A stretch of 64,000 bases of DNA from a bacterium (GTDB taxonomy: Bacteria; SAR324; NAC60-12): contig CBDBHR010000028.1 in NCBI GenBank assembly GCA_965205865.1, positions 64,001 through 128,000 on the forward strand, read 5' to 3'. Position numbers and translations under genes: made by a program. How positions within the stretch are numbered: position 1 is the stretch's first letter; each line of letters starts with the position of its first letter. Shown here piece by piece: positions 1 through 64,000 of this stretch. The notes below the pieces were generated by a model. The model was not told where the DNA came from and searched no databases. It saw nothing but the letters and a program-made list of their open reading frames with translations.

Positions 1-146
1 CGCGGCGCAAAGCCTATAGCAAGTTTGGATCAGGAGAATTGCGCAACAAAGGAGGTCAGCTATGAAAAAATATTTAGCGGTCCATCTTCGGCATGAGCCA
101 AAAAGCGAATGTTCGCTCCACAATCCAGCGTTTTTTCCAACGGTGA
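1..146 (-). mobile_element. IS5-family transposase C-terminal relic
   Basis: Near-identical to 51524-51670, which reads ...[16 protein letters not shown], the IS5-type DDE C-terminus. Confidence 0.6.
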
Positions 147-911
147 TGAGATTTTCTGTTTCAATTTGACCATGCGGATATCTCTCTCGGCTTGGTTGTT
201 GTCAAAAGGAACTTGAAAGTCATGCATGAATAACAAGCTTTCCTTTTCATAGAGGATCAAACGATCGAGTAAATTTTTTGCTTTCGTCTGTTTGGGGCGT
301 CCTCGTTTCTTTTTTTGAGGTTTTGCAGGATAGAGCTCGAGTGCTTCTTGGCTGATGTCGACGTTTAAGCGTGGCCTCAACCGTCACCTTGGATAAATCT
401 TCTCCACAGGCTTCACAGGTGTTGACAATTCCACATGATCTGGCGATTCACTGAAAGCCAAATGATGGCCTTGATGACCGGGTTGACCTCCCACGATATA
501 GTTTAATCGATCGTGTGGGAACCCTCCGCGAGAGCGATCCCTGCATTTACGTAAGCTCCTGCTCTTGCGACTTGCATCGCTGGAAGGAGGCTTACTCGAG
601 TTTTGGCTGTTGAGAGCCAACTGATCCCGGAGTTGCTTATTTTCTGCTTCGAGAGCTTCAATACGCTTATTTTCTGTCTCGAGAACTTCAATACGTTTGA
701 GGACTTCTAAGCGCTCTTGCTTCCATTGCTCACGTTCTTTTTCAGAGAGTAGACAGGCTTCTTGAACTTGAAGAGCCTCGAGCTGGCGAGTCGATGAAAT
801 AGAATCAATATATTTTTGAACTTTCGAGAGCATAAAATCCTTTCTGTATTTTATGCTACGCAAAATCCGTGCTTAAATCGATGGGCCTTCTGAAGATATC
901 TGAATAGTTAC
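147..911 (-). mobile_element. IS66-family element, internally deleted, one end preserved
   Basis: [21 protein letters not shown] (IS66 core); NSQNSSKPPSSD...GGQPGHQG (IS66 N-terminus); terminus GTAACTATTCAG on the minus strand ending at 911. Confidence 0.85.
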
Positions 912-1040
912 CTTTGAAGATCGTTATCGCGACTGACGTCCCGTTCCCCAATTCTGATTGATCCCTGGTTGGGCGTATCAATGCCACTGATCAGGTTTAA
1001 AATCGTACTCTTTCCCGAGCCGCTTTTCTCCAGGATAACA
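912..1040 (-). pseudogene. ABC transporter ATP-binding protein fragment
   Basis: Walker [28 protein letters not shown], truncated at both ends. Confidence 0.6.
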
Positions 1041-1046
1041 AAAAAA

Positions 1047-1129
1047 GGGGGCTCAGGCCTTTGATTAAATGAAAAGGGGGCAAAAAAACTGGACTCATTC
1101 CTAATCAAATAATCAAAGGCCTGACCCCC
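1047..1129. repeat. Inverted repeat pair GGGGGCTCAGGCCTTTGATTA / TAATCAAAGGCCTGACCCCC
   Basis: ~20-bp imperfect inverted repeat read directly from the sequence. Confidence 0.75.
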
Positions 1130-1302
1130 TCTTCTTCGCCCTGGTAAATCGATTGGACGAGGCGAATTGCGTCCGTTAAACGAACTGGAAGTCAAATATG
1201 GGGATGCTTAGCGTAGGTTTTCGTTCCTTTGGGCTTCAAACCCCGTGTTCGCATGATAATAAAGAACTTGTTCAGACTTCCATTTTGTGGCAATGTTGAT
1301 AT

Positions 1303-1584
1303 ATGGAATTTGAATGGGATCCAGAAAAGGATCGTCAGAATTTTCGAAAACACGGAGTTTCATTTGCCGAGGCAGCAACTGTATTTGCCGATTCGTTATC
1401 CTTGTCATTTTATGACCCGGATCACTCGATTGAAGAAGATCGTTACTTGATAATAGGCATGTCAGCAAGGGGGCGTTTGGTTATTGTCTCCCATACTGAG
1501 CATAACGACAAAGTACGAATAATTAATGCTCGTACACCGATAAAATCAGAAAGAATAAGTTATGAAGAAGGTGACAAATTCTAA
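1303..1584 (+). CDS. BrnT-family toxin (DUF497)
   Basis: MEFEWDPEK..N..KHGVSFAEAATVF..EDRYLIIG..RIINAR signature. Confidence 0.9.
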   Translation: MEFEWDPEKDRQNFRKHGVSFAEAATVFADSLSLSFYDPDHSIEEDRYLIIGMSARGRLVIVSHTEHNDKVRIINARTPIKSERISYEEGDKF

Positions 1585-1771
1585 CGCAAGCGATGAAATG
1601 CGTCTGGAATACGACCTGTCCGAGCTCAAATTTGTTGGGCGCGGTATCTATGCGGATCGCTTTCGCCAAGGGCACAATCTTGTGTTTTTAGAGCCAGACG
1701 TTGCTAAAGTATTCCCGGACACCAAGTCCGTAAATGAAGCACTTCGCTCCCTGATACAAGGTACTGTTTAA
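1562..1771 (+). CDS. BrnA-like antitoxin
   Basis: Overlaps the toxin; DEMRLEYD...VFLEPDVAKVFPDTKSVNEALR. Confidence 0.8.
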   Translation: MKKVTNSNASDEMRLEYDLSELKFVGRGIYADRFRQGHNLVFLEPDVAKVFPDTKSVNEALRSLIQGTV

Positions 1772-1831
1772 TTCTTGGTAGCCGTATCTATTGTCCCATC
1801 GACATGCGAACAAGGAGAAAAGGGGACAAAT

Positions 1832-1954
1832 TTATTTTCTGTTTTTGGGTCGTCCTTATCCACGCCATTTCACTCTCAATCCTATTTTTTTCCCAACTTG
1901 ATCGACAAACCGTTCGCTCCCAGTCAACTGCTCTCGCTGAAGAGCCTGACGGAT
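1832..1954 (-). pseudogene. C-terminal relic of a RAYT-like (Y1/HUH) transposase
   Basis: Minus-strand IRQALQREQLTGSERFVDQVGKKIGLRVKWRG*GRPKNRK*, followed directly by AAATTTGTCCCC. Confidence 0.5.
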
Positions 1955-2138
1955 ACTCCTATTCTTGAAGATTTTTGTCGAACTCAGGTTATAAATAAGT
2001 CATCTATTTGGTCTTTTGCCTGAACCCAATCTTTTTGTTGATGAAGAATGGAGCTCCTAAACCCCGGGGATCGCTTTGTCTGCAATCCGGATTTTTCAAA
2101 CCAGAACAGAAGAAAAGCGGCTAAAAATTCAAGAAAAG

Positions 2139-3257
2139 TCAGCTTTTCCAGAAATCGGTGATCAATCGGTTGACCTCCGATGCGCTTTCCATCTGGATCA
2201 TGTGCCCCCCGTCTTCGAGGATATGGACATTTACAGAACCTGGGAGGTTTTGGGCATGGTCTGCCGGCAGGATGAGATCCTTTGCACCCCAAATCACCAA
2301 GGCGGAAATGTCCTTCTCTTCCAGAATAAATCGTAAATTAACAGCCTGGTTTGCTCCGTCGATGAAACGGTCCAGCAGTGTTTCCAGACAGGATTGCGTT
2401 CCGTCGATACGTTTGTACTTGAGGAGATCTTCGACCAACGGGCGGGTCACGAGTGAAGGATCCTTGAAGAGTTGCTGAACGTGTGGTTTGAGCTCCCGTC
2501 GACTCTTGCTGTAAGTGAATCCTTGCAAATATTCCGCGTTGATTTCCGTACCCAGTCCGGCGCTGCCGATCAGTGTGAGGGAGCGAACCAGTTCCGGGTA
2601 CGATTGCGCCAGTTGCAAGGCGATAGCCCCTCCCATGGAATGACCGACCCAATCCGCCTCACCAACATCGAGTTCCTGCATCAATTGTTGAAGAGTTTCC
2701 GCCATGAAAGTAAGACTGCCGTCTCCCACGTTTTTTGTGGAACTCCCGTGTCCTGGCAGGTCGACGGCAATAACCGTGTGATTTGCGGTCAGAGCGAGAT
2801 GATTGAAAAGCCAGTTGTTGAGATCCCCTCCGAATCCGTGCAGGAGGACTGCGATTTTCTCAGCAGATCCCTGGCGTAGGAAGTTGATTGTCAATTCCCC
2901 GACCCGTGCAGTTTCCGACTCGGGTCCACTGTCTTCCTCTTCTGTTTCTTCGGGGACGAAACTTTCCTGAAATTCTTGGATATAGGAGTCGATATCCCCG
3001 TCGGAAACATCTTCTTCAGCAATCACTCCCAGCAATGCTCCCACCGGAAGGACCTCTCCCGGAACTGCCACAGTACGTCGCAGCGTCCCCCAATCGGCTA
3101 CTTCCACGGCGCTTGTGATTTTGTCGGTTTCTACCTCCACTACCTCCATGCCGGCATCCACCGTGTCACCTTCTTCGATAAGCCAATCACCTACCTGTCC
3201 TTCTTTCATGGAAAGGCCCCACTTCGGCATTGTGATCGGTTTAATTTTAATTTCCAT
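2139..3257 (-). CDS. acoC: Acetoin dehydrogenase E2 (lipoyl domain + alpha/beta hydrolase)
   Basis: MPKWGLSM, ETDKI lipoyl lysine, HGFGGD, GHSMGG. Confidence 0.9.
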   Translation of the reverse strand: MEIKIKPITMPKWGLSMKEGQVGDWLIEEGDTVDAGMEVVEVETDKITSAVEVADWGTLRRTVAVPGEVLPVGALLGVIAEEDVSDGDIDSYIQEFQESFVPEETEEEDSGPESETARVGELTINFLRQGSAEKIAVLLHGFGGDLNNWLFNHLALTANHTVIAVDLPGHGSSTKNVGDGSLTFMAETLQQLMQELDVGEADWVGHSMGGAIALQLAQSYPELVRSLTLIGSAGLGTEINAEYLQGFTYSKSRRELKPHVQQLFKDPSLVTRPLVEDLLKYKRIDGTQSCLETLLDRFIDGANQAVNLRFILEEKDISALVIWGAKDLILPADHAQNLPGSVNVHILEDGGHMIQMESASEVNRLITDFWKS

Positions 3258-3265
3258 TGAGTTTC

Positions 3266-4273
3266 CTAGTTGCTTAAGGTTTTCTGAACGGAAGCGATGA
3301 TCTTATCCGTGGAAGGGATGTAATGCTTCTCGAGATCCGGCGAAAACGGGACGGGAGTATGAGGAGCGGTTACCATCCCGATTGGCGCTTTGAGGGCTTG
3401 GAACGCGTCCCGTGCCACGGCGGCAGATACATCGGAGGCTATACTGCATCGTGGATTCGCCTCATCGACAACCACTAATCTTCCGGTATTCTCCACACTT
3501 TCAATAACGGTATCCATGTCTATGGGAGACAAAGTCCTCAGGTCTATCACCTCACATTCGATCCCCTCTTGCGCCAATTGGTTTGCCGCTTCCGTAGCTC
3601 GATGAACCATCATTCCGTAAGCAGCAATGGAGACGTCTTCTCCTTCTCGCAGAATGTTCGCCTCAGCAAACGGGATCGTATAGAGCTCTTCGGGAACGTC
3701 TCCTTGATATTCATAAATTTTCTTGTGCTCGCAATAGATGACCGGATCGTTGTCTCGAATTGCTTGAACCATCAGACCTTTAGCATCATAGGGAGACGAA
3801 GGACAAACCACTTTGATGCCGGGGATGTGAGTGAAAATGGGAGTGAGCGTTTGTGAGTGTTGCGATGCGGCAGATAAACCTGCGCCATACATGGTACGGA
3901 TAACCACCGGGGTTTCCGCTTTTCCGCCAAACATATAGCGAAATTTTGCCGCTTGATTGTAGATTTGGTCGAAGCACACCCCCAGGAAATCAATGAACAT
4001 TAGTTCAGCAACCGGGCGCATCCCACAGGTGGCTGCTCCAATAGCTGCTCCAATGAATGCCGACTCGGAAAGAGGAGTGTCCAACAAACGGTTTCCGTAC
4101 TTGCGATAGAGCCCCTTGTAGACTCCCATAGCGCCTCCCCAAGCATCATCTTCCCCAGGACTGCCGGTTCCGCCCACGATGTCTTCCCCCATCAAAATCA
4201 CGGAGGAATCTCGGGCCATTTCTTGGTCAAAGGCTTCGGTGATTGCTGCTTTAATTGTTAGTTGACGTGCCAT
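3266..4273 (-). CDS. acoB: Acetoin dehydrogenase E1 beta subunit
   Basis: GEDDAWGG, DTPLSESAFIG, NQAAKFRYMFGGK. Confidence 0.9.
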   Translation of the reverse strand: MARQLTIKAAITEAFDQEMARDSSVILMGEDIVGGTGSPGEDDAWGGAMGVYKGLYRKYGNRLLDTPLSESAFIGAAIGAATCGMRPVAELMFIDFLGVCFDQIYNQAAKFRYMFGGKAETPVVIRTMYGAGLSAASQHSQTLTPIFTHIPGIKVVCPSSPYDAKGLMVQAIRDNDPVIYCEHKKIYEYQGDVPEELYTIPFAEANILREGEDVSIAAYGMMVHRATEAANQLAQEGIECEVIDLRTLSPIDMDTVIESVENTGRLVVVDEANPRCSIASDVSAAVARDAFQALKAPIGMVTAPHTPVPFSPDLEKHYIPSTDKIIASVQKTLSN

Positions 4274-4286
4274 ATTTTCCTCGCTT

Positions 4287-5270
4287 TCAATAATTTATGT
4301 AAACATCGGTGAGTAAATCCGCTTCCATAGGACTGGGAGCGACTAGGGCCTCTGCAAACGCCTCATCGATCAGGGTTGAGACCTCTTGATCAATTTCTTC
4401 CAAGTCGTCTTGTGTCAAGACACTGGACTGCGTCACTTGCTGAGAGAATTTTTTCAAACAATCTCGATTGGCTCGGATTTCGTCCACTTCTCCTTTTCCC
4501 CGATAAGTTTGGGCGTCTCCTTCAAAATGCCCATAGAAGCGGATCATGTTGCATTCCAGCAGACTGGGACCTCCTCCCTCTCGGGCGCGATTGATGATCT
4601 CTCCGGCAGCTTCGTAAACTGCGAAAAAATCGGTTCCGTCTACTGTGACGCCCGGCATGCCGAATCCTAAAGCACGGTCTACGTAACTATCGACCGCCAC
4701 TGCATAATCCCGGGAAGTAGACTGGGCATAACCATTGTTTTCTACCACAAAGATGGCCGGAATATCCCAGACTGCAGCCAGGTTCAGGCTTTCCAGAAAA
4801 TTTCCTGCATTGGAAGCGCCGTCCCCAATGAAACTGACGGCAACGCTTCCATCATTCTTGTACTTGGACGCCAAAGCAGCGCCGCACGCCAAGGGGGCCC
4901 CTGCGCCAAGGATGCCATTGGCTCCCATCATTCCCTTGTCCAAATCGGCAATGTGCATGGAGCCTCCTTTGCCATGACAAGTGCCACTGGACTTGCCATA
5001 GAGTTCTGCCACCATACCTTTTACATCGACACCTTTGGCAATACAGTGACCATGCCCCCGGTGAGTGCTTGAAATATGGTCGTCATTGTGGAGGTGCAAC
5101 ATGATTCCCGTCCCGGCTGCCTCTTCGCCGGCATAGAGATGCACAAATCCGGGAAGGACGCCTTTGGCAAACTCCACATGTACGCGTTCTTCAAATTCCC
5201 GAATTGTTTTCATGGTCCGGTATGCCCGGAGTAGCTCGTCCTGACTGATGGGAAAAAGATTTTCTGTCAT
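4287..5270 (-). CDS. acoA: Acetoin dehydrogenase E1 alpha subunit (TPP)
   Basis: PGFVHLYAGEEA, STHRGHGHCIAKG, GDGASN, RFYGHFEGD. Confidence 0.9.
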   Translation of the reverse strand: MTENLFPISQDELLRAYRTMKTIREFEERVHVEFAKGVLPGFVHLYAGEEAAGTGIMLHLHNDDHISSTHRGHGHCIAKGVDVKGMVAELYGKSSGTCHGKGGSMHIADLDKGMMGANGILGAGAPLACGAALASKYKNDGSVAVSFIGDGASNAGNFLESLNLAAVWDIPAIFVVENNGYAQSTSRDYAVAVDSYVDRALGFGMPGVTVDGTDFFAVYEAAGEIINRAREGGGPSLLECNMIRFYGHFEGDAQTYRGKGEVDEIRANRDCLKKFSQQVTQSSVLTQDDLEEIDQEVSTLIDEAFAEALVAPSPMEADLLTDVYINY

Positions 5271-5302
5271 TGGTCCTCCTTTCGTTTTTTTAAGGTTGAC
5301 AA

Positions 5303-5479
5303 CTAAACACGAATCCGTTGCTCGGTTGTCGAATCAAACAAAAAAAATTTATTTAAGTTAATACGGACGTTCACATTTTTATTGATTTCACCAACGAAAT
5401 CCTTGTCCGCACGTATCGAAAAAATATTATCATCATCCAAATCACTGTCAAATTTTTTTTGCTTCCTGATTTTATTCAC
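5303..5479 (-). pseudogene. Collapsed MalK-like ABC ATPase (start fused to TOBE-like C-terminus)
   Basis: GTG start overlaps the permease stop; the 58-aa ORF ends ...VNVRINLNKFFLFDSTTEQRIRV like MalK C-termini; no Walker motifs. Confidence 0.55.
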
Positions 5480-6306
5480 CGATCTGCGCCAAAGGTGAGA
5501 CCTTTGAGCAAATGCTTTTGGGCAAAACCCACGAAAGCAAGCGCAGGAATTATGAGCGTGACAGCGGCAGCCGTGATTTTTCCGTATTGCACTTCGTGAT
5601 AAAGAAGAAAATCCGTTATTTCCGCAGGTGCCGTTTGCGTTTTTGCCCCCGTCAGCGTCGTTGCAAACATCAGTTCGTTCCATGAAAATAAAAAGCCAAT
5701 GATACCCACGGCAATGACTCCGTTGGTGACTAAAGGTAAAGTAATGCGAAAAAATGCTCCAAACGAAGTACATCCGTCTATATGGGCCGCTTCCTCGAGT
5801 TCCGGAGGAATATGCTTGAAAAATCCAATCAGCAACCAGGTGATGATTGGCAAATTCATTCCCAGGTGAGCAATGATTAAGGCAGGGTAGGTATCTATTG
5901 CGCCTAAATTGCGAAACATCATATAAAATGGGATGAGCATGCCAACTGGTGGTGCCATACGGGTGATTAGAATCCATATCCCCAGGGATCGCTGAAAGCG
6001 AAACCTGAATCGCGCCAATCCATAGGCTGCAGGAATGCCCACCACCAAGCATAAAGCAGTTGAGACAATTCCTATTAAAATACTGTTCCCCAACGATCCA
6101 ATATGTCCTTCGCTCTTGAATACCTCTACGTAATTTTCAAAGGTGGGTATGAAGATAAACTTGGGCGGGATAGTTAACGAGTCGGGTGTCGTCTTAAGAG
6201 ACGAAAGAATCAGCCAAATAATCGGCAGCATAAGAAAGGCAATAAAAATAAAGAGTAGACCCTCTAAAATATAGTCGATTGCTACGTCTTTTCTAAGGAC
6301 GTTCAT
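5476..6306 (-). CDS. Carbohydrate ABC transporter permease (MalG-like)
   Basis: IPPELEEAAHIDG EAA loop, FLFSWNE. Confidence 0.9.
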   Translation of the reverse strand: MNVLRKDVAIDYILEGLLFIFIAFLMLPIIWLILSSLKTTPDSLTIPPKFIFIPTFENYVEVFKSEGHIGSLGNSILIGIVSTALCLVVGIPAAYGLARFRFRFQRSLGIWILITRMAPPVGMLIPFYMMFRNLGAIDTYPALIIAHLGMNLPIITWLLIGFFKHIPPELEEAAHIDGCTSFGAFFRITLPLVTNGVIAVGIIGFLFSWNELMFATTLTGAKTQTAPAEITDFLLYHEVQYGKITAAAVTLIIPALAFVGFAQKHLLKGLTFGADR

Positions 6307-7243
6307 CGATACCTCCAACCTTGATAAAGGTTATTGAGAGCAATATGATCATCAATAGCAGAGTTATACTCAAAGCGGAAGCATAGCCCACATCAAGATA
6401 ACGAAATGCGGTCTGATAAATATAAAAATTAAATGTTTCCGTATGCCGCAACGGCCCCCCTTGTGTCATGGCATAAACGATATCAAACAATTTGAAGGAA
6501 TCGATCACTCGAATCAGCAGGGCGATCAGAATGATTGGTTTGAGCAAGGGGATCGTAATAAACCAAAAGGATTGCCATGCGGAGGCGCCATCTATCTTTG
6601 CCGCATCGAATGGTTCTTGTGGTAAAGACATCAAGCCAGATAAAAAAATCAGCGCCATAAAGGGGATCCACTGCCAGACATCAACGATGATGAGAGAAGG
6701 CATGGCCCAATAAATGTCTGCAGTCCATTCCGGCCCTTCTATCCCGATCAAGGAAAGGAGGTAATTCATAATTCCCATGTCGGGCGTATAGATCACGCGC
6801 CACATGTAAGCCACAGCGATGGGCGTCATGATAATGGGTAGCATCATCAGCGTACGATAAACACCGCGACCTCCCGTATTTTTTCGATTCAAAAGCAAAG
6901 CGAGGATCATACCAAGTAGTAACTCCAAACTGACGGCCCCTACAGAAAAATAGAGCGTATTCCATACCGAGTTCCAAAAAAATTCGTCTCCAAGAATGAT
7001 TTTTACATAATTGGCTATTCCAATAAATTTGGTACCAAAAGGATCCATCAGACTGAATTTATAGAAACTTCTGTAAAGATTATAGACTAAGGGAAAAAGC
7101 GAAATTAAAACCAGCAGGATGGTGATGGGCGCAATATAGTAATAGGGTAGAAGTTGCTTGTGCAATCGGTAATTTGAAAATCGCAAATCAGATTCTGCTG
7201 CAGTCGATTGTCGCGATGGCTTGAAACGGAGGGTCTTAATCAT
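6293..7243 (-). CDS. Carbohydrate ABC transporter permease (MalF/UgpA-like)
   Basis: DVWQWIPF, FDAAKIDGAS, TQGGP. Confidence 0.9.
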   Translation of the reverse strand: MIKTLRFKPSRQSTAAESDLRFSNYRLHKQLLPYYYIAPITILLVLISLFPLVYNLYRSFYKFSLMDPFGTKFIGIANYVKIILGDEFFWNSVWNTLYFSVGAVSLELLLGMILALLLNRKNTGGRGVYRTLMMLPIIMTPIAVAYMWRVIYTPDMGIMNYLLSLIGIEGPEWTADIYWAMPSLIIVDVWQWIPFMALIFLSGLMSLPQEPFDAAKIDGASAWQSFWFITIPLLKPIILIALLIRVIDSFKLFDIVYAMTQGGPLRHTETFNFYIYQTAFRYLDVGYASALSITLLLMIILLSITFIKVGGIDERP

Positions 7244-7413
7244 AAAACTTCGCGGGTTCGGCCGATTGGGACTTTAACATGTGATCTTTCATCTGAGAAT
7301 GAAAGGAAGCAAAGTCAATGAATGCCTGGTTCCCTTCAAATTGAGCAAAGGTGGGAAGCCATTGGAAAAACTTCCCACCTTAGTTTAGACTGGTTTATCC
7401 GGGCAGCCTTCAA

Positions 7414-8775
7414 TTATTTATCAAGAGCCTCCAAAGTTTGCTCTTGAGCCCGCATCATCGCTTCCTCAGCAGTATACTTTCCAGCAAAAACTTCCTGTAG
7501 GGCGACCATGACAATGTCTCCCACCGGGCCAATTTCAGGGACTTTGGGGTAGGAGTTGGTGGCCGAGTATTTTTCAAGCCCCACGGCATTCGTCTCGATA
7601 TAATCCGCAGGCCACATCTCGGCAAGAGCCGGGTCCGCCCAACTAGACGTTCGGGCGATCCAACCGGACGGTCCAGTCTTCTTGCTCATCTCTTTGGAGG
7701 TGGCCCAGAGACATAAAAGCCATGCGGCTTCCTTTTTCTTGGACCCCGAGGCGATTCCCCAAGACCAGGAGGTGATGCCGCTGACCGCCCGATTTCCATT
7801 CGGCGCTGCCGGCATAAGGGCATATCCCACTTTTCCAGCAACTTTCGATTTTTCAGGATCTTCGAAAATCCCGATGAAGGCATTGGCATCGATAAAAATA
7901 GCCAATTTCCCCTGGGCAAAGGCCTGATACCCTTCGAACCAACCATAGTTCATGGCACCGGTTGGGCCGGCGTCTTTCATCAACTTGACGAACATATCCG
8001 TCGCGGCGATGGCTTCGGGGGAATCGAGATGGGGCATCCCGGTCATGGGGTCCACCCACACGCCGCCATAGGTTGCGATCCACGCGCTGTAATGCCAGTC
8101 GGACTCATTGCGCTTGATACGCACCGAAACACCGCCATCCACTTCAGGAAGCGCTTTGAGCTTTTTTGCCACTTCATAAAGCTCTTCCTGAGTATCGGGA
8201 ACCATAACGCCGGCCTTTTCGAAAAGATCCTTGCGATAAAACATGGTCATTTGCTCGGTTACGATCGGCAAGGCGTACAAAACGCCCTTGTAGGTCTGCA
8301 TGAACTTGGCACCGGCAGCATAGTCGTCGATGTCGTACCATTCCTCATTGTACAATTCAGGGTTCTCCATATAGGAATTCAGTCCCTCGATCCATCCTCC
8401 CGTCGCATATTGGGCAATCCGATTGTGGAGGGCCATGAATACATCCGTATTTGGATTTCCGGACGACAGATCCAACAGCAATTTATTCAAGTACTGTTGT
8501 TCAGAACTTTCTTCGAGTTCTAATGTAATCCCGGTCAGTTCTTCGAATTCCGGGAGGAAGGGCTTGAGACTATCCATATAGGGATGGGTGGGGACAAAAA
8601 CTTTGATCGTTTCACCCTCATGCATTCTCCAATCTATATTTGCATCTTCTAAGTCTGCTTGAACCGAGGACACAAGAGACAAAAATAAAATACTTGGAAC
8701 GATAAACAAGAGAGTTTTCATCAAAATTTGATGAATCCTATTACCTGCGCCTTTATTTAATTTGATCTTTAACAT
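7414..8775 (-). CDS. Carbohydrate ABC transporter substrate-binding protein
   Basis: Signal-like N-terminus, LYALP, FYRKDLFEKAG, SKVAGKVGYA. Confidence 0.9.
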   Translation of the reverse strand: MLKIKLNKGAGNRIHQILMKTLLFIVPSILFLSLVSSVQADLEDANIDWRMHEGETIKVFVPTHPYMDSLKPFLPEFEELTGITLELEESSEQQYLNKLLLDLSSGNPNTDVFMALHNRIAQYATGGWIEGLNSYMENPELYNEEWYDIDDYAAGAKFMQTYKGVLYALPIVTEQMTMFYRKDLFEKAGVMVPDTQEELYEVAKKLKALPEVDGGVSVRIKRNESDWHYSAWIATYGGVWVDPMTGMPHLDSPEAIAATDMFVKLMKDAGPTGAMNYGWFEGYQAFAQGKLAIFIDANAFIGIFEDPEKSKVAGKVGYALMPAAPNGNRAVSGITSWSWGIASGSKKKEAAWLLCLWATSKEMSKKTGPSGWIARTSSWADPALAEMWPADYIETNAVGLEKYSATNSYPKVPEIGPVGDIVMVALQEVFAGKYTAEEAMMRAQEQTLEALDK

Positions 8776-8976
8776 TTTCTACTCCTAAAAATAGAGTTAA
8801 TTGACATTTCACGCCTGGAGGCGAGAAACGATTGCAGCAACATTGCTGTGGTGGCAAAACTGACGACTCAGTAAGCCCTTTCATTCCAAACAAGCGACCC
8901 AAAAGTGAAACATATGCCGACAATTGCGACAACTGTTTGGAATACGAAGAAAAAATATCAGCGTCCCGAGTCGAAA

Positions 8977-10021
8977 TCAAGAACAAAAATGATGATTTTT
9001 TGCTGCGTAGCGCATACAAGCACTCACATTGATGGTGTTAAACGCATTCGAGAACAGTGTCACTTCGGCGTGGTCTTTTGAGCTAAAGTCGATTTCTCGT
9101 TCCCCATCCAAAGCAATAATGCCTGATTCCAAGCTGAGTGGAATGGTTTCTTGAACCGAAAAAAGGTGAAAATCAAGCACCCCGACGGGTGTGATTAATC
9201 CCGGAGCAATTGGAACCCGAATGGTGTTTTTTGCAATCGCCGGTGGTTGTAATCGAACATGCAATCCGAATGGTTCATGCCTGCCTATGGGTCTTAAGAG
9301 TCCTGCAATCGCGGAGAGGCCGATTGCTTCCGGATCGGCATAGGTCACGAACAGTTCTCGAAAATTTTCACTCCGCCAGAGCGCCCGGGCTCCTATATAC
9401 CGCTCCGTGGTAACGGAAGCATCGACTATGGCGATATCCGATCGATTGCTTCCATTGATTTCCACCTTCAGCATTTTATTTTTCACCAGGGCAACTTCCA
9501 AGGGAATTTGTCCGGTCACGGTCAGTCCCACTGCCAGTCCCGTGATAGTCGGTTCCCGCTGCTCGGGAAAAGCATTGTTGGTACCAGTGGAAATACCGGC
9601 TATGCAGATCGGTCCGCAGTGCTTGACCACGGCTCGATGCGTCCCGTCGCCACCCAGAACGATGATGGCATCCACTCCCTCTTGCACCATGGACCGGGTC
9701 GAAGCGATGGTGTCCTCCACATTTCCAGTGACCGGCGTATCCGTGAATTTCAGGGAAGGAAAGGTGGCATTGCCCAATTTTTTTTCACGTGCCAGACTTC
9801 GCGTCAGTGCTCTGCGAATTCCCCCATTCTCCGGCATCATGAGGACTCTGGGAACCCCACACGCTCCCAATGCTGCCATCACTCGCAGTACCACGTTTGC
9901 CCGGTCCACGATCGGCATGCTCGCGGCATTGGCAATCACCCGTCGAATATCCCTCGCGGCGATCGGATTGGCAATCAGACCAACAGTTACATTTTCTGAA
10001 ACGATGATTGGAGGAATCAGT
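8977..10021 (-). CDS. acoX: AcoX / ATP-NAD kinase-like protein (start uncertain)
   Basis: VGLIANPIAARDIRRVIANA, LGGDGTHR, ISTGTNNAFP, ALDGEREI; the frame is open upstream of the called GTG. Confidence 0.8.
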
Positions 10022-10229
10022 GCTACCTATTTATAAGGGATAAAGTGATTTTCGTTTAAACACTTATTGAGAACTTTGTTTGAAAGAACCCTAGCTCCAA
10101 TTTTGCCTCGTGTCAATCCATAATCCCTGTAAATCCTGTCACGTCGCGCGATCACTGAGATTCCTCGGGGACAGATTTAGTGATCAAGAAAAAATACTCA
10201 ATAAGTACCGAAGTTCGTTGAGCAGATTT

Positions 10230-10574
10230 TTAATAGGGGTCGACTGCTTGCGTCTGGGGAAGTGATTGCGTTTTTTGCCGTTTCCCACGCTCCAGAAGAA
10301 TTTGTTTTTTCAAGCGCAGGATCTCGCTGTTTTGCATCTGGATTTTCAGGCGAAGGCGGGCGTGATAGCTGAAAAAATACACGGTCGAGAATAAGATACC
10401 GGCAGCCAGGGCCAGAAAAATGGGAATAAACACCGGGCGTTCAGAAAAAAAGAAGCCAATATTGATCCAGTCCAGGTAAAACTGCAAGGAGACGGGATCT
10501 TGATTCTGATACGCGAACATCACGCTGGCGACCAAGAAAAAGGACAGGAAAATCAACCAAAAGTAGCGCATCAT
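10230..10574 (-). CDS. LapA-family membrane protein
   Basis: Two TM segments, FAYQNQDPVSL, coiled C-terminus. Confidence 0.65.
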   Translation of the reverse strand: MMRYFWLIFLSFFLVASVMFAYQNQDPVSLQFYLDWINIGFFFSERPVFIPIFLALAAGILFSTVYFFSYHARLRLKIQMQNSEILRLKKQILLERGKRQKTQSLPQTQAVDPY

Positions 10575-10579
10575 CTCGT

Positions 10580-11449
10580 TTATTCCAAAAGATAGCTCAA
10601 ACGGATCCCGGAAGCGATGGGCAGAATTTCTTTCAAAGCGGCTAATCCCAACAACGAATTCAGGGAAAATTCCCTTTCATCGAACTCGATGGTGCGGACG
10701 GCGCCATCCAACCCCAATTCTTCGCCCATGGTCTGGAGCACCTGGGGATAGCTGGCCAACTCATCGATCATTCCCAACGCCCGGGCTCGTTCTCCCGCCA
10801 GAATTCTGCCATCCGCCCATTCCCGTATTTGTTCCTCTTGCGCCTGCTCGCGACCCTGCAGAATGGCTTGAATGAATTGTTCATGCGTGTCATCGACAAG
10901 TTGCTGCAGGATATGCCGTTCCGCTTCCTCTATTTCCCGGAACATCGACATCAGGTCTTTGTTTTGAACACTTTTGATGGTCAGGGTTTTTGCGCCGACT
11001 TTATTGGCAAGGTCCTGAAAATTGAACCATTGCAGCAAAACGCCGATACTGCCGGTGATGGTTCCCGGATTAGCAAAAATCCGGTCTGTCGCGCAAGCAA
11101 TGTAATAGGCCCCGGATGCCGCAATCGAACCCATAGACGCGTAGATGGGCTTGGCCGATTGCAGACGCTTCAGCCTGTCATAAATTTCCTGGGCGGCAAC
11201 GACGCTTCCTCCCGGGCTGTTCAGCCGTACGATCACGCCGAGCACACTGTCGGTGCGCTCCATTTTTTCAATTTGGGCCACGATCGGATCGGGGTCCCGG
11301 ATCACGCCCTGGATTTTAATGACGCCGATGACCCCTTGTTGCCAGAATGCGAAGCGTTCCTGTTGGGTCACGTTCAACAATCCCGTGAAAATCAACAACA
11401 GCGCGAAAAGAATCAGGATGCTGGCAAGAAAAGGGTGTTTTTTCAACAT
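10580..11449 (-). CDS. sppA: Signal peptide peptidase SppA (36K type)
   Basis: RLNSPGGSV, AASGAYYIA, GTITGSIGV. Confidence 0.9.
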   Translation of the reverse strand: MLKKHPFLASILILFALLLIFTGLLNVTQQERFAFWQQGVIGVIKIQGVIRDPDPIVAQIEKMERTDSVLGVIVRLNSPGGSVVAAQEIYDRLKRLQSAKPIYASMGSIAASGAYYIACATDRIFANPGTITGSIGVLLQWFNFQDLANKVGAKTLTIKSVQNKDLMSMFREIEEAERHILQQLVDDTHEQFIQAILQGREQAQEEQIREWADGRILAGERARALGMIDELASYPQVLQTMGEELGLDGAVRTIEFDEREFSLNSLLGLAALKEILPIASGIRLSYLLE

Positions 11450-11463
11450 AAATTACAGTTTCA

Positions 11464-11555
<92 letters not shown>

Positions 11556-11732
11556 GGGTTGCCGTTTCAAGTTCCTCTCGCGGCGACCGGACGCAATTTA
11601 AATCTTCCACAGGCCACGAATAGTGAGGATGAGTAAAACAAGATTGAGAATAATGAACAAGTTGCATTTTCGGATAGCCCCTGATTTTCAGAATACCGGT
11701 ATGCTGTTACTTCCGTCATTCTCCGGATTTGC

Positions 11733-12296
11733 TCACTGCCGGAGAATTTCAATTGGGACGTTTGACGGTAGCGTTTGTTTTGCTGTCTGCGCATTTAAAT
11801 CATTTTTGAAATCAACCCGCGCTTGCAAAAACCAAGGGTCGTACTTATGCGTACGCAAATCGGGAAAGGTCCAGGCAAAATGCCGGTAACCTCCTCTTTC
11901 TTTGAAAAGAGCCATATCAGCCCAAACCTGCTGTCCCAGATAAATTTTATGCCCGCCTGGTTTGCCGGAAAGCAGGATGATTTTATGCATATCCAAATAT
12001 CCGGGGTCCACGTTGACCCGGCGATTGCCATTCACTCGCACAGAGTCTTCCACTTCATTCGCCCATTTCTTCCAGCGGACTACGTCGTCGAGTGCGATGA
12101 GGCCTGCAAAACTGACAAACTGCCGGTACAGGGTCGCGGCCATCTCCGCAGCATAATAATCTGTTTCGTCGAATGGAAAGCAAGCGGATCTCCGCAGAAT
12201 AGATCCTGCTTTTGTGGCAAAGTGACGCAAGGCATTTTCAAAATCCGTCTTCTCGGAAAAAATGAATCCTGCCAGCAATTTACCGTAAAAAACCAT
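11733..12296 (-). CDS. DUF4416-family protein
   Basis: FDETDYYAAEM, RRVNVDPGYL, HKIYLG, WTFPD. Confidence 0.8.
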   Translation of the reverse strand: MVFYGKLLAGFIFSEKTDFENALRHFATKAGSILRRSACFPFDETDYYAAEMAATLYRQFVSFAGLIALDDVVRWKKWANEVEDSVRVNGNRRVNVDPGYLDMHKIILLSGKPGGHKIYLGQQVWADMALFKERGGYRHFAWTFPDLRTHKYDPWFLQARVDFKNDLNAQTAKQTLPSNVPIEILRQ

Positions 12297-12352
12297 TGGA
12301 ACGATTCGAATTCGCGCGCAATTTATAATGAAAGCTCGCCTGAGCATACCAA

Positions 12353-13765
12353 TCAAGCAATTGCCGGTCTGCGTTTCCAACATTGAGTGGCCTGCTCAAA
12401 GGCGAAAGCCATTTGTAACACTCCCAGGTCGTCCCGCGCTCTACCAACAATCTGGATGCCAACCGGTAATCCTTCTTCGGTAAATCCACATGGCACCGAG
12501 ATTGCGGGAAGACCTGTCACGCTGATGTACCAACAGGATTTCATCCAGTCCGTGTATTTTTCCAAAGATACGCCTTCAATCTCATCCACGTAGGGGCGAT
12601 TTACGTCAAAGGGCGGGACTTGACTGACAGGGAGGATAAGAAACTCATAATCTTCCATAAATTCCTGTACGCGGTGATAGAGGTCCGTCTGTTTGACAAC
12701 GGCCCGTCCAATGTCCGGCCCGCTCAGTCGCATGCCGTTTTCTATCTCAAAAACCACGGTATTTTTGATCAATTCCCGGTGGTTCTGCAGATCCCCGCCA
12801 TATTTGAGTTCAAACAACCAGGCACGTTCCGTCCGGAAAATTTCTTCCGCATCCCTGAGATCCGGATGCGCCTCCTCTAGTTGGCAGCCAATTGCTTCAA
12901 ACACGCTTCTCTGCTCCGTAATCGTCTTCTTCACCGCAGAATCGAGGGGAAGTTCTCCCAAATCCAAACTCCAGGCGATGCGCGTGTCTTTGAAATCGCG
13001 TTCGAGTGGCTGTTGGAACAAACTTGCCGGCTCCGTCAAAGCGATTGGTGAACGCGAATCAGGTCCTGCCATAACGCTCATCAACAATGCAACGTCTTCT
13101 ACGGTACGGGCCAAAGGACCTTGCACCGGAATTCTCACCCATGCGGCTTTGCTTGGCCAAATGGGTACCCGACCAGGAGAGGAACGGAATCCCACCACGT
13201 TGCAAAAACTTGCCGGATTGCGCAGGGACCCTCCAAAATCACTTCCATCGGCAATCGGGATCATGCCGCAGGCCAAAGCGACAGCGGCGCCTCCGCTACT
13301 GCCACCGCAGGTTTTGTTCGTATCATAAGGATTGACGGTTGCTCCGAAAACGTCGTTGAAAGTCTGGGAACCCGCGCCAAACTCTGGCGCGTTGGTTTTG
13401 CCAACCGTGATCGCCCCCGCCTTTTTCAATCGCTCGACAATCAACTCATCTTGTTCCGGGACAAAATCCTGGTAAATCCGGGAGCCGAAGGTCGTGCGAA
13501 TTCCTTCAGTCAAGGCCAAATCTTTATGCGCAACCGGAAGGCCGTGCAGGACACCCACTTCTTCCCCGCGGGCAAGCGCCTCATCGGCTTTCGCCGCCTG
13601 CTCCATCGCCTGTTCAGGCAAATAAGTAACAATGGCGTTGACCCGCGGATTCACTTTTTCAATCTGGGCCAGATGGGCTTCCATGTTCTCCCGCGCGGAT
13701 CGCTCCCCACTGCGTATTTGTCGCGCCATCTCTCCGGCAGGAAGAAAACAGGGGTCGCATGTCAT
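12353..13765 (-). CDS. Amidase (amidase signature family)
   Basis: LHGLPVAHKD, GGSSGGAA, GSDFGGSLRNPA. Confidence 0.9.
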   Translation of the reverse strand: MTCDPCFLPAGEMARQIRSGERSARENMEAHLAQIEKVNPRVNAIVTYLPEQAMEQAAKADEALARGEEVGVLHGLPVAHKDLALTEGIRTTFGSRIYQDFVPEQDELIVERLKKAGAITVGKTNAPEFGAGSQTFNDVFGATVNPYDTNKTCGGSSGGAAVALACGMIPIADGSDFGGSLRNPASFCNVVGFRSSPGRVPIWPSKAAWVRIPVQGPLARTVEDVALLMSVMAGPDSRSPIALTEPASLFQQPLERDFKDTRIAWSLDLGELPLDSAVKKTITEQRSVFEAIGCQLEEAHPDLRDAEEIFRTERAWLFELKYGGDLQNHRELIKNTVVFEIENGMRLSGPDIGRAVVKQTDLYHRVQEFMEDYEFLILPVSQVPPFDVNRPYVDEIEGVSLEKYTDWMKSCWYISVTGLPAISVPCGFTEEGLPVGIQIVGRARDDLGVLQMAFAFEQATQCWKRRPAIA

Positions 13766-13769
13766 CTTT

Positions 13770-14561
13770 TTACCGTCCTTTCCACCGAGGAGGACGTTTC
13801 TCGGCAAAAGCCTTGGGTCCTTCGACCGTGTCCTCGGATTCTTGCATTGCTTTGTGTATGGGGAAAACTCTTGTAATCACCTCCGTTAGAGAATAATCCA
13901 TCCCTGCATTCACGGCTTCTTTACTGGCTCGAATCGATAACGGCGCACCTTTCATGATCTCGCCGGCATAGGCTTCGGCCGTGCTCATCAGTTGCTCCGA
14001 AGGCGCTACTTTGTTGACAAAACCGTATTCTCTCCCTTGTTCCGCACCAACCCTGTTGGAAGTAAGCAGCATTTCCATGGCCAGGTGGTAGGGAATCCTG
14101 CGGGGCAGACGGTGCGCGCCGCCCACTGCCGCCATCAAGCCCACTCGCGGTTCCGGGAAACTGAAGAGGGCGTTTTCGGCCGCAATGATGATGTCACAGG
14201 CCAGGGCAATTTCAAATCCTCCTCCAAATGCGAAACCATTGACCGCCGCAATAAAAGGCTTGCTGCAATCATGCCGGTTGGTGATGCCACCAAATCCCCC
14301 TTTCAGGCCTGCCATCAACTCCTTTACTCTGGCCGCTCCGTTCGCCGCCGTGAACTTCAAATCATTGCCTGCGGAAAAAGCGCGGTCACCTGCGCCGGTG
14401 ACAATCATCACCCACTGTTCCGCATCTTCGTCGAATTCATCGATGGCCCTCGACATCTCCCGGCTGATCATCGGGTGGATGGCATTCAACACCTCCGGTC
14501 GATTCATGGTCAAAATTGTAATATGACCCTTTTTTTCAACATTGATAAATTGATGACTCAT
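13770..14561 (-). CDS. Enoyl-CoA hydratase/crotonase (CaiD-like)
   Basis: RAFSAGNDLK, AVNGFAFGGGFEIALACD, PEPRVGL. Confidence 0.9.
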   Translation of the reverse strand: MSHQFINVEKKGHITILTMNRPEVLNAIHPMISREMSRAIDEFDEDAEQWVMIVTGAGDRAFSAGNDLKFTAANGAARVKELMAGLKGGFGGITNRHDCSKPFIAAVNGFAFGGGFEIALACDIIIAAENALFSFPEPRVGLMAAVGGAHRLPRRIPYHLAMEMLLTSNRVGAEQGREYGFVNKVAPSEQLMSTAEAYAGEIMKGAPLSIRASKEAVNAGMDYSLTEVITRVFPIHKAMQESEDTVEGPKAFAEKRPPRWKGR

Positions 14562-14750
14562 TTCTTCTCCTCTCATTTTAAAACTCACTTTCCCGGTATT
14601 TTGCGTTTTCCGCTCGTGTTTGGATAACTTCGTCCCACTGTCCCGCATCATATATCACACGGTTTTTTTTGATTTGACTTGAAAATAAGCTTAGCTTATC
14701 TATCAAAGAAAGCAACGCAATGGAAGAAAATATTATTTCAGAAAAGATGC

Positions 14751-17700
14751 ATGCCCAGAATCTTCGACAACATTGAACAAAAGCTCCGCCCCGTATTGGT
14801 GGAGACCATCAATGCGGCTGACCGGGCCGACTTTTGCGTCGGGTATTTCAATCTTCGTGGCTGGCGCTTGATCGATGAGCAGGTGGAGAAATGGGAAGGA
14901 GGCGAGGGCCGTTGCTGTCGTATCCTTGCCGGCATGCAACGGCTACCGCACGAGGAATTTCAAATGGCCAGCAGGTTCTCCGACGGCCAACCTTCTCTCG
15001 ACAATCAGACGGCACTGCGGCTCAAAAAAAGACTCGCGGAAGAATTTCGAGAGCAATTGACCACCGGCGCGCCCAGTAATGAGGACGAAAAGGGCCTGCA
15101 ACGACTGGCGCGACAACTCGAGGCAAAGAAGGTCGTGGTCAAGTTATTCCTCAAACACACGCTTCATGCCAAGCTCTACCTCCTCTTTCGCTCCGATCCG
15201 ATCAATCCGATCGTGGCATATTTGGGAAGCAGCAATCTCACCCAAGCAGGGCTCTCTCGTCAGGGTGAACTCAACGTCGACGTGCTCGATCATGACGCTT
15301 GTCAGAAGCTTGCCGGGTGGTTTGAAGATCGCTGGAACGAGCATTGGTGCGTCGATATCTCGCAAGAGCTTATTAAAATCATCAAGGAGAGTTGGGCGCG
15401 TGAGGAACTGATTCCCCCCTACCAGATTTACCTTAAGATCGCCTATCACCTCTCACAGGAAGCAAGGGCGGGTCTGTCTGAATTTCGCATTCCCAAAGAT
15501 TTCGGTAACAAGTTGCTCGAGTACCAGACCGCTGCGGTCAAAATCGCAGCGCATCACCTGAACAAACGAGGGGGCGTCATCATTGGTGACGTCGTCGGGC
15601 TGGGAAAAACGCTGATGGCCACCGCCCTGGCCCGCGTGTTTGAAGACGACCATGGATATGAGACGCTGATCATTTGCCCCAAGAATTTGGTTCCGATGTG
15701 GCAGGATTACAGCCAGCAATACCGTATGCGAGCTCATGTGCTGTCGATCAGCCAGGTCATCAACAAACTGCCTGACCTGCGCCGCTATCGACTGGTCCTC
15801 ATCGACGAAAGTCATAATCTGAGAAACCGCGAAGGCAGGCGCTACCGGGCAATTCAGGAATACATCCGGGAAAATGACAGCAAGTGCATCTTGCTCTCGG
15901 CGACACCATACAATAAAACCTATGCGGATCTGTCCAGCCAGCTTCGACTGTTCGTGCCTGAACATGAAAACCTGGGACTTCGTCCCGAACGATTGTTACG
16001 TGACATCGGAGAAACGGAGTTTCATGCCAGGCATCAAGCGCCAGTCCGCTCTCTGGCTGCGTTCGAGCAATCCAATTACGCAGATGACTGGAGAGAACTG
16101 ATGCGTTTGTATCTCGTCCGCCGCACACGCAGCTTCATTCAGGAGAACTATGCCACTACGGACGAGACCAATGGGCGAAAATACCTGACCTTTGAAGACG
16201 GTACGCGGTTCTATTTTCCGACCCGGATTCCAAAGACGGTCCGATTCCACGTCGATGAGCAATACTCCCGGCTGTTCGCAGACGACGTAGTGGAGGCCAT
16301 AAACGGCCTGCAACTGCCGCGCTATGGTTTGGGAAATTATCTCCTTTCGAATCCACGAACGCTTCCCACTGATAACGAGAAGAAGATTCTCGATGACCTC
16401 TCACGCGCCGGTAAACGTCTCATGGGTTTTTGCCGCACCAACCTGTTCAAACGTCTGGAGAGCAGCGGTCACTCCTTTCTGCTGTCGCTCGAACGCCATA
16501 TCCTGCGGAATTACATCTTTCTCCACGCGATCGAGAACGATCTTTCGCTTCCAATCGGCAGCACCAATGCCGGGCTTCTGGATACGCATTCCTTTGACGG
16601 GGACGCGGAAAGGACCACCAGAGATATTTTCGATATGGATGAGGATGATGAAAACGAAGAACCCAAAGCAACGACGAATCTGAAAACCGGGGATGAATTT
16701 CGCCATCATGCCGCTGAAGCCTACGCGCTCTTTGTCGATAAATACAAAAAGCGATTCCGCTGGTTGGCGCCGCATTACTTCGATAAGGAGTTCGGCAAAG
16801 ACCTCATGACTGACGCCACTATTCTCAGTAAACTCCTGCTCCGATTCGGCGAATGGCAGGCGGACCGGGATGCGAAACTCGACGCGCTGGAAAAAATACT
16901 CGTCGAAGAACATCCCATACGCAAAGTGCTCGTCTTCAGCCAGTTCGCCGATACGATACACTACCTGGAAAGACGGCTTCAGGAGCGTGGAGTAACGGAC
17001 CTGGCTGCGGTGACCGGAGACTCTGCGAACCTGACGGAATTGGCATGGCGTTTCAGTCCCAAGAGCAACGGAAAAGAAAATCGCATAGCATCTGACAATG
17101 AACTTCGCATTTTGATCGCCACCGACGTGCTCAGCGAAGGACAGAATTTGCAGGACTGCGCCATTGTGGTGAACTATGACCTGCCGTGGGCCATCATCCG
17201 CCTCATTCAACGCGTTGGTCGCGTGGACCGCATAGGCCAGAAAGCGGAAAATATCCTCTGCTGTTCCTTTCTTCCGGCTGAAGGTGTCGATCGCCTGATC
17301 CGTCTGCGGGAGCGAGTCCGGAAACGTCTCCACCAGAATGCCGAGGTGGTGGGAACGGATGAGGCCTTTTTTGAGGATGAGGACCAACAGAACGTGCTTG
17401 ATCTGTATAATGAAAAGGCTGGAATTCTGGATAATGACGCCGAGACGGACGTCGATCTTTCCTCCTATGCCTATCAAATCTGGCGCAACGCGACGGAAAA
17501 GGATTCATCGCTCAGGAAGATAATCGAGGAAATGCCCTCGGTCGTGTATACCTCGAAGGCATACGAGCAGAAGCCGGAACGGCCCGCAGGAGCGCTGGTC
17601 TATATAAAGACTGCGCAGGGAAACGACGCGCTTACCTGGGTTGACCGCAATGGCAATAGCGTCACCGAGAGCCAGTTCGAAATTCTCCGCGCGGCGGAAT

Positions 17701-18086
17701 GCGCGCCCGGTACCCCGGCCTTGCCTCGTCACCTCGTTCACCATCATCAGGAAAAACAGGTCGGTGGCCAACTCGGCCGCCCCGCGGGAGCCCGCTTCCG
17801 CACTTACGAGCGACTGAAGCAACACGCTGAACGGGTCAAAGACACGTTGTTCGATACCAAGTCCTTGCATCGCGCGATCGAGGATATCTATCGCTATCCT
17901 CTACGCCAGGCCGCGGTGGATGCGCTCAACCGTCAGTTGCGCAGTGGGGTTTCCGACGAAGCTCTTGGCGAATTGGTCGTCACCCTTCGGGATGAAGGTC
18001 GCCTTTGCATTGTCCATGACGAAGACGAACACCAGGAATTGCGCATCATCTGCTCCATGGGACTGACTGAAAAGAACGGGAACTGA
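14751..18086 (+). CDS. PLD-nuclease/SNF2-type helicase fusion
   Basis: LHAKLYL..GSSNLT (PLD), DVVGLGKT, IDESH, SATP, TDVLSEGQNLQ, QRVGRVDRIG. Confidence 0.9.
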   Translation: MPRIFDNIEQKLRPVLVETINAADRADFCVGYFNLRGWRLIDEQVEKWEGGEGRCCRILAGMQRLPHEEFQMASRFSDGQPSLDNQTALRLKKRLAEEFREQLTTGAPSNEDEKGLQRLARQLEAKKVVVKLFLKHTLHAKLYLLFRSDPINPIVAYLGSSNLTQAGLSRQGELNVDVLDHDACQKLAGWFEDRWNEHWCVDISQELIKIIKESWAREELIPPYQIYLKIAYHLSQEARAGLSEFRIPKDFGNKLLEYQTAAVKIAAHHLNKRGGVIIGDVVGLGKTLMATALARVFEDDHGYETLIICPKNLVPMWQDYSQQYRMRAHVLSISQVINKLPDLRRYRLVLIDESHNLRNREGRRYRAIQEYIRENDSKCILLSATPYNKTYADLSSQLRLFVPEHENLGLRPERLLRDIGETEFHARHQAPVRSLAAFEQSNYADDWRELMRLYLVRRTRSFIQENYATTDETNGRKYLTFEDGTRFYFPTRIPKTVRFHVDEQYSRLFADDVVEAINGLQLPRYGLGNYLLSNPRTLPTDNEKKILDDLSRAGKRLMGFCRTNLFKRLESSGHSFLLSLERHILRNYIFLHAIENDLSLPIGSTNAGLLDTHSFDGDAERTTRDIFDMDEDDENEEPKATTNLKTGDEFRHHAAEAYALFVDKYKKRFRWLAPHYFDKEFGKDLMTDATILSKLLLRFGEWQADRDAKLDALEKILVEEHPIRKVLVFSQFADTIHYLERRLQERGVTDLAAVTGDSANLTELAWRFSPKSNGKENRIASDNELRILIATDVLSEGQNLQDCAIVVNYDLPWAIIRLIQRVGRVDRIGQKAENILCCSFLPAEGVDRLIRLRERVRKRLHQNAEVVGTDEAFFEDEDQQNVLDLYNEKAGILDNDAETDVDLSSYAYQIWRNATEKDSSLRKIIEEMPSVVYTSKAYEQKPERPAGALVYIKTAQGNDALTWVDRNGNSVTESQFEILRAAECAPGTPALPRHLVHHHQEKQVGGQLGRPAGARFRTYERLKQHAERVKDTLFDTKSLHRAIEDIYRYPLRQAAVDALNRQLRSGVSDEALGELVVTLRDEGRLCIVHDEDEHQELRIICSMGLTEKNGN

Positions 18087-18087
18087 A

Positions 18088-21000
18088 ATGCCATCACCTT
18101 TCGACCGTAATAAAGTCAGAAAATATCTGCAGGATTTCACTCTCCAATCCCTGTTCATTTGTGAACTCGGCTGGGAGCACGGTGGCGTGGATGCGGAAGT
18201 CTCAGTCGCCGGCGAGACCTTTGCTCTCCAAGCCATTGCCCACAAACGCGGCATGGTCGCCTACCAGTGCATTGCAGAGACCGAAAATACTTTCCCCGAT
18301 TATCCCACTAGGCAGAAGATCGAAAAAGCCGTGGCAAAGATCGTCCACGAGCACATTATCGTCTACGTCTCACACGACCGGAACAGGCACTACTGGCAAT
18401 GGGTGAAGCGTCAACCCGGCCATCCCGGCAGAACGCGCCAGCACACCTATAGATCGGGACAAGCGGGAGAAGCGTTGATTCAAAAGCTGGAGCAAATCGC
18501 CTTCACCTTTGAAGAAGAAGAGAAGCTGACCCTCGTCGACGTATCGGGCCGAGTGCGGGCCGCCTTCGACGTCGAGAAGGTGACCAGGAAATTCTACGAC
18601 CGGTTCAAAAAAGAACACGACGTATTTCTACGATTCATCGAAGGAATCGAGAACGTGGCCGACCGTGCATGGTACGCCTCGCTCATGCTGAACCGCATGA
18701 TGTTCATCTACTTCATTCAGAAAAGGGGGTTTCTCGACAGCGACCCGCACTATTTGAGCAACCGTCTGCAACGCATGCAAACTGAGCAGGGTAGGGACCG
18801 CTTTCAGACTTTCTATCGCTTGTTCCTGTTGCGACTGTTCCACGAGGGACTGGGCCAACCCGAAACCGACCGTTCACCTGAATTAGTGGAACTGCTCGGC
18901 CAAGTCCCATACCTCAATGGCGGTTTGTTCGACGTCCACGATTTGGAGCGCGACAACCCGCAGATACATATCCCCGACATGGCCTTTGCCACCATTTTCG
19001 ACTTCTTCGACGCCTACCAGTGGCATCTCGACGACCGCCCGTTGCGCAACGACAACGAGATCAACCCCGACGTGCTCGGCTATATCTTCGAGAAATACAT
19101 CAACCAGAAGCAGATGGGGGCCTACTACACCAAGGAGGACATCACAGGCTATATCAGCCGCAACACCGTCATTCCCTTCCTTTTCGACCAAGCCGGAAAG
19201 CACTGTCCCATCGCATTCCAACCAGGCGGGGGCGTATGGCGATTGTTGTCGGGCGACCCGGACCGCTATTTTTATGAAGCGGTCCGCCACGGCATCAGCT
19301 ACGATATTCACACAAATGAAGAACTTGCGGACAGGCGCGAACTACCGCCGGAAATTGCCGCCGGGTTGCACGACGTCTCGAAACGAAGCGGTTGGAACAA
19401 GGCGGCTTCACGAGATTTTGCCCTGCCGACGGAGACCTGGCGCGAGCACGTCTCCCGTCGCCAGCACTATGAAACAGTTCACGACAGACTGTCCGCGGGA
19501 GTGGTCTCTTCGATCAACGAACTGATCACCTACAACCTGGACGTCGAGCAATTCGCCCGGGACGTGGTCACCTTAAGCGAGGGGCCCGAACTGGTGCGCG
19601 CCTTCTGGAAGACGCTCAACACGGTCTCCATCCTCGACCCGACTTGTGGTTCCGGCGCCTTCCTATTCGCCGCGCTCAACATCCTGGAGCCCTTGTACTT
19701 CGCCTGTCTGGCCGCAATGCGAGGATTCCTCGACGACCTTGAACGCTCCGGACGCAAGCACCACCCTGAGAAACTGAACGATTTCCGCAAGGTGCTGCAA
19801 CAGGTAGACGCTCATTCCAGCGAATCCTACTTCATTCTAAAATCCATCATCGTCGATAACCTCTATGGCGTGGACATCATGGCAGAGGCCGTGGAAATCT
19901 GCAAATTGCGGCTCTTCCTCAAGCTCGTCGCGCAATTGGAAAGTTACGAGCAGATCGAGCCACTGCCGGACGTCGACTTCAACGTCCGCGCCGGCAACAC
20001 CCTCGTCGGCTTCACTTCCCTGGAGAAGATACGGGAAGCCCTCACCATAACCAGCGACGGTCAACGAAGAATTCTCTATCCTGAGGATGAAGCCGAACTG
20101 CGTCGCCTCGAAGAGGACGCTGAAATCGCCGATCGCGCCTTCCACCGTTTCCGCGAAATGCAAACCGGACACGATATGGATGCCAGCGAATTTTCTGTCG
20201 CCAAATTGGAATTGAGAAAACGGTTGGATGGACTGCGCGAAGAGTTGAACCGCTACTTGGCGAGGGAATACGGTGTGGAGTCCACCGACAAAATTGCCTA
20301 CAAACAATGGCGGGACAGCCACCAACCTTTCCACTGGTTCGTTGAATTTTATGGAATTATGAGCAGCGGTGGTTTTGACGTGATTATCGGCAATCCACCG
20401 TATGTTGCAACGGGAAAGATTCGCAAATCCTACTCGGTGAGGAATATGGAAACTGAGGGCTGCCCCGACGTTTATGCTTGGATACTGGAGCGTACGGCAA
20501 ACCTGCTTAGCGACAAGGGACGTTCCGGAAAGATCGTACCGTTGAGCCTCGGCTTCAGTTCCCAGTTTGATGTTTGCCGAAAATTCCTATTTCGTCATTA
20601 CGAGCAAAATTGGTTCTCATCCTTTGGCAGAATCCCCGATGCTCTATTCAGTTTTAACGTCCGGGTCCGTAATACCGTTCATCTCGGGCACAGATCGGCT
20701 GATCCAAGAGTCTCCTATTCTACGCGCCTCCATCGCTGGTACAAGGAAGCGCGTGCACTGCTATTTGACAACATCCAGTACGTTCGTTTTCAGCCTAAAC
20801 TATGGGATCACCGCGTACCCAAACTGAATACGCAACCGCTTGCACAAGCCTTTGAATCGGCTCTTGAGCGCGGAAAGACGCTGGAACTCACTTTGCAACG
20901 CGTGACAAATCACAAACTGTACTTCAAGCAGACCGCCTACAATTGGCTTACCGTTTGTCGTATACTTCCCCCCTGTTACGAAGGAATGCAACAAGTTCCT

Positions 21001-21405
21001 CACTCGAAGGTAGCGGATCTTTACTTTGTGGATGCCAACACTCGTGAGCTTGCGATGCTGCTCGCGAGTGGCAAGCTGATGTTGGTTTTTTGGCTCGTGA
21101 TTGGTGACGATTTTGATGTAACGAGATCGAACCTCGCTAATTTTCCCGTGGACTTTGCCAGCTTACCCGAAACGACAAAGAAAAGCCTTTTGTCTATTTT
21201 GCCAGACTTGGAATCTGCTATGTCGGCTTCCATTCAGTACAAGGTGAATGCAGGCCTGCGCGTCGGTACATATAACTTGGCGAAATGTCGGCATGTGACT
21301 GACCTGAGCGATGCGCTGTTTGCATCGGCAATAGGATTCGACAACGTATTGGAGGACATTGATCTATACTACACCCAAGCGATAAAAACCGATTTTGGCA
21401 AATAA
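18088..21405 (+). CDS. Eco57I/type IIG-like DNA amino-methyltransferase with C-terminal TRD
   Basis: YLNGGLF, GAYYT, LDPTCGSGAF, DVIIGNPPY. Confidence 0.9.
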   Translation: MPSPFDRNKVRKYLQDFTLQSLFICELGWEHGGVDAEVSVAGETFALQAIAHKRGMVAYQCIAETENTFPDYPTRQKIEKAVAKIVHEHIIVYVSHDRNRHYWQWVKRQPGHPGRTRQHTYRSGQAGEALIQKLEQIAFTFEEEEKLTLVDVSGRVRAAFDVEKVTRKFYDRFKKEHDVFLRFIEGIENVADRAWYASLMLNRMMFIYFIQKRGFLDSDPHYLSNRLQRMQTEQGRDRFQTFYRLFLLRLFHEGLGQPETDRSPELVELLGQVPYLNGGLFDVHDLERDNPQIHIPDMAFATIFDFFDAYQWHLDDRPLRNDNEINPDVLGYIFEKYINQKQMGAYYTKEDITGYISRNTVIPFLFDQAGKHCPIAFQPGGGVWRLLSGDPDRYFYEAVRHGISYDIHTNEELADRRELPPEIAAGLHDVSKRSGWNKAASRDFALPTETWREHVSRRQHYETVHDRLSAGVVSSINELITYNLDVEQFARDVVTLSEGPELVRAFWKTLNTVSILDPTCGSGAFLFAALNILEPLYFACLAAMRGFLDDLERSGRKHHPEKLNDFRKVLQQVDAHSSESYFILKSIIVDNLYGVDIMAEAVEICKLRLFLKLVAQLESYEQIEPLPDVDFNVRAGNTLVGFTSLEKIREALTITSDGQRRILYPEDEAELRRLEEDAEIADRAFHRFREMQTGHDMDASEFSVAKLELRKRLDGLREELNRYLAREYGVESTDKIAYKQWRDSHQPFHWFVEFYGIMSSGGFDVIIGNPPYVATGKIRKSYSVRNMETEGCPDVYAWILERTANLLSDKGRSGKIVPLSLGFSSQFDVCRKFLFRHYEQNWFSSFGRIPDALFSFNVRVRNTVHLGHRSADPRVSYSTRLHRWYKEARALLFDNIQYVRFQPKLWDHRVPKLNTQPLAQAFESALERGKTLELTLQRVTNHKLYFKQTAYNWLTVCRILPPCYEGMQQVPHSKVADLYFVDANTRELAMLLASGKLMLVFWLVIGDDFDVTRSNLANFPVDFASLPETTKKSLLSILPDLESAMSASIQYKVNAGLRVGTYNLAKCRHVTDLSDALFASAIGFDNVLEDIDLYYTQAIKTDFGK

Positions 21406-21446
21406 AAGGTTAGCTGACGAAGGCGCTAGGAGATCCGATATGTGAC

Positions 21447-21602
21447 AACGGGACGGGTCACGCCGACAAGTTTGATCAGAAACCTTTAAAACCCATCGTT
21501 GACGAAATTGACCGAGTGTTCACACAGCAATACAGCTTCACGGACGAGGAGTTGGATTACATCATCAACTACGACATCAAGTACCGGATGGCAATTTGCT
21601 AA
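21447..21602 (+). pseudogene. Orphan alternative C-terminus of the same MTase family
   Basis: KPLKPIVDEIDRVFTQQYSFTDEELDYIINYDIKYRM, with no start codon. Confidence 0.7.
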
Positions 21603-21704
21603 GTCATACGAGACCATGAGCGACTTGACAAAACACGCGTGGTAAACTCGAAAAAACAGGATTGTCAACAGCAGGGCTCCGACTCCTATAGATCGGAAGT
21701 GAAA

Positions 21705-23105
21705 ATGACAGAATTTTTCAGATTCAGAAGTATAGAACAGTTGCTAGGAGATAAATACCAGGAGCTTGAAAGGCTAACTATCTACTTCGCCAGTCCTGAG
21801 GAACTCAATGATCCCATGGAAGGTTTCCGGGACATTGTGTGGAGCGGAGACAAAATTGTCTGGACCAATCTTTTCAAACATTACGTTCACTGCCTTTTTT
21901 TGACATATGTTAATTTTCAAGTAATTGGGGACACTACCGATTTGAAAGTCGTCGGCATCCCAATTTGGGGACGGTGGGATGAACCACTAAGCCCTCAAGC
22001 AAAAATTCAGTTTGATAACATCTGGGATAGGGTCTTCAATAAATGCGGACTAAGTAGACTCATTGAGAAAATAGTGAATATGAAGCGCAAAGTCAGACAC
22101 AATGAGCTACTGATTTATCTCTGGCCTATACATATTGATGTTGTGTTAGAAATCCAAGCAGAACTTGTTAAGCATGGTCTATTAACAGAATTAAAACTTC
22201 CACCACTTGGAAAATTACCCAGCGTAAAACAGTTTAACAAGATTTGTTTCTTTGAATCAATGGGACAGATTTAAGACAAAGAACTCATTGAAGTTTTCTC
22301 TTTATTTTCTCAATTAGTGTATCAATTAAAAATTGAGATGCGGCTTGTTTATAACAAAAATCGTACAATTGCTCCAGGAGTTCTAGAAAAGAACATGCAA
22401 CGGGTGTTAATCGATTTTCTCGAGATGTATGTGAAACGAATCGAGATCCTGCTTTGGCCCCAATGGTACACTGCTTGTTTTATGGGAAACTACCACAACT
22501 CGTCCGCATGGGGGCATTACGGAGGTGGCCATAAAGGCGTGTGTTTGATCTTTGAGGCTGTAGAATCGGATAAATCAAACAGCTTGGCATTGGATGGTTC
22601 CCCGAGGACTTTCTATGAGGTCAAATATGTGGAGAAAGCAGCTGAGATTTACTTCTTTCGGTCTATTGGTACGCTGCCAGAAGCCAAGCTGATGAATTTA
22701 TGGTATAGCGATCAAGATGGTAATCTCAGTGAATGTGGCAACCATATTGGAAAGGATGGTGACATTGACTCATGGAGGAAAAGCTATTGGGACGACTTTT
22801 ACGACTCAATCAGCATTAAAACCAAAGATTGGAACTATGAGCAAGAGCACCGGTTGATCTTAGATGGTCTACTCGGAAATCTCGAGAAAACGCAACGAGC
22901 CCTGAACTACGATTTCAACTCGTTGAAAGGTATTATTTTTGGAATGAGAACATCCGAAGAGGATAAGTTGAGAATTATTGAAATAATTAAACGGAAGTGC
23001 ATGGAAGAGAACCGTATTGACTTCAAGTTTTTTCAGGCCGACTACTCTCATGAGAGTGGCGACTTTCGCAAATATGAGATTTCTCAGATGTTTTCTGGTA
23101 CATAA
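21705..23105 (+). pseudogene. DUF2971-like protein with in-frame TAA at 22272-22274
   Basis: YFASPEELNDPMEG, WGHYGGGHKGVCLIF, KTKDWNYEQEHR; both ORFs are in the same frame. Confidence 0.75.
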
Positions 23106-23291
23106 TAATATCGACATACTTGGGAACTTTTCATGTAACCGGGATTCCCAAACTCCTGCGGTCTGGACTACGCTGCCCTCTTCTGCTCCACCCGCTGTCC
23201 CGCAGACGTTGTCCTCAAAATGTTCGATTTCACATCCCAGGCAGCGGGAGATGGGACTTGATAGCTGGACATAATTTTAGAAGAAATTGCC

Positions 23292-24218
23292 ATGCTGGTA
23301 TTTGACCTATTCTCGAAACGCCAAAAGAAACTTCGAGGGGATATCCCTGACGTCTATGTTTATGACGATTTGCCTGATCCTCTTAGAGTAAAAATTGTAC
23401 AAATCTGGTTGAAGACTCTTGGCAATGAACAACAAGCTATGTATGGAAATTATGTTTACGAACAAATAGTAGAAATCCTAAGGCATGAATATGGTGTTTT
23501 TCAATTACCAGTTACAAAAATGACTCCTCAGAACGCTTGTCAAGAGTTTGTAAATTTCTTCCTCCAAGAGAATGATATCGAAAAGGCTCTTGATGCAGTA
23601 GAGTTGTCATTTCGTTTAATAGATGGACCTACGAGAGAGTGGCAATACCTAAAACGACATGACGCTTCAGAAAAAGCAGATGACGCAATAGAAGAATTAA
23701 ATTACAGGTTCAGGGAGCATGGCATTGGTTATCAATTTTCGAATGGACAAATTATTCGCATGGATTCCGAGTTGATTCATGCCGAAATTGTTAAGCCTGC
23801 TCTCGAGTTGCTCAACCAACGTTACTATGCCGGAGCACAACAGGAGTTTTTGAAAGCGCACGAACACTAACGGAAGGGGAACGCGAAAGAAGCACTCAAT
23901 GAGTGTCTCAAAGCGTTCGAGAGTATAATAAAGGCAATTTGCGATAAGAGAGGCTGGAAAAATTTTAAAAAAGCAGCAGCAAAAGACTTAATAGAGGTGT
24001 GTTTTGACAACGACTTGATCCCATCGTTTTGGCAATCGCACTATTCATCCTTGAGAAATATTTTGGAGAGTAGTGTACCTACCGGTCGCAACAAGTTGAG
24101 TGGGCACGGTCAAGGTACAACTCCGGTATCCGTGCCAAATCACCTTGTTGCGTACATGTTGCACATGACGGCATCAGCTATTGTATTTCTGGCTGAAGCC
24201 GAAGAAAAATATCCATGA
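23292..24218 (+). pseudogene. AbiJ-N/Abi_C-related (STM4504-like) protein with in-frame TAA at 23868-23870
   Basis: FSKRQKKLRGDIPDVYVYD...HEH*RKGNAKEALNECLKAFES...RNKLSGHGQG in one frame. Confidence 0.75.
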
Positions 24219-24515
24219 TGACAAGCATAGGCATTGTTGCTTAAATAAAGTCGATGAGAAAACCTTTCCTTGTCCTTCTTATGCTTTGCGGGATTCCAGA
24301 ATTTCCAATATAATTTTTAAAGCACATCAAATCAAATTTTCGGTCACGTGATTGTCGAAGCGGGAGGCTCCGACCGGCTTCAGGGAATGCAAACAGTTTG
24401 GGTCAACAAGAGTTAACGACCGACGGTTACATTTTCCTTGACATCAACCGTCCATATGTTGCCTGGGCAACCTATCGAAGCGTGCTTATAACTCCCCCGA
24501 ATATAAAATAAGGAG

Positions 24516-25435
24516 TTGAGTCCGGCACAAAAAAGGAAGCTGTCCGATGTTTTGCGAGTCAAGGATGAAGGAGAGGCAGTCGCAGAGACACTTGAGAAGC
24601 GCATCAGCGGGGGCGGGCACTGCCCTCATTGCAAGCATAATCAATTTCAAAGGTGGGGAATATCACACGGGATGCAACGCTACCGTTGTAAAAGCTGCCT
24701 GAAGACCTTCAACGCAGCCACGGGGACCCCCGCGCGCCTGCGGAAAAAGGAGAAGTGGTTGGAGTATTCCAAGGCGATGGTTAACGGCCTGAGTGTCCGC
24801 AAGGTGGCCAGAAAATGCGGGATCGACAACAGCACCAGTTTCCGGTGGCGTCACCGTTTCCTGCATGGCTTGAGGGACAAGAAGGACAGCAGCCTCAAGG
24901 GGATAGTCGAGACCGACGAGACCTTCTTCCTGGAGTCGTTCAAAGGTTCGCGGAACCTGGGGCGCACAGCTCGCAATAGGGGCGGCAAGGCCACGAAGCG
25001 GGGGTTGTCGGCGGAGCAAATCCCGGTTCTGATCGCAAGGGACCGCCACGGAGAGATGACGGACGAAGTGCTGAAAGACCTCAGCGAAGTCTCGATCACC
25101 AAAGTGCTCAAGCCTGTCTTGGCACAGGATGCGGTCCTTTGCACGGACGGGAACAAATTTTATCAGGCATTCGTGGACACTGAGAACATCGCGCATGTCC
25201 GGCTGATCGCCTCCAACGAAAGCAGGGTCATTGACAAGGTCTATCACATTCAAAATGTCAACGCATATGACAGCCGTTTAAAAGGCTGGATGCGCCGATT
25301 CAATGGGGTTGCAACAAAATACTTCCCGAATTACTTGGGATGGAGGCGATGCCTTGAAAAACAGGGAAATTCAATCGCAGCGGTGACCTATCTCCATTGT
25401 GCTTTGGAGTGACAAATACTAAACGCAAATAGAGC
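24516..25435 (+). mobile_element. IS1595-family transposase (5' end probably clipped)
   Basis: Zn ribbon CPHC/YRCKSC, ETDETFF, CTDG, YHIQNVNAYDSRLKGW, GVATKY. Confidence 0.85.
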
Positions 25436-25525
25436 AAAAAGATTGATTCTGATAATAGGATTTGCTAATATTCAGTATCTATTAAGTTACCGGACTGTAC
25501 AAATACAAGCACATCAAAATAAATG

Positions 25526-25553
25526 TTGACAGAATCGAATTATGGGCTATACT
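25526..25553 (+). promoter_or_regulatory. Putative sigma70 promoter
   Basis: TTGACA-16 bp-TATACT, 43 bp upstream of an ATG with GGAGGGAG RBS. Confidence 0.55.
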
Positions 25554-25595
25554 GCTCATTTAATGTAATTAATTTAAATTCACGATGGAGGGAGC

Positions 25596-26051
25596 ATGAA
25601 CACTGATCAAATCATCAAAGAAAACAAGAATCTAAAAAATCTGGTAAAATTTTATGAAGACGATATTGAAGCTCATAAGATTCTCTTTGAGAAATATATG
25701 GATCTTCTTGAGAAATATAAAATAATTTTTATTGAAGAAGAAATTATAGATATTGAAGTCAAAAAGGACAAAATTACAAATATCAAAAAGAAAAGGCCAG
25801 TACCTTCTGGGATCCATTCATATTTAAAGGAACATGGAGGACCAGCTACAATTGAAGAAATTAGACAAGAATTAGTTCAAAAAGGAATTGGAAAATGGAA
25901 GGATGAGAATACTGGAAACCGAGCAGTTAACATGTCCACCTCTCGAAATAAAAATTTTAAACTCATCTCAGACAATAAAGATATCAAACTTAAAAAATAT
26001 GCACTGGTAGAATGTGAGGATGAAAATGAGAACGTGAATAAGGAAAGCTAG
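25596..26051 (+). CDS. Hypothetical AT-rich protein, coiled-coil + possible winged HTH
   Basis: Clean ORF with promoter and RBS; YLKEHGGPATIEEIRQEL is HTH-like. Confidence 0.55.
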   Translation: MNTDQIIKENKNLKNLVKFYEDDIEAHKILFEKYMDLLEKYKIIFIEEEIIDIEVKKDKITNIKKKRPVPSGIHSYLKEHGGPATIEEIRQELVQKGIGKWKDENTGNRAVNMSTSRNKNFKLISDNKDIKLKKYALVECEDENENVNKES

Positions 26052-26179
26052 CGTTATTCCTTATTCACGAAAAATTATATTTAACTTCAACCTCAAACAA
26101 AGGATATCTCAATGTGGAAGAAAAGAAGATAATCAGTTCGGCCTTTCTACTGAAAAGATGAAAGGTCGAACCAAAAAAC

Positions 26180-26264
26180 GAAGAGCATCGCAACATGGTT
26201 GTTGCTACTGATTGAAAATCAGATGATACTGCAGAGTTATAGGGTTCGATTCCCTTGCTCTCCG
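26180..26264 (+). tRNA. Degenerate tRNA-like sequence, type II (Ser-like body, loop reads GAA)
   Basis: GAAGAGC/GCTCTCC acceptor, CTGA-TTGAAAA-TCAG anticodon arm, long variable region, AGGGTTCGATTCCCT T-arm, no CCA. Confidence 0.55.
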
Positions 26265-26284
26265 TATCTTTAAATAATGTAAGA

Positions 26285-26356
26285 GATAGGATAAGCAAAA
26301 GGTTACGGAACTGGACTGACACTTCAGATCAGTGGGTTCGAATCCCACTCCCCAGA
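26285..26356 (+). tRNA. Degenerate tRNA-Val(GAC)-like sequence
   Basis: CTGGA-CTGACAC-TTCAG anticodon arm, GTGGGTTCGAATCCCAC T-arm; acceptor and D arms broken. Confidence 0.5.
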
Positions 26357-26443
26357 AAATACAATACGGCAACGGACGTTTTGTTTCATGGTAGCATGCC
26401 GATTTGCTTCGCAACTCACCGCACATAAGACGTAAGACGAGAG

Positions 26444-26901
26444 ATGGCGCTCGAGGAGGTTCGAGTTCAACAATTCCCTGAGAGAGTATCACGGTTAAAC
26501 GGGATATTTTGTTTCCCGGACAGCGAGGTTGCAACCGACGTTGCTCATCATTGGGGAGGCCACTTTAAGATAGAGAACCTGGCTGAGGTCAATCTTCTCG
26601 AGGCTAAAGGAAGAGATCGGTTGGATTCCAACTGGATTACCTACGCTGGCTCCAATAAAGTTCTCCCTTCGGATGCGTGGATACCGCGTTATTGGCGAGG
26701 AGAACCCTATCCTGGCAAAAAGCCAATTTGGGAAACGCTTGTCGAAGGCAAATTAACGGTACTTGGTACAGATCTTCGTAAGCAGGCATACGAAATTGTG
26801 AGAGCTAATTGGCCTGATAGCTTCATGTTTTCAGAAATCTCCCGGCTAGGTGCTTGGGTCGGCTCGGACATCGGAAGCATGAGTGTTTTCATGGCAGAGG
26901 A
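26444..26901 (+). pseudogene. Hypothetical protein fragment truncated by an IS relic
   Basis: LEEVRVQQFPERVSRLNGIFCF...YWRGE looks coding; the frame runs into an opposite-strand transposase. Confidence 0.45.
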
Positions 26902-27264
26902 TATGGAAAGTAAGGAGATTTCCTGACCTTTTTTACTATGACCCGCTGCTCCGCTCCAGAAAGAATCGATGCCATAGCTCTTCTTGCCACTTTTGGAGAT
27001 AAAAGAACAATCAATGGCGGCGATCTTCTGGTGAGGGGAGGGAATGGTTTCTTCGATGAGACGATGGTTAAACTCAGCAAAATCGAAGGACTTGCGAAAA
27101 TAGCGTAAGCAGGTCATTTCGCTCAAATCACTGTAACGACTGAGGTTGCGCAAGTTCATTCTGCCTCTCAAAACGATGATCGTTGAAAAAAGGATCATCA
27201 AAAATTTCTTCTGAGGTCTCGAAACGTTGGACATTTGCGATAGAATTCGATCAACTATGCTCAT
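26902..27264 (-). mobile_element. DDE transposase N-terminal fragment (IS4/IS701-like)
   Basis: NLRNLSRYS, IAAIDCSFISKSGKKSYGIDSFWSG, GQEISLL. Confidence 0.7.
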
Positions 27265-27606
27265 AGAGTACTCCTGGGTTGAAATGAAAATTTCGTATGG
27301 AAACAAAATTCTCTCAACCCGGTGTGCTCTTGTCCAATCTTTTCTTATCTCATGCAAAAACTGTTAGAACTATTGTCTCGAGGTATTGGTAAGCTATTGT
27401 TTCGAAAGTATTGCCCGAATCTCTCCTGCTCTCAAAGCGCCTGAAACAAAGGCTCAACGAAATCGAGACCCATGGGCTCGCCTCACTTTAGTCGTAGGCT
27501 GTTTTGCGTGTCATTTTCACCTCCTTTCTCAGGCATGTTGTTAACCAGTTTCAGCAGCTTTCACCGCAATCCCAAGGGCTCGCCCAAGGATTCGTTTCAC
27601 TATGCA

Positions 27607-28211
27607 TTACTTGTGAGCCCTGGCCTTGAGTTTGTTGATGGCTTTCTCAACCGACTTCGTGCGATGGACCCTCATTCGGCCGACGCCACCCCTCAATCTC
27701 GGGTCGAGCAGGTCTCTCAAAGCATCACCGAAAACGTTTATCCCGAATACAACGATGCTCAGGACGACACCCGGCCAGATAGACATCCACGGCGCCAGCA
27801 ACATGTAACGCCGACCGCCAATACTGAGCATCCCACCCCAGCTGGGAGCGGGTGGCGGGACACCATAGCCGAGGAAGCTCATCGTCGTCTCAGCTATGAT
27901 CATATAGCCGAGGGCTGCGGAAAATATGACGATTATGGGAGTGGTGATGTTGGGAAAGACATGCAGGAAAAGGATCCTCACATTACTACGGCCAATAGCC
28001 TGTGCGGCAGCTATATATTGGCTCTCCTTCAATCCAATGACGGCGCTTCTGACGATTCTCGAGTTACGGATACCATTGATCAGACCAAGCACGATGATTA
28101 CCTGGAGAAGGCCCGGCCCGATAACGGCTATGAGACCCGGCACAATGACCAGCCACGGGAAACTCATGGCGGCATCGACGAACCTTCGGACCAGGATGTC
28201 GATCTTGCCAG
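27607..28211 (-). pseudogene. DppC-like permease, 5'-truncated
   Basis: RFVDAAMSFP...SFLGYGVPPPAPSWG...GDALRDLLDPR; N-terminus absent. Confidence 0.75.
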
Positions 28212-28245
28212 TATCCTTTTCGAGGGAAGGGCTCCTTTGGTGCGC

Positions 28246-29217
28246 TTACCCGTTGAAAGGGTTGATCAGACGGGCCAGGAGGCTTCTTTTGCGTTTCACC
28301 ACCGCGGTGCCGTAACTGCCCTCACCACCACGAAGTCGGGGGTCGAGCAGGTCCCTGAGGGCATCTCCGAACATGTTGAGGGAGTAGACGATAATCGTCA
28401 GGCAGAGCCCCGGCCAGAGCGCCAACCAGGGCGCCTGCTCCATGTACTGACGCCCTTCAATGCTGAGCAAACTTCCCCAGTCAGGACTGCCGGGGGGCAG
28501 CCCGAATCCGAGGAAGCTCAGCGAAGCCAGGCTGAGGATGTGGCCTCCGATGCTGATGCTGAAAACGATGATGATGACCGGCATAATATTGGGTACGACA
28601 TGACGGATCAGGGTTCTCACTCTTCGGTTGCCAGTCGCCTCTGCCGCCAGAAAGTAATCATTCTCCTTAATGGCTATCACGGCGCCTCTGATGACTCTGG
28701 ATCCGCCGATGCCTCCGGATATCCCCAGGACCAGGATGATCTGGGGGATCCCCGGCCCCACGATGGACATGATCGTTAGCAACAGGATCAGTCCCGGGAA
28801 AACTATCCAGGCATCGACAACCCTCTGCACTATAATGTCAAACTTACCCCCAATGAATCCGGAAGTGCCGCCGATCAGGGTACTGATCACCGTACTGAGC
28901 GCGGTGATGGACAGACCGATCAGGATGGAAAGACGACCCCCCAGGATCAGGCGGCTCAGGAGGTCCCGCCCGATGTGGTCGGTCCCCAGGAGATACTGGG
29001 CGGATGAGCCCTGAAACCGGTCTCTCAAGTGTATTTTATCAGGGGGATAAGGGGTCAGCGCATCGGCAAAGATCGCCACCAGAATCCAGATCAAGATGAT
29101 CATCCCGCAGACAGTACCCAGCGGCTTCTCCCTGACCAGCCTGATCAAGAATTCCGCCAGCCTGCTACGTCTCTTTGGCTCGATTACTGGTAATGGTATC
29201 CCTGTGGCGTCACTCAT
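28246..29217 (-). CDS. Peptide/nickel ABC permease (DppC-like), copy 1
   Basis: LLGTDHIGRD, LSFLGFG, GDALRDLLDPR. Confidence 0.9.
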   Translation of the reverse strand: MSDATGIPLPVIEPKRRSRLAEFLIRLVREKPLGTVCGMIILIWILVAIFADALTPYPPDKIHLRDRFQGSSAQYLLGTDHIGRDLLSRLILGGRLSILIGLSITALSTVISTLIGGTSGFIGGKFDIIVQRVVDAWIVFPGLILLLTIMSIVGPGIPQIILVLGISGGIGGSRVIRGAVIAIKENDYFLAAEATGNRRVRTLIRHVVPNIMPVIIIVFSISIGGHILSLASLSFLGFGLPPGSPDWGSLLSIEGRQYMEQAPWLALWPGLCLTIIVYSLNMFGDALRDLLDPRLRGGEGSYGTAVVKRKRSLLARLINPFNG

Positions 29218-29226
29218 ATTCCCCCT

Positions 29227-30249
29227 TTAGCTGTAGCGGACCCTGGGGTCCAAATAGGGATAAATCAGGTCGGTCAGGAGAATGATCACCATCACGAGGG
29301 AGGCGTAAAACATGTTGACTCCGGAGACCACCGGGTAGTCTCGCAGTTTGAGTGCATTCAGCAAGAGATCACCTAGTCCGGGCAGGTTGAAGATGTTCTC
29401 CATGATCACCGAGCCACCGATCAGGAGTGGCAACTGCATGCCGATCAGAGTCACGACCGGGATGAGGGAATTTTTAATGGCGTGTCTTATCACCACGATA
29501 CGCTCCCGGAGCCCCTTGGACCAGGCGGTGCGGATATAATCCTGCCGGAGCACCTCCAGCATCATGGTGCGCGTCATCCGCATGGTGCTGGCCGACATGG
29601 CCGTCCCCAGAATTAGGCTGGGAATGATGAGAATCCCGAGATTCCCCAGCGGGTCTTCGGTGAAAGGAACCCACTCCATCGGGGGCGACCAACCCCACCA
29701 GATCGCTGGGAAGATCATCACCATCAGGGCCAGCCAGAAGTTGGGAGTTGCCATGCCGATGATGGCGGCGGTGCGCCCCACGTAGTCGGCGGCCGTATCC
29801 TGGCGAATCGCCGAGTAGATGCCGACGGGCAGCGCGATCACCAACCCGATGACGATGGACAGGACACCAAGCCCCATGCTGACCGGTAATCTACCTATTA
29901 GCTTCTCCTCTACCGCCCACTGGCCAAACAGTGACGTGCCAAGGCTGCCCTGGAGGAGACCTTTAAAGTGGGACTCACCGGTAAGCCAGTCAGGGGTCGG
30001 CAACACTCCTATCCAGCGTCCATACTGCACGTAGACAGGCACGTCCAGTCCCAGCATACGCTCAAGAGCTTCACGGTCAATCTCCCATGCCCCCCCCAGG
30101 TACTCCTCTGACACCAGCATTCCCACCATTACGTCTATTGCATCGCCCGGGATGAAGCGCACCGAGAGAAAGACGATGATGCTCAGGATAAACAGGGTGG
30201 GGATGATCAGTAATATCCGCCTGATGATATAGGCTCTCATCTCGCACAC
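29227..30249 (-). CDS. Peptide/nickel ABC permease (DppB-like), copy 1
   Basis: RFIPGDA, MLEVLRQDYIRTAWSKG, LDPRVRY. Confidence 0.9.
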   Translation of the reverse strand: MCEMRAYIIRRILLIIPTLFILSIIVFLSVRFIPGDAIDVMVGMLVSEEYLGGAWEIDREALERMLGLDVPVYVQYGRWIGVLPTPDWLTGESHFKGLLQGSLGTSLFGQWAVEEKLIGRLPVSMGLGVLSIVIGLVIALPVGIYSAIRQDTAADYVGRTAAIIGMATPNFWLALMVMIFPAIWWGWSPPMEWVPFTEDPLGNLGILIIPSLILGTAMSASTMRMTRTMMLEVLRQDYIRTAWSKGLRERIVVIRHAIKNSLIPVVTLIGMQLPLLIGGSVIMENIFNLPGLGDLLLNALKLRDYPVVSGVNMFYASLVMVIILLTDLIYPYLDPRVRYS

Positions 30250-30294
30250 CTCATCATTTTTGAAATTGGCAGGGAAACGCGGGGTATCCTAGAG

Positions 30295-30320
30295 TGGACC
30301 GGGCAGTCCTGCCCGGTCCA
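30295..30320. terminator. Perfect 12-bp hairpin between SBP and permease (repeated at 35036-35061)
   Basis: TGGACCGGGCAG-TC-CTGCCCGGTCCA; terminator or mRNA-stabilising role not established. Confidence 0.45.
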
Positions 30321-30338
30321 TCAGTACTTCCAGTCGGC

Positions 30339-32165
30339 CTACCACTGGCTCTTGTCCTTCAATTCCTGGTCAATCCAGAGCCGGGCGAAGATGGCAACAT
30401 TATTGCTCTGGACGGACAGACCGCCTTCAGCGTTGAAACCTATGACCCACGGCTGGCTCGCGTAAAACTGCGGAATTTTAGGACCCCATATATGCTCGTG
30501 CTTCAATATCTGGTGCCAATCGCACGCTTTAACCAGCCTCGCCTGCTCCTCAAGGGTGGTAGCGGCCTTGACCCCTTCATGCATTGCCTCTTGGACCGGA
30601 TCATCCGGAAGCTTCATGTAAAATTTCGAGGGCGCATAGCACGTGCTGGTAGGGGGATAGTCGAGGCCCAGATGCCACCCCTGCAACGCTAACCCGCCCC
30701 CGCCCCAAGTACCTTCCTCGGCCATAGCCATCCAAACAGGTCGCTCTATTGTCTCAATCTCTCCAGCAATGCCAATCTCAGCAAGGTAGGCTTTAACTAT
30801 TTCAAGATAGCCCAAATCAGTGTTAGAGCGGAGTACCAGGGGGAGCGAGAATCTAACGCCGTCGGCGCCGCGCGGAAACCCGGCCTCATCAAGGAGCTTC
30901 TCGGCACCTTCCGGGTCATAGATCCAGTATTGCTTGACCTCCTCGGGCCACTCTTCAAATGGGTTTCTATACCCGCCGATGATATTGTCCCCTACTTTCC
31001 CCTGAGGTATCCACTTGCCCTGACCCTTAAAGTAGGTATTTACAATGGTCTCGAGGTCCAGTGCCATCTGTATTGCGTGGCGCACCATAATGTCGTCAAG
31101 TGGCGACGGCACGAAAGGATTATAAGCCGACAAACTGTAGTTCGACCGAAAATCCCACTTGTACAACTTGATTTCGGGGTTGGTCCGCCTGATGCTCTCT
31201 GCAAATTCGACATTCATATAGGCCCCATCGTGCTTAATGATATCAATCTTAGCCGTGCGCAGTGCCGCCGCGACTGTTGCGGGTTCCTGAATAAGCAGGT
31301 TCCTTACCTGGTCAGTATAGGGCAAGCGGTTCTCCGGGTATTTTTCGTCGTAGCCCCAGTAGTCAGGATTCTTGGTATAGGTTATAGAGCTGCCTTCGAC
31401 CCAGTCCGTGATCTCATAGGGCCCGGTGCCGACCAGATTCTTCCAATCCGCTCTCTTAATAATGCCCTGTGGCACTTCAGCAGTCCTTGATTCCTCGATT
31501 ACCTCAGGGGGAAACATATAACCACTGTACGTGGTGGCGATATTCACAAGCGCATTGAGGTCAAACTGGCTCAGCTTAAAAACAACCGTCCATTTGTCGG
31601 TCGCTGTTATCGATTCCATTCGCAGCGTCCCATAAGCCATCATCCACACCCCGGGTTCGGCTTCACTGAACTCGGTCCCTGTTAACTCGTTTCCCATTAT
31701 ACGGTGAAAGTTGTATTCGACATCAGCAGCAGTAAACTCTCTCCCGTTCATCGGTGGCTTATTATGCCAGCGAACGCCCTTACGGATATGGAAGGTCCAG
31801 GTGAGGCCGTCCGGGGAAATTTCCCAGCTTTCCGCCAGCAGCCCTTTTATCACTTTAGAATCCAGGTACGATGGGGGAAAGGTCCATTCATTCCTATCTA
31901 TTCCCCAGTCCGCCATGCCTAGCGTCTCGACGACGCCGGCGATGACCCACGGCCCCCCGCAGCAGTAGTAGGTGTCAATCTGGGTCACGTTTGCTGCATG
32001 GACATAGGTCAATGTCCCTCCGTATTCCGGTGCAGTCACGACCTCACCAGTTGTGGGATCGGTCACATACTTCTGGGCGGCAGCCGGGCTGACCCAAAAA
32101 GCTGTCACCATCAGGATGAGGGTTAACAACAATGGTTGCATTTTTCCTCTTTTACTTTTTTGCAT
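30339..32165 (-). CDS. ABC substrate-binding protein family 5 (DppA-like), copy 1
   Basis: Signal peptide, PEYGGTL, LAESWEISPDG, VGTGPY, YDPEGAEKLLDEAG. Confidence 0.9.
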   Translation of the reverse strand: MQKSKRGKMQPLLLTLILMVTAFWVSPAAAQKYVTDPTTGEVVTAPEYGGTLTYVHAANVTQIDTYYCCGGPWVIAGVVETLGMADWGIDRNEWTFPPSYLDSKVIKGLLAESWEISPDGLTWTFHIRKGVRWHNKPPMNGREFTAADVEYNFHRIMGNELTGTEFSEAEPGVWMMAYGTLRMESITATDKWTVVFKLSQFDLNALVNIATTYSGYMFPPEVIEESRTAEVPQGIIKRADWKNLVGTGPYEITDWVEGSSITYTKNPDYWGYDEKYPENRLPYTDQVRNLLIQEPATVAAALRTAKIDIIKHDGAYMNVEFAESIRRTNPEIKLYKWDFRSNYSLSAYNPFVPSPLDDIMVRHAIQMALDLETIVNTYFKGQGKWIPQGKVGDNIIGGYRNPFEEWPEEVKQYWIYDPEGAEKLLDEAGFPRGADGVRFSLPLVLRSNTDLGYLEIVKAYLAEIGIAGEIETIERPVWMAMAEEGTWGGGGLALQGWHLGLDYPPTSTCYAPSKFYMKLPDDPVQEAMHEGVKAATTLEEQARLVKACDWHQILKHEHIWGPKIPQFYASQPWVIGFNAEGGLSVQSNNVAIFARLWIDQELKDKSQW

Positions 32166-32193
32166 GATTTCTCCTTTTTTACTTAAATTTTAC

Positions 32194-32848
32194 GTAACTA
32201 TTCAGGTCTCTGAAAAACCCGTTTAGTTACAATATCGTTTAAAAAGATTCCCGGGGAAGATCAATCGTTTTACGTCCTCCCACGATATTGTTCCATCGAT
32301 CGGGAACCCTCTCCTTCACTAAAACAACTCAGTGAAGGCATGATTGTAGCAAACAAAAACGCAATGTCAAGCCCCTGATACAAAATAAATGCGGGATTCG
32401 CAAAAAAAAAATCAATAAATCTGCTCAAATCCGGGGACAGTCAGAAGCCGTTCAGTTCAATAACAAAGATTCCCGGCAAGGATCCATCTTTTTCACATCC
32501 TCCCAGGGTACTGTTCAATCGATCGAGCGGGAACCCTCCCAAGATTTTGTTCAATCGATCGAGCGGGAACCCTCAACAAAGAGGGGCATGTGAAGCCTGT
32601 CCCGGACTTGATCCGGGGGATGCAAAGCCCGAGTGAGCAACTCGAGGATGGATTTCCCTTGTTTTCCGGTAGTGGAAATGGGTTCGGATACAAAAAGCCT
32701 GCGTTCCTTCAGCAGTTCGGAAGCCGCCTGAGATTTTTTGTTTCAGTTTAACCATGCGCACATCTCGCTCGGCTTGGTTGTTGTCAAAAGGAACTTGAAA
32801 GTCATGCATGAATAACAAGCTTTTCTTTTCATAGAGGATCAAACGATC
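32194..32848 (-). mobile_element. IS66-derived remnant
   Basis: Terminus GTAACTATTCAGG at 32194; [26 protein letters not shown]. Confidence 0.75.
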
Positions 32849-32989
32849 CGACCGAAACCGAATTCCGGAATGGCATCAAGTAGCAGTTGATTCATACGCC
32901 ATCGGAAGAAACGAGGAACAGGAAATTACTTCGACAGAATCCTCTAGTGGATTGGGAGTTGCGCATAGATCCTCAGGAGAGGGCTGCTG

Positions 32990-33958
32990 CTAAGAGAACG
33001 GGTTGATCAGTCTGGCGAAGAATCCTCGTTTACGTTTCACCATCGCGGTGCCGTAGCTGCCCTCACCGCCCCGCAGTCTGGGATCGAGCAGGTCCCTGAG
33101 GGCGTCGCCGAACATGTTGAGGGAGTAGACGACAAGCGTCAGGCAAAACCCTGGCCAGAGCGCCAGCCAGGGCGCCTGCTCCATGTACTGACGCCCTTCT
33201 ATGCTGAGCAAACTTCCCCAGTCAGGACTGCCGGGGGGCAGACCGAATCCGAGGAAGCTCAGCGAAGCCAGGCTGAGGATGTGGCCTCCGAGGCTGATGC
33301 TGAAAACGATGATGATGACCGGCATAATATTGGGCACGACATGACGGATCAGGGTTCTCACTCTTCGGTTGCCTGTCGCCTCTGCCGCCAGAAAGTAATC
33401 ATTCTCCTTAATGGCTATCACGGCGCCTCTGATGACTCTGGATCCGCCGATGCCTCCGGATATCCCCAGGACCAGGATGATCTGGGGGATCCCCGGCCCC
33501 ACGATGGACATGATCGTTAGCAACAGGATCAGTCCCGGGAAAACTATCCAGGCATCGACAACCCTCTGCACTATAATGTCAAACTTACCCCCAATGAATC
33601 CGGAAGTGCCGCCGATCAGGGTACTGATCACCGTACTGAGCGCGGTGATGGACAGACCGATCAGGATGGAAAGACGACCCCCCAGGATCAGGCGGCTCAG
33701 GAGGTCTCGCCCCAAATGGTCGGTCCCCAGGAGATACTGGGTGGAGGAGCTTGTCAGCCGGTCTCTCAAGTGGATTTCATCAGGGGGATAAGGGGTCAGC
33801 GCATCGGCAAAGATCGCCACCAGAATCCAGATCAAGATGATCATCCCGCAGACAGTACCCAGCGGCTTCTCCTTGACCAGCCTGATCAAGAATTCCGCCA
33901 GCCTGCTACGTCTCTTTGGCTCGATTACTGGTAATGGTATCCCTGTGGCGTCACTCAT
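32990..33958 (-). CDS. DppC-like permease, copy 2
   Basis: Paralogue of 28246-29217 with patchy differences. Confidence 0.9.
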   Translation of the reverse strand: MSDATGIPLPVIEPKRRSRLAEFLIRLVKEKPLGTVCGMIILIWILVAIFADALTPYPPDEIHLRDRLTSSSTQYLLGTDHLGRDLLSRLILGGRLSILIGLSITALSTVISTLIGGTSGFIGGKFDIIVQRVVDAWIVFPGLILLLTIMSIVGPGIPQIILVLGISGGIGGSRVIRGAVIAIKENDYFLAAEATGNRRVRTLIRHVVPNIMPVIIIVFSISLGGHILSLASLSFLGFGLPPGSPDWGSLLSIEGRQYMEQAPWLALWPGFCLTLVVYSLNMFGDALRDLLDPRLRGGEGSYGTAMVKRKRGFFARLINPFS

Positions 33959-33967
33959 ATTCCCCCT

Positions 33968-34990
33968 TTAGCTGTAGCGGACCCTGGGGTCCAAATAGGG
34001 ATAAATCAGGTCGGTCAGGAGAATGATCACCATCACGAGGGAGGCGTAAAACATGTTGACTCCGGAGACCACCGGGTAGTCTCGCAGTTTGAGGGCATTC
34101 AGCAAGAGATCACCTAGTCCGGGCAGGTTGAAGATGTTCTCCATGATCACCGAGCCACCGATCAGGAGTGGCAACTGCATGCCGATCAGAGTCACGACCG
34201 GGATGAGGGAATTTTTAATGGCGTGTCTTATCACCACGATACGCTCCCGGAGCCCCTTGGACCAGGCGGTGCGGATATAATCCTGCCGGAGCACCTCCAG
34301 CATCATGGTGCGCGTCATCCGCATGGTGCTGGCCGACATGGCCGTCCCCAGAATTAGGCTGGGAATGATGAGAATCCCGAGATTCCCCAGCGGGTCTTCG
34401 GTGAAAGGAACCCACTCCATCGGGGGCGACCAACCCCACCAGATCGCTGGGAAGATCATCACCATCAGGGCCAGCCAGAAGTTGGGAGTTGCCATGCCGA
34501 TGATGGCGGCGGTGCGCCCCACGTAGTCGGCGGCCGTATCCTGGCGAATCGCCGAGTAGATGCCGACGGGCAGCGCGATCACCAACCCGATGACGATGGA
34601 CAGGACACCAAGCCCCATGCTGACCGGTAATCTACCTATTAGCTTCTCCTCTACCGCCCACTGGCCAAACAGTGACGTGCCAAGGCTGCCCTGGAGGAGA
34701 CCTTTAAAGTGGGACTCACCGGTAAGCCAGTCAGGGGTCGGCAACACTCCTATCCAGCGTCCATACTGCACGTAGACAGGCACGTCCAGTCCCAGCATAC
34801 GCTCAAGAGCTTCACGGTCAATCTCCCATGCCCCCCCCAGGTACTCCTCTGACACCAGCATTCCCACCATTACGTCTATTGCATCGCCCGGGATGAAGCG
34901 CACCGAGAGAAAGACGATGATGCTCAGGATAAACAGGGTGGGGATGATCAGTAATATCCGCCTGATGATATAGGCTCTCATCTCGCACAC
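33968..34990 (-). CDS. DppB-like permease, copy 2
   Basis: Protein identical to copy 1. Confidence 0.9.
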   Translation of the reverse strand: MCEMRAYIIRRILLIIPTLFILSIIVFLSVRFIPGDAIDVMVGMLVSEEYLGGAWEIDREALERMLGLDVPVYVQYGRWIGVLPTPDWLTGESHFKGLLQGSLGTSLFGQWAVEEKLIGRLPVSMGLGVLSIVIGLVIALPVGIYSAIRQDTAADYVGRTAAIIGMATPNFWLALMVMIFPAIWWGWSPPMEWVPFTEDPLGNLGILIIPSLILGTAMSASTMRMTRTMMLEVLRQDYIRTAWSKGLRERIVVIRHAIKNSLIPVVTLIGMQLPLLIGGSVIMENIFNLPGLGDLLLNALKLRDYPVVSGVNMFYASLVMVIILLTDLIYPYLDPRVRYS

Positions 34991-35079
34991 CTCATCATTT
35001 TTGAAATTGGCAGGGAAACGCGGGGTATCCTAGAGTGGACCGGGCAGTCCTGCCCGGTCCATCAGTACTTCCAGTCGGC

Positions 35080-36906
35080 CTACCACTGGCTCTTGTCCTT
35101 CAATTCCTGGTCAATCCAGAGCCGGGCGAAGATGGCAACATTATTGCTCTGGACGGACAGACCGCCTTCAGCGTTGAAACCTATGACCCACGGCTGGCTC
35201 GCGTAAAACTGCGGAATTTTAGGACCCCATATATGCTCGTGCTTCAATATCTGGTGCCAATCGCACGCTTTAACCAGCCTCGCCTGCTCCTCAAGGGTGG
35301 TAGCGGCCTTGACCCCTTCATGCATTGCCTCTTGGACCGGATCATCCGGAAGCTTCATGTAAAATTTCGAGGGCGCATAGCACGTGCTGGTAGGGGGATA
35401 GTCGAGGCCCAGATGCCACCCCTGCAACGCTAACCCGCCCCCGCCCCAAGTACCTTCCTCGGCCATAGCCATCCAAACAGGTCGCTCTATTGTCTCAATC
35501 TCTCCAGCAATGCCAATCTCAGCAAGGTAGGCTTTAACTATTTCAAGATAGCCCAAATCAGTGTTAGAGCGGAGTACCAGGGGGAGCGAGAATCTAACGC
35601 CGTCGGCGCCGCGCGGAAACCCGGCCTCATCAAGGAGCTTCTCGGCACCTTCCGGGTCATAGATCCAGTATTGCTTGACCTCCTCGGGCCACTCTTCAAA
35701 TGGGTTTCTATACCCGCCGATGATATTGTCCCCTACTTTCCCCTGAGGTATCCACTTGCCCTGACCCTTAAAGTAGGTATTTACAATGGTCTCGAGGTCC
35801 AGTGCCATCTGTATTGCGTGGCGCACCATAATGTCGTCAAGTGGCGACGGCACGAAAGGATTATAAGCCGACAAACTGTAGTTCGACCGAAAATCCCACT
35901 TGTACAACTTGATTTCGGGGTTGGTCCGCCTGATGCTCTCTGCAAATTCGACATTCATATAGGCCCCATCGTGCTTAATGATATCAATCTTAGCCGTGCG
36001 CAGTGCCGCCGCGACTGTTGCGGGTTCCTGAATAAGCAGGTTCCTTACCTGGTCAGTATAGGGCAAGCGGTTCTCCGGGTATTTTTCGTCGTAGCCCCAG
36101 TAGTCAGGATTCTTGGTATAGGTTATAGAGCTGCCTTCGACCCAGTCCGTGATCTCATAGGGCCCGGTGCCGACCAGATTCTTCCAATCCGCTCTCTTAA
36201 TAATGCCCTGTGGCACTTCAGCAGTCCTTGATTCCTCGATTACCTCAGGGGGAAACATATAACCACTGTACGTGGTGGCGATATTCACAAGCGCATTGAG
36301 GTCAAACTGGCTCAGCTTAAAAACAACCGTCCATTTGTCGGTCGCTGTTATCGATTCCATTCGCAGCGTCCCATAAGCCATCATCCACACCCCGGGTTCG
36401 GCTTCACTGAACTCGGTCCCTGTTAACTCGTTTCCCATTATACGGTGAAAGTTGTATTCGACATCAGCAGCAGTAAACTCTCTCCCGTTCATCGGTGGCT
36501 TATTATGCCAGCGAACGCCCTTACGGATATGGAAGGTCCAGGTGAGGCCGTCCGGGGAAATTTCCCAGCTTTCCGCCAGCAGCCCTTTTATCACTTTAGA
36601 ATCCAGGTACGATGGGGGAAAGGTCCATTCATTCCTATCTATTCCCCAGTCCGCCATGCCTAGCGTCTCGACGACGCCGGCGATGACCCACGGCCCCCCG
36701 CAGCAGTAGTAGGTGTCAATCTGGGTCACGTTTGCTGCATGGACATAGGTCAATGTCCCTCCGTATTCCGGTGCAGTCACGACCTCACCAGTTGTGGGAT
36801 CGGTCACATACTTCTGGGCGGCAGCCGGGCTGACCCAAAAAGCTGTCACCATCAGGATGAGGGTTAACAACAATGGTTGCATTTTTCCTCTTTTACTTTT
36901 TTGCAT
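35080..36906 (-). CDS. DppA-like substrate-binding protein, copy 2
   Basis: Protein identical to copy 1. Confidence 0.9.
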   Translation of the reverse strand: MQKSKRGKMQPLLLTLILMVTAFWVSPAAAQKYVTDPTTGEVVTAPEYGGTLTYVHAANVTQIDTYYCCGGPWVIAGVVETLGMADWGIDRNEWTFPPSYLDSKVIKGLLAESWEISPDGLTWTFHIRKGVRWHNKPPMNGREFTAADVEYNFHRIMGNELTGTEFSEAEPGVWMMAYGTLRMESITATDKWTVVFKLSQFDLNALVNIATTYSGYMFPPEVIEESRTAEVPQGIIKRADWKNLVGTGPYEITDWVEGSSITYTKNPDYWGYDEKYPENRLPYTDQVRNLLIQEPATVAAALRTAKIDIIKHDGAYMNVEFAESIRRTNPEIKLYKWDFRSNYSLSAYNPFVPSPLDDIMVRHAIQMALDLETIVNTYFKGQGKWIPQGKVGDNIIGGYRNPFEEWPEEVKQYWIYDPEGAEKLLDEAGFPRGADGVRFSLPLVLRSNTDLGYLEIVKAYLAEIGIAGEIETIERPVWMAMAEEGTWGGGGLALQGWHLGLDYPPTSTCYAPSKFYMKLPDDPVQEAMHEGVKAATTLEEQARLVKACDWHQILKHEHIWGPKIPQFYASQPWVIGFNAEGGLSVQSNNVAIFARLWIDQELKDKSQW

Positions 36907-36934
36907 GATTTCTCCTTTTTTACTTAAATTTTAC

Positions 36935-37702
36935 GTAACTATTCAGGTCTCTGAAAAACCCGTTTAGTTACAATATCGTTTAAAAAGATTCCCGGGGAAG
37001 ATCAATCGTTTTACGTCCTCCCACGATATTGTTCCATCGATCGGGAACCCTCTCCTTCACTAAAACAACTCAGTGAAGGCATGATTGTAGCAAACAAAAA
37101 CGCAATGTCAAGCCCCTGATACAAAATAAATGCGGGATTCGCAAAAAAAAAATCAATAAATCTGCTCAAATCCGGGGACAGTCAGAAACCGTTCAGTTCA
37201 ATAACAAAGATTCCCGGCAAGGATCCATCACTTCACTTCCTCCCGCACCTATTTTGAATCGATCGATCGGGAACCCTCAACAAAGAGGAGCATGTGAAGC
37301 CTGTCACGGACTTGATCCGGGGGATGCAAAGCCCGAGTGAGCAACTCGAGCATGGATTTCCCCTGTTTTCTGCTAGTGAAAATGGGCTCGGGTACAAAAA
37401 GCCTGCGTTCCTTCAGCAGTTCGCAAGCCGCCTGAGATTTTCTGTTTCAATTTGACCATGCGGATATCTCTCTCGGCTTGGTTGTTGTCAAAAAGAACTT
37501 GAAAGTCATGCATGAACAACAAGCTTTCATTTTCATAGAAGATCAAACGATCGAGTAAATTTTGAGCTTTCGTCTGTTTGGGGCGTCCTCGTTTCTTTTT
37601 TTTGAAGACTTGCAGGATAGTGCTCGAGTGCTTTTTGACTGATGTCGTGGTAACGTTGCCGGAAGCGATCGAAGAGGTCTCTAAAGAAACCTGAATAGTT
37701 AC
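36935..37702 (-). mobile_element. IS66-derived non-autonomous element with both termini
   Basis: GTAACTATTCAGG...CCTGAATAGTTAC 13-bp perfect IR enclosing an IS66 core fragment. Confidence 0.75.
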
Positions 37703-37821
37703 CAATTTTTTTGTGAAGATCCCACGCGTGCCGAGTGCTCATCAGTCCTTGAAATGATACGCTCTGAATCCCATGCCCTTCGGGACGATAAGGGCAGGAT
37801 TGCACAGTATTTTCAAGCAGC

Positions 37822-38667
37822 GGGATAATTATCTTGATCTTGATTTTGGTGGCAATCTTTGCCGATGCGTTGAGCCCTTATCCCTATGATAAACTAAACC
37901 TGGTAGATCGGCTGCAGGGCGCCTCTGCCCGGCATCTCTTGGGGACCGACCAGTTGGGGCGAGATCTCTTGAGCCGCTTGATCTTTGGGGCTCGTATTTC
38001 CTTAGTGGTCGGTCTGGCCGCAACCACCCTCAATGTGTTGGTCGCGCTCCTGGTCGGCGGCACGTCCGGATTCCTTGGAGGGAAAGTAGACCTGGCGGCG
38101 CAGCGCTTTGTCGATGCCTGGATGGCCTTCCCGGGACTGCTGCTCTTGTTAACCATCATGTCAGTCGTGGGGCAGGGGTTGATCCAGATCATCGTGGTCC
38201 TGGGGATCGCCGGAGGCATCGGAGGCTCCCGAGTCGTCCGCGGCGCGGTGATCGGCATCAAAGAGAATGACTATTTTCTGGCATCCCGGGCCGTGGGCGC
38301 TCCCACGGGCCACATCCTGACCCGCCATTTCCTGCCCAATATTATGGCACCGATCATCATCATCTTCTCGATTAACATTGGCGGGGTCATTATTGCCGAA
38401 GCGTCGCTGAGCTTCCTGGGATTCGGGCTGCCCATCAAGGTGCCCAGTTGGGGAGGGATGCTCAGCCGGGAAGGGCGTCGGTTCATGGAACAAGCCCCCT
38501 GGCTGGCCTTCTGGCCGGGGCTTTTCCTGACGATTGTCGTCTACTCTCTGAACATGTTCGGTGATGCCATGCGGGACCTGCTCGACCCGAGGCTGCGAGG
38601 GCCGTTACGGCACCGCGATGGTGAAACGTAAACGAGGCCTCCTGGCCCGGCTGATCAACCCGTTCTC
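37822..38667 (+). pseudogene. DppC-like permease, 5'-truncated with 3' frameshift
   Basis: LLGTDQLGRD...GDAMRDLLDPR; the YGTAMVKRKRG..LINPF tail is out of frame. Confidence 0.75.
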
Positions 38668-38669
38668 TC

Positions 38670-39196
38670 AGGGGTGAAAAAAGCCTGCTTCTATGAACCG
38701 GATATCAATCCCACTTACCACGAATTGGCCCCTCAGAAAGGAGTTTATGATTACTGTCTCTACTTTTGAAAAATTGAAATCCATGAAGTTTTGGGGAATG
38801 GCCAAGCTTTTCAAGAACAAATGTCCTCCAGTCAGTATGATCGTTTGAGTTTTGAAGAACGCTTGGGCTTGCTGGTGGACCGGGAAGCCAGTGAAAGAGA
38901 AAACCGTCGTATGCAATCCGGATTGAAACAAGCTGCTTTACGACAACAAGCCTGTATCCGGGACATTGACCATACGCTGCCCGGAGGATTAGATCCCGCA
39001 CTGATGCAATCCCTCTACAGCGGCCTGTGGATTAAAGAACATCTCAATATCCTCATCTGCGGACCGACTGGGATCGGGAAAAGTTTTATTGCCTGTGCCC
39101 TGGGACATCAAGCCTGTTTGCAGGGAGCCCGAGTCAAATACTTGAGAATCCCTCGATTGCTGCCCCAGTTGGCCTTAGCCAGAGGAGATGGCGCCA
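38670..39196 (+). mobile_element. IS21-family remnant (istA fragment + frameshifted, truncated istB)
   Basis: GVKKACFYEPDINPTYHELA; LSFEERLGLLVDRE, GPTGIGKSFIACALG. Confidence 0.8.
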
Positions 39197-39435
39197 ATCT
39201 GATCAACGGGTTTCGCTTCAATTAAAAAACAAAAACATTAAAGTTTAAGGGGATAAGTGCGTCCAAAACATGAGAAATGAAGACTTTCCACATCTGAAAA
39301 CAGCATATTGATGCTCATTCTCACTCAAACATCCATGGATTTGATGATCAAAATCTGATTTCAGAATGATTGCCTTTCTCAGGTAAAAAAATCATCTTGA
39401 AAATCTGATCCTTTTTTAGAATCGCTCAATTTAGG

Positions 39436-40197
39436 AAGAACTTACTGCTTGATTTCCTAAACAGTGTCCTGTCACCACAGTTTCCCATTTCGGATGTTGA
39501 AATCCTCAACCCCTACAATGATCGCGAGTTTTATTCGGACAAGTTGACGATTGTCGATGTGAAAGCCAGAGATGAAAAAGGGACGACCTATCAGATCGAA
39601 ATTCAATTGGCGGTTTTTTCTTATCTGCCGGAGAGGATGCTCTACACGTGGAGTGATATCTATCAGTCCCAGTTACAAAGTGGGGAGCCATTCTCAGAAT
39701 TAAGTCCGGTTATCTCCATTTGGATGTTGACTGAAAATCTGATTCCTGATAGTCCGGCCTTTCATCATCACTTCCAACTGGTGGATCGAGAGAACCAAAA
39801 ACGATTATCGGACCATTGCTCAATTCATATATTGGAATTGGACAAATGGCGGTATTCCGAGACCTTGAACACAGAAGATCAATGGTTATATTTTTTTAAA
39901 GAAGCTGAGCATTGGGAGGAATTACCCGAAATCATCAACACCCCTAACATGAGACAAGCGATGGCAGTCTTAGAGCGATTTTCAGAAAAAGAAGCCAACT
40001 ATCACTTATACCAAGCCCGTCAGAATGCTTTGCGTGAGGAGAAAACAAGACAAAAGTTTTTGGAAGAAGCCTTGCGGAGAGAGGAAGAGGCGGTGAGAGA
40101 GAAGGAAGAGACTCTGAGGAGAGAAGAAAAGGAGAGAGCTGAGAAAGAGCGGCTCATGGAAAACTTGAAAAAAGCAGGAATTGATCCGGATGAATAA
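39436..40197 (+). pseudogene. Rpn/PD-(D/E)XK nuclease-family protein, 5'-truncated
   Basis: LLDFLNSVL..EILNPYN..IVDVKARD..YQIEIQ; the usual N-terminal motif is missing. Confidence 0.75.
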
Positions 40198-40253
40198 ACG
40201 GTCTTTCCTCGGTTTCTCATGACGAGCACACATGCGATAATTCAAGAAAAAAG

Positions 40254-40378
40254 TGCCAACCAGGCGGTTCACTTGACGCCCACCCCTGCGCTTTTCACGA
40301 AGGTTTGTGACAGATTGTCAGTTCATCTCTATTCCAATGGTCATTACCGGGTGGGCGCAAGTGACCTTGACGTTCTGC
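40254..40378 (+). mobile_element. attC-like integron site 1
   Basis: TGCCAAC...GTTCTGC; arms GGTTCACTTGACGCCCACCC / GGGTGGGCGCAAGTGACC pair with two extrahelical bases. Confidence 0.75.
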
Positions 40379-40476
40379 CTCAAGAATAGACTCTCCTCAA
40401 AGTTTTGCATTTTTACAATTAATGACCTAAAATAGGTTCTATATTTAGAGCTTATTTTTATTAAAAGGAGTGAATT

Positions 40477-40728
40477 ATGGATCTTATTCTTGCAAAATAT
40501 TCTGCCAGTATTTCAGAACTCAAAAAAAATCCCTCTGCATTACTTCAGCAAGCCGATGGCAGCCCTATCACCATTTTAAATCACAACAAACCAACAGCTT
40601 ATCTAGTCCCAGCAGAGACATATGAAGCGCTTTTGGAGAAACTAGAAGATTACGAATTGGGAGAGTTGGTGAAACAACGCCAACATGAAAAGGGAAAAGC
40701 TATCGAGGTTTCACTAGATGAGTTATAA
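40477..40728 (+). CDS. Phd/YefM (StbD/YafN-like) antitoxin
   Basis: ASISELKKNP..ILNHNKPTAYLV. Confidence 0.9.
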   Translation: MDLILAKYSASISELKKNPSALLQQADGSPITILNHNKPTAYLVPAETYEALLEKLEDYELGELVKQRQHEKGKAIEVSLDEL

Positions 40729-41008
40729 ATTAAAGTTTTTGCCGACGGCATTGAAGGAGTGGAAGAAATTAGATACTTCTATTCAATCACAGTTGAAGAA
40801 AAAACTGGCGGAACGTTTAGAGAATCCACATATACCAGCTAGTAAGCTTTCAAGTTTTGCGAATCACTATAAAATCAAGCTCCGTACAAGTGGTTATCGG
40901 TTGGTGTACGAGGTTATTGATGATGAATTAGTCGTGATGGTGATTGTAATTGGAAAACGTGAAAGAGAAAGAGTCTATGAAATTGCAAAAGATCGATCAA
41001 AGGCATAA
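40718..41008 (+). CDS. RelE/StbE toxin
   Basis: ALKEWKKLD..YKIKLRTSGYRLVY..IGKRER. Confidence 0.9.
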   Translation: MSYKLKFLPTALKEWKKLDTSIQSQLKKKLAERLENPHIPASKLSSFANHYKIKLRTSGYRLVYEVIDDELVVMVIVIGKRERERVYEIAKDRSKA

Positions 41009-41087
41009 CAAATCAGTCCAGTGTATTTCGGGGGCGCTAGTCGTACCTCCTTCTGCCCCACTCAAATACTGAATTTTCACGTTGGAC
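41003..41087 (+). mobile_element. attC-like integron site 2
   Basis: GCATAAC (contains the relE stop)...GTTGGAC; arms TCCAGTGTATTT / AAATACTGAA. Confidence 0.65.
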
Positions 41088-41261
41088 TCCAAAAAGTTTT
41101 CTCTCACATATATTTTCTAAAACATTTTATCGTTGAAAACTAATTCTACTTATTGTACGATATTACCGTACTTTTAAATCAAATTAGTTTCACATCCCTT
41201 TATTGGAGGATGAGCCATTATGCGAGAGGTGACAGTAAATCAATTTAGATCTACCCTTAAA

Positions 41262-41682
41262 TCTTGAGCATCCCGCCCCAGCTGGGAAACTCGACGGGCA
41301 GACCGAATCCCAGGAAGCTCAGCCATAATCACCCTCCCGATGTTGATCGAGAAGACGATGATGATCGGGGCCATGATATTCGGCAGGACATGGCGGATCA
41401 GGATTTGGCTTGTCGAGGTGCCCACGGCCCGGGCGGCCAGAAAATAATCATTCTCTTTGATGCCGATCACCACGCCTCGCATGATTCGGGAACCGCCGAT
41501 GCCGCCGGCGACCCCCAGGACGACGATGATCTGGAGGAGACCCTGTCCCACGATGGACATGATGGTTAACAAGAGCAGCAGCCCCGGAAAGGCCATCCAG
41601 GCATCGACAAAGCACTGCATGGCCAGGTCCACTTTCCTCCCCAGAAATCCGGAAATGCCGCCGATCAGGGTACTGATCACAA
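41262..41682 (-). pseudogene. Internal DppC-like fragment
   Basis: VDAWMAFPGLLLLL...IKENDYFLAA...; both ends missing, frameshifted. Confidence 0.75.
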
Positions 41683-41749
41683 CCCTTTCTTTTTTTTGCC
41701 CCCTTTTTTTCGAGCGTTTCCGTTCCGTTTTCATGCCTTGACATGGAAA

Positions 41750-42071
41750 TCATGGCCTAGTTATCCCTCTGGTAGGATAGGAGAGGATGACCTCGTAGGT
41801 AAACTTATCGGTTGCAATTTGCCGACAATGGGGTTACCCTGACCGATGATAAAAGGCAGTGTGATGCCTGAAATGGCAGTGTGACTCTCTCTTGTCGCTC
41901 ATACACCAAGATGATGAAAGCGAGAGGACAGAGAAAAACGTTCTCATATGTCGTCAGGCTAAGTGATCAGTGCTGTCATCCGGGTGGAATTTGCTTGAGC
42001 CTCGTGCTTGGAAAGGTGCATGCGAGGATCTGAGAGATCTGGGACTTGGCAACAAGTCCTGGCTACCCGAC
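41750..42071 (+). ncRNA. Group II intron remnant (D5/D6 clear, no RT ORF, 5' end not found)
   Basis: 34-nt D5 GAGCCTCGTGCTTGGAAAGGTGCATGCGAGGATC (41997-42030); D6 GGGACTTG-GCAA-CAAGTCCT...CTACCCGAC ending in AC. Confidence 0.8.
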
Positions 42072-42099
42072 AGGAATTCACAATCATCAGGAGAAAATT

Positions 42100-42312
42100 A
42101 TGAGTAGCAAAGAATTATTAAAAGAAGCCTTGCGTCTAAGGCCCCAAGAAAGATTCGCAATCATTGAGGGGTTGCTAAAAAGCTTGGACGAGCCAGACAA
42201 GGACATTGATGAAATTTGGGCGATTGAAGCCGAAAAGAGATTAAATGCTTATCGATCTGGAGGATTGAAAGGCATTGCCATGGAAGAAATATTTGGGAAC
42301 ACAAAAAAATGA
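42100..42312 (+). CDS. Addiction-module antitoxin component
   Basis: EALRLRPQER...IDEIWAIEAEKRLNAY. Confidence 0.85.
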   Translation: MSSKELLKEALRLRPQERFAIIEGLLKSLDEPDKDIDEIWAIEAEKRLNAYRSGGLKGIAMEEIFGNTKK

Positions 42313-42605
42313 AAATTTTGTTTACTGAATTGGCGAGAGCAGAGTTGATTGACGCGATTGCCTATTATGAAATGGAAGTTCCAGGATTAGGAGAGACATT
42401 CAAGGACGAAGTTGCTTCTGCGACAATGCGCATTAGTCACTTTCCTCAAGCTTGGTCCATCGAACGAGGCGACGTTCGCAAATGTATTATGCATAAATTC
42501 CCCTATAAGGTTTTGTATTCCATTGAAGAAGATCACATTCTGATTATTGCGATTGCGCACCAGCATAGAAAACCCGACTACTGGATCGATGACAAACCTT
42601 CCTAA
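42309..42605 (+). CDS. RelE/ParE-family toxin
   Basis: AELIDAIAYYE..GLG..F, KFPYKVLY, IAIAHQHRKPDYW. Confidence 0.85.
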   Translation: MKILFTELARAELIDAIAYYEMEVPGLGETFKDEVASATMRISHFPQAWSIERGDVRKCIMHKFPYKVLYSIEEDHILIIAIAHQHRKPDYWIDDKPS

Positions 42606-42668
42606 CCAGGCATTTGACCTGATCGCTTTCCGCTATGCTCTAAGCGACAGGTCAACTTTACGTTGGGC
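42600..42668 (+). mobile_element. attC-like integron site 3
   Basis: TCCTAAC (contains the toxin stop)...GTTGGGC; arms TTGACCTGATCGCTT / AAGCGACAGGTCAA. Confidence 0.8.
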
Positions 42669-42862
42669 TCTGCATATCAAACAACATCACAAACATGGAG
42701 TATCTATGTCAAATGATGATTTAGAAGAAGATCGGGAAACTCGTATTGAGAACTTAAAACGTAAAATGAAAAAAGGGGACAGTCCCCTTTTTTCGGGTGT
42801 GGACGCGCCCACTCGGTCACGCCCGATCCCAGCCTGACCATTGTCGTCCTTACCCTCTGAAG

Positions 42863-43666
42863 TCATTCCCCAGCCGGTTGGTCTGGTTTTGACCACCCCT
42901 TGTCGCCAGCCTTCAGACCCCCGTCAACGTTGATGAACGTTCCCGAAACGAAGTCAGAGGCCGGGGAGGCAAGAAACACAGCCGCCCCCGCCAGGTCCTC
43001 CGGCTCGCCTATCCGACCAGCAGGGGTCTCGTCGATGATGTAGGCGTTGCGCTCTTTGTGCTCAAAGACACGGGCGGACATGTCCGTATGGGTCCAACTG
43101 GGCGCCAGCAGGTTGACCTGAATGTTGTCGGCTCCCCAGTCCAGGGCCATGGTCTGCGTCAGGTTCAACAAACCGGCCTTGCTCGCCGAATAGGGCGCAT
43201 TGCCCGCAGCGGCTATCAGGGAATAGCCCGACCCAATATTGATGATTTTGCCCCCTCCGGCTTTTACCAGCATCGGGTGGGCCGCCTGAGAGAACAGGAA
43301 CACCGAGGTCAGGTTGGTATCGATGACCCGATGCCAGGTCTCCAGGGCCACAGTCTGGGTCGGTTCACCGCCGTGACCGATGCCGGAATTGTTGACCAGG
43401 ATGTTGAGGCTGCCCAGTTCGCGGACCGCCATCTCTACGGTGTTGAGGATGTCGTCCTGCTCGAGGACGTCGCAGCGCACCCCGATGCAGCGGCGACCCA
43501 GGGCTTCGATTTCTTTGACGACGGCTGCCGTCTTCTGTTCATTGCGCGCCGCCACGACGATATCCGCCCCGTGCTGTGCCAGCCCCACGGCAATGGCGCG
43601 CCCAATCCCCCCGTTACCGCCGGTAACGATGGCCATCTTTCCGGTAAGATCAAACATGTCACTCAT
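42863..43666 (-). CDS. SDR oxidoreductase (KduD/gluconate 5-dehydrogenase-like)
   Basis: TGGNGGIG, NNSG, YSASK. Confidence 0.9.
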   Translation of the reverse strand: MSDMFDLTGKMAIVTGGNGGIGRAIAVGLAQHGADIVVAARNEQKTAAVVKEIEALGRRCIGVRCDVLEQDDILNTVEMAVRELGSLNILVNNSGIGHGGEPTQTVALETWHRVIDTNLTSVFLFSQAAHPMLVKAGGGKIINIGSGYSLIAAAGNAPYSASKAGLLNLTQTMALDWGADNIQVNLLAPSWTHTDMSARVFEHKERNAYIIDETPAGRIGEPEDLAGAAVFLASPASDFVSGTFINVDGGLKAGDKGWSKPDQPAGE

Positions 43667-43829
43667 GTTACTACCTCCATGTCATAGAAACTCCTCTAAA
43701 GTTCTCATCAATTCCTAGGATTGAGCGAGAGATTCCTCATTTTCTTCGTCATCGATGGGGATGTAGCGCACTGCCCCCCAATTGACGATGCGGTCGTCAT
43801 TCTCAACGCGATACTTTTTCCCATGGTGG

Positions 43830-44392
43830 GTGACGATCTGATTCATGATTTGGCTATACGTTTTTCCGGAGGTTCGCTCCCGCCGGGGAACGGTTCAAAA
43901 GGATACATGTTGGTATCGGCATGTAAGCCCCCGTAATTAAAGTAAATTGTGTCCCCCATAGCCCTCCGGGCCCTGCCATTTGACAATCCCGCTCAAATTC
44001 GAAAGCAGGCAACCGGGACCCAGGTAGTAATCGATCAAGGGCAGAGTCAGGGGATGCTGGATGATTTCCTCAAAAATCGGATCCTTTTCCAGAATCCCGT
44101 GGTAAAAATTTTGGGTTGGGGTGGTACCCGTGCAGTCGGTGAAACCATGTTCCCCGGTCTCCTCATTGGGCCGCACCCCGGTGATTTCTTCCCCAACCCG
44201 TAAGAGCGCTTCTTTGCTTTGCTCAAACAGGCGAGGGTCGCCCATTTGCTCAGGGGAAATCACGGTGAATCCCTGTGCTTCAATCTCTTCCAGATTTTTT
44301 GTGAGGCCACGCGCTTCGATCTGCTGAGAGGCGATTTTTTTCCAATTCTCCCAAGTGCGCCATTCTGACCGTTTTTTGGTAAGCATAATCAT
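43830..44392 (-). pseudogene. Phytanoyl-CoA dioxygenase-family relic
   Basis: IEAQGFTVI..DPIFEEIIQHP..YLGPGCLLS, then a frameshifted GLHAD and early termination. Confidence 0.6.
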
Positions 44393-44489
44393 TCCTTTCT
44401 TATTTTTCTTTATTTAAGTACTTAAGACAGCCAATAATCTTGCTCTGAAAATCATTAAGCTCTCTTTAGGCGAGACCTCGCCTGAGACC

Positions 44490-45398
44490 CGCCATAGCGC
44501 CCTGCAGCACCCCGTAACCGGGGGTCGAGCAAATCCCTGAGGGCGTCGCCGAAAATGTTGAGGCCTTAGACGACAATCATCAGAGCAAGACCAGGCCAGA
44601 TGGACATCAAAGGAGCGAGGAACATGTAAGAGCGTCCGGAGCCACTGAGCATCCCTCCACAGGTAGGCTCCGGGGGGAGATGCCCAAACCCAGGAAGCTG
44701 AGGGCGGCTTCCCCTAAAATCATATTCGGCACAGTTGCCGAAAACAGGATGATGATGGTAGGCATAATATTGGGCAGGATATGTCGGGTTATGATATTCG
44801 TAGTCGGACTGCCAATCGCCACCGCCGCTTCTACATACATATTCTCTCGAATGGCGATAACGGCGCTTCTCATGATCCTTGAAACGCTGATACCGGAGAC
44901 CAACCCCATCGCGATAATCAGCTGCCACATCCCTGGCCCCACGATAGAGACAGCAAATAAGAAAATGATAAACGGGGGAAAGCAAATCCAGCCATCCACA
45001 AACCGCTGCGCCACCATATCGAACTTACCGCCGAAAAACCCGGACGGGACCCCGATCAATAAGGCAATCAGTATCGCCAGAGTAGTCGCCCCGAGACCGA
45101 CAAACATCGAGTTACGAGCCCCAAAGACAATACGGCTATAAATGTCCCGCCCCAGGTTATCCGCCCCGAGGAAATACTTGGTTGAGGGGGGATGCAGGTA
45201 ATCTCTGGGGTGAATGTCGTTCACTCCGTAAGGCGCCAGCCAATCGGTAAAAATACCAGTAAAAAGAAAGAGCAGCAGGATAATCCCCCCAATAAGACCC
45301 AGGGGTTGCTCCTTGACCAGCCTGGTCAAGAACACCACCGGCCTGGCACGTCGCCTGGGCTCCCTGATTTCGGGTGGGATTTCCAGGGTATCATTCAA
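44490..45398 (-). pseudogene. DppC-like permease with 3' frameshifts
   Basis: Intact to LSFLGLG; PEPTCGGMLSG and FGDALRDLLDP lie in other frames. Confidence 0.75.
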
Positions 45399-45409
45399 GA
45401 TCGCTCCTT

Positions 45410-46393
45410 TTATCTATACCGAATCCTGGGGTCCAGGTAGGCGTAGGTCAAGTCAATCACCAGAATGGCCAGCACCAAAATGATAGCGGCAAATATCGTT
45501 ACTCCGGAGACTATGGTATAGTCTCTTTCGTTAATGGACTGTACCAATAAATGACCCAGGCCGGGTAAGCCGAATATCCTCTCTATGATAACGGAACCCC
45601 CAATCACCCACGGTAACATATATCCGATTACGGTGACCACCGGAATGAGGGCGTTGGGAAGCGCATGCCGGAGGATGACCATTCTCTCCTTGAGTCCCTT
45701 TGACCACCCAGTCCTGATGTAATCTTGCCTGAGCACCTCCAGCATCATGGTTCGCGTCATCCTCATGACCATCCCCGACATCAGCATGCCCAAAACAAGA
45801 GAGGGCACGATGAACTGCTCCAGGTTTTTAAGCGGGTCCTCAGTGAAACTGATATACTCTAACGGCGGAGACCACCCCCACCAAACCGAGGGGAAGACTA
45901 TTACCAGCGTCCCCAGCCAGAAGTCGGGCATCGCGATAGCGAGCATAGAAAAGCTGCGCGCGGTGTAGTCCCCCATGGTGTTCTGCCGTATCGCTGAATA
46001 GACCCCGATAGGGAGGGCCAGGAGGACGGCTATTGTCATCGTAAAGATAGCGAGCTCAAAGGTTACTGGTAATCGCTTGAGGACTATCTCAGTCACAGGG
46101 AGCTGGGACCATAGGGATAATCCAAGGCTGCCTTGAAAAAGTCCGGAAAAAGAGCCATGATGGTCCCGAATCACTCCTAACCAGCGTCCGTATTGGACAT
46201 AGTTCGGCGCATCCAGTCCCAAGCTTATTCTTATATTCTCTTCGGTCTTGTCTGTAAAGGACCCCTGCCTCCCAGCTGCCATCTGGGACACTATATCGCC
46301 GGGAATAAAGCGAACAGCGAAGAACACGATGAGACTCGCTACGAATATAGTGGGTATAACCAGGAGTACTCTCCTGATGATGTAGGCTTGCAT
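45410..46393 (-). CDS. DppB-like permease
   Basis: RFIPGD, MLEVLRQDYIRT, LDPRIRY. Confidence 0.9.
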   Translation of the reverse strand: MQAYIIRRVLLVIPTIFVASLIVFFAVRFIPGDIVSQMAAGRQGSFTDKTEENIRISLGLDAPNYVQYGRWLGVIRDHHGSFSGLFQGSLGLSLWSQLPVTEIVLKRLPVTFELAIFTMTIAVLLALPIGVYSAIRQNTMGDYTARSFSMLAIAMPDFWLGTLVIVFPSVWWGWSPPLEYISFTEDPLKNLEQFIVPSLVLGMLMSGMVMRMTRTMMLEVLRQDYIRTGWSKGLKERMVILRHALPNALIPVVTVIGYMLPWVIGGSVIIERIFGLPGLGHLLVQSINERDYTIVSGVTIFAAIILVLAILVIDLTYAYLDPRIRYR

Positions 46394-46538
46394 TTTGTAT
46401 CCTCTTGTTTCTCTACCCTAAACCTCAAAACATAAACCTCCCCCCGTTCACAACGTTATATACACAAATTCGACGGGTATTGCGGCCAAAGTCAAAAAAC
46501 ACCAGGCTCAACGCATTTTTTTGAATCCTGCCTAAGTT

Positions 46539-46611
46539 GTCATTCCCGCGCAGGCGAGAATCCAGGGTTTGAAGCTCCAGACCCCTGGATCCCCGCTTTC
46601 GCGAGGATGAC
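46539..46611. repeat. Palindromic GTCATTCCCGCG...GATGAC element
   Basis: Self-complementary; related copy at 60241-60305. Confidence 0.7.
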
Positions 46612-47267
46612 ATACGGACAAAGTTTTTCAGGAATTCCAACGAAATATGACACTACTCGTCGACTTTGAATATATAGTGTTCTTTTTTAAATTCACTCAC
46701 CCCCTCAACTGAGCCCGGGAGAAGGGAAGTGACCCTCCCCCCGGTTTGTCGGGGTGGACGCGAAGCGGAGAGAAGTATGAGGCCGCTCCATTCCCCGATT
46801 GGCTCATTACTGTCCCAATATTTTTGCCCTTAAATCGCTGTTGATCCAGGCACGAGCGAAAATTTGGCCTACAGAAAAAGTATCGACATCATTGACTTCG
46901 CCTTAGTAGTTCTCTACCCATGGCCAGTATGGCTTCGGCGTAGCCAGGTGTACAAATGGAGTTGGTACATAGCCGAAATAACTTTTCGCCAGTACATTCA
47001 GGTTCAACTCCTTGATGAGCTTAGGGGACCAGGGTGTCTGCTCGATATGCCTCCAATCCGCGATCAATTCAGGGTCATTTACCATGGATAAATTATAAGT
47101 CGCTTTCGGGTTCAAGACAATGTTCCATAAAGTACCATGCGGATTACCAACTGAGTTAGCAAGTATAGTCATCGGAGCATGCGTTTTATTATTTGCCAAG
47201 CCTATCATAGTAGGCCCCTCCCGCAGATCAATTATAACGTCGACTCCGATATCCTTCCACATAGCTA

Positions 47268-49984
47268 GACCCTAGCCGAAAAGGGTTTCGAAAATAGTAA
47301 ATGTAACCAATTTGATTCTATTTGATTCTCTATTTGATTCAATATGACGAGAAAACGATTTTTTTGTTTTTTATTCGCCCACAGCACAGTTTTTATAGGG
47401 AAAAAATCTTTTTTGGACATACTTTCCTCGCCCCTGCTCATATTTCACACTCCCCCATTGAATATTCAGGCCGCTTGTTTGAGTTGTCTTTTTTTCAACT
47501 CAATCATTTTGCAAAAATTATAGGTTAATGCTTTTTCCAGCAACTCTGCCCGAACGTTTTCAATCCCTCTGCGCATAACTTGTCCGAAATGGAAACGATG
47601 CTTAAGATGAAACATCAACGACTCTGCAGCAGATCTTCCATTTCGTGATTCCAAATAGATTTCACTTTCCCATTCTTCAATCGGGGTCATCTTTTTTCCC
47701 TTTGCCCCACTAATACTAAAAACCTTAACGCCTTTGCCCATCCACTTTTCTCTGATCGCCTGATTGGCATATCCATCATCAAGGCTCACTTCAGAGGGAA
47801 TGGTGATGGTGCATCGCAAATGTTCAACAAGGGCAGGGTCGAGTTGCCCTGAATCAGCAGCATTGCCCTCCGGAGTAATTAACACGGAAATAAAACCATT
47901 TCCGCTCCTTCCTAATTGAGGCTTATATCCGATAAGCGCTTCTCGATCTCCCTTTTGAATATAAGCCGAGCTCTGATCGGAAAGACTCAATACTTTCTCA
48001 GTAGAAGGAACCTTCTTTTCTTCAAAAACTCTTTGATGACAGTAGATGATTACCCGTTGCAAATTAGAAATATCTTCATTCATCATTTCAATGAGGCGAA
48101 TCAAACGCGTTTTCCGAGAAGGGGGGAGAAGAGCTTTTTGGGCACGGATATCCACCTTTGCCATTTCTTTTAAAAATTTCCCATGAGCGCTTTGAGCTTT
48201 CTTCAATAGGGTTTTGTAATGTTTTTTTCGCTTCGTTTTACTGTCCTTTTTACCTGTCTCATTCAAAGAAATCAATTTTTTCATCTTAGTATGAAGAAGC
48301 TTATTCATCTCCTTGATGAGGAAATCAAAATTTCTTTCACTGATCTCAGCGATTCAAAAGCAAATGTATCAAGGATCTGAACGCCCCTCGATGAGAATAG
48401 CTTCGCTCCACGAGACGAGTCAATATCGACGAGGATCAGTAGGCGACAAGCTGTATTTCCTTTTACAGAGGTGCTATCGTTCGCAGGAGTTTGAATTAAA
48501 AGTGTGCCTTTTTTATCCAGCAAGTTCACGCTGATTCTGTGGGCTGTGAGCGCCCTTGTCCCAACTCACGACCGCAAGCTCAAGCGTTTTTTGGTTTCTT
48601 CATTTGAGCATCACCTGATGGTGAAGGATGAATTGATGCTGGTCCTCGACCCTGAGTTTCCACCGGCACTCCCGCCTTGCCCTTGCTGATCCACTCGGTG
48701 TGGGGCTCGAAAGGGATCGCAGCAACCCTGCGGATGATTTGGTCATGAGTTTTTTTGCATAGCCCATGTACTCCCGCAAGCGTAGCTGGAGGAGCGCACC
48801 CGTTTTTCCAGTTCCATTGACTCGCATTATTGGCCAAGGACGTATTGAGATATTCCTTGCGCCTCTTTTCTTCACGGGCACGCTTTATTTGCAACTTTCG
48901 AAGTTGAGCTTTTGGATGAGACGATCCACTTCCTGAGGGTTCCGAGCAGAACTGGCAACTCTGTGAAAGTCTGGCGCATCAACCGTCTTACGTGTCGAAG
49001 AGCAGGTTGATGTCGGTCGGATAATGTACATTGGTTTCAACCACAAAGGAGTCGCAGCGTGCACGTAGCGCCTTGCTTGAATCATGAAGTTCAATCTTCT
49101 TCTCCGTGCGAATTCGGGTTGGCCCATCTTTTGGGGCGTTTTTTTTTACCAGCCCATGTCCGACTTTGATAACCAACTGATTGATCTCAAGAAAGGTGTA
49201 TCGTCTGCCGGTTGTATGTCGTTTTATCCTCCCACCCACCATGTGAGCATCTGCCGGATGGTGTCGTGATGGTTAGCCAACTCATGGATGCGGGCTGTTG
49301 AGACCCAGGCGCAGTCAGAATCTTCCACTGTTTGACCCGTTCCAGAACCTTGAATACCGATGCGCGTAATGCTGGCGTGGCGGATAGGGGGGACTTGATC
49401 TTGAAGATTTATGCGAGGTGGCGCAAACTCGGGTTTTTTCAAATCTTCGCGTCACAAATTCTCTAATCCTGTGAAATTGAAGAATTGTCATTTAATATCA
49501 GCAATTTGAGTATTTTTCGGCCAAGCACTAAGTATCCCCGAATCATCATAAAAAGGTAGACTAAAAAAGCCGACATCCGAGGACACCCTATTTCCAGCCT
49601 CAGTTCTTCCGGCTTCAATTCCTCATCTTCTACGGGAAGATGAGGAAGCCATGGATTCCGGGCTTCCTGCCATCGTTTATCCTCTAAACGCTCTTTCTTT
49701 TTATTTCTTGCGTATTTCTCCAAATCCTGTTCAATTTTGTCCAATATCTCCGGCTCTCGCTCAGACAATTGATCAAGTTCTGATAAGAAATTTTCAAATT
49801 CTGTATCAGGAGCCTTACCAACTGAGCTTAAAATAAGATGTTTTTCTGCTCGAATGAATGGTTTCATTTTGGGTGCCATAATTCTTAATATTGAAGTTAT
49901 TCACAGTTATTTCAATGAATTATGGCACTTTTTAACCTCAAGTTTAAAGATATAATTCTAAAAAATACCTTTTCGGCTAGGATC
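47268..49984 (-). mobile_element. IS (IS5/ISNCY-like DDE transposase, broken) with TIRs and 6-bp TSD
   Basis: TIR GACCCTAGCCGAAAAGG / CCTTTTCGGCTAGGATC; TAGCTA duplicated at 47262 and 49985; GYKPQL, SLDDGY, RSAAES. Confidence 0.85.
48525..49530 (-). mobile_element. Nested, degraded ISNCY-family transposase
   Basis: RIHELANHHDTIRQML, RCDSFVVETNVHYPTDINLLFD, FEPHTEWISKGKAGVPVE in separate frames; limits approximate. Confidence 0.7.
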
Positions 49985-51287
49985 TAGCTACCAGAAAAGC
50001 AGCCACATCTTGCTCAGGCTCCTTTGCTATTGTTTGTATGGTACTCTTGAAACCCTTCGGGTAGCCCGCCTCGGCTAATAGTTGCCTCGCACGAACAGGG
50101 TGATACTCAAAATTCTCCCGAGTTGATGGCGGGAGCTTCTCCAGAGGAGTATAGAATTCCTCTGACACTGTTGAATGGACCTCAGCGCTTAAAATATTTC
50201 CTTTACCCCCCCCCACAACGTGTTGATAAAGGCTTCTCGATCTATAGCCATGCTCAGTGCTTTCCGCACCCTGATATCGTCAAAGGGCTTTGTATCCGTC
50301 CTATAGCCGATTCTCCAGGCTCTCTCCGCCACTCTCCCTATCAACTTTAGTTCGGGACTTGATTTTTCTAGCGTCGGGATGAACTTTTGTTCAACGACAT
50401 CATACACGTCAATCTTCCCTGTTCGTAACGCAGCGATCTGGGAGGATTTATCCTGTATTAGAGTTTTTACCATGCGGTCGATAAACGGAATCTCGTATTT
50501 CTTGTCATTGTATACGTAACTGTCCCAGTAATTGGGGTTCTTTGCGTAAGCTACATGGCTGCCTTCCACGTAGTCCTCGAGCAAAAACGGGCCTGTCCCT
50601 ATCCCCACATGATTCCTCCAGTCATCTATCCCCGCCGTCACCAACTCCTCAGGATAGATGGTGCACGCACCCCAAGTGGCGTATCCAAACCACCACCACC
50701 ACTCCATCAAGTATTTATTCGTCTTGAATTCAACCGTGTGCTTATCCGTAGCTGTAATCGACTCCAAGGACTGATATGCAGGAGCCCAATGTTCGTCTTT
50801 CTTTTCCCACCCTATATCACGCTTGTAGCTATAAACTATATCCTCCGCTGTCAGCTCCCTTGATTTCATGACTCCCGGCTTGCCCTGGTACATGATTCCC
50901 TGACGTAGTTTGAAAATAATTGTTTTATCATCGGGTAACGACCAGCTTTCAGCCACCTTACCTTTTAGTAAAGGTAGAGGAGCACCTCCAGATAGATAGA
51001 ACGGATTCTCATTGGTGCCGCGTGGCCCATACTTCTCAAAGTCTGAAGCCATAATGGTCTCAAAATAATTTGAATGATATATAGCTGAGGTCCAGACACC
51101 TCTCTTGGGGTACCAGCTTGTAGGTGGGAAGGCCGCCCCATATCCGTCCAGGAATGTAATACTCCCACCGTATTGCGGCTCTTGGGCTGCCGCCGGACTG
51201 CCCAAGAAGCCTGCCCCCCCTAGAATGAGGGCCAGAATGAGGGCAAGCAGGGTTGTACTGAAGGTTGATTTGCTTTTTAGATTAAAC

Positions 51288-51393
51288 ATAGCGATTTTCG
51301 ATTTCATAAGATTCTCCTTAAAAAAAATACCATCAGGAATGGCAATTACAGAATAGCGATTTTCGATTTCATAAGATTCTCCTTAAAAAAATA
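51288..51393. repeat. ~40-bp direct repeat of the SBP RBS/start region
   Basis: ATAGCGATTTTCGATTTCATAAGATTCTCCTTAAAAAAA at 51288 and 51353. Confidence 0.85.
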
Positions 51394-51519
51394 AATGACA
51401 AAATGACGCTCTCAAGCGCCCATAAGCTGTTTCAAGCGGGAATCCTCCCACAGCTAATTTTGAATCAAACGAGCGGAAGTCCTCTCCTTCCCTGAAACAA
51501 CAAGGCATGATTTCAGCAC

Positions 51520-51800
51520 TACTACGCGGCGCAAAGCCTATAGCAAGTTTGGATCAGGAGAATTGCGCAACAATGGTGATCAGCTATAAAAAGATATATT
51601 GCGGTCCATCTTCGGCATGAGCCAAAAAGCGAATGTTCGCTCCACAGTCCAGCGTTTTTTCCAACGGCGATAATGATCGTAAACGCTTTGCCAGGGAGGT
51701 AAATCATGGGCAAGCATGCTCCACTGACAACCCGTTTTCAGGACATACAAAATCGCATTGACGATGCTATGTTTGCTATGAATACTTTTGGCCACGCAGG
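51520..51800 (-). mobile_element. IS5-family transposase, internally deleted
   Basis: IVNAILYVLKTGCQWSMLAHDLPPWQSVYDHYRRW fused to KRWTVERTFA. Confidence 0.8.
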
Positions 51801-51839
51801 GGGCGGAACGTTTAAAAAAAGGAGAGTTTCAGTAACAAG

Positions 51840-52868
51840 GAGGAGCATGTGAAGCTTGTCCCGGACTTGATCCGGGGGATGCAAAGCCTGAGTGAGCAAC
51901 TCGAGCATGGATTTCCCCTGTTTTCTGCTAGTGGAAATGGGTTCGGATACAAAAAGCCTGCGTTCCTTCAGCAGTTCGCAAGCCGCCTGAGATTTTCTGT
52001 TTCAATTTGACCATGCGGATATCTCTCTCGGCTTGGTTGTTGTCAAAAGGAACTTGAAAGTCATGCATGAATAACAAGCTTTCCTTTTCATAGAGGATCA
52101 AACGATCGAGTAAATTTTTTGCTTTCGTCTGTTTGGGGCGTCCTCGTTTCTTTTTTTGAGGTTTTGCAGGATAGAGATCGAGTGCTTCTTGGCTGATGTC
52201 GTGGTAGCACTGCCGGAAGCGATCGAGTTGGCTTCGACATCCATTCCCGCTTTGCCGCGTTTGTCATGGATAAAATAAAAAGTCATCTGCTCCGTGGAGG
52301 CCGAGTGAAGCCAGCGACGTTGTTTGTTTTCAAAGAGGGAGATCAAACACCTGACGTTTAAGCGTGGACTCGACCGTCACCTTGGATAAGTCTTTTCCAC
52401 AGGCTTCACAGGTGCTGGCAATTCCACATGATCTGGCGATTCACTGAAAGCCAAATGATGGCCTTGATGACCGGCTTGAGCTCCCACGATATTGTTTAAT
52501 CTATCGTGTGGAAACCCTCCGCGAGAGCGACCCCTGTTTTTACCTGAACTTTTGCTCTTGCGACTTACATCGGTGGATGGTGGCTTACTCGATTTTTGGC
52601 TGTTGAGAGCCAGCCGATCTCGTAGTTGCTTATTTTCTGTCTCGAGAGCTTCAATACGTTTGAGGAGTTCTAAGCGCTCTTGCTTCCATTGCTCTCGTTC
52701 TTTTTCAAAGAGTTGACATGCCTCTTGAAGAGCCTCGAGGTGGGGAGTCGATGAAATGGAATCAATATATTTTTGAATTTTCGAGAGCATAAAATCCTTT
52801 CTGGATTTTATGCTATGCAAAATCCGTGCTTAAATCGATGGGCTCTCTGAAGATACCTGAATAGTTAC
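51840..52868 (-). mobile_element. IS66-family element, internally deleted
   Basis: [33 protein letters not shown]; terminus at 52868. Confidence 0.85.
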
Positions 52869-53300
52869 TTTGAAACTCAAGTGTCATTAAAGAATCTAGT
52901 TCCTCTTTATGAGTTGTATGTGTTTGCGTCAAGCAGTTTGAGATGGCCATTTTGAATGTAGCAAAACCCTCATAATATTTTGAGTAAAGGCATTTCTTTT
53001 TGACAAATTTCCAAAGCCTTTCAATCAGATTAAGGTTAGGAGAATACGAAGGCAAATACAAAAGTTCAATACCAAGAAATTCCGCCAATTCCCCAACCAT
53101 TTTACATTTTTGATAGCAGGCCTTATCGAGGACCAGAGTCATCGGAGTTTTCAAGTTCATGTGGTGTAATTTCCAAAGGAGATTACAAATACTTTGAGCG
53201 TTGATATAAGAATCATTGGTCACTGTAACAAGCTGATGAGTGATGGTGTCTATCGCTCCTAATACATTAAATCGTTTTCTGCCAGCGGGAGTTCTTATTT
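52869..53300 (-). mobile_element. IS630-family transposase C-terminal fragment
   Basis: GRKRFNVLGA, LVLDKACYQ, YLPSYSPNLNLIERLWK. Confidence 0.85.
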
Positions 53301-53311
53301 TGATTTTCCTA

Positions 53312-54736
53312 CTACCTAAGCTCAGGTGGCCTCAGATGCGCCCACGGCGCCGCCTGCTCGCATGCCGCGGCGGCCTGCAGGACCAGCGTATCGGCGTGCC
53401 AGCGGCCGACGATCTGCAGCGCCACCGGCAGCCCCTCGGTGGTGAATCCACACGGCACGCTGGCGGTTGGCTGTCCCGTCAGGTTGAACGGAAAGGTGAA
53501 CGGCAGCCGGTCGAACATCGACGGCGTTGGGGTGCCGTCGATGGAGCTTGGGCCGCGCTCTACCGACCACGCCGCCAGCGGCATTTGCGGGGTGAGCAGC
53601 AGGTCGTAAGTATCGAACAGGCGCCGCACCTGGTGGTAGAACTCGGTGCGCGCCAGCTGCGCCAAGCCCAACTGCACGGCGGAAACCCGCTGCCCGGCCT
53701 CGATCATTTCCACCAGGCTGGGCTCGAACCACTCGGGCCGCCGGGCGTAGCGCTCGGCGTTACGCGCCGCGAAGGAAACGTTCCAGGTCATGGCTGCGGC
53801 CTCGCGTTGGTCGTCCCAACCAGGGTTGACGGCCTCGACCTCGCAGCCGAAGTCGCTGAAAAGATCGGCTGCTGCAGTGGTCAGACGCCGCACCTCCGGG
53901 TCTACCGCGGCGTAGCCCAGGTCGACGCTCCAGGCGACGCGCAGCCCGCGTAGGGCTTCGAGCGGCTGTGCCACCGCGGCGGCGTAATCCTCGGGTGGGC
54001 TGTCGATGGTTGTGGGGTCGCGCGGGTCGGGTCCGGCCAGGGCGCCGAGAAAGAGGGCCGCGTCGGCGACCGTGCGGGTAAGCGGACCGTTGTGCGTGCG
54101 GGCTGCCCAGATGTCGGGATTGGGCCAGTATGGTACGCGCCCGAAGGATGGCTTGTGACCGAAGACGCCGCACAACGCGGCGGGAATGCGGATGGAGCCC
54201 GCGCCGTCCGAGCCGTGCGCCAAGGGTCCAAGTCCGGCGGCCACTGCCGCTGCGGCGCCGCCACTGGATGCGCCCGAGGTGCGGTCCAGCCTCCACGGAT
54301 TGCGGCACGGCGGACCAAGCAGGTTGTCGCACATGTCCTTGTGCCCGTAGTGCGACGTATTCGTCTTGCCGATCACGATACCGCCGGCGGCCTTGGCGTG
54401 TTCGGTCACCAGGCCGTCGCTGTCCGCGATGTTGTCGGCGAAGAATTTGGAGCCGAACGTGCAACGCAGGCCGGCGACCGGTTCCAGGTCTTTGATGGAT
54501 ACGGGCAAGCCGTACAAGGCGCCTGCCGACTCGCCCCGCATGATACCCGACTCCGCCGCTCGCGCCGCGTCGCGCGCCCGCTCACCGTCCACCGCCAGGT
54601 AGGCGTTGATATGCGGGTTAACCGCTTCGATGCGCTTCAGCACCGCGTCCATGATTTCCACCGGCGAGAGCCGCCGCTCCCGAATCGCCGCTGCCAACTC
54701 GGTGGCCGGCGTAAAACAAAGCTCCGTTGCATCCAT
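53312..54736 (-). CDS. Amidase (amidase signature family), GC-rich
   Basis: [28 protein letters not shown]. Confidence 0.9.
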
Positions 54737-55010
54737 CGCGATCTCCCATCACGTCAAAGGAAATTGGAAAGAGAACAATCACGCATTCTGTTTGATCTGA
54801 ATTGTTTTCACGAGAACCTCCTACATGTCAGCCAATGCCTTCTGAATCGCTTTCAACTCAGCATCATTGATACCCCACATTCCGGCGGTCACCCAATGAC
54901 CTGATGATTGCTGCCACAGCAAAAGTTCATAACCTAATTGTCGTAACCCATAACATTGATGAATTTAGCTGTGTTGAAGGATTGCGAGCAGAAGATTGGG
55001 AGTAAAATTG

Positions 55011-55390
55011 TCACTTCCATATAGCTTCAATCCCATTTTTTCCCAGGAATTCAACAGCCATTTGTTCGATACAAGTCTCTTTGTATTTTTCAAAGGTATT
55101 GGGAATTTCGTAACTGTCATAGCTCTCCAGGATTGTCTTCCGCCATCTTCCAATAGAACAACCCACGCCATAGTAGACATCCTGGACTCTATTTTTCAGT
55201 TCTTCGTTGTCCGTCCAATCGGAATTGAGAAATTCCTGAAGAATCTTGTGATGTTCATTATGAGTCAGTCCAGGAATTTCAAGACAATCATTTGGATAAG
55301 ATTCAACCTTCATGCGAAGTTCTTGATTTTCTTCTTCAGGGATTCCTGTTTCCATATTGGCATCCCAATCATCGATTAGAGGTAGAATCT
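55011..55390 (-). pseudogene. Hypothetical protein C-terminal part (possibly UPF0158-like)
   Basis: Coding-like acidic ORF whose 5' end runs into a REP-like palindrome. Confidence 0.35.
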
Positions 55391-55461
55391 GGTAGGGCCA
55401 GGTTACGCCCCGGCCTCTGCAAGCCGTGCGTTTCAAGGCCGGGACGTAACCCGGCCCTACC
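55391..55461. repeat. Inverted pair of GTAG-type REP-like sequences
   Basis: GGTAGGGCCAGGTTACGCCCCGGCC ... GGCCGGGACGTAACCCGGCCCTACC. Confidence 0.75.
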
Positions 55462-55581
55462 GTTCTATTAATTCACTGTTATTATTGATGTTTCCCCTTG
55501 TATTAGTGCCATTCGGGACAGATTTATTTTATAAAATCAATCTGTCTCTTTTCCCCCCTTTTTTTTGACCCTTACATATTG

Positions 55582-56670
55582 TCAAGACGTGCTTACTGTC
55601 AGCGCGCTTGACACAGGGTCCCAATAATAAGGGTAATCTTGATTTAAGGAATCAATTATCGTCATATCAGAGGCACTCAATTCAAAGTCAAAAATCGCCA
55701 GGTTTTCAGTGATATGATCTCGTGATTTAGACCTTGGAATCGGTATTACGCTATTCTGCAACATCCATCTCTCCACGATTTGAATATATGCTTTACTCAT
55801 CTTGCTGGCAATCAGTTCAATCTCCGGATGTTTGTAAAGGGTACAAGCAAGCCCAATTCCGTATCCAATCAACACAACTCCTAGTTCCATCGCAACAGAA
55901 CGTAAATCGGGCGATGCAAACATGGGATGAAATTCTATTTCATTCACTGCAGGCATCACTTCCGCGTAATTCATCATTTCCAGCAACATATTCGCTGGAT
56001 AGTTTGATACCCCGATATATTTGCATTTACCGGCTTTTTGGGCCATTTCCAATGTTTTCCATGACTCTTTTCGGATAGCTAGCGCCCTTGCCAGATCACT
56101 TTCGAGTTTAACTCTGTCCTGCTTGTGTTTCATTAAGATAGGTCTCAATATTTCACCATCCGGGAACTTCATGCTCAAAGCAGATTTCCCACCAGAATGA
56201 TTGCCTAACTCGAAATGATGAGGCAAGGTTGCCGCATTGTACTCCACCGCACTGGTCGTAGGATTATGGAGTAAACACAAGTCAATCTGATCAACCCCTA
56301 ATTTTTGCAGACACAAGTCAATTGATGCCTCTTCCCTGCCTTTCAAATTGTTTTTGTTGAGCATCCATAAATTGTCTGAATCCGAGGGAAAGAATCCAAC
56401 TTTGCTTGTAATCCAGATTTCTTCCCTGGGGATTGAACTCTTGAGTATTGCTTCACCCACTTCTACTTGATTACCATATAGTAGGGCGGTATCAATCATA
56501 CGATAGCCAGCATTCAACGCATTCGTCACAGCTTCAATACAAACATCGCCATGCAATGAGGCTGTACCAAATCCCACTGTAGGGATCTGCCCTTGCTGTC
56601 CAGCTACATGAAATGAATATTGTGGACTGGTAAATCCTGACATCATAGCTTTTCTTGGTTTAGATCTCAT
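55582..56670 (-). CDS. Aldo/keto reductase
   Basis: GFGT, GYRMIDTALLYGNQ, WITSKV, IGVSNY, PAVNEIEFHP, IPRS. Confidence 0.85.
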   Translation of the reverse strand: MRSKPRKAMMSGFTSPQYSFHVAGQQGQIPTVGFGTASLHGDVCIEAVTNALNAGYRMIDTALLYGNQVEVGEAILKSSIPREEIWITSKVGFFPSDSDNLWMLNKNNLKGREEASIDLCLQKLGVDQIDLCLLHNPTTSAVEYNAATLPHHFELGNHSGGKSALSMKFPDGEILRPILMKHKQDRVKLESDLARALAIRKESWKTLEMAQKAGKCKYIGVSNYPANMLLEMMNYAEVMPAVNEIEFHPMFASPDLRSVAMELGVVLIGYGIGLACTLYKHPEIELIASKMSKAYIQIVERWMLQNSVIPIPRSKSRDHITENLAIFDFELSASDMTIIDSLNQDYPYYWDPVSSALTVSTS

Positions 56671-56904
56671 GTCGCCTTTTTAAGATATAAGGTTTGATTA
56701 CCACCTAGTGTTTCGCTGAAACAGGTCTATCATTTATTCCCTGAAGTTACTACGTAAAACAGACAGTCTCCAAGGGTTGTGATAATAATGAAGTTTCACA
56801 AAAACAAACAAATCTTTTTAAGGAGACTATCATGGAAAAAATTAACATTGAATTTTTATCAGGCCATTTCGGCATGAACCAAAAAATGAGGAGTTCTATT
56901 TGCT

Positions 56905-57091
56905 CTTGCTGTCATTGCTTACGTTCTTTTTCAAAGAGTAGACAGGCTTCTTGAAGAGCCTCGAGGTGGGGAGTCGGTGAAATGATCAATAAATTTTTTA
57001 ACTTTCGAAGCATCAAATCCTTTCCGGATTTTATGCTGAGAAAAATGCGTGCTTAAATCGAAGAGATCTCTAAAGAAACCCGAATAGTTAC
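56905..57091 (-). mobile_element. IS66 end remnant
   Basis: Homologous to 700-911 and 52670-52868; ends GAATAGTTAC. Confidence 0.75.
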
Positions 57092-57121
57092 CCTGAAACA
57101 AAGGAAGCTACTGCCAAGAAA

Positions 57122-58048
57122 ATGTCAGAAAAAAAAATTCCTGGAATCATCGCCATTGTTGGTCCGACTGGTAGTGGAAAAAGTGCTTTGGCTCTTTGTC
57201 TGGCACAAACGTTGGGAGGAGAAATTATCTGCGCTGATTCCATGCAGGTTTATCAAAAATTGAATATTGGTACTGCCAAACCGACGGCTGCCGAACAAGC
57301 CTCAGTGCGGCATCACCAGTTGGATCTCATTGAACCGGATGGGCATTATTCCGCAGGACGGTATGAAAAGGATGCTGACGTCGTCATTGCAAAACTTCAT
57401 CAGCAGCGCAAACCCGTTATTTTGGTGGGAGGAACTTCCCTTTATTTTCGTTGCGCTATCTTTGGAATTTGTCCCATTCCCGATATTTCTCCTCAAATCA
57501 GGGAAAAAGTTCGGCACTGGTACAATCAGGGGTTGTCTTATTGCTACCACAAACTTCAACAGTTGGATCCTGCCAGCGCCTCTAAACTACACCCGAATGA
57601 CAGGGCTCGTATCTTAAGAGCTTTGGAAGTGCAACTCCATACGGGCAAATCGATCCAAGTCTACCAACGCGAACATGGCTTCAAAAACAAAAAATATTCC
57701 GTGTTTTCCGTGGGATACCGGTATGAAAGGGAGCGGTTATACCATTTGATCAATCAAAGGACTCTTGCCATGCTGGAAGCAGGTTTTGTGGAGGAAGCGC
57801 GCTCCCTGCTAGCGGAATATCCTTCGAATCTTCGTTGCTTGCAGAGTATAGGTTATCACCAAATTATACGTTTCCTCGACAATCGTTTGACGGAGGAAGA
57901 AATGGTAGCGGAAATTCAACAGAAAACCCGGAATTACGCCAAGCGTCAATTGAGCTGGCTTCGGAAAGACACGAGCATTCACTGGTTTTCTGCAAAAGAA
58001 CAAGCCCGAATCTTACAGACAGTGCGGAATTTTTTACAAAACCACTGA
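57122..58048 (+). CDS. miaA: tRNA dimethylallyltransferase
   Basis: GPTGSGKS, ADSMQVY, IGTAKP, HPND..R..RALEV, TRNYAKRQ. Confidence 0.95.
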   Translation: MSEKKIPGIIAIVGPTGSGKSALALCLAQTLGGEIICADSMQVYQKLNIGTAKPTAAEQASVRHHQLDLIEPDGHYSAGRYEKDADVVIAKLHQQRKPVILVGGTSLYFRCAIFGICPIPDISPQIREKVRHWYNQGLSYCYHKLQQLDPASASKLHPNDRARILRALEVQLHTGKSIQVYQREHGFKNKKYSVFSVGYRYERERLYHLINQRTLAMLEAGFVEEARSLLAEYPSNLRCLQSIGYHQIIRFLDNRLTEEEMVAEIQQKTRNYAKRQLSWLRKDTSIHWFSAKEQARILQTVRNFLQNH

Positions 58049-58163
58049 TTTCCTTCTCTTTGAGACCTACGAAACCCCTTGTGATTTCGGACGATAAAAG
58101 TAATGCTCATTGACGAATCGTAGTGCCCAAATCTAAACGCGAATTGCGAACTGAGAACGTAAC

Positions 58164-58468
58164 ATGACTGAAAAAAAGAAGGGAAAACTGAGAAGCCGTC
58201 AGTGGTTCGATGATTCCGGAGAAGCAGGCTCGACTGCATTGCAGGTTGAACGCCATACCAATTTTTGAATCACAGCCAAAGAATTACGCTCCGGGAAACC
58301 ATTGATTTAGAGATTCCTCTCCTTGGCAAAACTATTGCGGAAAACATGGCCAACACACCCTCGCGCAACGAAGCGGTGATCCGATGCTACCATAAACCTT
58401 TGAAGGAGAATGAGGGATTTATCGTGCTCAAAGGCAACCTCTTTGATGCTGGTATAATGAAAACCTCG
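58164..58468 (+). pseudogene. IlvD/Edd-family (sugar-acid) dehydratase collapsed to ~300 bp
   Basis: KLRSRQWFD...ELRSGKPLI joined to GKTIAEN...GFIVLKGNLFDAGIMKTS. Confidence 0.7.
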
Positions 58469-58488
58469 GACCCGGGAAAGACTGCAAT

Positions 58489-59457
58489 ATGAATGTCTAT
58501 ATTGCTGCCATTGATGTGGGGAGTAATGCAGTGAGGATGACTTTGGGAAATTGCCAACAGTCCGCCCAAACCGAGGTTTCGCTGAATCTGATAAAGTCTT
58601 GGCGTAGTTTTTTACGATTGGGAGAAGATGTTTTCCAATTCGGTCACATAACGACAAGCAGTCTGGAAATATTGACGGATATTTTGAAGCGATATGTCAA
58701 CGAGTTGCGGGCCTATCCCAACGTGTCTATTTTCATTGCTGCAACGAGTGCAATGCGTGCGGCAAAAAACCGGCAGGAAGCTCTCCGGCATGCGCAGAAA
58801 CATGCTGGTATTAAAATCAAAATCTTGTCTGGTATTGATGAAGCCGACTGTATGCTCAACGCCTTGCGCAATATGATGGCATGGCGTTCCCTGGATGCGG
58901 GAATTAAACGATTCCTCCTGGCAGACTTGGGAGGAGGCAGCTTGGAAATTTCCGTTGTGGAAGCCTCCCTGCTTCTTTACCGGAAAAGTTTGGATTATGG
59001 CGCTCTGCGTCTGGCGAAGTTGAGTTCAAATGCTCAGAAGGCGGCCTTGAAAACTCTGTATCGGGAGATCCGGGAAATTAGAAAATACTTTGCGGAGCAC
59101 CGAATCAATATTCCGTTTCGATTGGTTTTGACAGGAGGGAGCGCCAAAGTGATGGCTCGTTTGATCCATCAGAGACAACACCCCGGAAGCCCCCTTCCGT
59201 CTCTGCTCACCATCTCTTGGGAACAATTCATGGAAACCAGGATTGCAGTTCTTAATCAGGCGACTGATCATTATGGGTCGTCTCTCGAAATCCGATCAGA
59301 TCAAGCAGAAACGTTTAACCCTGCACTTCACGTTTTTGAACAGTTGGGTAATATCGTTGGTTGTGAAGAAATTTCAATACCATTCATAGGGTTGAAAGAA
59401 GGTTTGTTACTGCAACGAGCTCAAAGGATTTTCCCTCAATGCTCCTTATTGTTGTGA
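58489..59457 (+). CDS. ppx: Ppx/GppA phosphatase (short form)
   Basis: AAIDVGSNAVRM, ATSAMR, ILSGIDEA, DLGGGSLE, GLKEG. Confidence 0.8.
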   Translation: MNVYIAAIDVGSNAVRMTLGNCQQSAQTEVSLNLIKSWRSFLRLGEDVFQFGHITTSSLEILTDILKRYVNELRAYPNVSIFIAATSAMRAAKNRQEALRHAQKHAGIKIKILSGIDEADCMLNALRNMMAWRSLDAGIKRFLLADLGGGSLEISVVEASLLLYRKSLDYGALRLAKLSSNAQKAALKTLYREIREIRKYFAEHRINIPFRLVLTGGSAKVMARLIHQRQHPGSPLPSLLTISWEQFMETRIAVLNQATDHYGSSLEIRSDQAETFNPALHVFEQLGNIVGCEEISIPFIGLKEGLLLQRAQRIFPQCSLLL

Positions 59458-60144
59458 ATGATAATGTTGGCATTCACTCGACAGTTGGGGATATTGATCT
59501 GGAAGGATGTGGTTATTGACATTCGCAGGAAAGAAAATTTTCTTTCCATGTTTTTATTTTCGCTCTTAACTCTCATCATTTTCAATTTTGCTCTCGGAGA
59601 TGATCCGAAATTTTTCCGTTTGATGATCCCCGGGATCATTTGGGTAGTATTTTTACTGGCAGGTATTTTGGGATTGAGTAAAACTTTTATTCAGGAAGTG
59701 GAAAACGGGTGCATGACAGGTTTGCTCATGGCTCCCATTGACCGAGGCCAATTGTTTTTGGGGAAAATGTTGAGCACGACCCTTTTTCTGTCACTGGTTC
59801 AGCTGCTAATCGTTCCCATGTTTATCGTTTTTTTTGATCTGACATTGGCCCGCGAATGGTGGATGCTGGTATTGGTGATGCTATCAGGCACCTTAGGCTT
59901 CACTTCCCTGGGGACATTGTTGGCCGCCATGACTGCAAGCCTGCGGGGGCGGGAAGTGCTCCTCCCTATCCTGTTATTTCCACTGATGACTCCTAATCTG
60001 ATCAGTGTGGTTCACATCACCGAGTATATATTTTTTGGAGGACAATGGGAAGAAGTATGGTCCTGGTGGAAGCTACTGATTATATTTGATGTGATTGTGG
60101 GGACTGTTTCCTATCTCAGTTTCGAATTTGTTCTGGAGGAATGA
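59458..60144 (+). CDS. ccmB: Heme exporter protein CcmB
   Basis: PGIIWV, F..E.ENG, REVLLPILLFP. Confidence 0.85.
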   Translation: MIMLAFTRQLGILIWKDVVIDIRRKENFLSMFLFSLLTLIIFNFALGDDPKFFRLMIPGIIWVVFLLAGILGLSKTFIQEVENGCMTGLLMAPIDRGQLFLGKMLSTTLFLSLVQLLIVPMFIVFFDLTLAREWWMLVLVMLSGTLGFTSLGTLLAAMTASLRGREVLLPILLFPLMTPNLISVVHITEYIFFGGQWEEVWSWWKLLIIFDVIVGTVSYLSFEFVLEE

Positions 60145-60240
60145 GCTAAAAGAAAACAATTAAGGATTTGGACTTTGAATGCCTAGTATCGTAAGGTAAA
60201 AGTATGGACATGTTTTTCTCCTTCTGGCTATTCGTAGCGT

Positions 60241-60305
60241 TGTCATTCCGGGCGAAGACCCGGAATCCAGAGATACCCTGGATTCCCGCCTTCGCGAGAA
60301 TGACA
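60241..60305. repeat. Palindromic TGTCATTCC...GAATGACA element
   Basis: Same family as 46539-46611. Confidence 0.7.
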
Positions 60306-60548
60306 CAGAGGGTGTGTACGGACTTTCGCCACAGTGTACTAGCATAACCAGACTGGAACGCGCAGCATATTGAGGACGCTGAAGAACAAAGACGAAAAAC
60401 AGTTTTAAAAATGGACTTATGATGGTAATTTCTATGATATAGTGCTATCTGCCAAAGATGAGAACTGCAAAAGCAGGAAATTTAATTGTTGATCAGAGGA
60501 ATGAGTCTTCATTCAAAAAAAATCAATCACCCAAATTAAGTTATTGAT

Positions 60549-61541
60549 ATGAAAGCAATTATTGTTCCTGAATTTGGAGATGCCGATGTGTTGCAAGTGG
60601 CAAAGGTTCCTGCTCCTCGTCCCGGATCAAATGATCTCCTCGTCAATGTTCATTCAGCCGGAATCAACCGTGCGGATATCCTACAAAGGCGCGGCCATTA
60701 TCCACCACCACCGGGCGCCTCGGAAATTCTGGGATTGGAAATTGCAGGTATTGTGGAGGAAACAGGGTCGCAGGTATTGGATTTTCAAAAAGGGGACCGG
60801 GTTTTTGGTCTTATTGGTGGTGGGGGCTATGCGGAACAGGCGGTGTTGGATTATCGACTGGCTATGCCCATTCCCGAAACCTGGGACTTTAGCATGGCGG
60901 CAGGAGTTTCTGAGGCTTTTTTTACTGCCAATGAAAACCTGTTCACGATGGGGGAGTTGGTTCCTGATGAAACTGTTTTAATTCATGCGGGAGGCAGCGG
61001 TGTGGGCAGTGCAGAAACGCAGATGGCTCATTTGATAGGAGCAAGAGTTTTCATCACGGCAGGTTCACAAAAAAAAATTGAATCCAGCTTGAAATTGGGA
61101 AGTGTTGCCGGAGTGAATTATAAAACTCAGGATTTTGTAGAAGAGGTCACACGGTTAACCGCAGGACAAGGCGTCAATCTCGTACAGGATTTTGTGGGGG
61201 CAGCATATTTGAATCGAAATTTACAGGTTTTACGACATCAAGGCCGATTGGCGTTGATTGGTCTGCTCGGAGGAGCGCAGGCAGAAATTAATCTGGCGAC
61301 TGTGATGTCGAAACGTCTTCGCATTTTTGGTTCAACATTACGCAGCCTTCCGATTGGAGAAAAAATTGCAATCAAAGAACGCTTTGAAAAAAATTGGTTC
61401 CCCCGATTGATCGACGGCAAGGTTCGTCCCATTATTGATCATGTTTTCCCATTGGAACAAGCTGCCGATGCGCATAAATATATGGAAGCGAGCGAGCATT
61501 TTGGGAAAATTATCTTAACCGTCACGCCTGCGCACCGCTGA
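60549..61541 (+). CDS. NAD(P)H-quinone oxidoreductase, PIG3 family
   Basis: GINRADILQRRGHYPPPPGASEILGLE, HAGGSGVG, HFGKIIL. Confidence 0.9.
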   Translation: MKAIIVPEFGDADVLQVAKVPAPRPGSNDLLVNVHSAGINRADILQRRGHYPPPPGASEILGLEIAGIVEETGSQVLDFQKGDRVFGLIGGGGYAEQAVLDYRLAMPIPETWDFSMAAGVSEAFFTANENLFTMGELVPDETVLIHAGGSGVGSAETQMAHLIGARVFITAGSQKKIESSLKLGSVAGVNYKTQDFVEEVTRLTAGQGVNLVQDFVGAAYLNRNLQVLRHQGRLALIGLLGGAQAEINLATVMSKRLRIFGSTLRSLPIGEKIAIKERFEKNWFPRLIDGKVRPIIDHVFPLEQAADAHKYMEASEHFGKIILTVTPAHR

Positions 61542-61631
61542 TCTTCCATGTTCTGCCTTTTCAACTGAAAAGTCGGGCAAAGATTGGCTATTTTGACAGG
61601 TGTTGATTATTCAATACGAAATAGTGTAAAG

Positions 61632-62654
61632 ATGTCTTTCAATACGCCAATACAGTTTTTCCAATCAGGAGAATTGGATAAGATCTTTGCTCCAATACAG
61701 GCGGAGTTGGACCTGGGAAAACAAGCCATTCAGAACAATTTGGACGGACAATTGCCTTTGTTGGCAGAGGTGATTGATCATATCCAGGCTGCCCAAAGAA
61801 TTCCTTTGCGATCTATTCTGCTGGCATTGAGTGCTCGCCTTTTCTCCTATACAGGAAGCGAAGTGCCTCACGTTGCCAGCGTATTGGAATATTTGAACAC
61901 GGCAGCGGCTCTCCATCAAAAAATCATATTGACCGAAGAGTTTCGACGTAATCAGAAAGATCTGTCAAATATCTGGGGCAATGAAGCTAGCGTCCTCTTG
62001 GGAGACTATTTGTTGTCCATCGCATTTAAAACCATGACACGCTTAGGAAATTTCGAATTGTTGGATACGATTTCCGCAACGACCCAATCAATTGCGCGAG
62101 GTCAGGTTTTATCCATTTCCCCATTCTTCTGGAAAGATGCCGAATCCCATGCCTTAGAAGTCATCCGCAATAAAAAAGCTAGTTTGTTTATGGCAGGAGT
62201 CAAATGCGGGGCTATATTGGGTAACGCCAGTCAGGAAATCCAGCAGGCGCTCAACGACTTCGGATCCAATCTGGGAATGGGAGTTGTATTGAAAAAAGAA
62301 CTATCCCATATGCAAAATCTCGACCTGACGATTGTGGCATTTGAGAAAAACAATCTACAATTTCCATTGTCTGCACTCATGCAGCAAATGCATGCCCGAG
62401 GACAGCAGGCTGACTTGGAACAACTTTTGTCGAATTTGGCGCAAGAGAATTTCTCTGAGGCATATGGGGAAAAGCTGCAATCCTTTCTTCGTGAGAACCG
62501 GATCTATGATTACACGCAGAAATTAATTGCAAATTATCTAGACGAAAGTGAGAGAGCTTTGATCCCACTGACCCACTTGGATACATCTTCCATGCTCAAG
62601 CTTGCGCATTCGCTGCTTGGTCCTGATGCAGTTTATCCAAGAAATGGGATGTAG
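61632..62654 (+). CDS. Polyprenyl synthetase (IspB-like) homologue lacking DDxxD motifs
   Basis: LR..LL.LSAR, WGNEASVLLGDYLLS, IARGQV, KKASLF, FGSNLG. Confidence 0.75.
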   Translation: MSFNTPIQFFQSGELDKIFAPIQAELDLGKQAIQNNLDGQLPLLAEVIDHIQAAQRIPLRSILLALSARLFSYTGSEVPHVASVLEYLNTAAALHQKIILTEEFRRNQKDLSNIWGNEASVLLGDYLLSIAFKTMTRLGNFELLDTISATTQSIARGQVLSISPFFWKDAESHALEVIRNKKASLFMAGVKCGAILGNASQEIQQALNDFGSNLGMGVVLKKELSHMQNLDLTIVAFEKNNLQFPLSALMQQMHARGQQADLEQLLSNLAQENFSEAYGEKLQSFLRENRIYDYTQKLIANYLDESERALIPLTHLDTSSMLKLAHSLLGPDAVYPRNGM

Positions 62655-62693
62655 GCATGTACTGGTTTCAATTTTTTTGTGGTAAAGGTAAAA

Positions 62694-63620
62694 ATGAGTG
62701 AGCGGCGAGAACAACATTTAAAACGGCTGGAAAATGAGTCGATCCATATTATTCGAGAAGTAGTAGCGGAGTTTCAAAATCCGGTAATGCTATATTCTGT
62801 CGGAAAGGATTCTTCGTGTATGATACGATTGGCACAAAAAGCCTTTTATCCCGGGAAATTCCCATTTCCGCTCTTGCATGTGGACACGGGGTATAAATTC
62901 CAGGAGATGTACGAATTTCGGGATGCCTTTGCCAAGGAAATCGGCGCCACTTTGCTAGTGGAGCGTAACGAAGAAGCCATCCGCAACGGAGCCCATCCTC
63001 AAAAGCTGGGAGCGGATAAATGCTGTGCTCAATTAAAAACTCGAGCTCTACTGGATGCATTGAAAAAACATGGGTTTGATGCGGCATTTGGCGGTGCTCG
63101 ACGAGATGAAGAAAAATCGCGGGCCAAGGAACGCATCTTTTCTGTTCGTGATGAATTCGGTCAATGGAATCCCAAAGACCAGCGTCCTGAACTTTGGAAT
63201 TTATACAATGGTGAAATCAACCCTGGGCAATCCGTACGCGTGTTTCCTTTGAGCAACTGGACGGAAGCCGACATCTGGCAATATATCAAACAGGAAAAAA
63301 TCCCTCTGGTGCCGCTCTATTATGCCCGGAAACGCAAAGTCGTTGTGCGCAGTGGAATTACAATCCCATTGGATCTATATGATGTGGTGGACCCGGCGGG
63401 TAAAGAGCCTGTGAAGGAAGAGGAAGTGCAAGAGACAATGTGCCGCTTTCGTAGTTTGGGCTGCGCTCCTTGTACCGGCGCCATCCAATCAAAAGCTCAA
63501 ACATTGGATGATATAATCGATGAAGTATGGCAAGCCAGGAAGTCGGAGCGGGAAAATCGCATCATTGATTTAACCAGTGATTCCTCCATGGAACAAAAAA
63601 AACGGGAAGGGTATTTTTAG
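62694..63620 (+). CDS. cysD: Sulfate adenylyltransferase subunit 2
   Basis: [44 protein letters not shown]. Confidence 0.95.
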
Positions 63621-64000
63621 TGCAGGAAAGAGCAAAATCATTGTTGCGCTTTACTACGACCGGCAGCGTCGATGATGGCAAATCCACCTTGCTGGGGCGG
63701 CTTTTGTATGAAACGCGCTCCATTTTCGAGGACCAGTATGCCTCTATTGCGGAAACCTCGAAACGCAGGGGCAAGAAAGATGTCGATCTGGCTTTGTTAC
63801 TGGATGGATTGGCTGCTGAGCGCGAACAGGGGATTACGATCGATGTGGCCTATCGTTATTTTTCCACGAAGAAACGAAAATTCATCATTGCCGACACTCC
63901 GGGTCATGAGCAATACACCCGTAATATGGTCACTGGAGCTTCCACGGCCGAATTGGCAATTATATTGATTGATGCCAGCAAAGGAGTGTTGACACAATCG
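63620..64000 (+). CDS. cysN: Sulfate adenylyltransferase subunit 1 (partial, runs off window)
   Basis: GTG overlapping the cysD stop; [41 protein letters not shown]. Confidence 0.95.

Follow-up and report, generated by a model that had tools for sequence, protein, structure and literature searches.

The question raised by this locus is whether a group II intron other than class IIC once inserted in the core of an attC site, in the orientation of the integron cassettes, and whether such an insertion would represent a mode of attC targeting of its own. The window, by which we mean the whole stretch of 64,000 nucleotides analyzed here, carries a row of cassette-like units between 39.4 and 42.7 kb, and the earlier note on this DNA placed an intron remnant at 41750-42668, apparently inserted at GTT^AGGAA. 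The features of the region are listed in Table 1. The tail of the intron, comprising D5 and D6, is real and lies within 41980-42071, whereas the sequence from 41750 to 41979, which had been included in the remnant, consists of a higA-like pseudogene and other DNA that is not intron.

Table 1. Positions of the cassette-like units, attC-like sites, intron stub and intervening DNA in the window
Feature	Position	Strand	Basis
5'-truncated PD-(D/E)XK (PDDEXK_2) gene, first cassette-like unit	39436..40229	+	PDDEXK_2, E = 2.5e-34, profile positions 56-223 of 229
attC-like site 1, R'' TGCCAAC, R' GTTCTGC	40254..40378	+	125 nt; copy of a 127-nt repeat family
Phd/YefM antitoxin and ParE toxin, cassette 2	40477..41008	+	PhdYeFM_antitox, 9.4e-15; ParE_toxin, 2.9e-13
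Weak attC-like site 2, R'' GCATAAC overlapping the stop codon, R' GTTGGAC	41003..41087	+	Sequence
Start of the third cassette: palindromic stretch (putative operator) and first 15 codons of a Phd-like antitoxin (ATG at 41220)	41083..41264	+	
Internal fragment of an ABC peptide permease (DppC-like), not intron	41265..41683	-	Pfam BPD_transp_1, 2.6e-17
higA-like antitoxin pseudogene fragment, not intron	41690..41930	+	Copies in C26 and C23; tblastn with HigA
49 nt between pseudogene and stub	41931..41979		No similarity in own genome, in relatives or to reverse transcriptase
Decayed 3' stub of a non-IIC group II intron (end of D4, D5, D6)	41980..42071	+	RF00029, 33.2 bits; plasmid homology; D5-D6 pattern
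Cassette 4 leader, 28 nt, starting AGGAA	42072..42099	+	Sequence
Antitoxin (Unstab_antitox) and ParE-family toxin, cassette 4	42100..42605	+	PF09720, 2.1e-13; PF05016, 2.4e-10
attC-like site 3, R'' TCCTAAC overlapping the stop codon, R' GTTGGGC	42600..42668	+	Fold

The Infernal check that had been proposed for the remnant was run as a permissive cmscan of 41200-42800, and it recovered Intron_gpII (RF00029) at 41995-42071 on the plus strand, over the full model (positions 1 to 77), with 33.2 bits and an E value of 2.6e-4. The gathering score of this family is 40 bits, and the match is missing from a gathering-threshold scan because it scores below that value; a scan of the window at curated Rfam thresholds listed tRNA only. 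By blastn against plasmids, 81 nt of the window (41991-42071) are 72 to 79% identical to the 3' ends of Streptomyces introns, and 41993-42057 is 79% identical to a remnant on a Shewanella baltica plasmid. These Streptomyces and Shewanella tails score 47.7 to 51.4 bits against RF00029, and in a four-way alignment they terminate at the same ...CCGAC as the stub. The plasmid tails therefore place the 3' splice site at 42071/42072, so that the intron ends at ...CCCGAC, as the earlier note had read it, and the 3' exon starts with AGGAATTC. In addition, a 75-nt D5-D6 pattern has one match in the window and none in 100 window shuffles. It is on the 72 to 79% nucleotide homology that the membership of the stub in group II, as a decayed relic, rests.

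Recognizable intron sequence begins at about 41980, which gives a total stub of 92 nt. From this position, the motifs CCGGGT..GGAAT..TTGCTT are common to the window and to relatives such as L157, and the hairpin that lies between them in the relatives is absent in the window. No D1D4 family matched 41200-42800 at E values up to 10, and tblastn with LtrA found no reverse transcriptase remnant upstream of D5. Within its own assembly, the stub is the sole member of its intron lineage; the genome contains 38 RF00029 matches from other intron families.

The decay of the stub is visible in both domains. D5 (41997-42030) had been called canonical, and its length of 34 nt, its AGC triad and its GAAA loop agree with that description; however, cmscan flags nonstandard pairs in it, namely, a G.A pair under the triad and U.U and G.G pairs in the distal stem, and the domain is not canonical in this respect. 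D6 has lost three of its basal pairs around the branch-point A and keeps its distal helix through two compensatory pair changes relative to Streptomyces. The stub was compared with 121 relatives, made up of at least 119 metagenome stretches from a D5-D6 pattern scan and two Streptomyces copies, twenty of which were scanned against RF00029 and score 47 to 68 bits. Among the matches listed, all 121 relatives read GGTTC where the window reads GGATC, 118 of the 121 read AGGGGGC where it reads AGAGATC, and the highest identity of any relative to the stub over D5-D6 is 76%. A sigma-70 scan listed no outward promoter in the stub, which is a dead fossil without a likely function.

Copies in the same genome with a shorter D5 and a CGC triad, which we take to be class IIC, differ from the stub in both of these features. 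The proteins of three relatives were scanned, and two of them (L110 and L049) contain RVT_N, RVT_1, GIIM and HNH domains, while the third (L086) is without HNH. Judged by its 34-nt D5 and AGC triad and by the HNH-bearing proteins of L110 and L049, the lineage of the stub is not IIC, and the non-IIC assignment made previously is upheld. The stub lies on the plus strand, which is the strand of the toxin-antitoxin (TA) genes and that on which the attC-like sites read from R'' to R'.

An attC site has an R'' box (RYYYAAC) and an R' box (GTTRRRY) that flank an imperfect hairpin with extrahelical bases, over 57 to 141 nt. Two good attC-like sites and a weak one lie within a 2.4-kb stretch in the window, without intI. 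Site 1 folds with z scores of -3.1 on the bottom strand and -3.4 on the top strand and has two bulged bases in its first arm. The repeat family to which it belongs yielded 14 nhmmer hits, scattered over at least five contigs, and the copies resemble one another as far as ...CGTT, after which their sequences show no relationship (agcacc, ctgcct, gggcct, ggctgg, etc.). At the level of sequence, this is the pattern expected of attC sites, in which R' is completed by the next cassette. The VCR of Vibrio offers a comparison for attC repeats that are specific to a family in this way. Site 2 folds no better than its shuffles (z = -0.8), and 41005-41072, within this site, is 85% identical to C28:358203-358270. 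The R'' that had been read at the end of the TA cassette is confirmed as part of site 3, which forms a 69-nt imperfect hairpin with one bulged base in its first arm and a z score of -3.9, with none of 200 shuffles as good; the first base of its R'' is T, not R. Sites 1 and 3 both have AAC-CAGGC after R'', and TTNAC before GTT is common to all three sites. A loose attC heuristic applied genome-wide gave 298 matches versus 222 in block shuffles, and it is not used as evidence here because this is no enrichment.

Among the cassettes, the leading core of cassette 2 (GTTCTGC) agrees at six of seven positions with GTTATGC, which is the reverse complement of the R'' of that cassette, and the rule that the leading core of a cassette complements its own trailing box, on which the earlier note had relied, thus holds also for the neighbor of the cassette under study. 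The third cassette is cut off at 41264, and homology with permease paralogues begins at 41265. In the whole assembly (the genome being 92% complete), the best match to the integron integrase model TIGR02249 reaches 43 bits, against a cut-off of 265, and no integrase is found among the 75 ORFs of the window. CALINs are described in the text of PMC7923331 as groups of at least two neighboring attC sites with no intI in the vicinity, and the array between 39.4 and 42.7 kb appears, from its sequence, to be a degenerate, integrase-less and CALIN-like array of integron-type cassettes. It resembles CALINs and sedentary chromosomal arrays in that the repeat is conserved to the G/TT of R' and variable after it and in that the TA stop codon lies inside R''. 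Unlike in sedentary chromosomal integron arrays, the copies are spread over at least five contigs rather than held in one long array, and the genome carries integron-type cassettes and an attC-like repeat family in an assembly without an integrase.

The DNA between the third cassette and the stub was assigned to other elements. The permease fragment has more than 100 blastn matches in its own genome, at 65 to 91% identity. The higA-like fragment reads as part of a helix-turn-helix type of antitoxin interrupted by in-frame stops; its identity to C26:283020-283163 is 88% over 41785-41929, that of 41704-41895 to C23:116889-117101 is 73%, and HigA from the same genome aligned with the pseudogene in tblastn over KGSVMPEMAV*LSL (E = 5e-5 in a small search space). 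A TTGACA-type promoter-like stretch lies within 41690-41930, and the sigma-70 scan did not list it. A 5' end of the intron at 41879 was considered, where GTGTGAC..GTCGC resembles the GTGCGAC..GTCGCAC of the lineage (lineage start, GTGCGACACGAGGTCGCAC), and was ruled out: the same stretch is coding, as MPEMA(V/L)RLSL, in C26, C23 and the true HigA gene, the copy in C23 reads CTGCGAC, and GTGTGAC corresponds to V-R-L codons of the higA-like fragment. The conserved higA-like stretch was likewise rejected as a structured RNA, with no Rfam match at E values up to 10, and as a permease fragment, with no similarity to the ABC paralogues in six-frame tblastn.

Relatives of 41690-42100 were found neither in 40 related genomes nor in 88 genomes of the phylum (G000 included), and two short matches at 42076-42103 are chance matches to sequences of other, unrelated genes in the regions where ribosomes bind. 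In G001, a genome of the same genus, nothing matches 41670-42847; G001 carries the flanking SDR gene and paralogues of the PD-(D/E)XK gene, which also has paralogues elsewhere in its own genome.

Cassette 4 encodes a type II TA pair, as its two small ORFs are adjacent, overlap by 4 nt and both match Pfam families of such systems. The antitoxin starts with the ATG at 42100, and the toxin ORF ends inside TTCCTAAC (42599-42606), with its stop codon TAA at 42603-42605. Homologues of the toxin occur at 19 loci, with 53 to 72% identity, in Chloroflexi, Gammaproteobacteria, Desulfobulbia, Campylobacterota, Bacteroidota and other groups. At L024, the homologous pair lies between clear attC sites, with 29 nt separating GTTATGT from its start and with ATATAAC at its end. 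The homologous cassette at L040 has the same leading motif, and both have 29 nt from GTT to ATG, compared with the 28-nt leader here. In addition, the AGGAA that follows the splice site is the reverse complement, at five of five positions, of TTCCT in the cassette's own R'' region. Together, the AGGAA match and the leader length make ...GTT^AGGAA the best reading of the junction, and an insertion at this point of an attC core is plausible and somewhat favored; GTT would then have preceded AGGAA. The 5' exon of the stub has been replaced by the permease fragment and the higA-like pseudogene, and for this reason an attC arm with GTT is not visible at the stub. The search for an intronless allele, in which ...ACGTTAGGAATTC would directly follow an attC arm, came back empty for its own genome, for G001 and for the 19 homologous TA loci. 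As far as sequence can tell, the TA pair is cassette-like, and the stub stands directly at the expected cassette start and in cassette orientation, as had been noted before.

The insertion targets of the relatives bear directly on this reading. Among the matches listed, both junctions were located in 56 of the 121 relatives, of which 29 are copies exceeding 2 kb and 27 measure less than 1.1 kb and have no ORF. ORF-less derivatives of about 0.8 to 1.0 kb are numerous in the lineage. Ten of the 56 relatives (L061, L068, L088, L109, L110, L115, L116, L145, L161 and L164) are inserted at GTTNNN^Y, with C or T at the start of the 3' exon, and two of these (L110 and L115) have one common target. One relative (L134) is inserted at ATTAGG^C, and one (L067), with the junction ...GCTTAAC TTTGC GTT^AGAC, uses the GTT^RRRY register; the remaining 44 of the 56 have other targets, these counts again being among the matches listed. 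The register proposed for the stub, GTT^AGGAA, is thus paralleled by GTT^AGAC in L067, but most attC-inserted relatives among the matches listed use GTTNNN^Y instead.

Clear attC-like flanks are present in L061, L088 and L109, in which an RYYYAAC box is complementary to the core at six of seven positions and the sites measure 66 to 91 nt; L088 and L109 also have extra bases in the first arm, as do the sites in the window. The upstream flank of L110 and L115 forms an 18-bp hairpin, and a hairpin is also found in the flank of L161, while L068, L145, L134, L164 and L067 have flanks that are either weak or not long enough for a judgment. The TA-type genes downstream of L061 lie on the strand of the intron, which, together with the attC-like flanks, indicates that the GTT-core introns are in cassette orientation.

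In these introns, EBS1 is carried by a conserved hairpin loop of D1, and this loop tracks the 5' exon. A CCUAAC loop goes with the 5' exon GTTAGG, UUCAAC goes with GTTGGA in L109, and UAUUGA goes with TCAATA at the non-attC target of L135. The loop of L067, GACGUU, pairs with GCGTT through five pairs, two of them wobble pairs, and the ACGTT in front of R' in each of the three sites of the window would be a further partner for it. In a tree based on 95 columns, the stub has a long branch and groups with L048, L086 and L072/L163, all of them inserted outside attC cores; the GTT-core rows all belong to the other major clade. This placement of the stub is not firm, because an AU test does not reject a grouping of the window with L067 (P = 0.46).

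These targets and this placement are also what speaks for the strongest alternative, namely, that the intron entered an ordinary site, matched by sequence, ahead of a TA operon with an incidental attC-like hairpin, that the AGGAA match is due to chance and that attC targeting played no part. The 44 of 56 relatives with non-attC targets among the matches listed, the nearest rows of the tree, which are outside attC cores, and the lack of an integrase in the genome would all fit such an event, as would the brevity of the match, which is just 5 nt and contains AGGA, a sequence that resembles a ribosome-binding motif. However, the position of the match is fixed by the splice site, where by our own arithmetic five of five matching bases are expected by chance about once in 1,000, and the true Shine-Dalgarno sequence, AGGAG, is located elsewhere, at 42089-42093, downstream of AGGAA. 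The leader of 28 nt against 29 nt in homologous cassettes and the complementarity at six of seven positions in the neighboring cassette are also at odds with chance, and this alternative is considered unlikely. Less probable still is that the stub was cargo, carried in the 5' leader of the cassette or in an older cassette, with the true boundary further upstream and now lost. Upstream of 41980 there is nothing checkable, which would accommodate such a boundary; on the other hand, no GTTRRRY core is met on reading 41931-42071, and both the complementarity of AGGAA with R'' and the leader length would have to be coincidences. That the D5-D6 match is a chance look-alike that was never an intron is scarcely credible, for although its score is under the gathering threshold, it has nonstandard pairs and 41930-42075 folds no more stably than shuffles (z = -0.6), 81 nt match annotated introns at 72 to 79% identity up to the same end base, the 75-nt pattern is absent from 100 shuffles and D6 shows compensatory changes.

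Insertion in an attC core at GTT^AGGAA, which remains the preferred reading, has counterparts in the literature. Sonbol and Siam (2021; PMC7923331) describe in their text a complete IIB1 intron that directly follows an attC site and has the orientation of the cassettes, as well as two IIB remnants, truncated from the 5' end down to DV and DVI, that lie in a TA-rich CALIN, the genome in question lacking intI. According to that text, IIB introns just after attC in cassette orientation are already in print, and the attC-targeting mode that the earlier note had put forward as a different one is therefore not new as an observation. The stub, as read here, resembles the introns described there in being non-IIC, in cassette orientation and at or just after attC, in being a remnant of DV and DVI only and in lying in a TA-rich array without intI. 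As described in the text of that study, the intron proteins (CL1, class E) are without an endonuclease domain, exon conservation was not seen, and a possible role for hairpin structure was speculated on. The relatives examined here differ from this description in that two of the three scanned carry HNH and in that their EBS1 pairs with the R' core. In the open full-text literature that was covered, where that paper and a 2015 review were the only relevant texts, no description of EBS1 pairing with the R' core of attC was found, and such pairing seems not to have been described before.

The IIC-attC introns (S.ma.I2 and relatives), as characterized in the text of Leon et al. (2010; PMC3001079), use the bottom strand, which they enter at R'', and run against the direction in which the cassettes are transcribed; they recognize the attC hairpin plus an IBS1 of 3 to 4 bp, and an endonuclease is absent. 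Their target is quoted in the text of PMC7923331 as TTGT/T. Measured against these descriptions, the stub would share with the IIC-attC introns a location at an attC site, next to a core reading GTT, and it differs from them in its top-strand position at the R' end, its 34-nt D5 of the AGC type and a lineage with HNH-bearing proteins. It thus shows neither of the two marks of that group, which are bottom-strand insertion and a IIC RNA combined with an endonuclease-less protein. An Enterobacter intron cited in PMC7923331 lies in the top strand of attC, in cassette orientation like the stub, but that intron is of class IIC.

If the preferred reading holds, the intron would have reverse spliced into the attC site preceding cassette 4, on the top strand and in or at the R' core, with a 5' exon that ended in ...ACGTT and a 3' exon that began with AGGAA, and this probably took place in a previous host. 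Pairing of the EBS1 loop with the core and the spacer would have guided the insertion, rather than the hairpin-plus-TTGT/T rule of the IIC-attC introns. In a later rearrangement, the permease fragment and the higA-like pseudogene would have replaced the 3' part of the previous cassette, its attC site and most of the intron; the last 92 nt of the intron would have been left and would then have decayed. The history as a whole, from reverse splicing into the R' core through replacement to the decay of the stub, is moderately probable; the guidance of this copy by EBS1 and the succession of the events are both inferences of ours.

A broader proposal, which is advanced tentatively, is that there may be a second, independent homing route of group II introns to attC, used by a non-IIC and often HNH-bearing lineage whose EBS1 is complementary to the R' core, with the copy in the window as a possible fossil of it at ...ACGTT^AGGAA. 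Because of this complementarity, introns on such a route would enter the top strand, in cassette orientation and at the head of the next cassette. In that case, attC sites would have been colonized by group II introns at least twice, under different recognition rules, namely, a hairpin plus TTGT/T on the bottom strand for the IIC-attC introns and six-base EBS1 pairing on the top strand for the lineage of the stub. Introns at cassette heads could ride along with the cassettes, and since they would lie between the promoter side of a cassette and its gene, they could also affect cassette expression. The value of the stub is as a pointer to a widespread environmental intron lineage, and the target pattern of the relatives is a more interesting lead than the stub itself: 12 of the 56, or about a fifth, among the matches listed lie in GTT-type cores, several of them inside clear attC-like sites.

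Relatives of the stub, the decayed 3' remnant of a non-IIC group II intron, lie within GTT-type cores at several metagenome loci (Table), and several of these are found inside clear attC-like sites, where the intron has the same orientation as the cassettes. The EBS1 (exon-binding) loop of the GTT-core relatives is complementary to the core, and its sequence changes with the target. Among the matches listed, 27 of the 56 stub relatives for which both junctions were located lack an ORF and measure less than 1.1 kb.

In the genome itself, a family of 127-nt hairpin repeats gave 14 matches by nhmmer, with one copy in the window. The copies are similar up to ...CGTT, after which the sequences diverge entirely, a conservation pattern that resembles that of a species-specific attC family. 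No integron integrase was found in the genome assembly carrying this family. A different intron occurs at a locus paralogous to cassette 4, the Unstab_antitox/ParE-family TA pair directly 3' of the stub. This intron has a D5 with a CGC triad, is taken to belong to class IIC, and is inserted directly after a T-run (...TTTTTTGT^TAGC); the copies of the locus with and without it are a natural pair of filled and empty sites.

Locations of the features in the window and on other contigs (C numbers) of the same genome, and of intron relatives at metagenome loci (L numbers)
Feature	Location	Remark
Stub relatives within GTT-type cores	L061, L068, L088, L109, L110, L115, L116, L134, L145, L161, L164, L067	
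127-nt hairpin repeat	window 40248-40374; C30:645340, 664588, 706139, 714764, 988809; C23:129556; C28:544860, 582258; C24:4650, 44509; C26:213727	nhmmer; further copies besides
Paralogous TA locus of cassette 4, with and without intron	C15:6100-7200 and C30:856900-857900	
higA-like antitoxin pseudogene fragment	window 41690-41930; C26:283020-283163; C23:116889-117101	3 loci
True HigA	near C26:279900	
~247-nt repeat	window 39189-39435	
Permease and solute-binding-protein pair	window 29230-32165 and 33971-36906	two copies
Defence-type island	window 14679-25409	
Strong bidirectional terminator-like hairpin	window 42768-42794	12 pairs; T-runs on both strands

The higA-like pseudogene fragment carries a promoter-like TTGACA stretch, and each of its copies adjoins ABC transporter remnants as well as further genes of the TA or defence type. 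The DppC-like ABC permease (internal fragment at window 41265-41683) has >100 paralogous matches (blastn) in the 4.7-Mb genome, many of them 80-90% identical at the nucleotide level, and the pattern is equal in a same-genus genome (G001). The two permease/solute-binding-protein pairs, which have identical Pfam scores and lengths and are each followed by an IS66 transposase fragment, are a recent segmental duplication. The ~247-nt repeat, present in >30 copies across the genome at 95-98% identity, probably represents one end of a high-copy mobile element.

The defence-type island holds an SNF2/PLD helicase-nuclease and an Eco57I/MmeI-like methylase, together with DUF2971, AbiJ N-terminal and DUF7014 fragments, and an IS1595 transposase. 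The terminator-like hairpin forms the boundary between the cassette array and a convergent SDR gene.
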